Shown piece after piece: positions 1 to 64,000 of a stretch of DNA of 64,000 bases. The position numbers and the translations under genes are program-made. The notes beneath the pieces are model-generated. The model was not told the DNA's origin and made no database searches. It saw only the letters and a program-made list of their open reading frames with translations. Numbering within the stretch: position 1 is the stretch's first letter; each line of letters begins with the position of its first letter. Origin of the DNA: Mytilus californianus (taxonomy: Eukaryota); the NCBI RefSeq assembly GCF_021869535.1, contig NW_026262690.1, positions 80,972,001 to 81,036,000 of the forward strand, given 5' to 3'.

Positions 1-297
1 TTTGAAAATTTTAAAAAATAAAATCCCATAGGGTTCTATAGTAAAACCCTCCTTTCTTTTTGCCCCTCAAAGTACCCCTTTATAAACCCTATTGCACAAA
101 CAAAACCCTGATTGCACCACTAGACATGTTAGTCTAACATATTGTGAAACCCTAAATTAATCTGACAAGCGGTTTTGGAGAACGGGTGCGGACAAGTTCA
201 AATTTAAAAGCGGCGGAAGAAGAAGAAGAATAATAATAATAATAAGAACTGAGCAAAACCAATAAGTCTTCCCAAACTTCGTTTGGGAGACTTAATA
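1..297 (-). mobile_element. 5' end of a non-autonomous Helentron/HINE-like element (truncated by window edge)
   Basis: Terminal hairpin TAAGTCTTCCCAAAC-TTC-GTTTGGGAGACTTA (~262-293) next to a (GAA)n(TAA)n microsatellite (~217-246), the typical HINE head layout. Confidence 0.6.
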
Positions 298-3019
298 AAT
301 ATTCAATACCTTGAATACACATATAGTTGCCGGAAAAAAATACACAAAGAAACAAAATCAATCACGATTTGTATAGATTTTATCTCTTTGTTTCAAACGC
401 TCAAATGATTTGAAACTGGTTTACGTTTACTATTGTATTATAATTACTGACGGACAACTCGGAACCAGTTAGTAGAAAAAAAGATGTACGACATATCCCG
501 ACTAAATTAATAGCCGGCACAAAACACACAATAGGCTGCAGATTTTGCCGGCTCTTATTGAGAACACTGAGTTGTGAATGTAGCTATTTGATATTAAACT
601 GGTTGACAGACTGGTTAAGATCAAAGTCATTTGCGGATTACTGTTGATGGTACTGACTTCTAAAACATGTTTTAACAGAGATTGTATTAATTTATGTTTC
701 TGGTTTTTAGTATAATTATGCATACACAAAAGTGTTGAGAACTTCTACAAAAATCAAAATCAACATAAATGCTTTATACTACATAATTATCCATACTAAT
801 TTAAGAAGGTAAATTGATTTGAATATAAATATTTTGCTTTAAAAATAATTCATTTCAATAAGAAATCCAATATAAATATTTAAAAAATATTCGAATAAAT
901 GTCTCCTCTAATGAAATTTATATAGTTAAATATGCGTTCAAGACACAATTTGTGATTGTCCACCTTTGCCATTATTCATAAAATTCATTAATATTTATGA
1001 ACTGCAAGTCAAATATATATAATTTTTCTCCCATGCAAATATTTTTAAATTGGGGCTGGATCGAATTGGTCCAAATCAACATGATAGCTAAAAACCTTTG
1101 TTTTATCAAGTTTACCGCTTTCAACATTTAGATTTTTTTGGACACAATCACATGTGGAATTTTTGTTACATGCACTTATCATCACAATAATAGGATATTT
1201 CAAAGGTATTTGCTGCTTCAACCTGGAGGTTGAAAAATTCAGATCTTTTACTTTAGCTTTAATTTGGGTCCATGCACTTTACACTTAGGGTGCAGAGTTT
1301 TCCCAAGAATTTTTTGAAGGCGCAAAAATTTGTAGCACATACATGTAATCCTTCTTTTGGCAAGAACTATTGTCATGCCAAAAAATTCCTCAAAATTCAG
1401 AAATACAATGTACAAGCTTTATGACAGGCTAGGTGTTTAATTATGTACACTGCATGTACAATATATTTATAAATTATCATAAAATAAAATATGATCAATT
1501 TACACAAATATAAAACACATTGATAGCACAGTCCATTTATAGAATTAAAATTCAATTTAAGAGTCCAAATTTAGTAATTTCAAGAGAATATTCTCCTGTT
1601 CCTTTAAGCCTTACAGTGCTGAACAGCTTTAGATATGTCCATGTCTGGTGCATCTGCTCCTTCTAAAGATATTGTATCATATTGTATCATCAAGCAGTTT
1701 GTTATTTATGGAATACCTAAAGATATTGTATTATCAAGCAGTTTGCTATTTTTTGGAATACAACTTTTTAAACAAAAGAATTAAAATGAACAGCTGACCA
1801 ATTTCTGCAGTCTGTCATTTGAGATCACTTCCATGTGTATTTGTCACTATCATTTCTTTGGCTGGTAGAAACCTGACAAATTCTTCAAAGTAAAGTTCAA
1901 GGAAATTATTAACTTGTAACATTATACATATTCTTACAATATATGCCTTTCCGTACCCAAATATTAACATCAAGTTGTTGAATGTCATTGTTTTCCAGTG
2001 CAAGGACCAATATACATGATATACAAACATAACCATGAAACTGATTTATTTTTTTTAAACATGACAATTAAAAGACGATTTTTTTTGCTTAGAACAAAAT
2101 TTCACATTCTGACCCTAACTAAATCACATAATGAATTTAATATCATAAATTCGAGTTTACTTTACGTTTTTTATGCGTAAAACGACTTCCATTGATAAAT
2201 ATTTGTAGATGGACATAATCAGGAAAGCCATGAGTAAAAACATTTTGTATTTGTATTTCGATCCATTCCCTTAATTCTGACCATGAAACACTGAAAAAAG
2301 TATCCAAGAAAAATATTTATCTACTCAATGATAATCTAAGCTATTACACAATCAGATAGGGCAAATTCTAGTAAAGGATAGACTGAAGTCTATCAATAAT
2401 TTGGTGTAATATTGATTTTCTTCTCAACCGTGACCATTAACTTTGACAAAAGTTATCAACAGGTCATAATTAAATATGATAATTAACATGCTGCAGAATT
2501 ATCTTTTAGAGCACTGCGGGCATGCCAATGTAAGAGCTCAGGGACAATAAAAATATTTGGAAGGCGCTGTGGGACTGCAGCATCATATCGGTATGGGGAG
2601 AACACGGCGGGTTCATTTATGGTTATGGAAAGTTGGGGACCAAGACAGGTTTTAGAATTAAGGATATTATTCATCTACCTAGTTTTTCACACAGGTGAAT
2701 AAACTTAAGCTAATAGAATGATTGTAATCAATTCCCACTTAAATTATTAGACTAGACCTGATGAAACCCTGGATAAAGGACATAACCAAGAAGTTTCTAT
2801 TTCATGCAGCTAAAAAAAAATTTGTTGTGTTGATCCCTATTCCATGTGTATTCTGCACAGATTTGTGTTGTTATCATGTGACTGGTTTACAGGTGTTAAA
2901 TAATATCCTATCCGACAAAAACAGACTTATCAGAACGAAACTATTGCATATTTTTTTTTATCTAGATCTGACATGTGATATCCTTAAAATTGTGCTTTTC
3001 ACTCCAAAACTTTACACAC

Positions 3020-3302
3020 CATTTTTCCAAGGATCTGGAGGTTCAAGATAACCAGACACAGGTTTATCACCAAAAAATTTGACATTTCTCTTCAATGGGC
3101 TTTTCTTATCTTGATTTTCTGAAGTGTTATTGTCTTTTGTATTTGATAAATCAGCTTCCGATTCATCTCGAGATGCATTGTTTACTTCCTGCATATCACA
3201 TTTAGAATCCCCGACAGGTGACGGTTCTGATTCTTCCACTTTTTGTGATTCGTCATTGTTATTTTCTGAGTTAGCAGTGGTTGCAATTTCTATTTCTGAC
3301 AT
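3020..3302 (-). CDS. PPP1R37: First coding exon of a protein phosphatase 1 regulatory subunit 37 (LRRC68)-like gene; downstream exons not found in window
   Basis: ORF MSEIE...KRNVKFFGDKPVSGYLEPPDPWKN has an RVxF PP1-docking motif and matches the recalled PPP1R37 N-terminal motif RVTFPSDEDIVSGAVEPKDPW; probable donor G|GTGTGT at 3020/3019. Confidence 0.7.
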
Positions 3303-4051
3303 TTTTCCAGTGTTATGTCATGTTATCTTCTCTTCTTGTTGAATTGAATGACGAAATAAATAATTCAATTTTATGAAAACATTCTCCATTTTCATTACAC
3401 GCAATCAATCAACTGACTTTTGTAAAACTTTTATTGATTGGTCATCTGTATTTCTTTTAGCCAATCAAATAACCTGATTCGTTTTTGTCTTTGGCGGACT
3501 ATTTGATATTTCTACTTTCTTTTCGAAGAGAGGACTAGATTACCAGAAATGCTGGAAGCTTAGCGCTTTACTGAAATCTATGAACATAATACTGTATTAC
3601 TCAACAATCAAACACATCAGGTGATTTATTAGTCTAATGAGGAAGAGCCAATAAATATGTATTTTCCTGTTTGTACAAAATTTTAAGTCAAAATGAAGGA
3701 ATGAAAAATTTATATAATGTCATAATTTAATGATTATATTTATCACTAAATTATTTTTTGACATACATGTATATATGATCATCTACCAAAGATAAAAAAA
3801 AAATGAGGATGTGATTATAAACTACAAGTCATCATACAGCCTTCAACAGTTAGCAAACACTTTACCGTTTAGTAATACACCTTATCACAATTCCCGCTTG
3901 ACCCGAGAATCTGTCCCGCTTGCACTTTTGACGTCCTACAACAATTACTTTTCCATTGTGGCGTCAGATATTTTCTATTATGACGTCAAAATTTTACGGG
4001 AACTTTTGTGATGTCCAGTAATGGCGGACAAATAGCGATAAGGTGTATAAA
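3303..4051. promoter_or_regulatory. Putative bidirectional promoter between PPP1R37 (-) and VRK1 (+), including probable non-coding VRK1 exon 1 (~4010-4051)
   Basis: CCAAT boxes (ATTGG ~3437, CCAAT ~3461), CRE palindrome TGACGTCA at 3981-3988, E2F-like TTCCCGC ~3891, YY1-like TAATGGCGG ~4019, donor AAA|GTAAGC at 4051/4052; locally CpG-richer than flanks. Confidence 0.55.
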
Positions 4052-4063
4052 GTAAGCTATACT

Positions 4064-4636
4064 GGTCGACGACCAGTTACAGTCACCTTCTGTTTTATTC
4101 AATAACAGCTGCTTTGCATAGAAACAACATTCTGGTGATATCTTCAGACAAATAATTTTACTTCATTTGTAAAAACTCAGTTATGATGGATCTGATTAAG
4201 ATAGGAAAATGACGAATTTTCTGTAAATTGAACATGTGGGTACATGACGTCATCGCTGTATGATGTCCTCAAATTTGGAAAATTTACTGTTTTAAGACAA
4301 ACCAATATCTCACCTGGCTTTATAGTATACACTTTCTTTCAAAAGAATTAAAAAGAATTATAAATTTCAAAATTAAAGTCTATACATCTCTTCAATACAG
4401 CGTAAGTCGTTGATTTCAACGTGTCAAGTGACAAAAAGTTCACATTCTGAACAGGAAGAGGACCTTCTAAATTTTCCAAATTAATGGTCGGAATGGAAAT
4501 GTGTCTGGTTCAATTGAAATACCTTTTTCTCTTCTTGGTACATGAAAGCAAAATACATAAATTAATGTCCCGATTAAATGTAAATTCTGTCATTTAATGA
4601 CACAATTTAAAAGTGACGGTAACTGGTCATCGTACC
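4064..4636. mobile_element. Possible degenerate TIR element in VRK1 intron 1
   Basis: GGTCGACGACCAGTTACAGTCAC (4064-4086) is an imperfect inverted repeat of GTGACGGTAACTGGTCATCGTACC (4613-4636); no clear TSD. Confidence 0.35.
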
Positions 4637-4874
4637 CATAGAATTTCCTGCTAAAATCAGCATGGTAGTAAGCCGTTGTATCGTTGTTTGTAAGAGGAAA
4701 TATAGTTGGAGTCTTTGGTGTTAAACCTAACTTTTGGAAACCCTTTTTATCTTAAAAGAGTATTTCCCCAGAAGAGGAGAGTTCCTTTAAAAAATATTTC
4801 AGAATTTCTGACGGTAACTGGTTCTCGAACAGTACAAGACTGCTGGACGACAAAATGTGAAACAAGACACCTTA

Positions 4875-5273
4875 CATACCTGTCAACCTCTGAAAACCTT
4901 CAAAGAGGGAGACCTCCCCCTCAACTATGACAGCTGAGGGGGAGATTTTGTGCGAACGACATTTTCAAGTTAAATATATGACCTGTTTACGTATTCATCT
5001 ACGAGACACCAATAACAGTTAATACATTTACTTTATTTCTTCAATTCATGGTTAAAATCTATACAAGGTGGGGTTTTTTTTAAGCCTTTTTCAATACCTC
5101 AGAGTCTCATAACTCATAACATTCCATATTTTGATTTTGTTGTGAGTCTCGCACTAAGCATGCTTTCAAACATCGTACAGACCACCAGAAGAAATCGAAA
5201 AGTTGATTGAATATGATTATTTTTGTTGTTTGAGCGGAGACTCCCGCTCAAAACGGGAGGGTTGGCAGATATG
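4875..5273. mobile_element. MITE with CAT...ATG termini and 7-bp TSD (P- or hAT-like)
   Basis: Left TIR CATACCTGTCAACCTC, right TIR GAGGGTTGGCAGATATG; CACCTTA directly flanks both ends. Confidence 0.7.
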
Positions 5274-5670
5274 CACCTTATCACTGTTTTTGGAAATTTC
5301 TGCCACAGTATTTTCTTCCTTAAAAAAATGTCCTTGATAGTGTGAAAAAATTTATGGACCCTTGCTTTAAACTTTTTGGAAATCTGCCATATACTCCTGA
5401 TCCAGGATTTTGCAACACTTGAACTAATGAGGTGATACAACAATAACTTTTCTATTCCTTTGTGTATTTTCTCCTTTCTTGGCGAGAACACTAATATTTA
5501 TAGTTTATTATTTGACAATCATTCAATCACAAGGTAGTATGATCTTTGACAGTTTCTGGTTGTAAGAAAAGTCTAATGCAGTACCATTGAAACACAATAA
5601 AACTTAACATTTAAATTTAGTATGAATTTAAATGTAATTCACTATAATTATTTTTTTTATCTTTCAGATA

Positions 5671-5698
5671 ATGCCACCAAAGGCAAAGGCAGGCTCTG
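5671..5698 (+). CDS. VRK1: VRK1 first coding exon (MPPKAKAGS)
   Basis: Acceptor tttcag at 5667, ATG at 5671, donor G|GTACGT; phase 1 matches next exon. Confidence 0.75.
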
Positions 5699-6052
5699 GT
5701 ACGTGTAATTGGACACTTTAATAAAATCACAAGGATAAATAAAAGTGTAAACATTAAGACATCAAGAGAACCATAGCCCAGATAAATATATAATTGAAAA
5801 TATTAACAAGTTTAAATTGAAAACAACGTTCAAACCTATGATTGCGTTGGATAAAACCGCAATTTTTATACATGTGCATGCAAAACAAATTTCTTGGTAG
5901 AGGGGTCTAAATACAGCACAAACAACATTTTCCAAAAGACCAAAAAAGTGAAAAAGTATATTTTAACAAAACGCATTTGACTAGCAGGTTGAACAACAGA
6001 TGTTCTTAAACCCTGCTGACTGCCAATATTGAAAATATTAATATACTACAAA

Positions 6053-6107
<55 letters not shown>

Positions 6108-9100
6108 AATTGCTATACGGAGTACAAAATTAAATATCTGCCAAAAAGGGACATAACTCTCTCAAATTGAAGACATTTATGTTCCAATTCGATACTATTT
6201 AAAACTAATAGGCAACATTTCAAGTTGGCAACAATTCAGTCATGACTCATCATAAATAAAAGCTTATGAATTTCATTGGCTGCCCTTGTCTCTAACAGTT
6301 GTCGGCAGTTTCAAAACATTTGCACCAAGATCCCCTTTTTTCAGACATGTATACTTTTTGTTATGACTTAATTTGAAATAAGTTCATGCATATTAGATCA
6401 ATGAAAAATGAAGCTATTTGAAAATAAGATTTCTGTGTTGATTTATAATATGATAATCAATTTCAAAAGTGCTCCCTACTTTAATAGCAAACATACCAAA
6501 ACTTTGAATCATGTTTATTGACATTGTTTATACAGCCATTAGCAACTACTGCTGACATATAAATTATGTAAAGAAATGGAAGCAATGATGTTATTGCTTA
6601 TTGTCAGCTGTACACATGAGTAAGCTATTGATTCATTTTGCAAATGTTTCAATTGCTGTATGATATTTTTTTTATACAAGTGAGAAATGTTGCCAGACAA
6701 AAATCTGTCAACAGCTGAAATATGTAATTGCAATTGGCAAAATTGGGGAAGCCCAGTAGTTTTAGAAAAATCCAGTTCATTTTGTAAATTTAAATAGGTA
6801 TATACAAATTTCCTAATATGATATCGAGAACCCAATTTCATAAAGTCAACTATATGCTGCATATAAATTTGAAAGTTTACCCTCAGGCATTCAAATTATA
6901 GCCCTTTTAGTTACTTAAGTGTTTATATTTAGTTTTGACCTAATAACAACAACAAGTGTAACACACATTTGAAAAGAATGATATTTTATGTATGAACATA
7001 AGTTTTATGACATCAGGTACTGTTGAAATGCTGTACAAGTATTATGTCACCGTTTGCTACAATATAGTACATTGAAAGCCGGAGTTTTCTGTCAAGGTCC
7101 ATGTTTAAATAAGTATGTCTTGTGTAGCAATGTTTTTTTTATAGCTCAAAAGAAATCCAGAGCTCCTAAAGCACATAAATTACCAGACCCATTTCCAAAA
7201 GGAGAATTACTAAAGGATTATGGGAAAAAACACTGGCGCCTTGGAGAAGTCATTGGTCAGGGAGGATTTGGACTTATATATTTAGGTAATTAAATGAACT
7301 TTACATTACTGTTTGCTGAATTTTTTTGTTGGGATCATTTTTAGTCCACTATTGTAATGAAACCTCTTTGGCAAAAATAAATTATGATGTCAATTGCTCT
7401 TTCATTAAAGCATAGAAACAAGTTTGGCATGGTTTACTACATAACTGTGTTTTGGCATGATTATAATCCATACTTACCATGCTTACTATGAAAATTGAAG
7501 AATTCCTCTTTGGTAAGCAACCTCACTATAGTTTAAGTTAATGCAATATAATCACTGAAATATTGATATAAAATGGAGTATTTATTATACCCCGCTTCAA
7601 AAAAATTATGCCCCCGCTTTAGAAAAGTGGGGGTATACTGTTTTACCTGTCTGTCTGTCCGTCCGTCCGTCCCATGAATATTTTTAGTCGCATATTTCTC
7701 AGGAACTACATTATAAGGATTTCTGAAATTTGGTTTCAGGGTTTATATGAGTCAGCTATATTGTGTGATGCGTTTTCAGATTCATCACTCAACAACTTCC
7801 TGTTTACCGAACACTTGCATCATTTTACACATGACATCCAAGTTGAAAATTTTCGTCACATTTTTCTCAGGAACTACATTACAAGGATATCTGAAATTTG
7901 GTTTTAGGGTTTATATGAGTCAGCTATACCGTGTGATGCGTTTTCAGATTCATCACTCAACAACTTCCTGTTTACTGAACACTTACATATTTTTACACTA
8001 TTAAAATTATCCAGTTGCGGCGGGGGTATCATCAGTGAGCAGTAGCTCGTAGTTTCACTTGTTTTATCTTTTTTAAATGTTCTTATTAAAATTGTCAGTA
8101 CTTGCTCATCAGGCAATGGTTAATCTAAAATCTGGTGTCTGTCTTTTTACAAACAGATTTGGGAGTAAGTGTGTTTATGCTGTGTAGACTGTCTGTTCTT
8201 GGTATATTCTATAATAATAAAATGTATTTCAACTTTTTTTTTCTTTCAGCAACTCTTGTAGATTCAGAAAAACAGGATTCTTATGTTGTTAAAATTGTAA
8301 GTTTTAATTTAGAAAAAAAATTTTGAAATGTTAAGGTAGAATAGGAAATTCAGAGCGGTCTGACAATATATTGCGGTGTTGTGTCATGTATCTTTTGTAA
8401 CCTTTAACCTAATTAAACCCTTTGAAATGGGATACAATAACATAATTTTGTCTCTGTTTTATTGGGAGATTTAGCTGAGGTCATGATCTACATCAACAGT
8501 CTCATCAGCCAGAATACAGGCTCTACACAAAAATGCTCCTCATATTAAAGTTATTTGAATCTGGAATAATTTTGAATTCTGGAAAATTGATACAAAATGT
8601 CTGATGAAAACTAACCAAACTAAAGAGGATTAGCCATGCACCCATGGCTAAGGTTCATTTTATTTTCACTTATTTCAGTATGAACTAAATACCCCCCCCT
8701 CTTTTTAACATTCCTAAATTGGGTTGGTTTTCATCATACATTTCTTATCAATTTTCCAGAATTCAAAATTATTCTAGATTCAAATAATTTCTTGTTAAAA
8801 GAATTTTGTTTTCTACGATTATTTTTTTCAAACGAATTATACAGTAACTTTTATAACCTCACAAATATAAGGATTGATTGTGAAAGCATAATTTCGCAAA
8901 TTAAAAGAAATGGTATATCACGCCCAGCTTTTAAAGTTATATTGTTTATAGAGCTGACAAGTTTAGGAATTGTCATTCAGACATTTCATTTGCTTGATAG
9001 TCTTATTGCTGAAGATAATGATTTGATTGTTTCTTTTCAATTATTGTCTCTGGTATTTATTTGGACTAATTTAAGAAAATTTTGTTCATTTATATGAATT

Positions 9101-12100
9101 TAATTTTTTGGTTTTGGTTTTTGTTTTGAATATCTGTACAAATTTTTCTTCAGACTTCATGCAAATTGCAATTGTCTGCTCTTTATATGACATGTCTACA
9201 GGTATTGAACTGATTTTTGATATGTTTTGTATAATGAAGAGCAACTGACCAAATATAAATGTTCTTGTTGATCTTCATTTGACAGATTATGGCTTTTCTT
9301 AACTAAAAATGTACATACCAAAAGTTGTTATCCCTTTATTTCTTTCTACATTTTTGTAACTGCATTAAAGGTCTTATATAAGGTAGCTCTCTTGCATGTT
9401 CTAGTGTAGGAGATAGAGAGTTCAAATCTTGGCAGCATCAAACATAAAAAATGCTTGTTTCTTTGCCAAGAAAGCAGCATTTTGGTGTAAGATTCAAAAT
9501 CATATGTTTGAGTAGAGGGACATGTCTGCCTTATACTTTTATCTTGTTAGTTTGCAAATTAAAAATCCAGCTTAGCTTATCAATGCAGTACAAAGGAAAG
9601 TATCTTTATATCACAATAAAGTTGTCATCTTGACATTGCCCAAAAATGCATGTTGTCCTAGCAGCTGGCAATTTAGAAGCCATTTGTTATACTTGATAGA
9701 CTAAACACTGCTTTGTTATAATAGCACTTGAATTAAGAAAATATCATGACAAATGTTGTTGTCAACACTTTTTTTGCTAGCTTGGAGATAATGAGCTTAG
9801 TTAGGGCACTGCTGGTCAAAAAGTTGGTTTAAAGTAGTCACCCTGTGAATATGTTAAAAAATCGTTTCACTCTAACTTTGAAACCCCTTATTTATGAGTT
9901 TTGAAATGAAATTTTACATGATTATTAACTACTAGAAGGTGTGCCATGTACAAGAGGGAAAATGTCCATTGAAAGTCATGTCTTGTGGTCAAAATCAAAG
10001 ATCAACTAGTCACCCCTGTGCATATGGACAAAATTTGTTTCTGTTTTCTTAACTTTGAAACCCCTTTGAGTTTGGTAATGAAAACTATTACAATTATTCA
10101 CCACCACTAAAAGGTTTGTCACATAAGAAAAAAATCATGTAGTGAAAGTCATAGTTAAAAACATACTTTGAGAGTTGTCTCATTGGCAATTATACCACAT
10201 CTTCTTATTTTTGTCGAGCCTTCGACTTTAGTCGAAAAAGCGAGACATAGCGATCCTACATTCCGTCGTCGTCGGCGGCGTCCACAAATATTCACTCTGT
10301 GGTTAAAGTTTTTGAAATTTTAATAACTTTCTTAAACTATCCTGGATTTCTACCAAACTTGGACAGAAGCTTGTTTATGATCATAAGATAGTATCCAGAA
10401 GTAAATTTTGTAAAAATAAAATTCCATTTTTTCCGTATTTTACTTATAAATGGACTTAGTTTTTCTGCCGGGAAATATTACATTCACTCTGTGGTTAAAG
10501 TTTTTAAAATTTTAATAACTTTCTTAAACTATCCTGGGTTTCTACCAAACTTGGATAGAAGCTGGTTTATGACCATAAGATAGTATCCAGAAGTAAATTT
10601 TGTAAAAAAAAAAATCCATTTTTTCCTTATTTTACTTTTAAATGGACTTAGATTTTCTGCCAGGAAACAACACATTCACTCTGTGGTTAAAGTTTTTAAA
10701 ATTTTAATAACTTTCTTATACTATTTTGGATTTGTACCAAACTTGGACAGAAGCTTGTTTATGATCAAAAGCTAGAATCTAGAAGTAAATTTTGTAAAAA
10801 TAAAATTCCATTTTTTCCGTATTTTACTTTTAAATGGACTTAGATTTTCTGCCAGGAAACAACACATTCACTCTGTGGTTAAAGTTTTTAAAATTTTAAT
10901 AACTTTCTTATACTATTTTGGATTTGTACCAAACTTGGACAGAAGCTTGTTTATGATCTAATGCTAGTATCTAGAAGGAAATTTTGTTTTCTTCCAGTTA
11001 ACATTACATTCAGTCTGCAGTTAAAGTTTTTAAACATTTATTAGATTCATAAACTATCCTGGATTTTTACCAAACTTGGACAGAAGCTTCTTACAATCAA
11101 AAGATAGTATCAAGAGGAATATTTTTATTGATTTACTTCCTCATTTTTGTTGAGCCTGCGATTAACAGAAAAAGTAGGCGAGACACTGGGTTCCGCGGAA
11201 CCCTTACGAATTTTTATATTTAACTTAATCATCCCTATGCATATGTATAAATAATAGTAGTTTCTTCTTTCTTACTTAAAAACCCTTGGGGATGAATAAT
11301 TAGTGCTAATAAAAAAACATTTAAAATTGCCATGCATGAGTATGAGTTATGTTTGATTAGAAGAACCCTGATTACTTTTAATTTGCATCACAATCTGCTT
11401 GTTTACTTGAGCAGGGGCCATCCTTCATGGCTCCCATCACCAGCCTCTGAAGTGTACATGTAGTTGTATTTATAATCAGATGTTACAGATTGTTATGAAT
11501 AAAAGGCAATGTGGGGTATACACCAATGAGACATCAACTCAACAACTAACTTAAAGATGTCTATGAATATTGAGCATGCTGCCTTTTTTAAGTATTGCAT
11601 TTTTTTCAGTCTGGGCTTTTGTGTAAAACTGATATCTGCAGATGTAATATTTTGATGAATTGCAATAATAACTCAGATAAATCATTAAAATGGAAATACT
11701 CTTAAATATTGGTCACATATTTAGCCATGATTTAAAGATTATTTGATGTTTCAGGAACCAATAGCTAATGGACCATTGTTCTGTGAACTCCATGTGTATC
11801 AGAGAGTAGCTAAACCAGAAATGGGTGAGTACAGAAGTATATACGATGGTCAAGCAACCTCAAGAAAAGTAAGAAGATAAAATGGAAGGGATTGTGTGGA
11901 TATAGATCATTTGTTTTTTAAAGGACAAACAACATAAAGACCAATAGAAAACATAGTAAAAGAAAGAAAGTATTCCTCTAGATCAAGCCTTGCAAACCCA
12001 ACAAAAAGGTCATCTTGTCACGAGGAGTGCATTATGGTCAAAATGATTTACATAACATTTAAGTTTTTGACTTAAAAGCAGAAATATAAACTAGAGGCTC

Positions 12101-15100
12101 TTAAGAGCCTGTGTCGATCACCTGTATCTACTGTGGTTTTGGAAATCATGTAAAATAAGGTTAAAATCATATAGATTCCCTAATAATGATTGAGGCCAAG
12201 TTTGGTTTAATTTGGCCCAGTAGTTAAATTAAAAGCAGAAGATTTTTGAAAAGATTTACAAAAATTACCAATAAATTGCAGAAAATAACTTTAAGGGGCA
12301 ATAACTCCAATAAGATGTCAATTGCCAATTGGCCATGTTAACTTATTTGTAGATCTTTCTTTGCTTGATATTTTTGCTGTTTACAGTATATCTCAATCTA
12401 TAATGATATTCAAGATAATTAACAAAAAATAAAAAAATTCCTTTCCTTCGCTTCAAAATTTATTTCAACCAGGGCCTGTATAATGCTGAAAATGCCTTTA
12501 AATGTTTTTATGGAACACCCTTCAAAAAAAATATGGGCAAGGGTTCCCCTGACTAACCCGCCGGGTCTGGGGGAGCATTCACCCAATATAAGTATGCTGA
12601 AAGAAAAGATATAATAATGGTTTATAGAAAAAGTAACACTGAATAATTCTGAAAATGGAACATATCAAGGAGAAATTATTAGCAACACCCCCCCTCCCCC
12701 CTGAAAAAATTGCACCCCCCTGGAAAAAAAATCAAGTCATCCCATTGTAGTCTTACAATAGTTACTGAAGACCCCTTATCATTATTTAAATTAGTTTTTA
12801 AGTTGTGACCATTTGAAATTGTTTTTTTACATTTTTCCCATAGACTTCTATAGTAAACCCCTATGTTCTATTTTTACCAATGGGGTCCATCTTGGTTGTA
12901 GGGCATGGTCATCGGACACATTTTTCAATCAAAATACTCTAATAATAATTGTGGCTAAATTTAATTCCATTTTGCCAAGTAGATTAAGAGAAGATTTTTG
13001 TAAAAGATTAAAAAAATTTACGAAAAATTGTGAAAATTGACTTTAAAGGGCAATAACCCCTTAAGGGGACAATTGATAATTTTGGTCATGTTGACCTGAT
13101 GAACATTTCATCTCTGTTAGATTTGCTCTAAATGCTTTAGTTTCAGAGATATAAGCCAAAAACTGCATTTTACCTCTATGTTCAATTTTTAGCCATGGCG
13201 GCCATCTTGGTAGGTTGGCGAGGTCATCGGATACATTTTCAAAACTAGATACCTTAAGGATGACTTAGGCCAGGTATGGTTCAACTTGGCTCAGTCATTT
13301 CAGGAGAAAATGTTTGTAAAAGATTACAAAAATTTACAAAAAATTGTGAAAAATTGACTTTAAAGGGCATTACTCCTTTAGGGGTCAATTGACAATTTTG
13401 GTCATGGTGACTTATTTGTAGATCTTACTTTACTGAACATTTTTGCTGTTTACAGTTTATCTCTATCTATTATAAATGAAATTCACGATAATAACCAAAA
13501 ACTGCAAAATTTCCTTAAAATTACTAATTCAGGGGCAGCAACCCAACAACAGGTTCTCTGAATTGTCTGAAAATTTCAGGGCAGATAGATTTTGACCTGA
13601 TGAACATTTTTATCCCATTGTCGGATTTGCTCTAAATGCTTTAGTTTCAGAGATATAAGCCAAAAACTGCTATTTACCCCTATGTTCAATTTTTAGCCAT
13701 AGCGGCCATCTTGGTCATCGGATACATTGTAAACTAGATACCCTAAGGATGATTTAGGCCAAGTTTGGTTTAATTTGGCCCAGTGGTTTCAGAGGAGAAG
13801 ATTTTTGTAAAAGTTAGCGACGACGGACGCCAAGTGATGAGAAAAGCTCACTTGACCCTTTGGGTCAGGTGAGCTAAAAAGGTGTGAAACAAAACAGCAA
13901 TTCTGCAGAAATCCGATTCAATTCCTAGCTGATAGCTAGTTTTTATCATGACCAAAGCTATCAATTATTAATTATTGTTCAATATTTAAATTTACAATTT
14001 TTAAATTGACTTAATCATCAGAAAATCTTGAGAATTAAAGATTTATCTTTCATACAGTTGTACATGTATTAGAATTTATCTTGTAACAGCTGTACATGCA
14101 TTGAAGTTATTTTATGAGAATAGTACATTACCATAAAGATGTTCCAAATATAAATTGCAACATAAAGTTTGTTTTATTAATATAAGCATTATAAATTGAT
14201 ATTACATTTGATTAGAATGTAACTTACTACCATTTTTGGGAATTCACATGTAAATAAATACAGTAATTCACATGTAAATTATTTCATTTTGAATATATTA
14301 TATCGTAAACAAAATATCATTACAGATGTAACAAAAGCTTATTCATTCAAATATTGATTTTTTAAAACATCCCAACAAAAAAATCCTGTAAAAAAACAAA
14401 TTTGATAAGATTATATTGAACCATACTCTGGAAAAATAAGGATATTGTGTATCAATTCATGACACAAAATCACTATAAGCACACAAAAAACAAAAGCAAA
14501 GGAACAGTGCTTTTATTGCTGGTCTTCATTTTAAAGTCACATTGAGGCCTAAAAGTATCCTAAAGTTGGGATGTTTCCTCCCAATCAAGAGCATAACTTA
14601 CGGACTATACAATTAAGGTTAAGTTGAAATTAACCTTTTACTAATGGTCCCTAAAAATTACCTAATTTCAAATGATTTTACTATAAGAATAACAAATAGA
14701 ACTGTACAGTTGTAAATATCTTATAATATTTCAGTTGATGAATGGTGCAAAGCTAAAAAGATGAAATACTTAGGAGTACCAAAGTATATCAGCAGTGGAA
14801 CACATACACGGGGGAAAGAGACATTTAGGTTTATGGTTATGGAAAGATTTGGTTCAGACATACAAAAAATATTTGAAAAGGCTGGGAAATCATTTTCCAG
14901 GCATACTGTGTGTGCATTGGCTCTTAGATTGGTAAATGAATTTATTTATTTTGTTCTTTAAAGAATTTAATCACAACTAGCTTTTACTTTAAGAAATTTA
15001 ATTCTCGACACATGGTGTAGATATTTGTCTATCAAAGACTATGTTGATTTCTAGAATTCTTGTGTATGTTGGTTTAGTATATTTGTTTGATTTAAAATGT

Positions 15101-18100
15101 AAACCCCCTTTTCTCTTTTCATTTATATTAAGCCGCAAATACATGTATTATAACAAAATTCAGGAAAAGAAGTGAAAGGATGGAAATACCTGGCCAAGGA
15201 AAATAGTAGAATTATGGGGAAATATGCTGTCCTGCTAAAACTAATTATATATAAAGTAATGAGTATCTTTTATTGGCTATTTAATTGCATTAAGAATTAT
15301 ATTTCTATTGTGTCTTGTTTGATTTCAGTTAGACACACTAGAATATTTACATCATAAAGGTTATGCTCATGCTGATATCAAAGCTTCTAATTTACTGACT
15401 GGCTTTAGTCATGGAAAAGAACAACCAAACCAGGTAAATATAGTGTAAGCTAAAATTCTGTCATAAAACAGTTATAGAATTGAATTGAAGGTTTGAACTT
15501 GGTGCATACACTAATTTAAAAACGTAAGAAAAAATAAAATAAAAACCAAAACTTGCTGATGATAAGATTTAAATGTATTGTGTTTTGAATGTTTGCTGAC
15601 AGCAAATACATATTTATTTTACCTTAGAACTTTTCCATCAAAATGAATGGGTAAGATAGGAAGAAAAGTTTTATCATAAAACATTGGTCATGGGTTATTT
15701 ATGGTTCTATGTCCATTTGATGTATGCAAAATGACATAACTTGCTAAACGAATATAAGTAGTGGGGAGATTTTAGAAGTCCCTCACATCTCATTTAATAG
15801 AATTAAAATTATCAAATAGCTGACAAACAAGTGGGTAAATTTGAAATATTTTGCTTGTTAAATCTCAATTACACGAATTCAGGTAAAAATTTAACATTTA
15901 TTATTTAATAAAGCTTTTAGAAATTTTTATTCATAAATTTTTCAACATGTTTATAGAATGAACATAAAGATTTATTCATTTTTAACTTATTTTGACCAGG
16001 TATATCTAGTAGATTTTGGATTAGCATATAAGTTTTACTGTGACGGTGCTCACAAAGAATATAAAGAGGATCCTAAACGATGCCATGATGGCACTGTAGA
16101 ATTTACAAGTACAGATGCTCATAAAGGAGTAGGTCAGTATCATTTATTAGGGTAGCTATAACTACTTTATTATAACGGTAGTTCAGGCAATTGTTCTGCA
16201 ATGGAATATAAGTCTTCACATGTACAGTTACTAAATATTATCTGTCAGCTTAAAAATAAACTGATGAGACAGCAACCCATCTACACAAAAACATTATACA
16301 TTGCTGGGTCAACATATGGTCTTAAAAAAAAACAGGTGTCCATACAAATGTCAAGCTTAAAATTGTCTAAAATATTTTTATTTTTGATAAATAATATGAG
16401 TATGGAATTTTTCGTCAATGTCACATGCAACTTTGATAAATTGTTTGATATTTTTGATACATTTGATATTAATAATTCAATATAGCATCTCCTTTCAAGT
16501 AGACTATTGTTATGACATTTAGCTTGATATTTTATACAATGTTTTCCCAGCATAGCTGATACAACACATATTTATATTAGCTTAGTAGTTTTAGATAAGA
16601 TTTAATGATGAAGGAATGATTTAATGCCAACACTTTATTGTTTATTTCTGTTAGCTGCATCCAGAAGAGGTGATATGGAGATCTTAGGATTCTGTTTGTT
16701 ACAATGGCTGTGTTCACGGCTTCCGTGGGAAAATAATTTAGAAAATAAAGATTATGTAAGAGATTCCAAAATAAGGTATACTTTATTATATTGAGAAGAT
16801 ATAGATTAATGTTTGGATACAGGGGTGATGATTACTTTACAATAATCACTGTTTGTCAGGATATAAGAGTTAAGAATAGAAAGGTTTTAAATTTACACAG
16901 GGTTTCATTTCCATGTTTCACTTTAAATACTGTTGATTATAACATTCAAGCAACAATCTAACTTACTTTTTAAGTCATACAAAATTTGTCCCTTATATGG
17001 CTTGTTTTAAAAATTAAGGTTTATTCATGGTACAAAACATCATAATTGATCTTTTCGTGTCTCAGCAAATTTTACTGTCATGCTATTATGTTTGCATTTA
17101 TATATTTTATACAATCTTTTGACATCGTAATTTAAAATCGTGGAATGATTATCAAGTGCAAATGGTATACTTTGATTCTCAGATCTTTAATCTTAAACTT
17201 CTGTATGACGATGTTTCATACTGATATGGTGTGAATTTATGTATGGTTATATTTATTTTTATTAATGCTATCAGAAGTAATGAAAAATATCTTAAGATGC
17301 TAGCTACTACAGTACATTCCGGTTATTTGCATAGCCTATTTGTCAGACAAAATTATGCAATAAAGCGGAGTATGCTTATATCCGAAATGCCAACTTACGG
17401 AGTCAAATAACATCGATATAACAGATCAGTAAAGGAAATCCCTGAAGAAAGATGAACGTCTATAATCCAATTGCAACATATTGAATGTTGATTTATTCTA
17501 ATAAAAGTTATATGTCTAGTGTCATACATGTTATTTTATTTTGTATTATTTCAATAAAGATTATAAACACATTTTGTTTTAGTTTATTTGCGTACCGACG
17601 TTTCCTTTACAGTTTACCTGGGATACGAAAATAAATTCGTTCTAAAAATAGATTTGTTTCTATGACCCGTATGTACAATGTACATTGTTACGCTTTGATT
17701 AAAATAAACTGTTTAACAAAATTACACAGTTTATAATCATTTTAACAATAGATGTGTACTAAACTGCCTTTGATATACAATATTTACAGCTTGCAGAATG
17801 AAGTAACAATGTTTATTTAACTTCGTTAGTTTCGTATATGCAAAGCAGTAATGGGGCCCTGTACGGGTTATTTGCTGGACACGAGTATTGAAAGTGAGAA
17901 AATATAATAATTAGAAGTAAATACTCTTTTCAAAATAAATCAAAATTAAATGATTCATGTAGAAAATTCTTTAACCATATATAAATGCCCTGTAATATTT
18001 AACATAAATGCAGATCACCCCAAGCCCAATTACGAGAGTTCACATTGGATAATGATCGATAATTAGCAGGAGTTATTGTTTTTGAATTTCACCCCAAATG

Positions 18101-21100
18101 TAATCTATGGACAATGTTTGAAATCCAATCAATTATTTACACCTTTTAAGATAGAATGGTCAGTGTTTTTACAACAATTACCTGTTTGACATTTTTATGA
18201 CCTTGAGGCTTAAAATAGAACATGGGAAACTTTACCTGTGTAGATATCGAGGTTTATTTTTAAATCAAATTCAATCATATAAACACGAAAGAAACTGTTT
18301 TAAAACTTTATTTTAATAACACAAAAGTAAATATGAAATAATAATGAAAATAATGATGCATTCAAGAAAAATATACTCACCAACTTGCCGTTTCCGGTCA
18401 AAAATTTCGACAGATTTAACCAAGCATATCTAGATGGCGATAATTTTCTATGCAATAAACCGAAAGGCCACTTGTAGAGCTATGCATATAACCGGACAAT
18501 TTAACATTAGTTGAATGGGAAATGGTTTTGTGCAGGAGAAAACTATGCAATTAACCGAATTATGCTATTAAGCGGTATGCAATTAAGTGGAGTCGACTGT
18601 ATACTATACAGAAAAAAACTGACTGTACAGATTTACATTATTTTAATTTTTTGTTAGTAACATAAGGTAGGCTTTATTTTGTTACGATTATTTCTAGTTA
18701 ATCCCTAACGTTTTTTTTTTTTCAAATTCCAACAGTATATTGAAGTTGTTCTTATTATATAGATGGGACAGTTGCAATAAAAGTTGCAGAGAAAAATTAA
18801 TTTTCCATTAAAAAAATTATATTATGTTTGAGCTGATATCATTATAGCATACACATTGTTTGTATTTTTGCATCATTTTTTTCAGATATATGAAAGATAT
18901 ACCAGGTTTATTAAAGGCATGTTTTCCTTCTGGTTCCTATCCAGGTAATATAGTAATAATAAAGGCTATTTAAATTAAATTCCTGTCAGAAAGAGGAAAT
19001 TAAATCTGATGTCTTGTGAAGATTGGGTGTCCATGCTCTTTGCACCTTAAAGAATAATTGCAACAACTGACTCAGAGTTCTTTATGTGGCCTATGGCAAT
19101 GCTAAATTTCTGGCCCTATCCAAAATACCCTTATTTTCTAGTGGCAGCCTAAGTTTTTTCCTTTCTTCTCAGTCCACTTACCCTTTAGAACTTACCTATT
19201 GTATTGCTAACATGTTCTATTCCTGAATGTTAAAGAAATATTTGCCACTGGATTTAAGCAACAATCAATCAATTAGAATTTAACAGATTTCAAACAACTT
19301 TGGTAGGCTCCACCAAAAGTTAAGAAAGCCCAAAGTATAAAATGTTTTAGAAATATAAACCAGAAAGGCCTTGACAGAACAGCCAATAAGGTTAACATTG
19401 CCTGAGAGAGTAACACAGTCAATAATTTCATGAACTGGAAATTTACAGACAGATGTTAATATACATCAAGAAATGTCCATATTTCATGAAGAGGATTGAC
19501 CATTCTTTACTTGTTTACTTAACATACACAAAGTTGAAGTTAAATCTAAAAAAATAAATATGTGTATGAAATTAAATATAATAATTTTTTTTTACAGATG
19601 AAATATCTAAATACTTAACATATGTATCAAAACTGAAATATGATGATGTTCCAGACTACAATAAACTCAGAAGTATATTTCGTGGAGGACTTTCTGGGAA
19701 AGATGAATGGAAAATAGATTTACCACTCAGTGTAGCAAGCTCATCAAAGAAGGTTTGTTAATTAACCATTAAGTTTCTAAGCTGGTTCAAGCAAATTTGA
19801 ATTTACATTATCTATTTTTGTCATGACTTTTCATACCCCTGCTCGGAAATAGTTGGTATACTGGTTTCCCTCCTCCTGTTTTTTTGTTTATAACATATTA
19901 TTGTTGCATTTTCTTAGAAGCTTAAAAAGTCATAGCTTCTTCATATATAGTACATTTGTACAAAGCCTTTTCTGGTTTTGCCCATTTCTGATACATTTTC
20001 AGTTTCTTCATCATTCTACTTCCAGTTTGCCATAAACTTAAATCTTTTAAATATCATGCACATTTCCTTGGGGAGGAATGTATTTTTACCATCCCAACAA
20101 GGAGTTAATGCAAGATATTAAAAAGAATATAAACACCAATAAGTATAACAACTTATATACATGTACTTGGAATAAGGTTTAAATAAGAACATTTCTGCTC
20201 AGGGACACTTTGGGCATGAACAATCCACTTTAATGATTTTTTTTCAATAAATTTCTTTTTTATTTCAGCTTATTACCCCACATTTAATATATGGTTTTCA
20301 AATATGAATGCAATATTCAGGTGTTGGCAGTCTAACTTGATTTTGCACCAAAGAATCAAGTGATTTTTTTGTAGTATACCGGTAGATGTTTATATCACAT
20401 TCTATATTTAAACTTATCAACTTTTTGTAATGTTCTTGTGTTGTGTCCCAGAATTTAGAATTTCCTGACATATAAAATTCAAATATTTATCCAGCAATCG
20501 ACCATTTAACACTTAACAGATCTGTGTATAGTTTATGTATATAGGCTCATAGTATCCTGCTTCTATTGTCGAGGAACTGTCACATTCACTTTACAGTTCA
20601 TTTTGGTGTCCTCTTCGTAGTCTGTGGTTAATTAGTAAACAACTCGATTTCTTCACTGATGTCTGGGAATTTTAACAACTTCAATGTTAAATTGCAATAC
20701 TGTAAATTCAGAAATTATTGTGATTTTTGAAAAATAGACATAAATGCGAGATTAATTATTGCGAAATTCAGGAAACGCTGCATACAGATATATGCATCAG
20801 ATATCAGAATGCGAGTTCTTATTAATGGGATACCCTCCCAGTCGCATTATTTGCAATAATAAAAACCTCGCAATAATTTCTGAATTTTCAGTATATAACC
20901 ATTTTTATACAGTGTCAGAAAATATCAAATTTATTTGTAGTGGCTACAAAAAAGTAGTCCTTTTAGTATACTGTTTATCTACAAAGTTCAGTTTGAATTA
21001 GTTATTGTGTGGACATCCATTGCTTGTTTACAATATGTGATAACCTGATTTTTTTAATGAATTATTTGAAGTCACATAAACATTTGCTAAAATGACTAAG

Positions 21101-23210
21101 TTGGTTAAACTTTAGTGGTATGAAAAACTGATGATCAGTCCATATAACATTACTATTTTAACATCAAGCACTATAACATAGGAACATAAAGTCAAGAAAG
21201 TAACAATGGTTTTTTACAAAAAAATCAAGAAGCTAAAATTTATTTGTTTTTCTTATTGAAATGATCTTTTATTGGGTCAACATGATCAAATATAGGATAA
21301 ACGTTGTATAAAAAGGGATTTGTTAATTGCCTTTATCAGTATTTAAAATAATTGTATAGAAATGATAGCAGTGTTAACACAATTTCACTCTACTTTATTT
21401 GAGAACACAAGATGAGATGCAGAGACTCTGTACATATTTGATTTGAAAAGGACTTCATTCAGAAATGAATAATTTTACCGTAAAAAATGAAAATAACGCT
21501 TTATGAATTTTGTTTAAAGGTTGAATGATCCTTTATATCCTTTAATCTATTTCATTTCCAGACAGCACAGAAAAGAAAGAGTGCAGGAGAACCCTGTTCT
21601 CCAGTAGAGAAAAAAGTAAAATCTGCAGCAAGAGTTTCCAAAAAAGAAAAGGAATCTACTCCAAAGCCTAAAGCTGTGAAAAATACTGTGAAAAATATAA
21701 AATCGCCTTCTGCTAGCACACCAAGGCAAATAAAATCACCTGTCAATACTCCCAAACAAATAACATCTCCGAAAGTACCTGGAAAACCTGCTTCTAGACA
21801 TGGAACGCCAAAATTATCACTTGCAGCAAGAAAAAGGTCGAGATCTAGGTCACCAGCAGCAGCTGCAGCATCAAAAGTAAAGAAAGGTGAAAACATTGTC
21901 TACAGTTCAAAACATTCAGAAAGTGATGATAAATCATCTTCAAAAAGTAGTTGTATTATTTCATGATTTAGAAATGTTGTTTTGGCTCTGAAGTAAAAAT
22001 GGTTTCACAGGAAATCTATTACACTCTCATTTGGAAGTACAATATTTCTGGACATCATGAGAAGAATTTAATCATTGTTAGAGAATTACAAACTCATTTA
22101 AATACAATTCATACTCTGCATTCAGTGCTGGAGATAATTAGAGAAATCAATTTAAATCTATAAATCTATTGATATAAAAGAATAAAAGAATCAGGAAATT
22201 TTAATACAGTTTAACTTATTTGTTTCATTCTGCACAAAATTCTTTGATCTATTTATTGTAGCTACAAAAGTTTTATTTTTACTGAGAGGTGCTCAATTAA
22301 GAAAGTACGTGGTAAATTTTTGCAATTTTATTCAAAATGTGAGAACTTATATATACCAAGCAAAAATGTGTTCTGTGTTAATTATTACTGTGAATTTTTC
22401 ATATGGCGTCATGTTGTTTCTATGATGTTAATGTGCAAGACAACGTTTTGGTGAATTTATATGATATTTGAATTCAACTAAAGCCATTAGAATTGTCTTG
22501 TTCATATTGCATTTGCATGCATATATTGTTTTGTATTGTAAGCCAATAGAGAGTAATACTTGATATAACTGTTGCTGGTATCAGTTTGTCTAGTTTCGTT
22601 ACCGATTGCTTTGTAAAGTTAAATTGTGTAAGTCAAATTAATGATATATGAGTATAACCCAAAGCTGAAAATGCAACACCATTCTGTCATTTCCTGTCTT
22701 TTTTTATTTTATTTTTTTTTAAGCTTTTGGTGTTTTTACCTTTAAAATTTGGTCAGGGTTGTTCCATTAAATGTATATGGTACCCAGGGAAAGCACTATA
22801 TGTTAAATTCTGGCTTTGAGTGTAAATGATATATCCCTTGATTTTCAGACTAAAAGAGGCATACAACCTATAAACAATTCAATACACTCAAGTATATTAG
22901 GCAGTTTGATTCTCCTTTTCACTTCACTTTTGTTGTTTTGGATATGATAAAGTTAGGATAGTTGATTTTAGTTTAAATAAAATGATGATGATCCCTTAAC
23001 ACAGATAACACAGATCGTATCTGTGTTTTACTTAGAAAATGAAGTGCTTCAGAAAAAAAAACCTGATATTTGGATGTAATTGACATGCCAATTTTAATTG
23101 TAGGTAGTCCCAAAAAGAGTACTAAAAGACGGGTAAAGAGACGAAAAGCTGTTCCTACATCAGATGCTTCTATTCAGACTTCACCAGGATTCTCCTCAGG
23201 GTCTGGTTGA
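5671..23210 (+). CDS. VRK1: Vaccinia-related kinase 1 (VRK family Ser/Thr kinase); 11 or 12 coding exons, 486-aa or 495-aa isoforms
   Basis: Phase-consistent exons 5671-5698, 7145-7285, 8250-8296, 11755-11824, 14735-14931, 15329-15433, 16000-16132, 16655-16775, 18886-18944, 19598-19752, 21562-21886 (or -21966), 23104-23210; motifs [37 protein letters not shown]. Confidence 0.95.
6055..6103. repeat. (AT)n microsatellite
   Basis: About 24 perfect AT units. Confidence 0.95.
7145..7285 (+). CDS. VRK1: VRK1 exon (Gly-rich loop)
   Basis: [46 protein letters not shown]; AG/GT bounded. Confidence 0.95.
7581..8062 (+). mobile_element. HINE/pearl-like non-autonomous element with two ~168-bp core repeats
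   Basis: Sub-terminal IR ATACCCCGC / GCGGGGGTAT, CTGT/CCGT microsatellite, tandem core, 3' hairpin. Confidence 0.8.
8250..8296 (+). CDS. VRK1: VRK1 exon (catalytic Lys, VVK)
   Basis: [16 protein letters not shown]; ttcag acceptor, GTAAG donor. Confidence 0.9.
8549..8789. mobile_element. Long-TIR MITE, TTAA-flanked on the left (Kolobok-like)
   Basis: ~75-bp inverted repeat AGTTATTTGAATCTGGAATAATTTTGAATTCTGGAAAATTGATA... / ...TATCAATTTTCCAGAATTCAAAATTATTCTAGATTCAAATAA. Confidence 0.65.
9380..9600 (+). mobile_element. Highly degenerate tRNA-derived SINE remnant
   Basis: B-box-like GAGTTCAAATC followed by a decayed version of a common mollusc SINE body (recalled). Confidence 0.35.
10209..11212 (+). 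mobile_element. HINE-like element with ~4.5 copies of a 192-bp core repeat
   Basis: TTCACTCTGTGGTTAAAG recurs at 10291, 10483, 10675, 10867 (variant at 11009); (GTC)n head; 3' hairpin GGGTTCCGCGGAACCC. Confidence 0.8.
11755..11824 (+). CDS. VRK1: VRK1 exon
   Basis: [23 protein letters not shown]; GTGAGT donor. Confidence 0.95.
12088..13880 (-). mobile_element. Large HINE-like element (same family as 26722-27853), antisense in VRK1 intron
   Basis: Head reads AGCTCACCTGACCCAAAGGGTCAAGTGAGCT with (GTC)n on the - strand; ~490-bp internal repeats; tail GAGCCTCTAGTT. Confidence 0.8.
14735..14931 (+). CDS. VRK1: VRK1 exon
   Basis: [17 protein letters not shown]...[16 protein letters not shown]...LALRL. 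Confidence 0.95.
15329..15433 (+). CDS. VRK1: VRK1 exon (catalytic loop)
   Basis: [35 protein letters not shown]. Confidence 0.95.
16000..16132 (+). CDS. VRK1: VRK1 exon (DFG/activation segment)
   Basis: [44 protein letters not shown]. Confidence 0.97.
16655..16775 (+). CDS. VRK1: VRK1 exon
   Basis: [39 protein letters not shown]. Confidence 0.95.
17310..18599. mobile_element. Non-autonomous Tc1/mariner-pogo-type element, TA-flanked
   Basis: TA|CAGT...ACTG|TA termini, degenerate ~27-bp TIR, sub-terminal motif TATGCAAT(A/T)AA(C/G) repeated about 5 times; no transposase ORF. Confidence 0.65.
18886..18944 (+). CDS. VRK1: VRK1 exon
   Basis: [19 protein letters not shown]; phases 2 and 1 consistent with neighbours. 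Confidence 0.9.
18985..19272 (+). mobile_element. Degenerate SINE 3' portion
   Basis: Ends GCCACTGGATTTAAGCAACAATCAATCAAT; a similar tail lies at ~63257-63290. Confidence 0.4.
19598..19752 (+). CDS. VRK1: VRK1 exon (end of kinase domain)
   Basis: [41 protein letters not shown]. Confidence 0.93.
20700..20891. mobile_element. TA-flanked MITE (192 bp)
   Basis: TA|CTGTAAATTCAGAAATTATTG ... CAATAATTTCTGAATTTTCAG|TA; 21-bp TIR with 1 mismatch. Confidence 0.85.
21562..21966 (+). CDS. VRK1: VRK1 basic S/T-P-rich tail exon; internal donor at 21886, or read-through to a CaaX end (CIIS*)
   Basis: Acceptor ttccag at 21561; open to TGA at 21966; G|GTGAAA donor at 21886/21887; AATAAA at 22181. Confidence 0.88.
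   Translation, partial: TAQKRKSAGEPCSPVEKKVKSAARVSKKEKESTPKPKAVKNTVKNIKSPSASTPRQIKSPVNTPKQITSPKVPGKPASRHGTPKLSLAARKRSRSRSPAAAAASKVKKGENIVYSSKHSESDDKSSSKSSCIIS
23104..23210 (+). CDS. VRK1: VRK1 alternative terminal exon ([35 protein letters not shown])
   Basis: Acceptor ttgtag at 23103, phase 1 matches donor 21886; NLS-like basic cluster; SIQT resembles the recalled human VRK1 tail EEAIQT. Confidence 0.75.
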
Positions 23211-23391
23211 CTACACAAGGGACCAATTTTAACAGCTTACCACTAATACATGTATATATGTACTCTATATGTGAATTAAAGAAACCTGACATGTCAGTGT
23301 ATCATTATCTTAATGCTTCTTTGCATTTAAGTCACTCAGTTGGGACCAGTTTTTCAGTGATCAAGCTAGACTTTTGGAGCTTTTCAATTTC

Positions 23392-23795
23392 AATTTATGT
23401 CTCGCCTTTGACGAAAGTCGCGGAAAGCGAGACATAGGGATTGATTTTCCGGCGACGATGCTGGCTTCAACAATTGTTAAGTTTTCGGCTTAAGTTAGTT
23501 TGATAGGAACTACTTGTGATAGATCATTGATATTTGATATAAAGTTGCATTACTATCAGTACATATCAGTTTGACTATTTTGAGGCCCTGCCCCCTAGGT
23601 CATGGTCCAGTGACTGAATTAATTATCAATGTTAAGTTTTCTGCTTAAGTTAGATTGATAGAAACTACTAACAATAGACAAGGATATTTCTATTAAGTTA
23701 CAATACTGTCTACATCTCAGTTTGTCGACCATTTTCAGGCCCTGCCCACTAGATCATGGTCCAGCGACTGAATTGATAAGCAATGTTGCTGCTCA
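23392..23795 (+). mobile_element. HINE-like remnant with two ~155-bp repeats
   Basis: Head GTCTCGCC...GCGAGAC inverted repeat; GGCCCTGCCC...CATGGTCCAG recurs at ~23584 and ~23739. Confidence 0.5.
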
Positions 23796-24536
23796 TTAGA
23801 TTGTCTTTTTGTGAATTTTGTGCTGACAGGTGAGACATAACTCTGTGTAACGGTTTATTATAAAAAAAATTAGAACATTCCTGTAAAGAAGTTGACTAAA
23901 ATTTTCAAATTTCTTCAGGTCCTTTAGAGAGAAAGGTGGTCTTATGTTCTGTGACCATTGTTTAGTTGAATCACTGCTAATGTTATATACCGGTAATGTA
24001 TCTTGTCTTAAGTGAAAACTGGCTATACCAGTAAATATTTCAAATACAATCATAAATGAAAAACATGAAAGTTGGTTTGTATTCTTTCACCTTTGTATTT
24101 GTATTTAAGCATGAAGTTAAAAAGGCAATTTTAAAAAAAGATATTTTAGCTCAAATTATCCAATTCTTTGCCTCAATTTAACAATTTTTCCATTTTTCAT
24201 TATTGAAATCATAACCGAGTACATTGTATAAGAATTGGTCATCTGTCAAAGATAGTTAATTGATCATCTGAGATACTTGTGAGAACATTAAATTAAAGGT
24301 ATGATTTATATGTGTTGATTCAATTTTCCAGGTTCGTGGAAAACATCAATTGTTCTTGAGTTTTTGAAATTGTGGTTACTGTCTATGTAAGAAATGATGG
24401 AAAATATCCCTTTCCTCAGAAATTAATATTTCTTTTTTTTTTATAAAACCATGAAATCAGAAGAAATGAACACTCTATGAGTAAAACTAGTTTTACATTT
24501 GGTCACTTACAGTTTTTTACACTATATCCCCATTAG

Positions 24537-24760
24537 AGTGGGTCTCATTGGGGTCTAAGCGTGACGCGGGATTGCCGATTTTTTGTAGGCGTGAAAGTGA
24601 AAGTCAAATTATTGTGCCGTGAAAACGGGAAATGAAGTCTAGCAGGACACAGGAAATTATACAAAAAAATGAGAATTGATTATGCACATAGTGTAAGCGG
24701 GATATGGGAATCTGACAAAACAGTAAGCGGGATCCGGGATCAGAACCCCCCAATGAGACC
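24537..24760. mobile_element. MITE with GGGTCTCATTGGGG TIR
   Basis: GGGTCTCATTGGGG / CCCCAATGAGACCC; CCCATTAG direct repeat on both flanks (hAT-like 8-bp TSD, exact boundary ambiguous). Confidence 0.75.
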
Positions 24761-26079
24761 CCCATTAGAAAATTAATATTTTTAGTTTCCTGATATACAA
24801 GTATCTCTGATTTTGTTATATGTCAGTTATGAGCTGAGGTACGAAATTATTAGTTTTAAGTTTGTGAAAATAATTTTAACAAGTTTGCATTAATTTAGTA
24901 TAGAATCTTTTTCTTGTATTAACACCACATTTATTTCACACCCAATATGCATAAAATATCTTGTTTGTAACAAGAGGATATCACAATTACATGTATTGTA
25001 TCATAAGTCCACATGAAATTAATTTTTCTATTCTTATTCCCATTCCTTCTGAACATTTTTCTTTGATTTCTAAGTTTATTTTATATTTTCAAATATTTCT
25101 ATCAAATTCCTACCAATTTTGGTTTTAAAAAAAATTAATCTGCCCTCTTCTGAAACTTTTTGTATGGGAATCTAAAATTTGATTTGTGTACCTAAATCTA
25201 CTGTGTACTGTAATGAATTTTTATTTTGAAACAGAAAATGTTGTTATACATAAACATGTATGCTTGATTTATTTACTTAAAACTGATTGTAAAATAATAA
25301 CTGGTAATAATTGTTAGATAATATGTGAATAAAGTTATTAAAAGGATGTTTTCATTTTTCAGCAAACTTGTGCAATGACCATGAGAGCAGTTGCATTCTA
25401 CAAATATATATTTTTTTTTTTGCTTATTTCTTTCAAAAACAGCCAGGCCATCCAGAATCAAACTTGAAAAATATAACAAACAAAAGATCACTTACAAATT
25501 GTTCATCTAGTTCTAAATGCAGGCACTTTGGGCAAGGCCCCCCCCCCCTTATTTTTGCTTACGATTTTTTTTTCTGCAGAAAATATAGGAGTAAGAAGGA
25601 AACTGTACATGGCAAAAAAATTCAGCATGACAAAATCTACTATTATCGTCATTTGATTCCTTTTAGGAGAGGAGTAATTGTCCTTGAAAGATGATTTTTA
25701 TCCATTTTTTTTTGGCAAACCTTTAATAGATTGAAAGAAAACTGTAAACAGCAAAAATAATCATCAGGACAGGATCTACAAAAAAGTAAATATGCAAATC
25801 AGGAGCCATTAATTCAGTGGTTGTCCTTGGTTGCTGTCTGTTATATCTGTTTTTCGTTTATTATTTTGTCACAAATCAGGCAGCTGTTTTTTTTCGTTTG
25901 AATTGTTTCACATTTCTACATGTCGGAGGTATTTATACATGACTTTAGAGTATGGATTATACTCATTGTTGATGGCTATACAGTGACCTATAATTGCTTA
26001 AATCCACTTTATTTGGTCTGTATTGGATATTTGTCTCATTGGCAATCATACCACATCTCCTTATTATACCCAACACAAT

Positions 26080-26692
26080 GTTCTGTAGGGTATAATGTTT
26101 TTGACCCGTCCGTCCATCCCTCAGTCCTGTTCTTGTCATCTCAACTCCTCTGAAACCACACAACAGAATTTCATGAAACTTTGTAGATAATAAGGACATA
26201 ATATGGAAATGTGCATATCGACAGGAAATTATGACACAATTTTTGTTCTAGGAGCAATGCCCTTTTGAACTTAGAATTTGGACTAAATAAACTACTGCAA
26301 GAGTTTGTCATCGCAACTCCTCTGAAACCACACAACAGAATTTCATGAAACTTTGTATATAGTAAGGACATATTATGTTGATGTGCATATCGACTGGAAA
26401 TTGTGATTCAATTTTTATTTTAGGAGTTGTGCCCTTTGAACTTGGAATTTTTGCCTAAATATACTACTGCAAGAGTTTGTCATCGCAACTCCTCTGTCAC
26501 CACTCAACAGAATTTTATGAAACTTTGTAGATAATAAGGACATAATATGTAAATGTGCATATCCACAAGAAATTTTTATCAGTTGACTTTTGTAGGAGCT
26601 ATGAGTCTTTGAACTAAGGCATCTGGTGAGATTTTGTTTGCCCAGTGACAATGTGGGGGCATTGGGAATGTGAGCGTGCTCAAAGGTTCTTT
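26080..26692 (+). mobile_element. HINE-like element with three ~172-bp repeats
   Basis: CCGT microsatellite head; AACTCCTCTGAAACCAC at ~26142 and ~26315, variant at ~26486. Confidence 0.7.
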
Positions 26693-26721
26693 AATTAAAT
26701 GGCCAAAATCTTCAGATGACC

Positions 26722-27853
26722 CTTTTTAGCTCACCGGGGTCCGAAGGGCCCCATGTGAGCTTATGCCATCACTTGCAGTCCATCGTCGTCGTCTGTCGTC
26801 GTAAACTATTTCAAAAATCTTCTCCTCTGAAACTACTGGGCCAAATACCTTCAAACTTTAACTAAATGTTCCTTAGGGTATCTAGTTTATAAATTGTATC
26901 CGAAGTTTTGATCCATTGACAAACATGGCCGCCATGGCTAAAAATAGAACATAGAGGTCAAATGCAGTTTTTGGCTTATATCTCAAAAACTAAAGCTTTT
27001 AGAGCAAATCTGACATGGAGTAAAATTGTTCAATTGGTCAAGATCTATCAGCTCTGAAATTTTCAGACAAATCGAACAACCCATTGTTGGGTTGCTGCTC
27101 CCGAATTGGTAGTTTTCACAAAATTTTGCAGTTTTTATTATTTTGAATATTATTATAGATATATGTAAACTGTAAGCAGCAATAATGTTCAGCAAAGTAA
27201 GATCTACAAAACAGTTAATATGACCATAATTGTCAATTGACCCCTTAAGGAGTAATTGCCCTTTAAAGACAATTTTACACAATTTGTTCATCAAGTTTGC
27301 TAACATTTAAAAATCTTCTCCTCTGAAACTACTTGGCCAATTACCTTCAAACTTTAAATAAATGTTCCTTAGGGTATCTTGTTTATAAATTGTATCCGAA
27401 GTTTGTATCCATCGACAAACATGGCCGCCATGGCTAAAAATAGAACATAAGGGTCAAATGCAGTTTTTGGCTTATATCTCAAAAACTAAGTCTTTTAGAG
27501 CAAATGTGACATGGGGTAAAATTGTTTAATTGGACAAGATCTATCGGCCCTGAAATTTTCAGACAAATCGAACAACCCATTGTTGGGTTGCTGCTCCCGA
27601 ATTGGTAGTTTTAACAAAATTTTGCAGTTTTTTGTTATTATTTTGAATATTATTATAGATATATATAAACTGTAAGCAGCAATAATGTTCTACAAAACAG
27701 TTAATATGACCATAATTGTCAATTGACCCCTTAAGGAGTTGTTGCCCTTTAAAGACAATTTTACACAATTTGTTCATCAACGTTTGCTAACATTTAGAAA
27801 TCTTCTCCACTGAAATACAGGTGAGCGATTCAGGCTCTTGAGAGAGACTTGTT
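26722..27853 (+). mobile_element. HINE-like element with ~490-bp internal repeats; a more decayed relative follows to ~28765
   Basis: Head TTTTAGCTCACC...GTGAGCT plus (GTC)n; tail CAGGTGAGCGATTCAGGCTCTTGAGAGAGACTTGTT; inverted relative to 12088-13880. Confidence 0.8.
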
Positions 27854-29262
27854 AGAAGTTATTGCCTTTGAATGACTTTACCAATTTTGGGGTATACATG
27901 TATTGGGGTTTTTATTTTTGCAGAAATGTAATAGATAGAAGATGTAAATAACAAAATGATCAGCAAAACAGATCTACTAATGAGTAGAATAAAAAAATTG
28001 CAACCAACAATCAATCAATCCAATATGATTGAAGTCCTATAAGAATTAATCCTTTTAGGTGTTGTTGCCCTTAATTAAATGATAATTTTAAACTAAATTC
28101 TGAGTGTTTGTCTATTATTGTAAAAAACAGTTATAGATAAGGTAAAAACTGTAGAGAGCAAACCTGGTCAGCAAATACAAAATGTACAAAAATGTTAATA
28201 AGACCAAAACCATTAGATGACTATTTAGGAGTTTAATGCCCTAAAATGAATAGTTTTTACTAATTTTGAGTTTTTACCTGTTATCCTGTAAATTTTAATA
28301 GATAAATTTACACTTAAAAGATAAAAAAAATAAATAAAAAAAACCAATATTAGACCTACATGACCTACAAAAATGCCTACATGACCGAGACCATTCAATG
28401 ACTTCTTACACGATTTATTGCTTTTAAATAATAAGTTTTGGCTAATTGTGTTTTTTGTCCATTATCTTAATAAATAATAGATAGGAAGACTATAACAACA
28501 AATGTGACCAGCAATATTTTACAAGATCAACAAAAAATGAATATATGACCTAATTATTGGATGACTCCTTACAGGAGTTATTGCCCTTAAAATATGATTT
28601 TTGGATTAATTTTCAAAGTTTGCATTTTATGTCGGAAACTATAAAAGATAGGAAGGAAACTTGAAACACTAAAAAATTATCAGCAATTAATATATAATTT
28701 GAGGTGCTTCTTGATAACTGAAAAAGGTGGGTGAGTAATTCAGGTTGTTAGGGACCTCTTGTTTCAAATCAAGTGGTCTTCCTGTCTTGGTTCTTTTGTT
28801 AATTTTCAAAATCCAGACATCTCAGTTGAAATGTATATATCATTTCAACTGAGATGTCTGGATTTTGAAAATATATATCATTTCAACGTTAAAGATCTTT
28901 GACACCCTGTGAACAATGTTACCATGCGGGAACCTTAAATTATCACTACACAACTATAAAACATATTTTCCTTCGGTTTTCTCCAGATTGTTCTTAATTA
29001 AGTGAATCCAGTTTTTGCGGTTTTCTGCGACATAAAAATACAACCCTCCTGGCATATGAAAATTTGCATGATATCTCAGTGCATGCTTAAAGTTGGTGCA
29101 AAATCAAACTTTTACATGGAATTATAAACTGTTGTATGCATACAGAAAATTGAAACTTTTGTAGACCGATTGCAAATGGTGTTGCGGCAACTGTGCCAAA
29201 AGTTTGTTTCAAATCTATTTCTCTTGATAGGTATTCGATCAATTTTTACAAGATTTCCCGTC

Positions 29263-29317
29263 ATGGCATGGCGTTCGAGTGGCAACAATAACACTGACTT
29301 GATTAACAACTTGAAAA
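29263..29317 (+). CDS. PCMT1: PCMT1 exon 1 ([18 protein letters not shown])
   Basis: ATG at 29263, GTAAGT donor, phase 1. Confidence 0.92.
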
Positions 29318-32300
29318 GTAAGTATTTGACTATAACATGAGGACTTTACTCATTGCTAAGTCGCCACAGACCTACTCGACCCAACATTTAACCAACTCGA
29401 CCCTTTAAGTAAAAGGAGTTATGGCCTAATCCTGCTAAACAAAATACCTCCTGAGTTTGCTTACTACTCTATGAAGAGGAGTTAATTCCCTCTTAAAAAT
29501 GACCCAAGAACAAGAGAAGTCAAAATTGCCAAACTATATGAACCAAGGAAAAGAGTCTAATACTGCTGATTAAGGTTCATCAAAAGGAATTGAAAATATG
29601 GCCGTGTTTACACCACAAAATCTACTATGAGTACAGACAAACTGATGCATCTAGGAAAGTTTTAAGGTATGGCAGGACCTAGATATATAAAAGTTATATG
29701 TAGTCTTATGTTTCAGAAAATTCAAAACTAACATGGATTTTGATGTGAATTTTTTTCCAGTCTGCAGAAGATAGCAAAATAAACACATGAGTTTCATTTG
29801 ATACGGTCCACTCAGTTACACAGCTTTAATCACCTGTTGTTTGCAGATGTCTATTGTCCATCTATTGTCCATTTAATTCAATACTATTCACAACATTTAT
29901 TATATGAGGGGAGCTTCGCAAAACCTCTTTTCCAACTTAGTTTATTTTGGCACCTTCTGCAGGAATGAAAAAAAATGAATAGCAAAATCCAGAAAAGTTT
30001 ATAATTTTCTGAAACATAAAATGCATTTAAAATTTAATTATCTAATTCCTGCCATGCCTTAAAACTTTACCAGGTGCACAGGTTTGTCTCTACTCAGAGT
30101 AAAATTTGTGGTGTAAATACGGCCATATTAGCTAAAAGGTTGTGATGAACCTTAAAGAATGGAAAACTATTTCAAATTGGAGTTAAAAATTTTGAATTCC
30201 CATACAGTTAAACCCTGAGAATCTCATCTCCTTGAAATTTAAAGTGCCAGGATGTTCGTAAATATGTATGCATGTTTCTAAGCAACTGTTCTGTTTCAAT
30301 GATGCTTTCCTGTATTTTTCAAAGCATTTTCACCTCCATTATGAAAATCTGCACATATTCAATATGGCTGCAATAACCATGAAAGGGCCTATTATAAAAA
30401 AAAGCAGTTTAAACAGGAACATGACAACTCATACTTTTCAGAGGCGGATTTAGGGGGAGGGCCCAGGGGCCCGGGCCCCCCCTTTTGTGGGAAAAATTTG
30501 GTTGATTATATAGGGAATCACTGAAGCATGACTGGAGCGGGCCCCCTCTTAGGCAGTCAGTGGGCCCCCACTTATGAAAATTTCTGGATCCGCCACTGCT
30601 TTTAACAATTAGTACTTCAACCAGCTCATACCCATTTATATAGCATTGTTATGTATCATTTAATTAGATTAATCGTAAACTTAATGATCATTTTGTATTT
30701 TATAGTTGAAGTTGTCTGAGACATGTATAAGTATGGAATACACCATATTAAATCTCTTTGATTGTGAAGTAACATTAAAAATAAGAAGATGTGGTATGAT
30801 TGCCAATGAGACAACTCTTCACAAGAGACCAAATGACACAGAAATATATAAGAAATATAGGTCACCGTACGGCCTTCTAAAAGGCCCCGAAATGACAAAT
30901 GTAAAACTATTCAAACGAGAAAGATACATGTAACGGCCTGATTTATGTACAAAATAATGAATGAAAAAACAAATATGATATACAGCAACAAACGATAACC
31001 ACTGAATTACAGGCAAGTTCATCAGTTTTCCCTTGTTGGCAAATGAGAACATACTGCACTTCATCTTCAGATCAAAATTTGAATTTTGCAATTTATATTT
31101 CAGATATTTAAAAGATAATAATGAGACTACATTAATGAATTTTCTTGAGTTTTCCTTGTTGAACATTGCTTTCGGTGAAAACAGTGGTTGTAAAAGTATA
31201 CCTCAATTAACAGACTTTGATATTCAAAGTGTAGCATTTAATATGAGGCAGGTGTTACCTGTGAATGAGGATGAAGTCTGTATAAATTTATTTTTTGAAT
31301 TCAAGCATATTTTAACTCATGAACTCCAGAATTGTTGAAAAAGTAACGGAAATGCAGAAACGTTTCTGATGTTGGTCTTGTTGTTCTGAATTTTTTTTGT
31401 GACATCATTTTCAATGTAAACAAAGAAACACTATCATCAGGTAACTTTTTTTTCATGTCAAAGAATTATCAAAATAAAGTTGTTATAATTTATATCTTTA
31501 ACCGACGAAGATACCAAATCATCTTGTTATTCTTATCAGATACTGAAATCTGACTGATTGATCAGGCGAGTCTCAAGAGAACACATTTTGTTTGCTATAA
31601 ATTCGTATGTTGAATAAGCTCCAGACTCATTTTAAAATGTTAGGAATTTATTTTAATTGTTTAACTGGCAGTATTCTTTCGGTAAATAAAAACAACAAAT
31701 TTGCAGGAAACAATATGATGCTCCTTCCTATATTTTACTCAAACTCCTTTGACAAACAAGACCTGAAGAAAGAGAGAGATTTCTTCGCAAATGCGAGAAA
31801 CTAAAAAAGTTAGTAAAAAAAGTTAACGATTTTGAGTTCATTAGTATACATGTATTGATTTTTTTTTTTTATTTTATTTTATTTTCTTACTGTAATTCGG
31901 GATAATTGGGTCTATTATCCACTAATGATCACTAATTAGTATATTTTATAATCAAAATTTCAGAATTCTAAAAAGATTTACTTACACAGACCCTGAAATT
32001 GTTATTCCTTTAGAGTTAAGACCCTAGCAAATTTATATTGAATCATAATAGTTAAAAAGTATGAATAAAAAGAGATGCTGGGCATGAAGATTCTGTTTAA
32101 ACCATACATTCTTTAATGATAGATTTTGATGAACAAAATGCCTACATGTATAGCAAGCTCTATATCAACCAATGTATAATGACTAAGTTCTGAATGAATA
32201 CAACAGAGATGTCCAAATTACAGAAACCATTGATTTCTGTAAAACTTCATGAAGGCACAGCAACAACCTGGCTTGAGACAGGTACACACTAAAATTTTGC

Positions 32301-35300
32301 AGGGTTTTAATACTGAACCCTCTCCATAATGAACAAGATCAGACAGTAAAAAAGAAAAAAAGAATGAGAACTTATGATCTTTTTATTTTATTTTTTGTTT
32401 CTGAATTAACAAAATAAATGATGAGTAGTCCAAAATATACTGATAAATCAACAAATTAAACTTTTTCCATATTTATTTTTTTAGTGGGAGTCCAGAAATT
32501 ACTTTATACTTTATTTAAGATTGAGTGTTCAGAACTAACAAAGTATTTTGTATTTTTTAGGAAATGGAATTTTAAAAACGCCAGAAGTTATTGAGGCTAT
32601 GAAACAAGTGGATAGAGGAAGCTTTGCTAAGTATAATGCATATGCAGATTCCCCTCAATCCATTGGATATGCAGTTACCATTAGTGCCCCTCATATGGTA
32701 AATACTATAAGTTCGCTAAGTCAAATTACCTGCCCTTGGTTGACAAGTAGTTATGGTGGTACACTATGTAGTCACTTTGTGTAAGTATTTTATTTTATTC
32801 ACAAAAAAATTGAGATGGGTATGTACATGTAAGTGTTATTAGTTTACAACACACACATATGTTTTCTTTTCTCCAATCATCTCCAATATTAATATCTTCC
32901 TACAAAATTAACATAAGGGAAGACCACACCGAATTTAATCTTTATTATTTGGATATGAAAAAAATCTGTATTAAACCTTCATTTATATTCCAATCTTTAC
33001 TTTACAGATAGATGTACAAAGGTTTCCAAAATTTCACCATATGGTTTTGAAGCATGCAGTCACAAGTATTGCATGATTGTAGTTAATCTCTGAATTCTTA
33101 TGGATTTATACAGATTAATAAAGTAAAAATTGACCTACATTTCAGCATGCTCATGCCTTAGAGTTACTAGCAAATCACTTGACAGAAGGGAAAAGGGCGT
33201 TAGACGTAGGATCAGGGAGTGGTTATTTAACAGCTTGTATGGCTATAATGGTAAGTTTTAGGGTAAAGATCAAAACCAATATCTTCCCAGGTTGACCACT
33301 ACCTTTGATAGTTCAAACAAAATAGTGCAGTGAAATGATCATTATTTAGATCCTATATCCAATCAATGTAATGCAATTAATTGATGATATGTTATACTTT
33401 GATATTTAAGTTCCAGTATGATGTGTATTTGAATTACCATACTAATTAAAAATTACGTAAGTAATGCATTGTGTATGAATCTGGAGACCTTGAATCTGTT
33501 ATAAAAAATAGGCTTAACTACATATGTACAATCATGAACAAAGGAAGATAACTCCAACTCAAATTTTCAACTTGCCTAGCAAAATACAATTTCAATATTT
33601 TATTTTAAAATTCTCAAAATTTGCAAGATTTACCCTTCAATGCTCACAAGCACTTTGATTATCTTATTTGGCTGATGGTCATATATCTGTGGTGTATGTT
33701 CTTTTCACATTTTAATCTTCCTCTGGGGAACCTGTGAACAGAGTAGTACAAAACTGTGCAGGAATGTTCTTGACAATATCCTTTTGTACTGATTCTTCAA
33801 CAAAAAAATGGCTGCCTCTGCCTATTCTTGTTTCTGATTGGCTAGACTTTGAACTACAGCTGCTTTGTTATACCTTTTATTTGAGAAAAAATGGTATTCT
33901 ACATTTTTACCTTTGCAAGGTGAGCAGTGATTCAAGCTCTGGAGCCTCTAGTTAAAAAAAAACAGTATTTTGATGTGGCATACGGTTCTCGCCACTAAAA
34001 TACCAGCAATTAATTAACATATAAATGCCAGTTCACCAGTAATAAGACGTTGCCCTATAATGGTGACCTTGAGTATCAGGATAATAAGAAGCACTTAAAA
34101 ACTAACATTTTCTGTGATTCACTTAGATAGGGAAAGTGTTAAGATGCCATTAGGAGGCCAACAATCATTCAATTTTAGCTACATGAGCTAGTAATTTTTA
34201 GAAATCTGACAATATTTTTCTCCACTCAACTATATATTTGTCATTTTAGCTTGGAGAAAATGGGAAAGCTGTTGGCATTGATCATATTCCAGAACTAGTG
34301 GATGAGTCCATTAAAAATATGAAGAAAAATACAATAACAAAACAACTGATGGAATCTGGTAGGATGGTTTTAGTGGCTGGAGATGGTAGAAAAGGCTACC
34401 CTCCTGAGGCCCCATACGATGCCATCCATGTTGGAGCAGCAGCTCCACATTTACCAGAGGCTGTAAGTTGATATCATAGAAATGAGGTTTATTAAGGGAA
34501 ATATATGAGTAGGGCCTGGAAGACATTCACTGCGTCCTTCTACCAAAATGCTCTTGTTATTAAAAGATTTCTATGGGTGAGAAACACATCTTAACAAAAG
34601 ATTATGTTGGTCCATGCATGTGACCATTTTAGTCTGAAGCAAAAACTATCATAAGTTAGCCTTAATTATGAATTTCATCATTACAGTACACTTTTTTTTT
34701 CAACATATTTATCGACAAATGTTTATGAAAACTAATGAACTTACATTTCACAGAATTTTTTGGCCAATGTTGCCCCTCTGTGAAACTACCGGTACTCCTT
34801 TGTAGTAACTACATTGTACATCATGGGTTTAGTTGATCATCTTATGAACAGGAGATTTTTTCAAGTATTCTTGCTCTTAATGTCTTGTATCAATAAAAAT
34901 GGAAAAACCATTACACCAATCAGGCGAAGTAATTGAAAATTGTAGAGTATTATGGATTGTGTATGCATCATGAGACATTTGTGATATAGAAAATTAATGA
35001 AATGAAAAATATATGTAACATAAATCATAAGAAATTACAAATATTTCTGAGATAGTTAGTGCAAATTTCATGAAAGTGGGAGAAGAAATTTGTTTTAATT
35101 TATCGGTTTGAATAAAAGGAATAAAAAGTTAGTTTTGTTCACATGCTGTACTTACTTATAAGATATAAACTTTGTACTTTCAGCTTGTTGAGCAGCTGAA
35201 GCCTGGTGGAAGATTAATTGTCCCAGTTGGTCCACAAGGAGAACACCAACATCTGTTACAAGTGGATAAGAATGAAGACGGAACCATTACCAAGCAGAAT

Positions 35301-35363
35301 CTTATGGGTGTTATCTATGTTCCGTTAACAAGCAAAGACAAACAGTGGCCAAGGTTTAAATAA
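29263..35363 (+). CDS. PCMT1: Protein-L-isoaspartate(D-aspartate) O-methyltransferase, 229 aa (alternative 233-aa KDEL isoform via 37032-37053)
   Basis: Exons 29263-29317, 32561-32697, 33146-33250, 34250-34462, 35184-35363; MAWRSSG start, [21 protein letters not shown] motif, [23 protein letters not shown]. Confidence 0.97.
29574..30151. mobile_element. Kolobok-like MITE with ~200-bp TIRs and TTAA TSD in PCMT1 intron 1
   Basis: TTAA|GGTTCATC ... GATGAACC|TTAA; arms share ATATGGCCGT.TTTACACCACAAA etc. Confidence 0.8.
30439..30598. mobile_element. GC-rich MITE with CAG(T/A)GGCGGAT TIR
   Basis: CAGAGGCGGATTT ... GGATCCGCCACTG; CTTTT on both flanks. Confidence 0.75.
30776..31012 (-). mobile_element. 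Copy of an abundant 3'-anchored dispersed repeat (other copies ~10165-10212, ~25850-26065, ~55272-55370, ~62085-62175)
   Basis: Shared GAGTTGTCTCATTGGCAATCATACCACATCTTCTT followed by a T/AT-rich end. Confidence 0.75.
32561..32697 (+). CDS. PCMT1: PCMT1 exon 2
   Basis: [21 protein letters not shown]...[19 protein letters not shown]. Confidence 0.96.
33146..33250 (+). CDS. PCMT1: PCMT1 exon 3 (SAM motif I)
   Basis: [35 protein letters not shown]. Confidence 0.97.
34250..34462 (+). CDS. PCMT1: PCMT1 exon 4
   Basis: [17 protein letters not shown]...[28 protein letters not shown]. Confidence 0.97.
35184..35363 (+). CDS. PCMT1: PCMT1 exon 5 (ends QWPRFK*; internal donor at 35353)
   Basis: [19 protein letters not shown]...[14 protein letters not shown]. 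Confidence 0.96.
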
Positions 35364-35856
35364 TATGCATGTTGGATCTTCCTTCTGTTACATGTGGTTA
35401 TTATTCTTTTGGTGCTTAGTTATTCCATCATTCCATTTCGTTTGACTGCTTGTTTACGTACTGCATATCTTCATTGCATTAAAAATGGTTCTATTTATGA
35501 TTATGCTGTAGGAAAAACCTTTTGAAGAACATGTGTGTATCCTATTTTGCCAAAACTGATAGTTGTATTGAACAATTTTATTTTGAAAAATAGCAAGGAT
35601 GACTTGTTTTCATTTTCATGATAAATTTTAGATGAAATACCAATTAAAAATATTCAAAATTATAGATGTGACCATTTTTTCTTGTCAGAATCGTGTGTTT
35701 GTGTCATAATCATATCCTTAATATCCCTACAATTACACATGGTGGTGGTTTAATAGGAAATGATTAATGTATAATTTCTTATCATTTAGCAATGCAAAAT
35801 GTTTGTATTTCACAAACCACATATTTTTTTTGAAATATGAGGATGGAAATCATTTA

Positions 35857-36064
35857 CTGTGGATTCATTTATTTTCGTGGGTACCAAATTTCGTGGATTG
35901 AGGAAAAATTGCAGTTTTGTGGATATTTGATTTCGTGGTTTTGCAAATGTCTGCATTCAAAGCAATAGACCTTTTGTAATTCGTTGAACATTTAAATTTG
36001 TGGTTCACCTTTTCCAACGAAACCCACGAAAATAGGTATCAAACGAATAATAATGAATCCACAG
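35857..36064. mobile_element. TA-flanked MITE (208 bp)
   Basis: TA|CTGTGGATTCATT ... AATGAATCCACAG|TA perfect TIR; internal TTCGTGG repeats. Confidence 0.85.
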
Positions 36065-37031
36065 TATTTAATATTTTTTATTCACAGGAAAAAACGACAT
36101 ATTTCAAAAGTCAAATCATAACATATTTATCATATCAAGTAAAGTACAACCTTCTGACTATCCTTCAACAATTGTCCACAACAAGTTGTTGCTCAATGTT
36201 GAATACTAACTGATAATACTGACATTTGGGTTCCTTCAGAATTTGATTTGTTTTTGATGATTTAAATGTTTGAGCAATTGAATTTAGATTATTTAGAACC
36301 TCTCAGATACATGAACTAGGATTTACAAATTTGCATGTAAATTATGAGTGGAACCAGGAAGTTGATGTCACATCAACTTGAAACTTAGTACACAACAATG
36401 ACAAGGTTTTTTTTTTTAACGTCCTTGACTACCCATGAGGGTCTTGCACGGTCGGCTCTTAGTACTTATGTTTTTTGTAAACTTTTATATATGCCACAGT
36501 TTTGACTCTTGATTTCCCCATTCACTGATCATAGAAAAGTGATAGTGTGAAAGCAGTACATTCTTAGGTTAAAGGCTAAAGGACTGTGAATCAAATTTTA
36601 TTTGACCTTATTGTTTTGCATGTTTTAAATACTATTGTTATTAAGTTATTTTTAAAGTAAACATAGTATGTATCATGATTTCTCATTTCACTCATAACTT
36701 ACATACAATCAAAAGCAAAATCATGCTAACTTAACTGGATTTCCAAGTAAAATTCTGGTCATTTATCCTGTTTTGTATTTCAAATATTGAAAGTTAAATT
36801 TTAGCATACATTGTACATACAAATATAGCTCTTGAATTGCTATTGTAGAAACAACTACAGTTAAAAGCTGTGTGAAAGACTGTTTTGATATAGATTTAGA
36901 TTCCACTTTCCAATTTTTTGAAGGAGGAGGGGGGTTGGAAGAGCACACAAAATAAAATATTATGTGAATCATATTTAACCACACAAGAAACACATTTCAT
37001 GACTTGTAATCTTTTCATTTGTTTTATTTAG

Positions 37032-37053
37032 CAGCAGTAAAGATGAATTGTAG
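37032..37053 (+). CDS. PCMT1: Predicted alternative PCMT1 terminal exon encoding (S)SSKDEL*
   Basis: Strong polypyrimidine tract and TTTAG acceptor; joins donor CCA AG|GT (35353) in frame: AGC AGC AGT AAA GAT GAA TTG TAG. Confidence 0.75.
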
Positions 37054-37471
37054 CTGCTGACAACATTATCTTCCAGAAAACAAGTGCTATCTATGTAAGC
37101 TGTATCCAATGATTCCCTGACACTTTTTCGTTCAGACATTTATACAAATACTCAACATAAGGTATCATTCACAAGTTATGAAGTTCACAAGAAGAATGTT
37201 ATTTACAGTGAAGCCAGCTTAGATGAAACCAATTTGAACTGTGGTTAGACAGGTGTTACACAGGTTAAATCACAAAGGAATTTTTACTATGTCCTTATTC
37301 AGTTTACACATGTTTCCAATTTATGCAATGTTCAGTTCAGACAATATCCACTGTTTTCATTTGAAAAAATCCTTAATATGGTATTGATATTTGTTTCTCT
37401 AAAACTAAATGTTCTCAGAGTATTTTTTTCTGTATTTCTAGTAGAAACAGGGGGAAAAATTAAACAAATAA

Positions 37472-38141
37472 TTTTTATACGCCCGTCAAAATTTTGACGG
37501 GACGTATTATGGTATTCAAATGTTCGGCGTCCGTCTGTCTGTCCGTCCGTCTGTCTGGCGTCCACATGTCGCACCCTTACTTGAGAATGACTTATCCAAA
37601 TTTCATGAAACTTAAAATAGTTGTTTCTTTTGATGGCCAAACAATCTGTATACTTTTTGGTGCAAATAAGATTAAAACTTTTTGAGTTAAGGGACTTTGT
37701 AACTAAAACGGGGGTGTTTTTTCAAATGTCGCGCTGTATCTCAAAAACGATTTATGATTATTGCTTAAAATTTTACACACTTCTTAGTTATATTAATCTT
37801 AAGATCTGTATACTTTTTGGTGATGATTCAAAATTTTATTTGAGAGTTATTGAGTTTTTTGTTAAAAAGGGGGGGGGGGAGGTTTCACATGTCGCACCGT
37901 ATCTAAAAAACAATTTATGATTATTGCTTAAAACTTTACACACTTCTTAATTATATTAATCTAAAGATCTGTATACTTTTTGGTGATGATTCAAAATTTT
38001 ATTTTAGAGTTATTGATATTTTTATTAAAAAAAGGGGGGGTTTTCACATGTCGCGTCGTATCTCAGAAACGATTTATGAATATTGCATAAAACCTCACAC
38101 ACAAGACGATGGGCGTATCATGCGCTCTAGGCGCAGCTGTT
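37472..38141 (+). mobile_element. HINE/pearl-like element with internal repeats
   Basis: Sub-TIR ATACGCCCGTC / GATGGGCGTAT, head hairpin, CCGT/CTGT microsatellite, 3' hairpin GCGC-TCTAG-GCGC. Confidence 0.85.
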
Positions 38142-39124
38142 TATTTGGTATTTCAGTTCAAATCATTTAAATAGTCTCAAACAATACAAGTTTGATCAAA
38201 ATTGTAAACTTTAATAATGTGTCTACAATATTTTTGTTTGTTATGACAGAAATAAACATGCCATTATTGCAGTGTCTATTCATTTTGACATTTTTGTTTT
38301 CATTAATATCAGTTTTACTCTATTAAAAGGTTGAAGTGGTGTTCTGTGTTTTTTTTTTCATATATTGCAAATTTTACAATAAAATGAGCTTAAAATAAAC
38401 ACCCTGTGCAAATGTGTAAATTTGATATGAAAACATAGTGTACATTTGAATAACTAGCATATGTGTTTATGTATTTATTGTTATGGCCAGTTGATGTGAA
38501 CTTGTGTGTCAATTTTTTGTTCCACGCTACGTTATGCCCTTTGGAAATATTAATTATATGGAAAATTGCATTGTAAGTACTTTTAAGCCTACATTTCTTC
38601 AAGATATTTAAAAATAGTTTTGAAGAGCACACCCATTTCTTTTTCTTTTTTCCCATGGACAGATAAAACATGAGCAAAGCTGGGGACATTGGAACTGTGT
38701 TCTTTTATTTCCATTGCATTATGGTTTGAAATTAACAAAAAAGTAAGTTACATTTATTCGGAGAATTAAACTGATAAAAAGTTATTTGGGGAATCAGTTT
38801 ATACCATTTGAAATGTCAAACTAAGGGGGCAAATTTTTTCTCACTCTGACAGAAAGAAAGTTACATATTCTAATTTCACATTAATAATTTAAATTTCTGG
38901 GTCAATTAAATGACCTGGATGTGATTTTGTTTGTATCTGTTTGTATTGTAAGTTTTTGAAAGTTCTTTATCAATTAAATGTTATTCATTTTAATAGTTTG
39001 CACTGCATGGCAGAAAAGACAATATATAACATAAAATATGTAAATATTTTGTACATTACTCAATTGTACTGTTTTTGTTTGCCTTTATGCTTTAGAAATG
39101 TATATGATTACATGTAGAATACTT

Positions 39125-39290
39125 CATGAATAATTTATTAATTGTATACTGTGATACATGAATAATTCATTAATTGTATACTGTGATACATGAATAATTC
39201 ATTAATTGTATACTGTGATACATGAATAATTCATTAATTGTATACTGTGATACATGAATAATTCATTAATTGCATACATGAATATTTATT
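39125..39290. repeat. 32-bp minisatellite, ~4.5 copies
   Basis: ATTGTATACTGTGATACATGAATAATTCATTA at 39141, 39173, 39205, 39237. Confidence 0.9.
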
Positions 39291-41404
39291 ACTAGTAATT
39301 GTATACATATGAATATTGTATCACATGCATAATAAGAAAAGTATTTAGGAAGACAAATCCTTAATGTTATTTGCCAGTAAAACTTTTGTGAACTTATGAA
39401 GAAAAAACATCAGCATTACTTGTTAGTAAATCTTTCTTGAACATGAATAGGTAGAAAAAAATTTATTAAATATTCTGTTATTATTTTAGTTGTGAAAAAA
39501 GGTTAGCCAGACAAAAAGTTTTTAGTTAAGAGAAAAGTATGTCTCATGAATATGAAGATATTTCTGCACATGACTGCTCGTGAGAAAGCTTTATTTAAAT
39601 GATTACTTGTCAGAGGGATGAATAATTTCTAGAGTGGCATCAATTCAATTTGTAGTCTCAGTTGTAAAAAGTGCTATAAGTATCCACAATATCAGTATTT
39701 AAATGTGTAATCTTATTACCAATCCCCAGCTGTAAAAAAAGTGCTATAAGATACTATGACCGGTGATTTGGTTTTATTTGATGACAAAATATTCCATAGG
39801 ATGAAATTTATTTGAGAAATGCTGGTGTTAGATATTTAGAATGGCTATATGGTTATAAAATTAATTGCTTAAAACTTTTAACATTTTATGGACTATTGTG
39901 TAGTCTTTAAAATGTAACTGTTGTATTATTTAGGAATGTTATTGAAATAAATATTTAATGCTTAATATTTGCCTGATTATTTTATGAAGTTGCTTAGAAG
40001 GAGAGTATTTCAGCTCACCTGTGTTAAGGACTTAGTAGGTTTTCAACCCGAAGAACAAATGTTAGGTCAACAGTTGACATCTTAAGCCATCACTTTGCAT
40101 CTGTCTGAAGCGCTTCACTTTTATATTTTCTGAAACAATTGGCTAATTATGAAATTACTTGACAGGAATGGTGTAAGAAGGTTCTCTACAATGATCCTCA
40201 TATATCAAATATAGTTATCATATTACTCATAATAAGAGATTTCACATGACAAAAGAAAATTTCAAGCAGTAGCTGAACCATGAAAATGAGGTCAAGGGCA
40301 ATGGACATATAACAAATGAAAATTTTGTAACATAAAGTTTCTGCAGACAAGGTATGAAGCATCCAGGTCTTCAACCTTTTGAAATATAAAGCTTTATACA
40401 AAAAGTTTACACCACTGCCAGATAGTAATCCTAGGTCTTGTGGCGAGACAATAATGTATGAAGATTTTGTCACATTTTGCTCAGTAACTATGATTCAGAG
40501 TACCCTGAAATTTGTTACCAGGCTTCAAGTTTTCTCATTTGAATTGTTGAACATTTGTCATTTTGGGGCCACTTTTAGCTTTCTATGCAGTATGGGTTTT
40601 GCTCATTGTTGAAGGCTGTACAGTGATCTATAGTTAACTTTTATTATCATTTGCTCTCTGGTGTAGAGTTATCTCATTTGCAATCGTAACACATCTTCAC
40701 ATCAATTGCTCATCAACATCCTGTTTAAAGAATACTTTTAGTGGTGGTATCATTAGTAAGCAAGAGCTCAGTTCAACTTGTTTAATTTATATGTTGGATA
40801 GACTCAAAACATTTGCCCTGCAACAAGCCCCTTATACATCCCTTTGAGTTGCTGCAAGGGATCTTTATCTTAGAGTTTGGCACTCCCTAAAACAGGCACA
40901 AAAATTTAACATCCCCATTGCCACTATGTAATTGTGTAATTATACATCCTGCACAGCCAAACAGATGCCCCACTTAGTAGGGGTTTTACTGCTGGATGGA
41001 AGAAGTCTGGGGTTGAGCGAATTTCTATACTCTAAGTACACTTGATCAGTGACCACACCACCACATGTAGTCATATTTTGGAGGGGGAGGGAGTCTTCTC
41101 AGTATCCAAACCTTGATGATGTTACAGTAGAAGTGCATGAACTCACTTAAAGCCATGAATGGAGCCATCTATTGCAAAAATTTCCCATTTTCTGCTGTAA
41201 AATAGCTGCTGACATTTATTCCTATTCTACTTAATTCCAGCAAAACTGTATTTTGTATAAATCTTGTAAGCATGATGAAAATTCATATCCACTTGGTTGA
41301 AGTGAAGGTAACACATCACTAGCTTTATGGTAGTCCTCAACTTTTGTTGGATGATGGTAGTGTGAGATTATCTGTGTTAGAGCAATGTGAGTGTAATCAA
41401 GTGT

Positions 41405-41785
41405 TCTTGAATTTATGATAGTGTCAACTTTTGTTGATTGGTGAGAATGTTTTCTACTTTTGTTGAAGTTATGACAGTGTCAACTTGTGTTATTTGATGA
41501 GAATGTAATAAACTTTTGTTGAAGTTATGACAGTGTCAACTTGTGTTAATTGATGAGATTGTAACAAACTTTTGTTGAAGTTATGATAGTGTAAACTTTC
41601 GTTGATTGGTGGGAATGTTTTCAACTTTTGTTGAAGTTATGACAGTGTCAACTTTTGGTGATTATTAAGAATTTTATCAACTGCTCTTGAATTTATGATA
41701 GTGTCAACTTTTGGTGATTATTAAGAATGTAATCAACTGCTCTTGAATTTATGATCGTGTCAACTTTAGTTGATTGATAAATGAG
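41405..41785. repeat. 56-bp minisatellite (dimer of ~28-bp subunits), ~7 copies
   Basis: GTGT(C/A)AAC anchor at 41421, 41477, 41533, 41589, 41645, 41701, 41757. Confidence 0.9.
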
Positions 41786-44759
41786 ATCAAATTTTGTTGG
41801 GTGAGGGTAGTTTCATCATCTATTGTAGAATAATTCTAAGTAATCAGCTTCTATCTGATGCCATCAGGTCAAAGCACCGATGATCTGTCTGAGATATCAT
41901 ACACCATTCTTTTTTAATAACAACACAAGCACAACTTTTCTATCAAAATTTATTTAATAAACAATCTAACATAAACAATGTATAAAATACAACAGAAACA
42001 TGCTAACATATCTCTTCGGAATGTTCCTCCTTTGGAATTCTTTTACATTGGCTCAAAAATAAACTCCTCCTATGGAATTCTGTACATAAGCTCAAAAATA
42101 AACTATGTACATTTAATGTATAAGAAAAATATCAAGTGGATTTCTTCAAATCGTTTTCTTCCTTTTTTATTTCAGAAGAAAGTGGAATGATAAAGAAAAA
42201 ATATCACTTTTTACCCTTTAAATGAAACATGTTTTCTTCCAATATTAAACAGAAATTTTCCACTTCTGTCATGTTTTGATTTAACTATAGAAAATTACAA
42301 AACATATAAACATACAAAGTTTGGTGGGATAAAGTTTGAAAATGAATCAGATCTACCAAGCCTGAGATTATTTATAAAATGAAAAAATAAGAGAAGCCTG
42401 TCTTTTACAAAAAACCCCAACTTAATTACAAATCTGGTTAATAGTTGGTAACAATTTTTTATAAAGCAACAATTCTAATCTCTATAAACTTTGGGTGAAA
42501 AAATTTGTCTTAACACTGATTAATTGGAACACAATCAAATAAATGATATTTCAATATATATCTATGTTACAATTGAATTGAGATATTTCTGCATTCCTTA
42601 ATACACATAGATTTTTCACACAAATCTTCAAATTAATAATGGATCAGTGAAATATTGTTACTAACAAGAAGTATAAAACTCATATCATTGAGATTGATGT
42701 TGAAACTTCAAGACAATATGTATCACCATCATCAATATTAAAAAGTCCTGTAAACTAAATGTAATAATTAAGGTAGATCTGGTGTCTTCAGCTATCTTGG
42801 ATTGTAAAATAGTAGAACACAAGTGGTCTAGATCTTTAATTAAAAGTACAAATTTTGTGAAAAGAATGTAATTCATTTGTTAGACTTTTCATCTATATAG
42901 CATTTTGGCAAATTATTGAAAAATGCTATTGATTTTAATTTAGACCCCTCATCTATCTTAAACCAGCAAATGAGTCCAATTACTTTTGTACTGAAAAGCA
43001 TAAAAATGCATGTTGCTAAGGTTATTCATGGAGACAAACATTTGTAGGATTTTCTAAAAGAAAGTGAAAAGATGTCATGAACAATCCACATCTAATATTT
43101 TGATATTAAAAATAATATTTCCTTTACATTATTTCAATATAGAAAAAATATGTCTAAAATAGTTTGAGAACTTTTCTTCTTTCAGTGAATTTGAACTTTT
43201 CATTATAAACTTCAGAAAGACATTATCACAGGATTCTTCATTCTAAAGCATCACTCTCCCCCTTTAAATTGCAAACTGTAATCACACTTCTCTTAGACTA
43301 ATGGAATTAATAAAGCATTGTTACAAGTATAACAATAAACTATAAACTAAACTAAATGTTACTTATTATATATATAATAAATGAAATAAATTTATGAATG
43401 GATAAACTTAACATATAAAAGAAAGAATACACAACCACTTATATGATATTACAAGGCTTACAGAAATTGGCCTCAATAAAATTTCAACAGGAACATATAT
43501 ATCAGTTACCTTCCAAGCTGGTTATAAAGGCTAAATACTCAATGTCAAAATTCACTGGTTTCTTCAAAACTTTCATATATACTAAAAAAAATATTTCTCA
43601 GTATAAAATTTTCAATCTTCCCATTTTATGATATTTTAAAATATCTTTAATTTAAGGTGCAATTACTTTTGGGTCATCTTGACCTGGTGGAGATGAGCAT
43701 GTAGAAACGCTTCATCAACCTTTCATGCATATAAACCTCATATATCTCTATTCTTCGTGGAGACCTTAATAAGTTTGAGAGATTCACCATCGATAATTAA
43801 AAGCCTTCGATCTAAACCATTAGATTGTCTTTTTTTCAAAACCTGGTTTGAACACAATCATCTCTAAACTTAATTTATTTCTCTATAAATAAATGAGCAC
43901 AACTGCACCTATCAAGATCAAGATGTAATACTCTGGGGTCTTCTGACCAAGCCATTTTTGTAACATTAATAGCATTCACCATTTAATAAACAAAATTCCC
44001 CTAATTCCAAAGTAAGAAAATATGTCACAGAAAAAAATTTCATTATGATACATGTACCTGTAAAAATTTTAATAAGGTCAATTTCTAATTCACAGAGTTC
44101 ATATACAGTGATACCTGTCTTAACCAAACCCAACAGCAATTGATTTTTTTCTTCAAAATTAGATAAACTAATAATAAATTATTATTTTTTTCTTCAAAAT
44201 TATATAATCTAATAATAAATTATCCCAAAAGAATAATCATTGTATGTTATGACACTGGGTGATAATTCAAACAGTTTTCAAATTTCATAGGGTTCTATTT
44301 TGACAGGTCTCACTGTAACTCTGAGGAAAAGTACACAATAGTACATCACAAACATTGCATATAAATATATTTTACTACAATTTTACACATATTGCACATG
44401 TTCACAACTCCATTAACATTTAATACCCATGATTTTTGGTACATTTAACATCTTTTTTTAAAACAGGTATAATATACAATGTCCAGAGAATATCCAACAA
44501 TTTTTGTTTGTATTGTTTCAATGGCTGTTTTCATAACAATTTTTTATTCTATTTTTTAACTTCACCAGTTTGAACTGTGAACAAATAGTGTGTGCACTGC
44601 CTATATTTTCTGAAATAGGCTGTTTGCAGACATTTTCATTCATTTGTTTAGTTTTCAATGTATGCCTGTAAAACTTGTTCTTGTAACCATAGAACTTGCA
44701 AGCTGTAAAACCAAATATTCATTCATAGAATTTTGCATATTTAGGTAAACAAGCATTCT

Positions 44760-45322
44760 GAGAGTATTGCATGGCAATAAATAGTTCCCTACCGGTTAAA
44801 AATTAATTGTACTGCAACAAAATGCTAACTTGATCTATAACTTGTCATGGTGTAAACTATATAACAAACATCAAGTCAATATCTTCAAGCATGACGAAAA
44901 AAAAGTGTGGAAAACTGATTAAGTGAATTTTCTAAGTCAAAGGACCATAACTCTGCACAAAATCATCAGACCGAAACAAAATTTGAACTTGGTCTGTAAC
45001 TTGTCATGATAAAACTATATACCAATTATCATATCAATATCTTCAAGCATGACGAAAAAAAGTGTGGAAAACTGATTATTTGAGTGAATTTTCTAAGTCC
45101 AAGGACCATAACTCTGCACAAAATCATCAGACCAGAACAAAATTTGAACTGGATCTGTAACTTGTCATGATTAAACAATATACCAAATATCAAATAAATA
45201 TCTTTAAGCCCGAAGACAAAAAGTGTGGAAAACTGATTTCCCGGACTGACGGATGGACTGACAGACAGACAGACGGAGTGCAAACTCAAGTCTCTTTCGA
45301 CTTCGTCAGTAGGGGACTAAAA
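44760..45322 (-). mobile_element. HINE-like element with ~161-bp repeats
   Basis: Head TAGTCCCCTAC with CTGT microsatellite on the - strand; matching sub-TIR near 44785; AAGGACCATAACTCTGCACAAAATC at ~44940 and ~45101. Confidence 0.75.
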
Positions 45323-46716
45323 ATAATTCATGGATTAGGTATTAAATAAAGAAACATATCCATTGCACTTACTACACACTTAAATAGCTAAGCTGTTATA
45401 CATGAACACTGCCAAGAAAAATAAGGTTTTCATGCTAGGTAATATTAGACAGTGTATTTAATCTTATCTCTAATTGTGCAAAGACATTCACTTAAAAAGT
45501 GTAAGAACCTTACTCAAAAACTTTTAACATATCCACTAACTCGCTATCATAAGGCAAATATTACTTTGATTATAGTCAATATATACAAGAAACTATACTA
45601 TTTAAGAAAAATGATGTGATTGTACAAGAAAGATAGACATAAAAGAATAATAGTAAAGAAAACCAGCACTTCTCACTCTCAGAGATCAAAGTGCATTTAG
45701 TTATACATTTCTTATCAAACTAGCACAAGCATGCTATTCTAGTTCTTCTTAAAACATATTTATTACTCTGTATGGTGCTTTACAACCAATATCAAATGAG
45801 TGTTAACAAAAGTTGTTCTATAAAGTATAATTCTAAAAATATCAAGTCTTGAAACAAAACTGCACCAGAGAAACTCAAGTAAATCTCCTATAGAGAGTTG
45901 TTTCACATTTGGAAATAAATATTTCAATACCTGACAAATTTAAAATGCTCTAGGTTAAATTCAAAATGAACTGACCAGTTGTTAAAAAAAGTTAACACAT
46001 GTCTCAGTTTGGTTGTAAAATGTACTGAATTTACAAGTCATCAAAACATCTGTTAATAACTTTAGGTCTGACTTTGTACTGAATTTATAAATCAGTGTAC
46101 ACATCATATTAACTTTTTGCCATGAATAAAGCAGTTCAAACATTTATTTGTCTTTTAAATGACACTGATTTAGAAACACAAACTTTTGCATCAAATGTGA
46201 AGATCTTATACTCAAACAGATATTGTTCTATTTCAACAACATTCTTGACTTGTTTTTTTATTACCTCATTGGTGAATTTTAACATGAAATTCAAATGTCA
46301 GCAAACAGACAATACACAGTTAAGTCAAATTTGCCTAAATCATTAAACTTGTGACCTAATATCTTTCTGGTAACTGACTGATGATTCAGTAATAAAAAAA
46401 AATATAGCTTCCTACTGACAAATATTTATATCAGTAAATTTGTTAGAACAAAGAGAATTTTTTCGATTCCCCTTTTTACAATTTTTTTCATTCAAATCAT
46501 TTTAAGGATCCAAAATTTTAACAACATATTTGACCAAATTTCTAGTAAAACATCTGGCAATATGGAATATCTGTTTTCACTGTTGAAAAGATATGATTAC
46601 TATAAAACTGGGACAGGAAAGTGAGACAAAAAGTACAATCCTTTCAAAGAATCTTTTACATTTTTGGATATATATAAAACCCTGACCCTGTATAAGCATG
46701 ATAAGCAATAAACATT

Positions 46717-47084
46717 TCACAGATACATGCCATTTATCAAGTAATCGGCTTCATTGGAATGCAAACTTTTTCCACGTCTGATTCTTCGCTTAACTGTCCG
46801 TAATCGACAGCCAACAAATATAAGTAACATTAGACAAATACCAAGTCCTAATGCCAGGGCCACGATTGGGCCTTGATTATTGTCTGTTGGACTTTTTATT
46901 ACAACTTTTTTAGGTCCTTCCAAGCCCACTTTTTTCTCTGTATCTGTTGGTTCTTTAGGAGTTTCAGACGTAGTTGTAGTAGAATTTTTTGCATATTCAG
47001 GTCTATCAGTCGGTTTCTGTTTTACTGGTTCTTTTTCCTCTGAATCAGCTTTGATCTGTTGATCTTTATCTTCATCCTTATCAT
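46717..47084 (-). CDS. LRP11: LRP11 terminal exon (TM helix and cytoplasmic tail)
   Basis: PIVALALGLGICLMLLIFVGC followed by a basic stop-transfer stretch; ttttatag acceptor. Confidence 0.93.
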
Positions 47085-50000
47085 CTATAAAATAAATCAA
47101 TTATATATTATCTGTGCATCACAATATTGCTTTGTCAATCTCATTTCAGTTTCTCATCTTTCAAAATGACAATAAAATGCTTCGCTGGTGCGCAGCTTGA
47201 TACGACCGCAGAGGTCGAACCCTGAACAGTTAGGGCAAGTATGGACACAACATTCAAGCTTGATACAGCTCTGAATTTGGATTGTTATTAAATATTTGAC
47301 ACAGCATAGGTTTCTGACACAGAAAGAATGTGGTCTAAGAACTTGAATTTTTTTAATTTACCTATTATGGTCCAATGTCCAAAATCAAAATACATGGTTA
47401 GATTCAGCATATCAAAGAACCCCATATATTCAATTTTTGTTAAAATCAAACAAAGTTTAATTTTGGACCCCAACTTGGACAAACTTGAAAACTGGGCCCA
47501 TAATCAAAAATCTAAACACATGTTTAGATTCAGCATATCAAAGAACCCCAAGAATTCAATTTTTGCTAAAATAAAACTAAGTTTAATTTTGGACCCTTTG
47601 GACCTTAATGTAGACCAATTTAAAAAACGGGACTTAAAATTAAAAATCTAAATACACGGTTAGATTTGGAATATCAAAGAACCCCAATAATTCAATTTTT
47701 GATGAAATCAAACAAAGTTTAATTTTGGACCCTTTTGACCTCAATATGAACCAATTTGATAGCGGGGCCCACAAATAAAAAATCTAAATTCATGGTTAGA
47801 TTCAGCATATCAAAGAACCCCATATATTCAATTTTTGTTGAAATCAAAAAAAGTTTAATTTTGGACCCCAACTTGGACCAACTTGAAAACTGGGCCCATA
47901 ATCAAAAATCTAAACACATGTTTAGATTCAGCATATCAAAGAACCCCAAGAATTCAATTTTTGTTAAAATCAAACTAAGTTTAATTTTGGACCCTTTGCA
48001 CCTCAATGAAGACCAATTTAAAAAACAGGACCCAAATTAAAAATCTAAAAACACGGTTAGATTTGGCATATCAAAGAACCCCAATAATTCAATTTTCGAT
48101 GAAATCAAACAAAGTTTAATTTTGGACCCTTTTGACCTCAATATGAACCAATTTGATAGCGGGGCCTATAAATATAAAATCTAAATACATGGTTAGATTC
48201 AGCATATCAAAGAACCTCATATATTCAATTTTTGTTGAAATCAAACAAAGTTTAATTTTGGACCCCAATTTGGACCAACTTGAAAACTGGGCCCATAATC
48301 AAAAATCTAAATACATGTTTAGATTCAGCATATCAAAGAACCCCATATATTCAATTTTTGTTGAAATCAAACAAAGTTTAAATACTGGACCCTATCTTGG
48401 ACCAACTTGAAAACTGGGCCCATAATCAAAAATCTAAACACATGTTTAGATTCAGCAAATCAAAGAACCCCAAGAATTCAATTTTTGTCAAAATCAAACT
48501 AAGTTTAATTTTGGACCCTTTGGACCTCAATGTAGACCAATTTAAAAAACAGGACCCAAATTTAAAAACCTAAATACACGGTTAGATTTGGAATATCAAA
48601 GAACCCCAATAATTCAATTTTAGATGAAATCAAACAAAGTTTAATTTTGGACCCTTTTGACCTCAATATGAACCAATTAGATAACGGGGTCCACAAATAA
48701 AAAATCTAAATACATGGTTAGATTCAGCATATCAAAGAACCCCATATATTCAATTTTTGTTGAAATCAAACAAAGTTTAATTTTGGACCCCAATTTGGAC
48801 CAACTTGAAAACTGGGCCAAAAATCAAAAATCTAAATACATGTTTAGATTCAGCATATCAAAGAACCTCATATATTCAATTTTTGCTAAAATCAAACAAA
48901 GTTTAATTTTGGACCCTTTGGACATTAATGTAGACCAATTTGAAAACTGGACCCAAAATTAAAAATCTAAATACACTGTTAGATTCAGCATAACAAATAA
49001 ATAAATGTGATCAAAGATTTTACAAATCTAATGCGCCATACTGTGCAATTAAAGATTACTTCTTGAAATTTTTCAATATTTGAAATTTGAAAAAAAAATA
49101 ATATTTGAAGAATAATTCTTTTTAATTTCTGAAATCTGAAATGAGAAAAAATTGGCCCCCCACAATTTCTTTTTATCCCCCCCCCCCTTTTTCCCCCAAA
49201 AAAATTCTTTCCCTCAAGATATGGTCATAATCTTAATTCAAATTTCCAATGGAGTTGGCAACCATAATTACCCATTTAAATTTACCATAGTGCTAACTCA
49301 ATCTATTATATAATAGAATTAATAAAAATATAGTGTCAAATCTTTCATATGGATTTTTTTGTAAAAAAAAAAGATGAAAACATTTGCAGATATTTTTACT
49401 GGTCTTCCTTTATAAATATGCATTTCTTTAAACATAATTTAAAAGCAGTGTAAGGGAAGTAACCAAAACGTTGTATTTGGATTACCTCCCTTACACTGTT
49501 TTAGATTTTCTTTATTGTTCATTAACCATTACTTTATACATAATTTAAAAGCAGTGTAAGGGTGATAATTTCAATGATGTATTTGATTTATCTCCCTTAC
49601 ACTGCTTTAAATTATGTTTTGTACTAAAGTATTTGTCCATTAACCAGGACAACCTTGTTTTTCCCCCTTTTTTGCCCCTAATTCCTAAACGGTTTGAGCC
49701 ATAACCCCCCAAAGCAAATCCTAACCATCCCTTTGTGGTATGGAAACTTGTAGTATAATTTCAGAGAGATCCATACACCGTTCCACAGTTATTGTCTGGA
49801 AACTAGAAAATGCTCATTTTTGGCCCCTTTTTGGCCCCTAATTCCTTAACTGTTGGTACCATAACCCCCAAAATCAATCCCAACCTTCCTTTTGTGGTAT
49901 TTAACCTTATGGTCAAATTTCAAAAAGATCCATTCACTTAAACTAAAGTTAGAGTGCGAAAACCAATATGTATTCGGACGACAACGCCGGACGACGACGA

Positions 50001-53000
50001 CGCCGGACGACGACGACGACGACGACGACGACGCCAACGTCATACCAATATACGACCACAAAATTTTTTTGCGGTCGTATAAAAACCATTTTTCAAAAGG
50101 AAAATTGTAGAATTTGTGGACTTGTGTGAATAAAACCCCAAAACTCAGAAACGGTAAATCTGAAATTTATAAAAAACGAAAGGGAGCTCATGTCAATAGA
50201 TATAAACAATTCACCAAAGTTTCTTGCATATTGATTAAAGCTTTTTTGAGTTAATGTCCGACATGTTGACGACGGACGGACAGACAGACAGACGGTCAAC
50301 GGTATACCATAATACGTACCGTAAATGGGCATATAAAAAATCAATCTTTCTAAAACAAACAAAAAATTGTGAGTTCTGTTCTATTTGGAGAAGCTTGCAT
50401 TACTTAGTCACACAGCATATTGCCATGACAGCCAAATAATACATACAATATGATGAATGTGTTTGAAATAGAATGTAAAAAAAAAATAAATGGGGAATGT
50501 GTCCATGGGTCACAGATGATGCCCTCGCTTGCATATAACGTTATAAATGGACATAACTTAAGAACGGTAAAAGTGACACTACCCAAATTTGTACTTGATC
50601 TGAGTTTTGTTGTAATAAGCATTGTGTATAAATTTCATAATATTTGCTTGAGGCAAACTTAAGTTAGAAAACAATAAAATGCTCCGCTGGGCGCAGCTTG
50701 ATACGACCGCAGAGGTCGAACCCTGAACAGTTGGGGCAAGTATGGACACAACATTCAAGCTTGATACAGCACTGAATTTGGATTGTGATTAAATATTTGA
50801 CACAGCATAGGTTTCTGACACAGAATGAATGTCGTCTAAGAACTTAAAATTTTTTAATTTACCTATTCAAACCATATCATTATTATTTGCTTTTATATAT
50901 AAATCAGAAATAACCAATTTGAAATGGAAAATTTTAAAGAAAAAAAAAATCCCTCCCCCAAATTTTTTGAACCCCCTTATTATTCATCACCCCAAACTTA
51001 ATCCCAGCCTTCCCTTTGTGGAATGGTACCTTGCAGTACAATTTAAGAGAGATCCATACACTTGAACACAAGTTATTGTCTGGAAACTAGAAAAATGCTT
51101 GTTTTTAGGCCCCTTTTTGGCCCCAAATTCCTAAACGTATAGGGCAATTACCCCCAAACTCAAACCCAGCTTTCCCTTTGTGATATGGAACCTAGTAGTA
51201 CAATTTCAAAGAGATCCATACACTTACACACAAGTTATTGTCTGGAAACTAGAAAAATGCTTGTTTTTTGCCCCTAATTCCTAAAATTTTGAGGCAATTA
51301 CACCCAAAATCAATCCTAACATTCCCTTTGTGATATGGAACCTTGTGGTACAATGTCAGAGAGATCCATGTTGACGACAGACGGACGGACAGACAGACTG
51401 TCAACGGTATACCATAATACGTACCGTAAATGGGCATATAAAAAATCAATCTTTCTAAAACAAACAAAAAATTGTGAGTTCTGTTCTATTTGGAGAAGCT
51501 TGCATTACTTAGTCACACAGCATATTGCCATGACAGCCAAATAATACATACAATATGATGAATGTGTTTGAAATAGAATGTAAAAAAAAAATAAATGGGG
51601 AATGTGTCCATGGGACACAGATGATGCCCTCGCTTGCATATAACGTTATAAATGGACATAACTTAAGAACGGTAAAAGTGACACTACCCAAATTTGTACT
51701 TGATCTGAGTTTTGTTGTAATAAGCATTGTGTATAAATTTCATAATATTTGCTTGAGGCAAACTTAAGTTAGAAAACAATAAAATGCTCCGCTGGGCGCA
51801 GCTTGATACGACCGCAGAGGTCGAACCCTGAACAGTTGGGGCAAGTATGGACACAACATTCAAGCTTGATACAGCACTGAATTTGGATTGTGATTAAATA
51901 TTTGACACAGCATAGGTTTCTGACACAGAATGAATGTCGTCTTAAGAACTTAAAATTTTTTAATTTACCTATTCAAACCATATCATTATTATTTGCTTTT
52001 ATATATAAATCAGAAATAACCAATTTGAAATGGAAAATTTTAAAGAAAAAAAAAATCCCTCCCCCAAATTTTTTGAACCCCCTTATTATTCATCACCCCA
52101 AACTTAATCCCAGCCTTCCCTTTGTGGAATGGTACCTTGCAGTACAATTTAAGAGAGATCCATACACTTGAACACAAGTTATTGTCTGGAAACTAGAAAA
52201 ATGCTTGTTTTTAGGCCCCTTTTTGGCCCCAAATTCCTAAACGTATAGGGCAATTACCCCCAAATTCAAACCCAGCTTTCCCTTTGTGATATGGAACCTA
52301 GTAGTACAATTTCAAAGAGATCCATACACTTACACACAAGTTATTGTCTGGAAACTAGAAAAATGCTTGTTTTTTGCCCCTTTTTTTGCCCCTAATTCCT
52401 AAAATTTTGAGGCAATTACCCCAAAAATCAATCCTAACATTCCCTTTGTGATATGGAACCTTGTGGTACAATGTCAGAGAGATCCATGTTGACGACGGAC
52501 GGACGGAAAGACAGACTGTCAACGGTATACCATAATACATCCCGTAAATGGGCATATAAAAAATCAATCTTTCTTAAACAAACAAAAAATTGTGAGTTCT
52601 GTTCTATTTGGAGAAGCTTGCATTACTTAGTCACACAGCATATTGCCATGTCAGCCAAATTTCACTAACACACAAGTTATGTCTGGGAGTTACAAAAATG
52701 CTTATTTTTTGGCCCCTAATTCCTTAACTGTTGGTACCATAACCCCCAAAATCAATCCCAACCTTCCTTTTGTGGTATTGAACCTCATGGTAAAATTTCA
52801 TAGAGATCCATTCACTTAAACTAAAGTTAGAGTGCGAAAACCATTGTGTCTTTCGGACGACGACGATGCCAACGTCATACCAATATACGACCGCAAAAAA
52901 AAAAACCGAAAAATTGCTGAAAAATTCAGCAATTTTTCCATTTGTAAAGGGGCTTAACTCAATAACAGTAAAAGTGAAGCCACCAAAATTCAAACTTGAT

Positions 53001-56000
53001 CTGTGTTTTGTGGTAACTAGATATCATTGAGATGGGAGTCATCTCTGTGGGCCCCGCTGTGAATAATGTGTGGTAAAAAATTTGTATCTTTATCATTGGA
53101 CATGGGGTTGTCAACTGAAACCAAAGTTTTTTACCTTGACCTTTGACCTAGGAAGTTGTACATACATTATGACACACCCTCTGGTGTTGGATTATATACA
53201 TGTCAAGTATAAATTTTGAAATCATAACGGTTCTCAAGATATAGAGCAGACACAATCTTTACCATAGGACATGGGGTTGTCAACTAAAACCAAAGTTTTT
53301 GACCTTGACCTTTGACCTAGGAAGTTGTACATACATTATGACACACCCTCTTGTGTTGGTTAATATACATATCAAGTATAAACCTTGAAATCATAACGGT
53401 TCTCTAGATATAGAGCGGACACAATTTGTTACAGACAGACGGACGGACTGACTGATCACTATAGGGCGTCCGCCATTTGGCAGGGCCCTAAAAAGCATTG
53501 CACATAAGTTTCATAACATTTATTTGAGGCAAACTAAAGTTAGAGAACGGAAACGAAAAATTCAGCAATTTTTCCATTTTAAAAGGGACATAACTCTAGA
53601 ATGGTAAAAGTGACACTACCCAAAATTCAAACTTGATCTGTGTTTTGTGGTAATAAGCATTGTGTTTAAGTTTCATAGCATTTGGTTGAAGCAAACTAAA
53701 GTTAGAGAACGGAAACATAAATTTCAGCAATTTTTTCCATTTGTAAAGGGGCACAACTCTAGAATGGTATAAGGGAGGCTACCCAAATTCAAACTTGATC
53801 TGTGTTGTGTGGTAATAAGCATTGTGTTTAAGTTTCATAACATTTGGTTGAAGCAAACTAAAGTTAGAGAACAGAAACGAAAATTTCAGCAATTTTTCTA
53901 TTTGTAAAGGAGCATAACTCTAGAACAGTAAAAGTGACGCCACCAAAATTCAAACTTGATCTGTGTTATGTGGTAATAAGCATTGTGTATAAGTTTCATA
54001 ACATTTGGTTGAGGCAAACTAAAGTTAGAGAACGGAAACCAATTTTGGGACGTACAAACGTTCGTACAGATGGACAAGGATAAAACTTAATGCCCCCTCC
54101 GCTAAGGCGGGGGCATAAATATGGTTTCTCTGTTTGACACAATAGTTAAGCACTTTAGATAGCTATAAATCAAAGATTTCTGAAATGAAGCCCTACAAAA
54201 TGCTGAGCATGAAGATTTTAATTTGAACTGTATATCAATATTTCAGTTATAATTGAAAAAGGAAAGAAAACTATTCACAACTTTTTTTAGACTGGGTGAT
54301 GTAGAGCTCGACATATTAGTACAAACATATTTTTATTGTTAAAAACCCAATATTGTCCTGTAAATATGTATAAAAGTAGATATGGGATATGTGTCATTGA
54401 GACAGTAACCCAAAAACAAAAGCTCTAAATCATAGAGACTATAAAAATTTAGAACAAATTAAAAAGAAACAATCTTTCATTTGCAATCAGCACAAAATTC
54501 TCTGATAACCAAAATAAACAAAACAAATTTCTTCAGTTTTATAGTGTTGTTTCTTTGATGTCTCATTGATGTATACCCTACATCTCCTGTTGTTTTATAC
54601 ATAATAAGAAAAAGTGCAATAACAACATATACTGTTTTAAGTACATACCTGTCTCTAGTGGTATATCTTTATCAGATTCTTCTGATTTGTCTTCATCTGG
54701 CTGTTCAACCACTGGTTTAGGTGGGGCTGGAGTGTTTACTGTAAAGAAACAATGCACTGAATGATAAAAAGTTTTAAACTTATACTCTGACTTATAAAAC
54801 ATATTTTGTACAACAAATACTACTAAAAAAACTTTTAACTAGACTATTCTCTTTGTCGATGTAATGACTTAAAGGTCAAATGCAACAGTTCCATGTGTAA
54901 AGTTTTAAAAAAAATTACACTTGTTAAAAAGTTAAGATAAGTTGATTTCAACTGAACAATTAAGAGTACCAGTAAGATTTTACCATCTTTTTCAAAATAT
55001 TTTTTGGTTATTCATTGTAAAGTATTTTAAAAAAGACTATTAGAATTGCAATATTTTGAATGGAAATAAACTTTCATTCATACATGTAATAGAAAAAACA
55101 CACTACTGAATCTAGATGCCTTAAAGTAATTGTGGACATGTTTAGTTCAAACTGGTCTGGTGTTTTCACTAGATATATTTTAATTGATTGTTGGTGTTAA
55201 AACATCAGATTCAACAAACATGGCTATATCATGGCATCAAGTTTTTAATGGTGGAGGATGCCAGAGTATACTGCCGTACGGTGACCTATAGTTGTTAATT
55301 TCTGTGTCATTTGGTCTCTTGTGGAGAGTTGTCTCATTGGCAATCATACCACATCTTCTTTTTTATATATATGAGTCAAGTAAGATTGGTTTGCCAAGAG
55401 AGGAGTTAGAACTTACAACCTTAGTTGATAGGCTGGTGATCAGGGAAGATGAAATACTCAGACCACTCAGGTCACCTAGGACTTTTTTTTATTGAAAAAG
55501 TGAATGAACATTCATATAACAGATATTAACTTTTTAACATGTATAAATCAAGATATATATTTTTCTTGAAAAGGTTTGAATTTTACAGGTAAATAGAATT
55601 ACAAGTGACTAGCAATATAGATTATCAGAGCATTACCTATTATATGGCTAACAGGTGTCAAAAGTTTAATTACTATAACAACTGTCCCCTAATAAATGTT
55701 GACATAACAGGAAAAAAGTCATAAAAGTGATTTCTAAAGATTGTTTTAAACAATGAATTAATTCCTGGCTATTCAACAGCATGATAAAATTGTTCTAAAT
55801 GCAGGAAATGTTTTTTTTTAATAAATATATAACATATATATATATAAAACAATTTTTTTAATTTTTTTAATTGCATCTTTCAAAATAACTGTTAAGAAAA
55901 CCAGATGTTATATAGTCTCTCTTAAGTGACTGACTTCATGGTGTTAATGACTATATCTGTTGTATGATTAAATTAATATTTGATAAATCTTCATTAAACC

Positions 56001-59000
56001 ATGTTCATGAACTAATTAATTGTGACTTTTTGTCCTATTACAATGTAGTAAATAAGTGACTTTCTGCCTTGTGACTATATCTATCCATTTACCAAGTAAT
56101 TCACTAATTGACCTGAGGTAGGGACTAGTTTTATAGTAAAGTCCTATCAAAATTTCAATTGCCCAGTATTTGCCAGTATTGACCAGTATTTGCCAGTATT
56201 TCCCGGTATTAACCGCCGGCATGGTCAATACTAGTATTGACCGCTTTTTTGCCAACCTTGATATTAAGTGACTGTCACAGCTCACAATGGCTCGTGTGAC
56301 CAGGAGAGCTTCAATAATTTATTATACATGTATTATAATTACATGTGTATGAATCCATACAAACCTTTGTCTTCATGATTTTCATCTTTGTCATTTGACT
56401 GTTTATCTGCAAAAATGATAAAACAATTATACAATCACTTCCTTTAAAGTTACAATTAATTCAATAAATGTTTTATAATGGAAATAGACTCATATAAATT
56501 GACTTCTAATTAATAATTTGCACATTTACTTCTTAATCAAATAATTACAACTGTAGAACTGCATATATTTTACTATCAACAAAATTACTAATTTAGCCTG
56601 TTAGAACAGTACAAAGGTGGGATAATGTTTGGAAGTCACTGATTAATATACATAGCATATCCAACAATATGTGCAACATTTAAAATCATCCCACTCAAAC
56701 ATGTGTAGTAAACTGTTTGTGTTTGAACAAAATTTTCTGCAAGTTAGATACTAACAGAGAAATATTAAATACTTTCCATACATATTTCAAGATATTCAAT
56801 GCATGTGTAACACACTATGGTAATTTCAAATCGTTTTTTCAGTTCCAATTTTTTGTGTCATCTTATCAGCATTAATAACCAGCCAAATTCAATCACATTT
56901 AAACATTAAAATAACATTACAATTTACTGGCAATCAACATTTACTGTTAAAATAATCCAATGGTGTAATGGTATTTAGTAACCTGTGCAGAGATGTGTTG
57001 TAATCTACAGTGATTTTTGTTAAAAGAACCATTAGAATATCTAAAGTTCAGAATTCAGAATCTCATGAAAGCTGGGTAATATTTTTAAAAGCAAATCATA
57101 GAACACAAAGATGTCAGAATTATGATTAACTCTAGAGCAATCGATATTTAATGAATGGCCTGAAGTTATTTATGTGTTGGTGTACATGTACACACAATTT
57201 TACTTTATTACCCATATCTCTACAGATTATGAAACAGTGAATTAAGAAGAATTATTGTAGTTCAGAATGTGAATGTTATCTTATTGAAGTAGAACATTTT
57301 ATTATACCGCACGAATGCGGCCATAGTATACCCTTATGTTTATGATGTTTTGTCTTTCCAGAACCTGAAATTCAAAGACATTTATACCTATTTAAAATAA
57401 AATTGAATTGCAAAGAATTAATAATAATACCAGCTTAAAATATGCTAAAAATAACATCTGAAAATAAAAAATCTGTTACTTTAAACTACTGCAACTATTT
57501 TATGATACAATATATGCAGTTTGTAATCCTAACACATACAACAATAAAGATCTGCGCCATGAGCACATGATACGCCTGTCGCATATCAAAGAATAAACTT
57601 CCATAACTTCTCAATGTCATATCAGAAATTTATAAAAAACTAAAGGGAGGTTATTTTAATAGAATTAAACCAGTCACCAAAGCTTCATAAAAAATGCTCA
57701 AAGCACTTTGAGTTATTGTACAAAAACTGGAAAATCCCCCCTTTTTTATTAATAAAATCCCATAACTCTGAACCGTAAAATCTAAAATTTATGAAAATCA
57801 AAAGGGTGCTTACATCAATAGATATAAACAATCCACCAAAGTTTCACGAAAACTACTCAAAGTATTTTTGAGTTATTGTTTGAAAAACTGGGAAACCTCC
57901 CTTTTTTAATGAATAAAACCTCATGACTAGGAAACATAAAATCTAAAATTTATAAAAATTGAAAGGGAGCTCACAGCAATAGATATAAACAATTCACTAA
58001 AGTTTCATGAAAATTGGTTCAAGCGTTTTTGAGTTATTGTCCGAAAACTAGAAAATCCCCTTTTTTAATGAATAAAACCCCATAACTCAGAAACGTAAAA
58101 TCTAAAATTTATAAAAATCGAAAGGGAGCTCATGTCAATACATATAAACAATTCACCAAAGTTTCATGCAAATAGTTCAAAGCGTTTTTGAGTTATTGTC
58201 CGACATGTTGACGACAGACAGACGGACAGACAACAGTATACCATTATACGTCCTGTAAACGGGCGTGTAAAAATCATATAAGTGTTGACCAATTTCTTGC
58301 AAATGTTCAATTCTTGTTTAATCTTATGAAACACTGTTTTAAAAAATTTCAGTGGTTGAAACCAAAATTTCTCGTGGAACTTGGGTAAAACTTTGGTAAA
58401 GTTAACTAAATCAAGCTGTACCACTCGAGTTATTTTGATTTGAATTATTCAGTATCAAATGTTTAAATAGCTATTTGTAAAATTATAGTTGGTCGACTGA
58501 CTAGATGCAAATAAAAATTATTTAACACTTATATGAGTATTGGTGTATGAAGACAATTCAAGTGTGAACATCAACACAAACAAAACACACACACATACAC
58601 AACACAAAGAAACCAAGGTATTTAGGTAAATAAATGTAAAAAGGTAGAAGTAACTCTAAAAATCATTATCAGTGAAGAAAAAAAGACAAGCAAATTTTCC
58701 TGCTTTAAGTCTAACTTTTTTGCCCTTTGGATTCTTCACTGTTAGGAAAACATCTGCAAACTTTTGAACTTTCCTACAGTAGAGCTTATTTATTTTGAAA
58801 TTAACAAGAAAGTGTGCACGGAATGTTAGGAGGTTATGAATCAAGCCTGATCTTCTATACAACTGGAAGAAACACTACTTTAAGGAAGTCAAACAAAGTG
58901 TATACCATCAAAGAAAGAAAAAGACTGATATAGGTAAAAACAAAAACAACAACAAAATAAAGAGATGCTTAACAGCTAAAACAGGTGAAAATAAAATTAT

Positions 59001-62000
59001 ATGCATACTGCAATGTACAACATCCAGGCAACATTTTGGTGCTGTTTGACAGTTTTACGACATCTATGTGCTAAGGTACAACATTGAACTACCTGGTGCA
59101 AATATATTCTCATAGTAATCCTTGCCTGGTCTATGATTCTGTTGTTGGCGGTATTCAGAATAATCAGAGCCATCATCATAATACTCTGGCCAATTATTGT
59201 ATCTCGTGTTGTCATCATAATCTGAATATTTTCCTTTCTGTCTAAATCTGTATGGATATCTATTACGAAAATTTTCATTTCCGGAGTTATCTACCTTAGT
59301 TTTGTAATGCTTGTCGTCATGGGAAACTGGGGGATTCCTGTTGTTATGTGATTCCTTGTAATTCCTGTTGTCTTCTGAGTCTTTGTAATGTTTGTTGTTG
59401 TCATCTGAATCCTCAAAATGTTTGTTGTTACCTGAATCTTCAAAATGTTTGTTATTACCTGAATCTTCAAAATGTTTGTTATCATCTGAATTTTGGTAAG
59501 GCCTGTTGTCATCTGAACCCTTAAAATGTTGTTGACCATTTTGAGATTTATGTCTATTAGATTTCTGTTGTTTTTGCTGACGATTATTTTTATAATAGCT
59601 ATCATCATTTCCTGACCAACCTGGATAATAGTTTTCATCAATGTATGCATTGTTTTCATTCATGGCTGATTTTCTAGTTGTCATGACAACAGGTGGAGCA
59701 GAAGTTGTTGTTGTCGTGGTTGTTGTAGTAGTAGTAGTAGAGGGATGTGTTGTTTTAATAGTTGTAGTTGGCTGAGGTACAGGCTGTTTATTTACATTTG
59801 TCTTATTATTTCTCCTACCTTCATGTGGCAGTCTAGGGTATCCATTTGGAGGGAGATTGTTATATTTAGGATATACATTCAGATCACCATACAAAGGTTT
59901 GACAGAGTCTGGATAATTTTGATTCATATCATTCCCGGCATTTTTATCATATTCTTGGTTCAAAGGATATTTCTGCAAAGGCACATTTTGGTTTGGTCCA
60001 TATGCACCGTAAAATTTTGAATTGACATTTGAATTATCACTCTTTAGTCCAGGATTGAATGGGTTGTTGTATTTCTGTCCTCCATATCCAAGAGGATTTA
60101 AATATCCTTGACCTAATTGCTGACCTTGGAATTGTGGGTAATCTGAGTAGGGTGACTGGTACTGTTGTGGGTTATTTAACAATCCCTGCTGTTGTGGCCA
60201 ATAGAAATCCTGCATTTGTTGGGGCAGCAAGGGGTTATTGTTTCCATACAAGTTTGGATTAACAAATCCAGTTTTATCTGGTACCGGTCCATAAAACTGG
60301 TTCCCAGAAACTTTATCACTGTTTGTCAGTAATGGTGACTGGTTCTTAGGCACAGGATTTTGTATGGCTTTACTTGCTACTCTATTAGAAAGGCTAGGTA
60401 AATCCCTATTTTCTGCAATTGTCCTTTGATTTCCTTTCACTTCAGTTTTACTTCCTACATTTTCTAATGAATTCAAATTAAGTTACAGTTAAAGATATTA
60501 TGATGTGAACAACTTTCAGCACACAATGAAAATGAATAATATTATGTGTAATACATCTTTGATGCAAAATAACACAATTTATTAGTAATCTGTTAACAGT
60601 TTTCTCTACTGGTAGATATCTGAACCATATACCTTTAGTGCAATATTACGAAATGCTGATTTTCAGAACCTTTGCATGCCATAGAATCATGAAAAGGATT
60701 AAATTTACAAAATAATCATATGTACACAGGAAGGTGAATACACTTGTAACTTTTGGCCAAACCATTAAAAAAGACAAAGAATTCCACAGTATTCTATAAC
60801 ATGTATAATATAGTTTACCATCTATTAAACATTGTTTTTTTTGCATTTCTTGTTTGACCTTAGACTTATTTCCGATGAGAGATTGCAAGTATAGAAAAGA
60901 CAAAAAGTCTATCAGTTAAATTGAATAAGTCTAATATAACAGCTTTTCACTTATTTTGTTTTGAACAGATGACTTTAATTGTGAATAAATGCAATGATAG
61001 TTATTCTTTAAAACATGGATTTGTCATAGCAAAAACTACTGCCATTAGCAGACTGATCACTTACAATATAATTATCTATATACATATAGTCATGAGAGAT
61101 AATGGACTATGCAGAAGTATTAAACCTACCTTTAGATTTTTAGGACAGTTTGCTCCATCACAGCCATCAACACACTTACAATATACTTATCGATATAGTC
61201 ATGAGAGATAATTGACTAAAAGGGGAAGTAACCAACCTTAGGACAATTTTCTTCATTACTGCCATCAGCATACCAATCACTAACAATATACTTATCAGTA
61301 GTCACGAAAGATAATTATTTATAAGGGGAGGTAACCTACCTTCATATTTTTTAGGGCACTTCTCTTCATCACTACCATCAGCACATTGTGGAACTCCATC
61401 ACATCTATGTTTACTATCTATACAATCAGGTACATCAATATTTTGTCCTTTATTTTTACATTGAAATTCTTCATCACTACAAACTTCTCCTGAAATAAAT
61501 GTCCTCATGGTTAAAATTTAATATTGATAAAAAATATCTGGTGTGTCTAATACTATGAACAACAGTGGTCTCATCAGCATTTTCAAAAAACACAATGTGA
61601 TTTGTAATAACATTGAGATAGCACCATGGTGCTTAAAGGTCATGGAGGCAGAATGTACAAATGTAACTCAACATGTCACACAAAAATCAGAGTTATTTTA
61701 ATATAATTTTTAATCCACAGGCGTATATACATATTAATGTATATATGCATCATGTGATACAGCAAAAGTCTGTCAAACAGTCCAATAAAATTTGTTGTTT
61801 AATTATAGTATCATCTGTGCAGACATTTTGAAAATGAAATCCTGTTCTAGTACACGAATAGACATTCTGCATTTAAACTGGCACACTGTTCACACACATA
61901 TTGTAACCTAAATGTTAAAAACATCTTACATGTGTGTGTTGTCTGTGTTTGTTTGGTGTCATATACCAAGTTTTGAATTCAAGAAAAATATTGCACAATA

Positions 62001-64000
62001 AAACCATTGTATTGAAACTCAAACTAGTTACCGGTTAGTAGGCATAGTACAATGTGACTTTAAATAAAATTTGATAACTAAACAGTGACCTATCGTTTTT
62101 GACTTCTATGTCATTTGGTCTCTGGTTGAGAGTTGTCTCATTGGCAATTATACCACATCTTCTTATTTTTATATTTTCTAATTTTGTGTAAAGATAAAAT
62201 CAAAACTCATATCAATAAATTTAAATCACCTTTAAAAAAATAATTATTATTGTAAAAACCTCTCTTAAAATTCAAATTACAAACATCCATTATGTCTCAG
62301 TTATCATTATATATAGATTAAGAAATATTGTAACAATATTGAAAAATACCTATCGGATCCCAAAGTAAGGATTACTTACTACAAATAGCATAGATGGCAT
62401 GGTAACCTTTTTTACATTTACATTGTTCATCACGACATTCTGCATTTCTATCAACACACTGTTCATCCCAATCTATATCACAATCTCCATACAATGGCAC
62501 TGAAAATAATTCATTTGATATGTGAATTGAAGCAGCACCATGGTGTTATAAGGCCTCTGTAAGAGAGCAACCATTTAACTTCAAGGGGGGGTTATGGTTT
62601 TTTGTCTGAGTGGGGAAAATTTTTTTTTTTAGTTTTTCGACGCTATCAAATTATTTTTTTTTTCAAAATTTAACACTATTGTTCAAAAATTGCAACAATA
62701 AATGCATGCAAAATTTTTTTAATTTTAAAAAAGTTTATGATTTTTGTTTTGTTATTAACCATATGCATGTTACCTTACAAACCAAGAATAAATCACCCCG
62801 AGTTTTTGCTAGGGTTCGTGTTGCTCAGTCTTTAGTTTTCTATGTTATGTTTTGTGTACTATTGTTTGTCTGTTGGTCTTTTTCTTTTTTAGCCATGGCA
62901 TTGTCAATTTATTTTCGACTTATAAGTTTGAATGTCTCTTTGGTATCTTTCGCCCCCCACTTTCATAATGTACTATATCAAGAACAAGAAACTATACTAC
63001 CGCTTCATAGTGTCAGTTATTAAGGTGAAACGTACATGTATATATGAACTTTCGCTAAGTTAATCAATATAAAAATATTCAATGGTTTGTTATATATACA
63101 AAAATTGTTCCTTCCTTCCTTTTAACTTCCTGTTATGTTAGTACATGTAATTGAATTGTTAACTAACTGACTCTTCATCATGTGAGTATTTAAAATAACT
63201 TTGTAAATATTTTAGTTATATATAATAATTTCACACAAGTCTTTCAGAGTTCCTTGCCACCTGACGTTAAGCAAATAACAATCAATTGATCTGCCATAAT
63301 TTACAAATGTAACTGTCCTCTCAACTGGTGCCCTGTTCCCTTTCATTTTCTAGGTAGAGCACTGATAACTGACCTTTCACTATGGCTTGTTAAGGTAATG
63401 GTGGGGATGGAGTCGGAGGTTTAGCTTTACCAAGGTTTTATGTGGAAGATAACATACCTTTTAGTCTTTGTGGATAAGGTGTTGGTGTGTGTGTAGCTGG
63501 CGGTGGTGGGGATGGAGTCGGAGGTTTTGTTTTACTAAGGTTATATGTGGAAGATAACATACCTTTTAGTCTTTGTGGATAAGGTGTTGGTGTGTGTGTA
63601 GCTGGCAGTGGTGGGGATGGAGTCGGAGGTTTTAGTTTTACTAAGGTTTTATGTGGAAGATAACATACCTTTTACTCTTTGTGAATAAGGTGTTGGTGTG
63701 TGTGTAGCTGGCGGTGGTGGGGATGGAGTCGGAGGTTTAGCTTTACCAAGGTTTTATGTGGAAGATAACATACCTTTTAGTCTTTGTGGATAAGGTGTTG
63801 GTGTGTGGGTAGCTGGCGGTGGTGGGGATGGAGTCGGAGGTTTAGCTTTACCAAGGTTTTCTAATTCATTCTCATGATACTGTTGATGAGCACTTGGCAT
63901 AAAGTCATTGATTTGGAATGACATCACACTGTAGTTGCCATGATGAGCAAACACACATTTTGATGGTGTACCACAGTCAAAAAGATAGCAGCTGTGTTCT
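46717..64000 (-). CDS. LRP11: LRP11-like type I membrane protein (MANSC end - EB-like - LDLa - long low-complexity stalk - TM - DYLINGMYL tail); 5' end outside window
   Basis: All phase-1 exons: 64000-63774, 62499-62380, 61489-61340, 60463-59093, 56406-56365, 54738-54649, 47084-46717; C-terminus GCRLRTVKRRIRRGKSLHSNEADYLINGMYL* matches the recalled LRP11 tail ...SEESDYLINGMYL. Confidence 0.88.
47169..50085 (-). mobile_element. 2.9-kb HINE-like element (family A) containing a 1.6-kb satellite array
   Basis: Sub-TIR ATACGACCGC at both ends, head hairpin and (GTC)n at ~49980-50085, 3' hairpin at ~47180. Confidence 0.85.
47380..48995. repeat. Higher-order satellite array: 126/136/136-bp monomers forming a ~398-bp trimer, 12 monomers
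   Basis: AGATT anchor G at 47401, 47527, 47663, 47799, 47925, 48060, 48196, 48322, 48449, 48585, 48721, 48847, 48982. Confidence 0.9.
50263..52660. repeat. ~1.1-kb tandem duplication (2 full copies plus ~175 bp) of a composite of three HINE fragments and a spacer
   Basis: ATGTTGACGAC unit starts at 50263, 51368, 52486; near-identical ORFs in the track are offset by 1105 bp. Confidence 0.9.
52910..54117 (-). mobile_element. HINE family C (~162-bp repeats) interrupted by nested HINE family D (~53027-53494, two 170-bp repeats)
   Basis: Family C motif TGTGGTAA-TAA-GCATTG is split by the D insertion; C head ATGCCCCCGCC...GGGGGCAT at ~54085-54117. Confidence 0.8.
54649..54738 (-). CDS. LRP11: LRP11 exon (acidic/Pro-rich stalk)
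   Basis: NTPAPPKPVVEQPDEDKSEESDKDIPLET; ttacag acceptor, GTATGT donor; 90 nt. Confidence 0.85.
55185..55480 (-). mobile_element. Degenerate tRNA-derived SINE interrupted by a 3'-anchored repeat fragment (55272-55370)
   Basis: A-box-like TGACCTGAGTGG and B-box-like GTTCTAACTCC on the - strand; tail ...TTAACACCAACAATCAAT. Confidence 0.5.
56365..56406 (-). CDS. LRP11: LRP11 42-nt exon (DKQSNDKDENHEDK)
   Basis: tttttgcag acceptor, G|GTTTGT donor, phase 1/1. Confidence 0.7.
57539..58273 (-). mobile_element. HINE family B with ~160-bp repeats (related fragment at 50086-50340)
   Basis: Head with CCGT/CTGT microsatellite at ~58205-58270; ATAAACAAT anchor at 57824, 57985, 58144. Confidence 0.8.
59093..60463 (-). 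CDS. LRP11: LRP11 1371-nt exon encoding a Q/N/P/Y/G-rich region, poly-Thr, and HFEDSGNNK repeats
   Basis: 470-aa ORF; cattag acceptor at 60464, G|GTAGTT donor at 59093; phase 1/1. Confidence 0.88.
61030..61339 (-). repeat. Degenerate ~105-bp tandem copies of the LDLa exon end plus donor
   Basis: Donor-like motifs at 61232-61237 and 61125-61130, preceded by ADGSNEENCPK and CVDGCDGANCPKNLK remnants. Confidence 0.75.
61340..61489 (-). CDS. LRP11: LRP11 LDL-receptor class A exon
   Basis: CSDEEFQC...DCIDSKHRCDGVPQCADGSDEEKC; GTAGGT donor. Confidence 0.93.
62380..62499 (-). CDS. LRP11: LRP11 six-cysteine EB/EGF-like exon (not in ORF track)
   Basis: VPLYGDCDIDWDEQCVDRNAECRDEQCKCKKGYHAIYAIC; ttttcag acceptor, GTAAGT donor, phase 1/1. 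Confidence 0.85.
63394..63860 (-). repeat. 105-bp tandem array (4.4 copies): last 87 nt of the exon plus first 18 nt of the intron
   Basis: ATGTGGAAG anchor at 63440, 63545, 63651, 63756; the AAAG|GTATGT donor is present in every full copy. Confidence 0.95.
63774..64000 (-). CDS. LRP11: LRP11 exon: C-terminal part of MANSC domain plus Pro/Thr linker (5' boundary at or beyond window edge)
   Basis: EHSCYLFDCGTPSKCVFAHHGNYS...HENELENLGKAKPPTPSPPPP; resembles the MANSC CYLFxC motif. Confidence 0.85.

Follow-up and report, generated by a model that had tools for sequence, protein, structure and literature searches.

Related kinases and lipid-anchored proteins

The vaccinia-related kinases (VRKs) act through BAF in the breakdown and reassembly of the nuclear envelope, and also act on chromatin. 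The closest described system to the one reported here is human VRK2, in which VRK2A is anchored by a transmembrane segment, is enriched at the nuclear envelope and ER and phosphorylates BAF, and VRK2B is nucleoplasmic (PMC5555652). The mussel gene described below is similar in that a single gene of the same kinase family is predicted to yield membrane-anchored and soluble nuclear forms differing only at the C-terminal end. It differs in that VRK2A uses a transmembrane helix and is the major form, whereas the mollusc anchor is a predicted prenyl-cysteine and the anchored form looks minor; moreover, unlike VRK2, the mollusc gene is closer to VRK1 in PDB searches and its other isoform has a VRK1-type basic tail. 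The arginine-rich C-terminal tail of human VRK1 binds the nucleosome acidic patch (PMC9071384). The canonical last exon of the mollusc gene aligns with this end of VRK1 and nucleosome binding is predicted for its tail; the putative CaaX-ended isoform departs from both in having no nucleosome-binding-type tail.

A kinase with alternative CaaX and CaaX-less C-termini has been described in LKB1 (STK11), whose C-terminal CaaX cysteine is farnesylated and which has a splice variant that swaps this end for one without the farnesylation site (PMC3898322). Both LKB1 and the mollusc VRK are Ser/Thr kinases with these two types of ending (prenylation of the mollusc protein being predicted), but the CaaX form of LKB1 is the main and conserved one and the CaaX-less form is tissue-restricted, an order that is reversed in the mollusc VRK, and the two kinase families are unrelated. 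Yeast Yck1 and Yck2 reach the membrane and function only with a lipid-modification motif at the C-terminus, and when a nuclear localisation signal (NLS) takes its place they can substitute for a different kinase (PMC4032983). VRKs belong to the same CK1 group, and a lipid motif at the C-terminus is predicted for the VRK too; the Yck motif differs in being a constitutive Cys-Cys that directs the kinase to the plasma membrane, with no alternative CaaX isoform. Nuclear lamins share with the VRK tail the combination of an NLS and a CaaX box (farnesylation being predicted for the VRK), although lamins are structural filaments and not enzymes. The original prediction for this locus knew of no prenylated VRK, and our full-text search of about 8.4 million papers and preprints likewise found none that connects VRKs to prenylation or to CaaX boxes.

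The VRK gene of Mytilus californianus

The window analysed is a 64,000-nucleotide stretch of the M. californianus genome (GCF_021869535.1 NW_026262690.1:80972001-81036000) that contains no N. It carries the single VRK gene of the mussel, with 12 coding exons on the + strand between 5671 and 23210:

5671-5698, + strand, coding exon 1 (ATG; MPPKAKAGS and a split Gly), with the N-terminus as in Mytilus VRK1-like X1 (P0270)
7145-7285, + strand, exon 2, containing the GQGGFG glycine loop (tblastn; gene model)
8250-8296, + strand, exon 3, from the sole acceptor whose product is colinear with P0270
11755-11824, + strand, exon 4 (tblastn-supported gene model)
14735-14931, + strand, exon 5 (VRK1 match in a PDB search)
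15329-15433, + strand, exon 6, with the HADIKASN catalytic loop (Pkinase match; gene model)
16000-16132, + strand, exon 7, with the DFG motif (gene model)
16655-16775, + strand, exon 8 (gene model)
18886-18944, + strand, exon 9 (gene model)
19598-19752, + strand, exon 10 (gene model)
21562-21886, + strand, exon 11, a disordered K/S/P-rich tail ending in a phase-1 donor, AAG/GT (sequence; gene model)
21887-23103, + strand, last intron, removed from the canonical mRNA and, in the putative CaaX isoform, either retained or truncated (sequence)
23104-23210, + strand, canonical last exon, with the stop codon at 23208-23210 (sequence; gene model)

The spliced product shares 90.7% identity with M. galloprovincialis VRK1-like X1. 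Matches of this orthologue in the PDB are to VRK1 (3.7e-120), VRK2 (2.5e-91), VRK3 (3e-46) and CK1 (3e-33), in the order expected of a VRK-family, CK1-group Ser/Thr kinase, and exon 5 alone gives the same leading order (VRK1 1e-19, VRK2 1.6e-9). Because Pfam searches with single exons give little, the family identity rests on these PDB and orthologue comparisons. The catalytic motifs are intact in the assembled product, including the glycine loop, the HxD...K...N catalytic loop and VDFGLA.

An open frame across the last exon-intron junction

Exon 11 is preceded by an acceptor AG at 21560-21561 and ends at the phase-1 donor AAG/GTGAAA, with the GT at 21887-21888; the acceptor of the last intron has a poor pyrimidine tract. 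Splicing to 23104-23210 is in frame and yields a canonical VRK of 495 aa. When the intron is left unspliced the frame stays open for 26 further codons (counting the split Gly) and ends in CIIS followed by TGA, giving a product of 486 aa. This arrangement, including the exon from 21562, the in-frame join, the read-through and an AATAAA at 22181, is present in the sequence just as the original prediction described it. The features of the read-through are as follows:

21887-21963, + strand, read-through coding extension of 25 residues, intronic in the canonical mRNA and coding in the putative CaaX isoform (open frame; orthologous ORFs P0001, P0002, P0276, P0288 and P0353)
21952-21963, + strand, CaaX box C-I-I-S (TGT ATT ATT TCA), with the Cys codon at 21952-21954
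21964-21966, + strand, TGA stop of the putative CaaX isoform (blastn similarity to a distant mytilid stops at 21967)
22181-22186, + strand, AATAAA hexamer, not conserved and of doubtful role

An argument from donor weakness was considered and dropped. There is no G at position +5 of the donor in any of the CaaX lineages (GTGAAA, GTACTT, GTTGGA, GTACAT and GTACAA), but several constitutive donors in the same VRK gene are no better (GTTTGT, GTATAC), and we therefore do not rely on it.

Conservation within the Mytilidae

The same read-through is open in genomic ORFs of three further mytilid lineages, with the endings SSCVIS, SSCIIS and SSCIIS. Nucleotide identity of the extension is 89.6% to a second Mytilus and 68.8% to a distant mytilid, with no gaps, and falls to 66% and 33%, respectively, just downstream of the CaaX stop; the corresponding values for exon 11 are 91.8% and 74.9%, the extension being conserved to the degree of coding exon. 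The blastn similarity to the distant mytilid spans exactly 21565-21967, and all mytilid indels between the start of exon 11 and the CaaX stop are multiples of three. In the distant mytilid the donor is shifted by three codons (transcript P0154), and the read-through frame and CaaX are still kept. Across the four mytilid lineages, with tail identity as low as 64%, the frame, the length and C[IV]IS are all preserved beside a randomised post-stop sequence, and nowhere in the exon are nucleotides better conserved than in the last codons and stop. Substitutions by codon position number 8/7/10 in the extension and 23/15/54 in the core exon, such that the extension has no third-position excess, but with 26 codons this test is underpowered and conservation relative to the flanks is the usable signal. 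What selection appears to preserve in the extension is chiefly its frame, its length and its final residues.

The same junction in other molluscs and beyond

Similar endings are reached in other groups. The read-through ends in GWTCGIS in the scallop Pecten maximus and in GWTCRIS in Mizuhopecten yessoensis, and both are annotated as RefSeq isoforms (XP_033735097.1 and XP_021341936.1, respectively). In at least four oysters it ends in ...STCSVS (Crassostrea virginica), ...YCSVS or ...NCSVS (C. gigas group) and ...TCSIL (Ostrea edulis), with indels in frame, and in the chiton Liolophura it ends in GWQRCSVF. All of these mollusc read-throughs use the same phase-1 junction directly before the conserved last exon. 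In the brachiopod Lingula anatina, RefSeq isoform X4 (XP_023931170.1) reaches a GNSFCTLV end by way of a mini-exon. The CaaX isoforms of the two scallops and the brachiopod have gone unremarked in RefSeq.

The flanking intron sequences are unalignable between mytilids, scallops, oysters and chiton, and the codons of the box differ between orders (TGT ATT ATT TCA, TGT GGA ATA TCA, TGC TCT GTC TCA, TGT TCC ATT TTA and TGC TCA GTT TTC). Extension lengths vary from 6 to 25 residues with a constant ending pattern; that of the mytilids is four times as long as those of the other groups, and lacks a Trp common to scallops, oysters and chiton. The Cys at position -4, on whose conservation in orthologues the original prediction turned, is found in four mytilid lineages, two scallops, at least four oysters and the chiton, and is invariant in the seven read-through tails aligned (alignment A2). 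The putative CaaX form, which the original prediction proposed for this lineage, is far older than that lineage.

The feature is not universal in bivalves, as Mercenaria, Sinanodonta and Solemya yield no CaaX on direct read-through; a scan for hidden CaaX mini-exons, aimed at the last introns of these three, returned only the known Lingula exon and a few candidates at chance level. Annotated gastropod isoforms have no CaaX in VRK1 proper. Neogastropod VRK paralogues carry a constitutive CaaL end.

We counted 25,821 stop-terminated frames in the window and at nine related loci; a Cys stands at -4 in 3.7% of them, and only 0.65% end in a classical CaaX. None of ten control read-throughs of the preceding donor ends in CaaX, and none of the ten other donors of the window's VRK gene reads through into one. 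The probability that at least four of seven independent lineages would have a CaaX by chance is 6e-8, or 6e-5 if Cys at -4 suffices. A single predicted CaaX ending is weak evidence by itself, and it is the cross-species comparison that lifts the mussel CIIS above chance.

Predicted prenylation of the read-through ending

CIIS is a canonical farnesyltransferase (FTase) substrate, and in the window its Cys lies exactly four residues from the end. It is also the CaaX box of yeast Ras2, and is scored as prenylated and cleaved (PMC9231725). The a2 residue is I, V or L in every lineage and X varies among S, L, F and V. CGIS, CRIS, CSVS and CSIL also belong to the experimentally derived prenylation-positive set, so that five of the eight observed tetrapeptides are positive; CVIS, CSVF and CTLV are listed as neither positive nor negative (PMC9231725). 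A second study reports that a large proportion of CXXX sequences are substrates of yeast FTase (PMC10320760), which makes a CaaX-like tetrapeptide a less specific signal than the classical rule would have it. That study's Ydj1-based CXXX enrichment table was judged unsuitable, as its reporter is biased against canonical CaaX boxes that undergo cleavage, and we worked from the training sets of PMC9231725 instead; a term search of the supplementary files of PMC10320760 found none of the tetrapeptides described here.

The tail upstream of the Cys is 38% Ser and Lys and has no hydrophobic core, and AlphaFold2 run on alignment A2 predicts no secondary structure (pTM 0.11, mean pLDDT 58). Neither VRK ending has a hydrophobic stretch that could form a C-terminal transmembrane helix of the VRK2A type; the mussel protein may thus work like VRK2A, yet is not a member of that type.

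Transcripts and the mode of 3' end formation

CaaX-ended RefSeq isoforms are available for P. maximus, M. yessoensis and L. anatina. Neither the tail ORF nor a profile built from the seven tails, used as queries in protein searches, recovered a spliced CaaX-ended transcript for any mytilid or oyster. The CaaX-ended mytilid and oyster proteins that were recovered all have their start within the exon or in the intron before it, and hence represent genomic or unspliced ORFs; full-length VRK clusters of mytilids and oysters have only canonical ends among the members listed, and the RefSeq annotations of three Mytilus species have no CaaX isoform. Since assemblers built on De Bruijn graphs often lose or fragment the less abundant path where splicing forks, we take the missing transcripts as weak evidence.

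The original prediction proposed that one gene may make two tails through alternative last exons. The two endings are supported, with the CaaX read-through conserved and an annotated RefSeq isoform in two scallops, but an alternative last exon is the less likely route, since its polyadenylation signal is not conserved. In the window the nearest poly(A) hexamer after the CaaX stop is an AATAAA at +215; in M. galloprovincialis it lies at +619, and there is neither AATAAA nor ATTAAA in the rest of the last intron in Pecten, where the isoform is annotated, or C. virginica. We therefore rejected an intronic poly(A) site as a conserved feature, such as a composite terminal exon would have, and simple retention of the last intron is the more likely origin of a CaaX mRNA.

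A proposed isoform switch

The genomic comparisons suggest that the last intron (21887-23103) is a decision point. Splicing would produce the 495 aa protein, with a basic/QTSPG tail matching the acidic-patch-binding tail of human VRK1, and failure to splice, most likely by intron retention in M. californianus itself, would produce the 486 aa protein with a prenylated Cys in CIIS. Both forms would keep the kinase domain and the disordered linker, so that the switch exchanges a chromatin-binding end for a prenyl anchor. Exon 11 contains a KRK...KKVK cluster that fits a bipartite NLS; it lies upstream of the junction and is thus in both isoforms. The combination of an NLS with a farnesylated CaaX sends proteins to the inner nuclear membrane, as in lamins, and with this lamin-type address the CaaX form may be tethered to the inner nuclear membrane or the ER. 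There it would lie near BAF, LEM-domain proteins and lamins, in a role akin to that of transmembrane-anchored VRK2A of vertebrates. We consider this switch as a whole likely, and the CaaX-ended read-through is very probably a real, hitherto undescribed membrane-anchored form of VRK.

Other explanations are less attractive. AT-rich introns often remain open for about 26 codons, and with CaaX at the end of 0.65% of random frames a CIIS could be chance intronic sequence; this is highly improbable, and the endings in other species already refute it, given its recurrence at one junction in four groups with unalignable introns (p about 6e-8) and the halt of conservation at the stop codon. The ending could also be functional in scallops, oysters and chitons and in this mussel a relic that is never or negligibly expressed. 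The longer, Trp-less mytilid extension would fit such a relic, as would the want of a Mytilus RefSeq isoform or assembled transcript with a CaaX end, but the maintenance of frame, length and C[IV]IS in four mytilid lineages beside a randomised flank requires continued purifying selection within the Mytilidae, and makes a relic distinctly unlikely.

That the conservation is of RNA and not of protein is also to be considered, with the start of the last intron serving as an element controlling splicing or retention and the open frame as a by-product. The last codons and stop are indeed the best conserved nucleotides of the mytilid exon, and a TCATGA end is common to three of the four orders; however, nucleotides differ between orders where the peptide pattern and stop position are kept, the mytilid exon alignment and the oyster read-through tails alike contain only in-frame indels, and extensions of 6 to 25 residues arrive at the same ending, and we regard an RNA element as very unlikely. 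Finally, the product may be real and conserved with its Cys end used as a degron, or as a palmitoylation or disulfide site, and with no prenyl anchor. The extension is variable save for its last residues, and the variation at X (S, L, F, V) specifies no single prenyltransferase. Against this, what is conserved matches a CaaX box exactly (an unchanging Cys at -4, I/V at -2 and a stop directly after X), most of the tetrapeptides (five of eight) are experimentally prenylation-positive, and S/L/F variation at X would be expected if prenylation and not lipid type were selected; such other uses of the Cys appear unlikely.

If correct, a conserved exchange of a nucleosome-binding end for a prenyl anchor would offer a simple answer to how one invertebrate VRK serves both envelope and chromatin, hint at the source of the membrane-anchored function of VRK2A, and add an entry to the short list of prenylated protein kinases. 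The case would also illustrate that a last intron left in the mRNA need not be noise and can be an ancient coding device.

Origin of the two endings

The basic cluster and QTSPG of the canonical tail are kept in bivalves, gastropods, chiton, brachiopod, echinoderms, amphioxus and gar, where the end of VRK1 reads ...TQTSPSIERGRGRGRPKK and aligns with the canonical mollusc last exon. The CaaX ending replaces this basic ...QTSPG tail. It is the spliced tail that is canonical and ancient, being shared across the bilaterians, and the putative CaaX form is the alternative. It is possible, though we offer it only tentatively and think it more doubtful than the switch itself, that an early VRK gene (at least as old as the mollusc ancestor, and possibly lophotrochozoan or bilaterian) already made both a chromatin-binding form and a prenyl-anchored nuclear-envelope form. 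The vertebrate division between VRK1 and VRK2A would then be a subfunctionalisation of that pair, in which the prenyl group gave way to a transmembrane helix, and the CaaL-ended VRK paralogues of neogastropods would represent a parallel subfunctionalisation.

Two possible endings of the VRK gene

The window contains no N and carries a rightwards-transcribed VRK gene of 12 exons (5671-23210).

Exons of the VRK gene
5671-5698, +, exon 1
7145-7285, +, exon 2
8250-8296, +, exon 3
11755-11824, +, exon 4
14735-14931, +, exon 5
15329-15433, +, exon 6
16000-16132, +, exon 7
16655-16775, +, exon 8
18886-18944, +, exon 9
19598-19752, +, exon 10
21562-21886, +, exon 11
23104-23210, +, exon 12

The spliced product is 495 aa long, has its DFG and other kinase motifs intact, and shares 90.7% identity with Mytilus galloprovincialis 'VRK1-like isoform X1'. 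PDB matches of a close orthologue are to VRK1 (3.7e-120) and next to VRK2, VRK3 and CK1, and exon 5 alone matches VRK1 at 1e-19. As the original prediction stated, the phase 1 donor of exon 11 joins exon 12 in frame, and if it is left unspliced the frame stays open for 26 codons to the CaaX end CIIS; an AATAAA is likewise present at 22181. The donor reads AAG|GTGAAA, and the unspliced frame stops at a TGA at 21964-21966, giving a 486 aa product.

Exon 12 encodes a cluster of basic residues and then (I/V/M)QTSPG, an end that also closes the VRKs of other bivalves, gastropods, a chiton, Lingula, sea stars and amphioxus, is still recognisable in gar VRK1 (...TQTSPSIERGRGRGRPKK), and is used by all assembled mytilid transcripts listed and all Mytilus RefSeq isoforms. 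Judged by this sequence distribution it is an ancient end. In human VRK1, mitotic chromatin localisation is set by the Arg-rich C-terminal tail, which binds the acidic patch of the nucleosome (PMC9071384), and given this, together with the age and use of the exon 12 tail, we regard the spliced form as canonical and probably chromatin-binding.

In the older GenBank models P0153, P0156 and P0271 (M. galloprovincialis and M. edulis) the exon 4 peptide occurs two to three times, its copies linked by GEY, which is exon 4 donor read-through. The window has a single copy (11755-11844), and the repeats probably stem from errors of assembly or annotation, or from a local tandem duplication in the genomes concerned. 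In the M. edulis GenBank models the last exon is also translated out of frame.

Conservation of the read-through ending

Searches with the exon 11 read-through ORF identify genomic ORFs in an M. edulis-complex mussel (SSCVIS end) and in a mytilid that is far more distant (64% identity, SSCIIS end); a profile search adds a fourth mytilid lineage (SSCIIS), and the M. galloprovincialis genome has the same read-through CaaX ending. Identity of the window to Mytilus (locus L001) and to the distant mytilid (L002) is 91.8% and 74.9% in the core exon, 89.6% and 68.8% in the extension, and 66% and 33% in the next ~90 nt; introns are only 66-74% identical to the M. edulis complex, which marks the window as coming from a mytilid related to that complex but distinct from it. 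The blastn similarity to the distant mytilid spans 21565-21967, beginning at the exon start and ending one base after the stop, and mytilid indels between exon start and stop are multiples of three only, with none in the extension, which is short and lacks third-codon-position bias. The distant mytilid keeps the read-through frame and CIIS despite a donor shifted three codons downstream (transcript P0154 is spliced after ...KKNNT).

The original prediction proposed looking for a conserved terminal CaaX in other molluscs, and one is found in mytilids, scallops, oysters and a chiton at the same junction.

Read-through endings in other groups, read at the same phase 1 junction just before the conserved last exon
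Pecten maximus: GWTCGIS* (RefSeq isoform XP_033735097.1)
Mizuhopecten yessoensis: GWTCRIS* (RefSeq isoform XP_021341936.1)
Crassostrea virginica: GTSWLWSTCSVS*
C. gigas-group ORFs: GTSWIQ(Y/N)CSVS*
Ostrea edulis: GTTWIQTCSIL*
Liolophura sinensis (chiton): GWQRCSVF*

The G-W...C-x-(I/V)-x pattern common to chiton, scallops and oysters indicates common descent. In Lingula anatina isoform X4 (XP_023931170.1) the same junction leads to an 8-codon mini-exon ending GNSFCTLV*, which reaches a Cys at -4 by another path. This mini-exon (L009:4327-4352, GCA_001039355.2) has a strong acceptor (ttttttcctgcag) and encodes (G)NSFCTLV*; reading straight through this donor yields GGYLIAL*. Mercenaria, Sinanodonta and Solemya, representing three other bivalve subclasses, have neither a CaaX by direct read-through nor a convincing CaaX mini-exon in their last introns. 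The Solemya velum read-through (L012:36953-36991) ends GKVNYKHCALCH*, a CaaX-like CALC with a single codon added, which may be this ending in a decayed form.

Could CIIS be chance intronic sequence? Among stop-terminated frames of the window and related loci, 3.7% have Cys at -4 and 0.65% a classical CaaX, and the window's ending taken alone is not more than chance; it is the cross-species comparison that lifts it beyond. Classical CaaX ends occur in 4/7 independent lineages (binomial p = 6e-8; p = 6e-5 requiring only Cys at -4). Reading through the preceding donor yields a CaaX end in 0/10 species, and none of the other ten donors of the window gene does so. The extension is very probably true coding sequence, conserved and ending in a CaaX.

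Two scallop proteins have a third C-terminal variant after this junction, neither canonical nor CaaX: P0282 (Pecten maximus isoform X1, …SHDNKATSEKKKSCDSGCQHADL…) and P0172 (Ylistrum balloti, …SDSHNNKETCEEEESCNSRCEHADF…). Neogastropods have a second VRK-like paralogue (Babylonia areolata LOC143280874, P0136/P0313; Nucella lapillus KAL8588864.1, P0113), with identities of 50% between the two and 54% to a mytilid VRK over the kinase domain. Both carry an extended acidic repeat region (EDEDYHPE...) and end constitutively in a CaaL box (CSIL, CRIL). These are predicted geranylgeranylated VRK-family kinases whose origin would be independent of the isoform switch.

Expression, prenylation and proposed role

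Protein searches with the tail ORF and tail profile, and full-length VRK cluster listings, showed no read-through transcript of mussels or oysters. The hexamer at 22181, linked in the original prediction with possible polyadenylation near 22200, is not conserved: the nearest AATAAA-type hexamer in M. galloprovincialis is at +619, and beyond the stop no such hexamer occurs in the last intron of Pecten or of C. virginica. The simplest mechanism would therefore be retention of the whole last intron (21887-23103), the transcript being cleaved at the usual 3' end of the gene. As a rule, an mRNA of this kind should evade nonsense-mediated decay, as no exon junction would lie downstream of its stop. 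The pyrimidine tract of the last acceptor is poor, but the donor is at least as strong as some of the gene's constitutive donors.

The 130 residues before the CaaX are K/S/P/A-rich and without predicted structure, as needed for a CaaX substrate. Classically, X = S directs farnesyltransferase, L geranylgeranyltransferase I, and F either. X varies (S, L, F) among the lineages, which suggests that prenylation as such may be what is kept. Yeast Ras2 has CIIS as its own CaaX box, which is scored as prenylated and cleaved, and CGIS, CRIS, CSVS and CSIL are all within a prenylation-positive experimental training set; CVIS, CSVF and CTLV are listed as neither positive nor negative there (PMC9231725). 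A point of caution is that farnesyltransferase is promiscuous (PMC10320760).

Both isoforms share the kinase domain and exon 11, with its conserved KRK-x11-KKVK cluster fitting a bipartite NLS pattern, and differ only in the ending (basic/QTSPG or CaaX). Lamins, which are among the nearest analogues, are addressed to the inner nuclear membrane by such a pairing of NLS and CaaX. Vertebrate VRK2A, of the same family but with a different, transmembrane-helix anchor, phosphorylates BAF and resides at the ER and nuclear envelope, and VRK2B, without the anchor, is nucleoplasmic (PMC5555652). From these features and precedents we propose that the ending would switch the kinase between chromatin-tethered and membrane-tethered states. 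The full mechanism, with a CaaX form made in M. californianus, prenylated, and located at the nuclear envelope or ER, seems moderately likely. Other analogues are LKB1, a farnesylated kinase with a splice form lacking the site (PMC3898322), and the lipid-anchored CK1-group kinases Yck1/2 (PMC4032983).

In principle, kinases whose isoforms differ in a lipid anchor are known already. Its occurrence in VRK, the last-intron read-through mechanism and the depth of conservation from chiton to bivalves appear undescribed: like the original prediction, which knew of no prenylated VRK, full-text literature searches found no paper linking a VRK with prenylation or a CaaX box, and the predicted CaaX isoforms stand in RefSeq without comment.

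Other features of the region

The window has many short tandem arrays with periods of ~155-195 bp (also 105, 136/398 and 496 bp), two of them within VRK introns.

Tandem arrays
7682-7998, 10290-10987, 23475-23787, 26133-26574, 26808-27815, 37720-38102
44816-45238, 47381-48997, 52096-54039, 57626-58203, 63399-63860

Two leftwards frames lack Pfam matches and possibly represent exons of genes of secreted or matrix type: a 470-aa frame at 59064-60476 (-), N/Q/Y/P/D-rich with HFEDSG-type repeats and a Thr run, and a 127-aa frame at 46717-47100 (-) with a single hydrophobic segment and, after it, a basic stretch. In a mussel, an oyster, Solemya and a chiton, a gene with LRR/TMOD-LMOD Pfam matches lies upstream of VRK in head-to-head orientation (L006:1-5270, L008:1-1301, L012:1-932, L014:1-400), and on the basis of these loci the pair is a conserved microsynteny across molluscs; the mussel copy additionally has an actin Pfam match.

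Follow-up and report, generated by a model that had tools for sequence, protein, structure and literature searches.

Competing splice donors and alternative RFK and KDEL tails in the Mytilus californianus orthologue of PCMT1

The RDEL end of one mammalian isozyme of PCMT1, protein-L-isoaspartate O-methyltransferase, has been an oddity since 1992, as the enzyme is regarded as cytosolic. The RWK and RDEL C-terminal isoforms of mammalian PCMT1 are a known system, which goes back to work of 1992 including Potter et al. (1992), as cited in PMC7859441, PMC7696048 and PMC9146343. Among the papers matched in our literature search, those joining RDEL with isoaspartyl concerned vertebrates only, and the search returned no paper describing a signal peptide on PCMT, an ER-luminal form of the enzyme or xDEL isoforms in invertebrates. 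A mussel gene with a potential KDEL end raises the question again. Is the KDEL form made at all? Is its splice switch the same as the mammalian one? How could a tail of this type meet the ER?

The gene and its terminal splice joints

The window is a stretch of 64,000 nucleotides of Mytilus californianus DNA (contig NW_026262690.1, positions 80,972,001 to 81,036,000 of the forward strand), in which 26176-40053 matches GCA_021869535.1 at 100% identity, and positions are counted from its first letter. The gene that it holds is recognised by homology as the M. californianus orthologue of PCMT1. Animal PCMTs match five exons in tblastn searches, and residues 168-226 of human PCMT1 (PDB 1i1n) align with the whole last exon, from 35184, with E = 5e-20. 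The product spliced in silico is identical in all 262 of 262 residues to RefSeq XP_052105942.1, isoform X1, a PCMT-like protein with a precomputed match to Pfam PF01135 (family EC 2.1.1.77). The features are as follows.

29176-29262, + strand: upstream in-frame AUG and 29-codon extension (MVLRQLCQKFVSNLFLLIGIRSIFTRFPV); RefSeq isoforms X1, X2 and X3, six transcript contigs
29263-29317, + strand: canonical start MAWRSSG... and remainder of exon 1, with donor AAA/GTAAGT; tblastn, in-silico splicing and transcript alignment, the transcripts putting the exon start at 28990 or earlier
32561-32697, + strand: exon 2; tblastn, in-silico splicing, transcripts
33146-33250, + strand: exon 3, with the AdoMet motif ALDVGSGSG inside; 26-read joint to exon 4, in-silico splicing, transcripts
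34250-34462, + strand: exon 4; joint 34462>35184 with 39 reads, in-silico splicing, transcripts
35184-35353, + strand: core of exon 5, in both isoforms, ending ...CAG TGG CCA AG at donor AAG/GTTTAA; 1i1n alignment, joint 35353>37032, transcripts
35354-35396, + strand: alternative extension of exon 5, 43 nt, holding G TTT AAA TAA and ending GTG/GTTATT; joint 35396>37032, sequence
35397-37031, + strand: last intron (from 35354 in the KDEL form); no exon-like stranded depth in RNA-seq library X21 outside repeats
37029-37037, + strand: tandem acceptor TAG-CAG-CAG after a strong polypyrimidine tract; sequence, with 37032 in reads and transcripts
37032-37053, + strand: start of the shared terminal exon, coding in the KDEL form and 3′UTR in the RFK form; sequence, in-silico splicing, transcripts
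37054-37476, + strand: 3′UTR of the shared terminal exon, after which transcripts resume at 38144-39688; X21 stranded depth 43-49, transcript contigs

Read through, exon 5 encodes ...KDKQWPRFK, followed by TAA at 35361-35363. It contains an internal donor, CCAAG/GTTTAA at 35353/35354, and the acceptor ...ttttatttag/CAGCAG lies at 37031/37032; the frame across this joint reads AG + C AGC AGT AAA GAT GAA TTG TAG and gives SSSKDEL with a stop at 37051-37053, the protein ending in ...QWPSSSKDEL. Donor, acceptor and frame are thus as the earlier note had proposed from the letters of the DNA, and the predicted junction is present in RNA. Joint 35353>37032 (tabulated as 35351>37030, cut +2), with GT..AG borders, was found in six raw stranded reads with six different starts in X21, in assembled RNA contigs of two further studies (X1 and X7) and in six full-length Logan transcript contigs, reading ...cagtggccaag/cagcagtaaagatgaattgtag, each from its own SRA run within a single accession series (SRR138917xx-138918xx). 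A second GT..AG joint, 35396>37032, has 10 reads with nine starts in X21 and is also present in a contig of X9. Both terminal joints lie on one strand of the stranded library, as do the neighbouring constitutive joints (26 and 39 reads). With raw reads taken as a sampled 6% of one run, the KDEL form accounts for about 37-40% of the 16 terminal junction reads of this one library, in which the two forms are of similar abundance.

Because two donors are joined to 37032 in the reads, the switch consists of two competing weak 5′ splice sites, 35353 and 35396, leading into one terminal exon; both are weak in comparison with the four upstream donors (GTAAGT or GTAAAT). The proximal donor cuts within the AG/G codon and drops G-TTT-AAA-TAA, so that the frame enters the terminal exon and yields SSSKDEL. 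The distal donor retains this segment with its stop, so that the protein ends in R-F-K and the terminal exon serves as 3′UTR only; with 33 nt between the RFK stop and the last exon junction downstream of it, this mRNA would be expected to escape nonsense-mediated decay. This architecture replaces two elements of the earlier note, which had described a hidden 22-nt exon and an RFK form terminating by read-through into the intron. Stranded depth remains at 43-49 well past 37053 and transcripts reach 37476 and further, so that 37032 opens a shared 3′-terminal exon rather than a 22-nt cassette, and depth drops after 35396, where the second donor, 43 nt downstream of the first, is joined to that same exon.

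The switch in other animals

How does the mussel switch compare with that of mammals? The mammalian splice phase at the RWK/RDEL divergence is taken from general background and from the protein isoforms, the human gene being compared as protein only. In the 1i1n alignment human QWSRWK stands against mussel QWPRFK, and the vertebrate protein tails are QWSR/WK and QWSR/DEL; the two mussel tails therefore part at the vertebrate codon, as the earlier note had it. The likeness extends to the same enzyme with the same divergence point after ...QW(S/P), residue for residue, to a short basic-aromatic tail (RWK, or RFK in the mussel) alternating with a longer acidic one of ER type (RDEL, or SSSKDEL in the mussel), and to a frame-shifting choice of splice site with the downstream exon in common. 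The mussel differs in having a canonical KDEL after a Ser-rich linker, a junction codon for Ser (AG/C) instead of Arg (AG/G) and a tandem CAG-CAG acceptor; the 43-nt spacing of the two donors comes from the mussel gene alone.

The same arrangement recurs in other molluscs. DNA of the bivalve Mactra reads CCAAG/GTTTAGATAA (RFR stop) and has a spliced RSKDEL tail, and that of the gastropod Biomphalaria reads CCCAG/GTGGAGATAG (RWR stop) with a spliced RKKFEL tail; both thus have the same donor inside the same codon, read-through to R-[FW]-[KR]-stop and, further down, a mini-tail of xDEL/xEL type. Tail pairs of this kind, which the earlier note expected in related molluscs, are present in the Mytilus species (both tails), in oysters (RWK and SHEDL), in a second mytilid (RFK and SERDEL) and in a cuttlefish (K and KEYDEL). 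Further afield, xDEL/xEL tails occur in annelids, a brachiopod, a nemertean, chelicerates, crustaceans, hemimetabolous insects and vertebrate Pcmt and Pcmtl, while a hemichordate has a near-miss, ...GRDEF. A terminal [ED]-L ends 83 of 244 distinct tails, about 1% being expected by our own rough estimate, and many invertebrate tails, such as RREL, RVEL, KFEL and KYDL, do not conform to the strict PROSITE pattern for KDEL.

A representative-protein search with the 59-aa exon, which matched mostly fragments, gave a first look at these tails and led through cluster membership to a full-length gastropod query. Look-ups for the loci behind the isoforms of Ostrea, Lingula, Dermacentor, Anguilla and Glandiceps returned no record in an index limited to the longest product of each gene. 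A search for PCMT tails from outside Bilateria, cnidarians included, did not succeed. Distant matches in named clusters included Volvox, Capsaspora (which ends QLQNA), nematodes and protist transcripts. A group around P0363, considered as a non-bilaterian PCMT, was set aside as it is closest to annelids.

Vertebrate Pcmt-like proteins share the xDEL/xEL endings of the mussel: zebrafish Pcmt ends in -RDEL and Pcmtl in -GDEL (PMC7859441). The Pcmtl models of skate, tarpon and snake combine a hydrophobic N-extension ending ...RT-MAW with HEL, GEL or DEL tails, like the bivalve models, although vertebrate Pcmtl is a separate paralogue, unlike the mussel gene. Both skate isoforms end in HEL, because the stretch that separates the two donors keeps the reading frame there, again unlike the mussel. 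Matching tail pairs are present in both protostomes (oysters, cephalopods, annelids, brachiopods, nemerteans and arthropods) and deuterostomes (hemichordates and vertebrates), a distribution that supports the bilaterian ancestry of the two-tail system suggested in the earlier note. We infer from these comparisons that the switches of mussel and mammal (RWK/RDEL) are homologous and that their origin is no younger than the bilaterian ancestor.

The N-terminal extension and the role of the tail

The KDEL-type ER retrieval signal, PROSITE PS00014, is [KRHQSA]-[DENQ]-E-L, and the C-terminal K-D-E-L of the mussel protein matches it exactly. In comparison with KDEL-type ER-resident proteins, ER entry of the mussel protein would hang on a putative signal-like extension from the upstream AUG. 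The 29-aa extension has four basic residues and no acidic ones; its best 10-mer reaches a hydropathy of 2.27, and 11 residues in a row are uncharged, with no canonical -3/-1 cleavage site evident. Because it is hydrophobic, basic and acid-free, it resembles a signal or targeting peptide. The upstream in-frame AUG means that the tail need not sit on a purely cytosolic protein, and the premise of the earlier note that the enzyme has no signal peptide becomes doubtful, as the same mRNAs hold this conserved signal-like extension.

In most long models, whether of molluscs, skate or snakes, MAW(R/K/T)S follows a similar extension, which comes from an upstream AUG in mussels and would come from alternative first exons in oysters. 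The best 10-residue hydropathy of 186 distinct extensions has a median of 2.22, and acidic residues make up 1.9%; the corresponding shares are 11.8% for the catalytic domain and 6.2% for read-through tails that are non-coding. The extensions often end in R-T or R-x-x before Met ('RT' in 33 of 186). Such an end departs from the textbook cleavage site of signal peptidase and could belong to a signal anchor or a mitochondrial presequence.

The reading that we prefer, with a probability of roughly 0.6, is that this PCMT1 orthologue has a two-donor switch of ancient homology whose KDEL tail serves for ER retrieval of whatever part of the protein gains entry to the ER. Translation begun at the upstream AUG (29176) would add the signal-like extension and permit entry, and initiation at the second AUG (29263) would give a cytosolic enzyme on which the tail is silent. 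The high-level switch in the mussel, the recurrent donor and xDEL tails and the conserved N-extension together lead us to argue that the ER-type tail has probably been under long-term selection and is no mammalian accident. Isoaspartyl repair inside the ER thereby becomes a question directly testable with simple constructs.

The alternative that survives best, though we hold it to be unlikely, accepts the KDEL mRNA as real and conserved and denies the tail any role in the ER: the enzyme would be made only from the second AUG and stay cytosolic, and the acidic ...[DE]-L tail would be selected for charge, a cytosolic partner or stability, or be weakly constrained. The mammalian RDEL isozyme was purified as a cytosolic protein of erythrocytes, and many tails depart from canonical KDEL. 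The second AUG has the stronger context (gtcATGg, as against caaATGg at 29176), and the gene caller applied to the Logan contigs began the ORF there. For the zebrafish reference proteins, no targeting peptide was predicted by TargetP (PMC7859441). The conservation of the upstream ORF weighs against this alternative. Its protein sequence is identical in the six transcript contigs, with one synonymous change between haplotypes, whereas the 5′UTR above it has visibly diverged by substitutions and a 20-nt indel (the exon 1 region of the transcripts is about 90% identical overall), and it is kept across Mytilus species and another mytilid. The wide occurrence of signal-like extensions before MAW(R/K/T)S, often with an ...R-T junction, points the same way, and a terminal [ED]-L in a third of the tails is what an ER-retrieval code predicts.

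Could the extension lead elsewhere? It may be a mitochondrial presequence or a membrane anchor and the C-terminal switch independent of it, so that KDEL never meets the KDEL receptor. The basic, acid-free composition and the Arg often found at -2 or -3 before the mature Met, which resembles a mitochondrial processing site, would suit such a destination; however, the uncharged hydrophobic runs, with a median of 13.5 residues, are of a kind usual in the h-region of a signal peptide, unlike amphipathic presequences, and the extensions accompany xDEL/xEL tails in the same models and transcripts. We regard this possibility as improbable. That joint 35353>37032 reflects splicing noise, or was created by assembly or annotation, can practically be dismissed: although the proximal donor is weak (AAG/GTTTAA) and the raw reads number six in the sampled 6% of one run, the junction makes up about 37% of terminal junction reads, is assembled in contigs of two studies and in the six Logan contigs, and has its donor and tail kept in other bivalves and a gastropod.

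A broader reading, which we put forward tentatively and with less than even confidence, is that localisation of PCMT in animals follows an ancient code of modular build. It would pair an optional signal-like N-extension with a C-terminal switch whose tails are R-[WF]-[KR] for the cytosol, xDEL/xEL for ER retrieval and, in several lineages, a CaaX-like one for prenylation. In that case an ER-luminal, sometimes membrane-anchored, isoaspartyl repair enzyme would have existed since the bilaterian ancestor, and the puzzle of RDEL on a 'cytosolic' enzyme, dating from 1992, would be solved.

The tandem acceptor and the existing annotation

The earlier note had also pointed out that the acceptor is of the NAGNAG type. 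The motif is the same as in other NAGNAG tandem acceptors, and because it reads TAG-CAG-CAG at 37029-37037, the three possible acceptors (37032, 37035 and 37038) all preserve the frame. Of the two further junctions that the note had envisaged, neither is among the joints listed from the X21 reads, a listing that stops short of 22 weaker joints and in which, of the three acceptors, 37032 alone appears. Acceptor 37035 nevertheless corresponds to RefSeq isoform X2 (261 aa, ...SSKDEL), whereas for 37038 there was no evidence in the listed joints, the transcripts or the RefSeq isoforms; two of the three acceptors are thus represented, 37032 in reads and 37035 in RefSeq X2. SSKDEL forms are also found in other Mytilus species.

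The KDEL isoform is not hidden, as had been supposed: it is XP_052105942.1, isoform X1 (262 aa, SSSKDEL), annotated at the locus together with X2 (SSKDEL) and X3 (RFK). It is therefore a publicly annotated, confirmed and anciently conserved feature and nothing of a new kind, and since the isoforms are already annotated correctly, the mussel genome annotation is unchanged by our result.

Two minor observations concern the surrounding DNA. The segment 37477-38143, at which the transcripts are interrupted, was considered as a 3′UTR intron; it has no GT..AG at its borders and contains a 163-bp tandem repeat, and more probably the reference haplotype carries an insertion here. The last intron carries a 212-bp MITE at 35855-36066 with 24-nt terminal inverted repeats.

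Alternative donors of the last PCMT coding junction

The PCMT coding exons were located by stop-to-stop open reading frames (ORFs) and by tblastn with animal PCMTs, within a region (26176-40053) that is 100% identical to GCA_021869535.1, JAKFGE010000004.1:80998176-81012053.

PCMT coding exons (evidence for each: ORFs, tblastn)
29263-29317, + strand: coding exon 1
32561-32697, + strand: coding exon 2
33146-33250, + strand: coding exon 3
34250-34462, + strand: coding exon 4
35184-35353, + strand: coding exon 5

Exon 5 starts at 35184, preceded by ...tactttcag, and encodes 59 residues before TAA at 35361-35363. These residues match human PCMT1 residues 168-226 end to end (PDB 1i1n, E = 5e-20), mussel QWPRFK being paired with human QWSRWK. 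The sequence agrees letter by letter with the earlier note, which had read exon 5 through to ...QWPRFK and had placed a usable donor, CCAAG/GTTTAA, within it. This donor lies inside an Arg codon, is cut between 35353 and 35354, and is used in RNA (35353>37032). The acceptor proposed for it, at 37031/37032, has a long pyrimidine tract followed by ttatttag/CAGCAGTAAAGATGAATTGTAG; joining of AG with C gives Ser-Ser-Ser-Lys-Asp-Glu-Leu-stop, with the last base at 37053, in agreement with the RNA junction. The acceptor belongs to the described TAG-CAG-CAG tandem (37029-37037), in which each of three possible acceptors preserves the frame.

RNA was compared over 33000-37700 using the raw stranded run X21 and three assembled contig sets, X1, X7 and X9, the last from a related species. 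X21 coverage came from a single mate orientation, as expected for a + strand transcript, and included the constitutive joints 33250>34250 (26 reads) and 34462>35184 (39 reads). The KDEL junction 35353>37032 (GT..AG) was found in 6 X21 reads, each with a different start, in the X1 and X7 assemblies of two other studies, and in six further Logan transcript contigs (L004-L009, from six SRA runs), all having the chain e1-e2-e3-e4-35184..35353-37032..37476 with ...cagtggccaag/cagcagtaaagatgaattgtag at the junction. This junction is thus genuine and reproducible. The other junction, 35396>37032 (GT..AG), was found in 10 X21 reads with 9 starts, and this form was also assembled in X9. In X21, the one set in which reads could be counted, the KDEL junction makes up ~40% of terminal junction reads.

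Thus, the event is a choice between two alternative 5′ splice sites of exon 5, 43 nt apart, joined to one common 3′-terminal exon. When the proximal donor AAG/GTTTAA (35353) is used, the 43 nt are lost and 22 nt at the start of the terminal exon become coding; the distal donor GTG/GTTATT (35396) keeps the 43 nt, with G-TTT-AAA-TAA, giving ...RFK and leaving the terminal exon wholly 3′UTR. The 22 nt had been taken for a hidden exon, but this is ruled out because both donors join the common exon, across which (37082-37395) X21 depth is 43-49 throughout. As the RFK stop is separated by 33 nt from the last exon junction, too short a distance for the usual nonsense-mediated decay rule of 50-55 nt, the RFK form would not be subject to this decay. 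The four donors upstream (GTAAGT or GTAAAT) are stronger than either exon-5 donor, and the weakness of both exon-5 donors fits their near-equal use. In an X9 contig, ~35522 (35367-35522) is connected to 37032 through 9 additional letters; this may represent a third, yet more distal donor in the related species, without effect on the protein because it is downstream of the RFK stop.

The product spliced from AUG 29176 through 35353>37032 is identical at 262/262 residues to RefSeq XP_052105942.1, 'PCMT-like isoform X1 [Mytilus californianus]', whose gene spans 7878 bp, as does 29176-37053. RefSeq isoform X2 (261 aa, ...SSKDEL) fits splicing at the second CAG acceptor, and isoform X3 (258 aa) ends ...RFK; SSKDEL and RFK forms are also present in M. 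edulis, M. galloprovincialis and another Mytilus. As for the joints >37035 and >37038 suggested earlier, 37032 is the sole acceptor among those listed for X21, X1, X7 and X9; use of 37035 is indicated by RefSeq X2 and the Mytilus annotations, and 37038 has no support among the listed RNA joints or these isoforms. The mussel switch is probably the orthologue of the known mammalian switch, and it is already captured by automated annotation. A 733-aa M. coruscus model named 'VRK' (P0331 protein cluster), which has the ...QWPRFK end, is an annotation fusion of adjoining VRK1-like kinase and PCMT genes.

C-terminal tails across animals

In searchable papers, the RWK/RDEL switch is described in vertebrates only, and RDEL is regarded as a candidate ER signal whose meaning is unproven (PMC7859441, PMC7696048, PMC9146343); no invertebrate xDEL isoform of PCMT was found in the literature searched. 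Such isoforms do occur in related molluscs, and spliced reads cover the mussel junction, so that the refutation criterion set in the earlier note speaks for its observation. Mactra antiquata DNA has ...CAA TGG CCA AG/G TTT AGA TAA (RFR-stop by read-through) and the acceptor ...acttcag/ATCTAAAGATGAACTTTGA (RSKDEL), and Biomphalaria glabrata DNA has ...TGG CCC AG/G TGG AGA TAG (RWR-stop) and ...cgcag/GAAGAAATTTGAGCTGTGA (RKKFEL), alike to the mussel in codon, phase and logic. Protein or transcript sequences show paired tails also for oysters, whose RWK and ...SHEDL each recur in many Logan transcript contigs, for a second mytilid-like bivalve (RFK and SERDEL/SERDDL) and for cuttlefish (K and KEYDEL). 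Endings of the xDEL, xEDL, xDDL and xEL types are present in many further groups.

PCMT endings by group
Bivalves: Ylistrum STSDEL, Potamilus PNDEL, Solemya KEEL, Ostrea REDL
Gastropods: xDEL-, xEDL-, xDDL- or xEL-type
Worms and brachiopod: Tubulanus RHDEL, Lingula KEDL, Lamellibrachia RDDL, Owenia KTEL
Chelicerates (ticks, spiders, horseshoe crabs): RRDEL, KNEL, TNEL
Other arthropods: crabs RREL, termites RNEL
Vertebrate Pcmt and Pcmtl: RDEL, GDEL, GEL, HEL

An [ED]-L end was present in 83/244 distinct C-terminal tails, against ~1% expected by chance (our rough estimate). Near-miss endings are KDEI in Dreissena and GRDEF in a hemichordate, the holometabolous insect proteins surveyed apparently have short tails only, and the Capsaspora model ends QLQNA. 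Because paired tails and xDEL-type endings recur across bilaterian groups (molluscs, worms, arthropods and vertebrates), a bilaterian origin of the switch, as previously proposed, is supported at the sequence level.

The two isoforms of skate Pcmtl (P0148, P0289, P0290) both end HEL and differ by 11 residues, YVAAAGRCRVR, inserted in frame after QWSG and before HEL; in this version of the two-donor arrangement, unlike in the mussel, the extension lacks a stop. Alternative C-termini that resemble CaaX prenylation boxes form a third recurrent class: Haliotis ...CCLL, Ptychodera ...CQVL, Saccoglossus ...CVSM, Macrobrachium ...CSLL, Megalops ...CCSS, Anguilla ...CCSF and leafhoppers ...CEIC/CEVC. 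Recurrence of this class suggests that the C-terminal switch may be a general localisation module; no CaaX-like tail was seen for mussel PCMT. In Biomphalaria DNA (L003, 15246-15398), a minus-strand MANEC-domain (LRP11-like) gene lies tail to tail, ~2.3 kb downstream of PCMT.

A putative N-terminal targeting extension

Exon 1 contains an in-frame AUG at 29176, 87 nt 5′ of the canonical MAWRSS start, which adds MVLRQLCQKFVSNLFLLIGIRSIFTRFPV (29 aa, 29176-29262), hydrophobic and without acidic residues. All six transcript contigs and the RefSeq isoforms include it. Between transcripts and reference, overall identity in the exon 1 region is ~90%; the extension is conserved, with one synonymous change in its 87 nt, and the 5′UTR immediately upstream has several substitutions and a 20-nt indel. 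Related extensions occur in other Mytilus, another mytilid, heterodont clams and oysters (alternative first exons spliced to common ...GLVSIFRT). Most long PCMT models, ranging from annelids to skate and snakes, likewise have one ahead of MAW(R/K/T)S. These extensions frequently end ...R-T directly before MAW. For the 186 distinct extensions compared, median values are 2.22 for the best 10-residue hydropathy and 13.5 residues for the uncharged run; acidic residues make up 1.9%, compared with 11.8% in the catalytic domain and 6.2% in non-coding read-through tails.

The extension looks like a putative signal or targeting peptide. It might instead be a mitochondrial or signal-anchor sequence, which Arg near the extension junction would fit. 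Since the context of the upstream AUG (caaAUGg) is weaker than that of the second (gucAUGg), leaky scanning could yield both N-termini from a single mRNA. The earlier statement that the enzyme has no signal peptide is questionable, as the product of AUG 29176 would carry a signal-like extension. It has been suggested that N-terminally extended PCMT isoforms might exist (PMC7859441), and no PCMT signal peptide was found in the literature searched. What merits further study is the wider pattern, the deep conservation of embedded donor, xDEL-type tails and signal-like N-terminal extensions, together with the CaaX-like third tails.

Untranslated regions and repeats

A short 5′UTR upstream ORF (MKICMISQCMLKVGAKSNFYMEL-stop, ~29050-29120), in the same frame as PCMT, terminates upstream of the first PCMT AUG; the transcript haplotype also has it, with changes. 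The last PCMT intron holds a 212-bp MITE (35855-36066) with 24-nt terminal inverted repeats; its summed RNA contig depth reaches ~68,000 and comes from both strands, so that the family is abundant in transcripts from many loci. In the 3′UTR, 37477-38143 (667 bp), which holds a 163-bp tandem repeat (37720-38102), is missing from transcript contigs. Its borders are not GT..AG, and the reference haplotype probably carries it as an insertion. Transcript UTRs are ~88-90% identical to the window, compared with 98-99.5% for coding exons.
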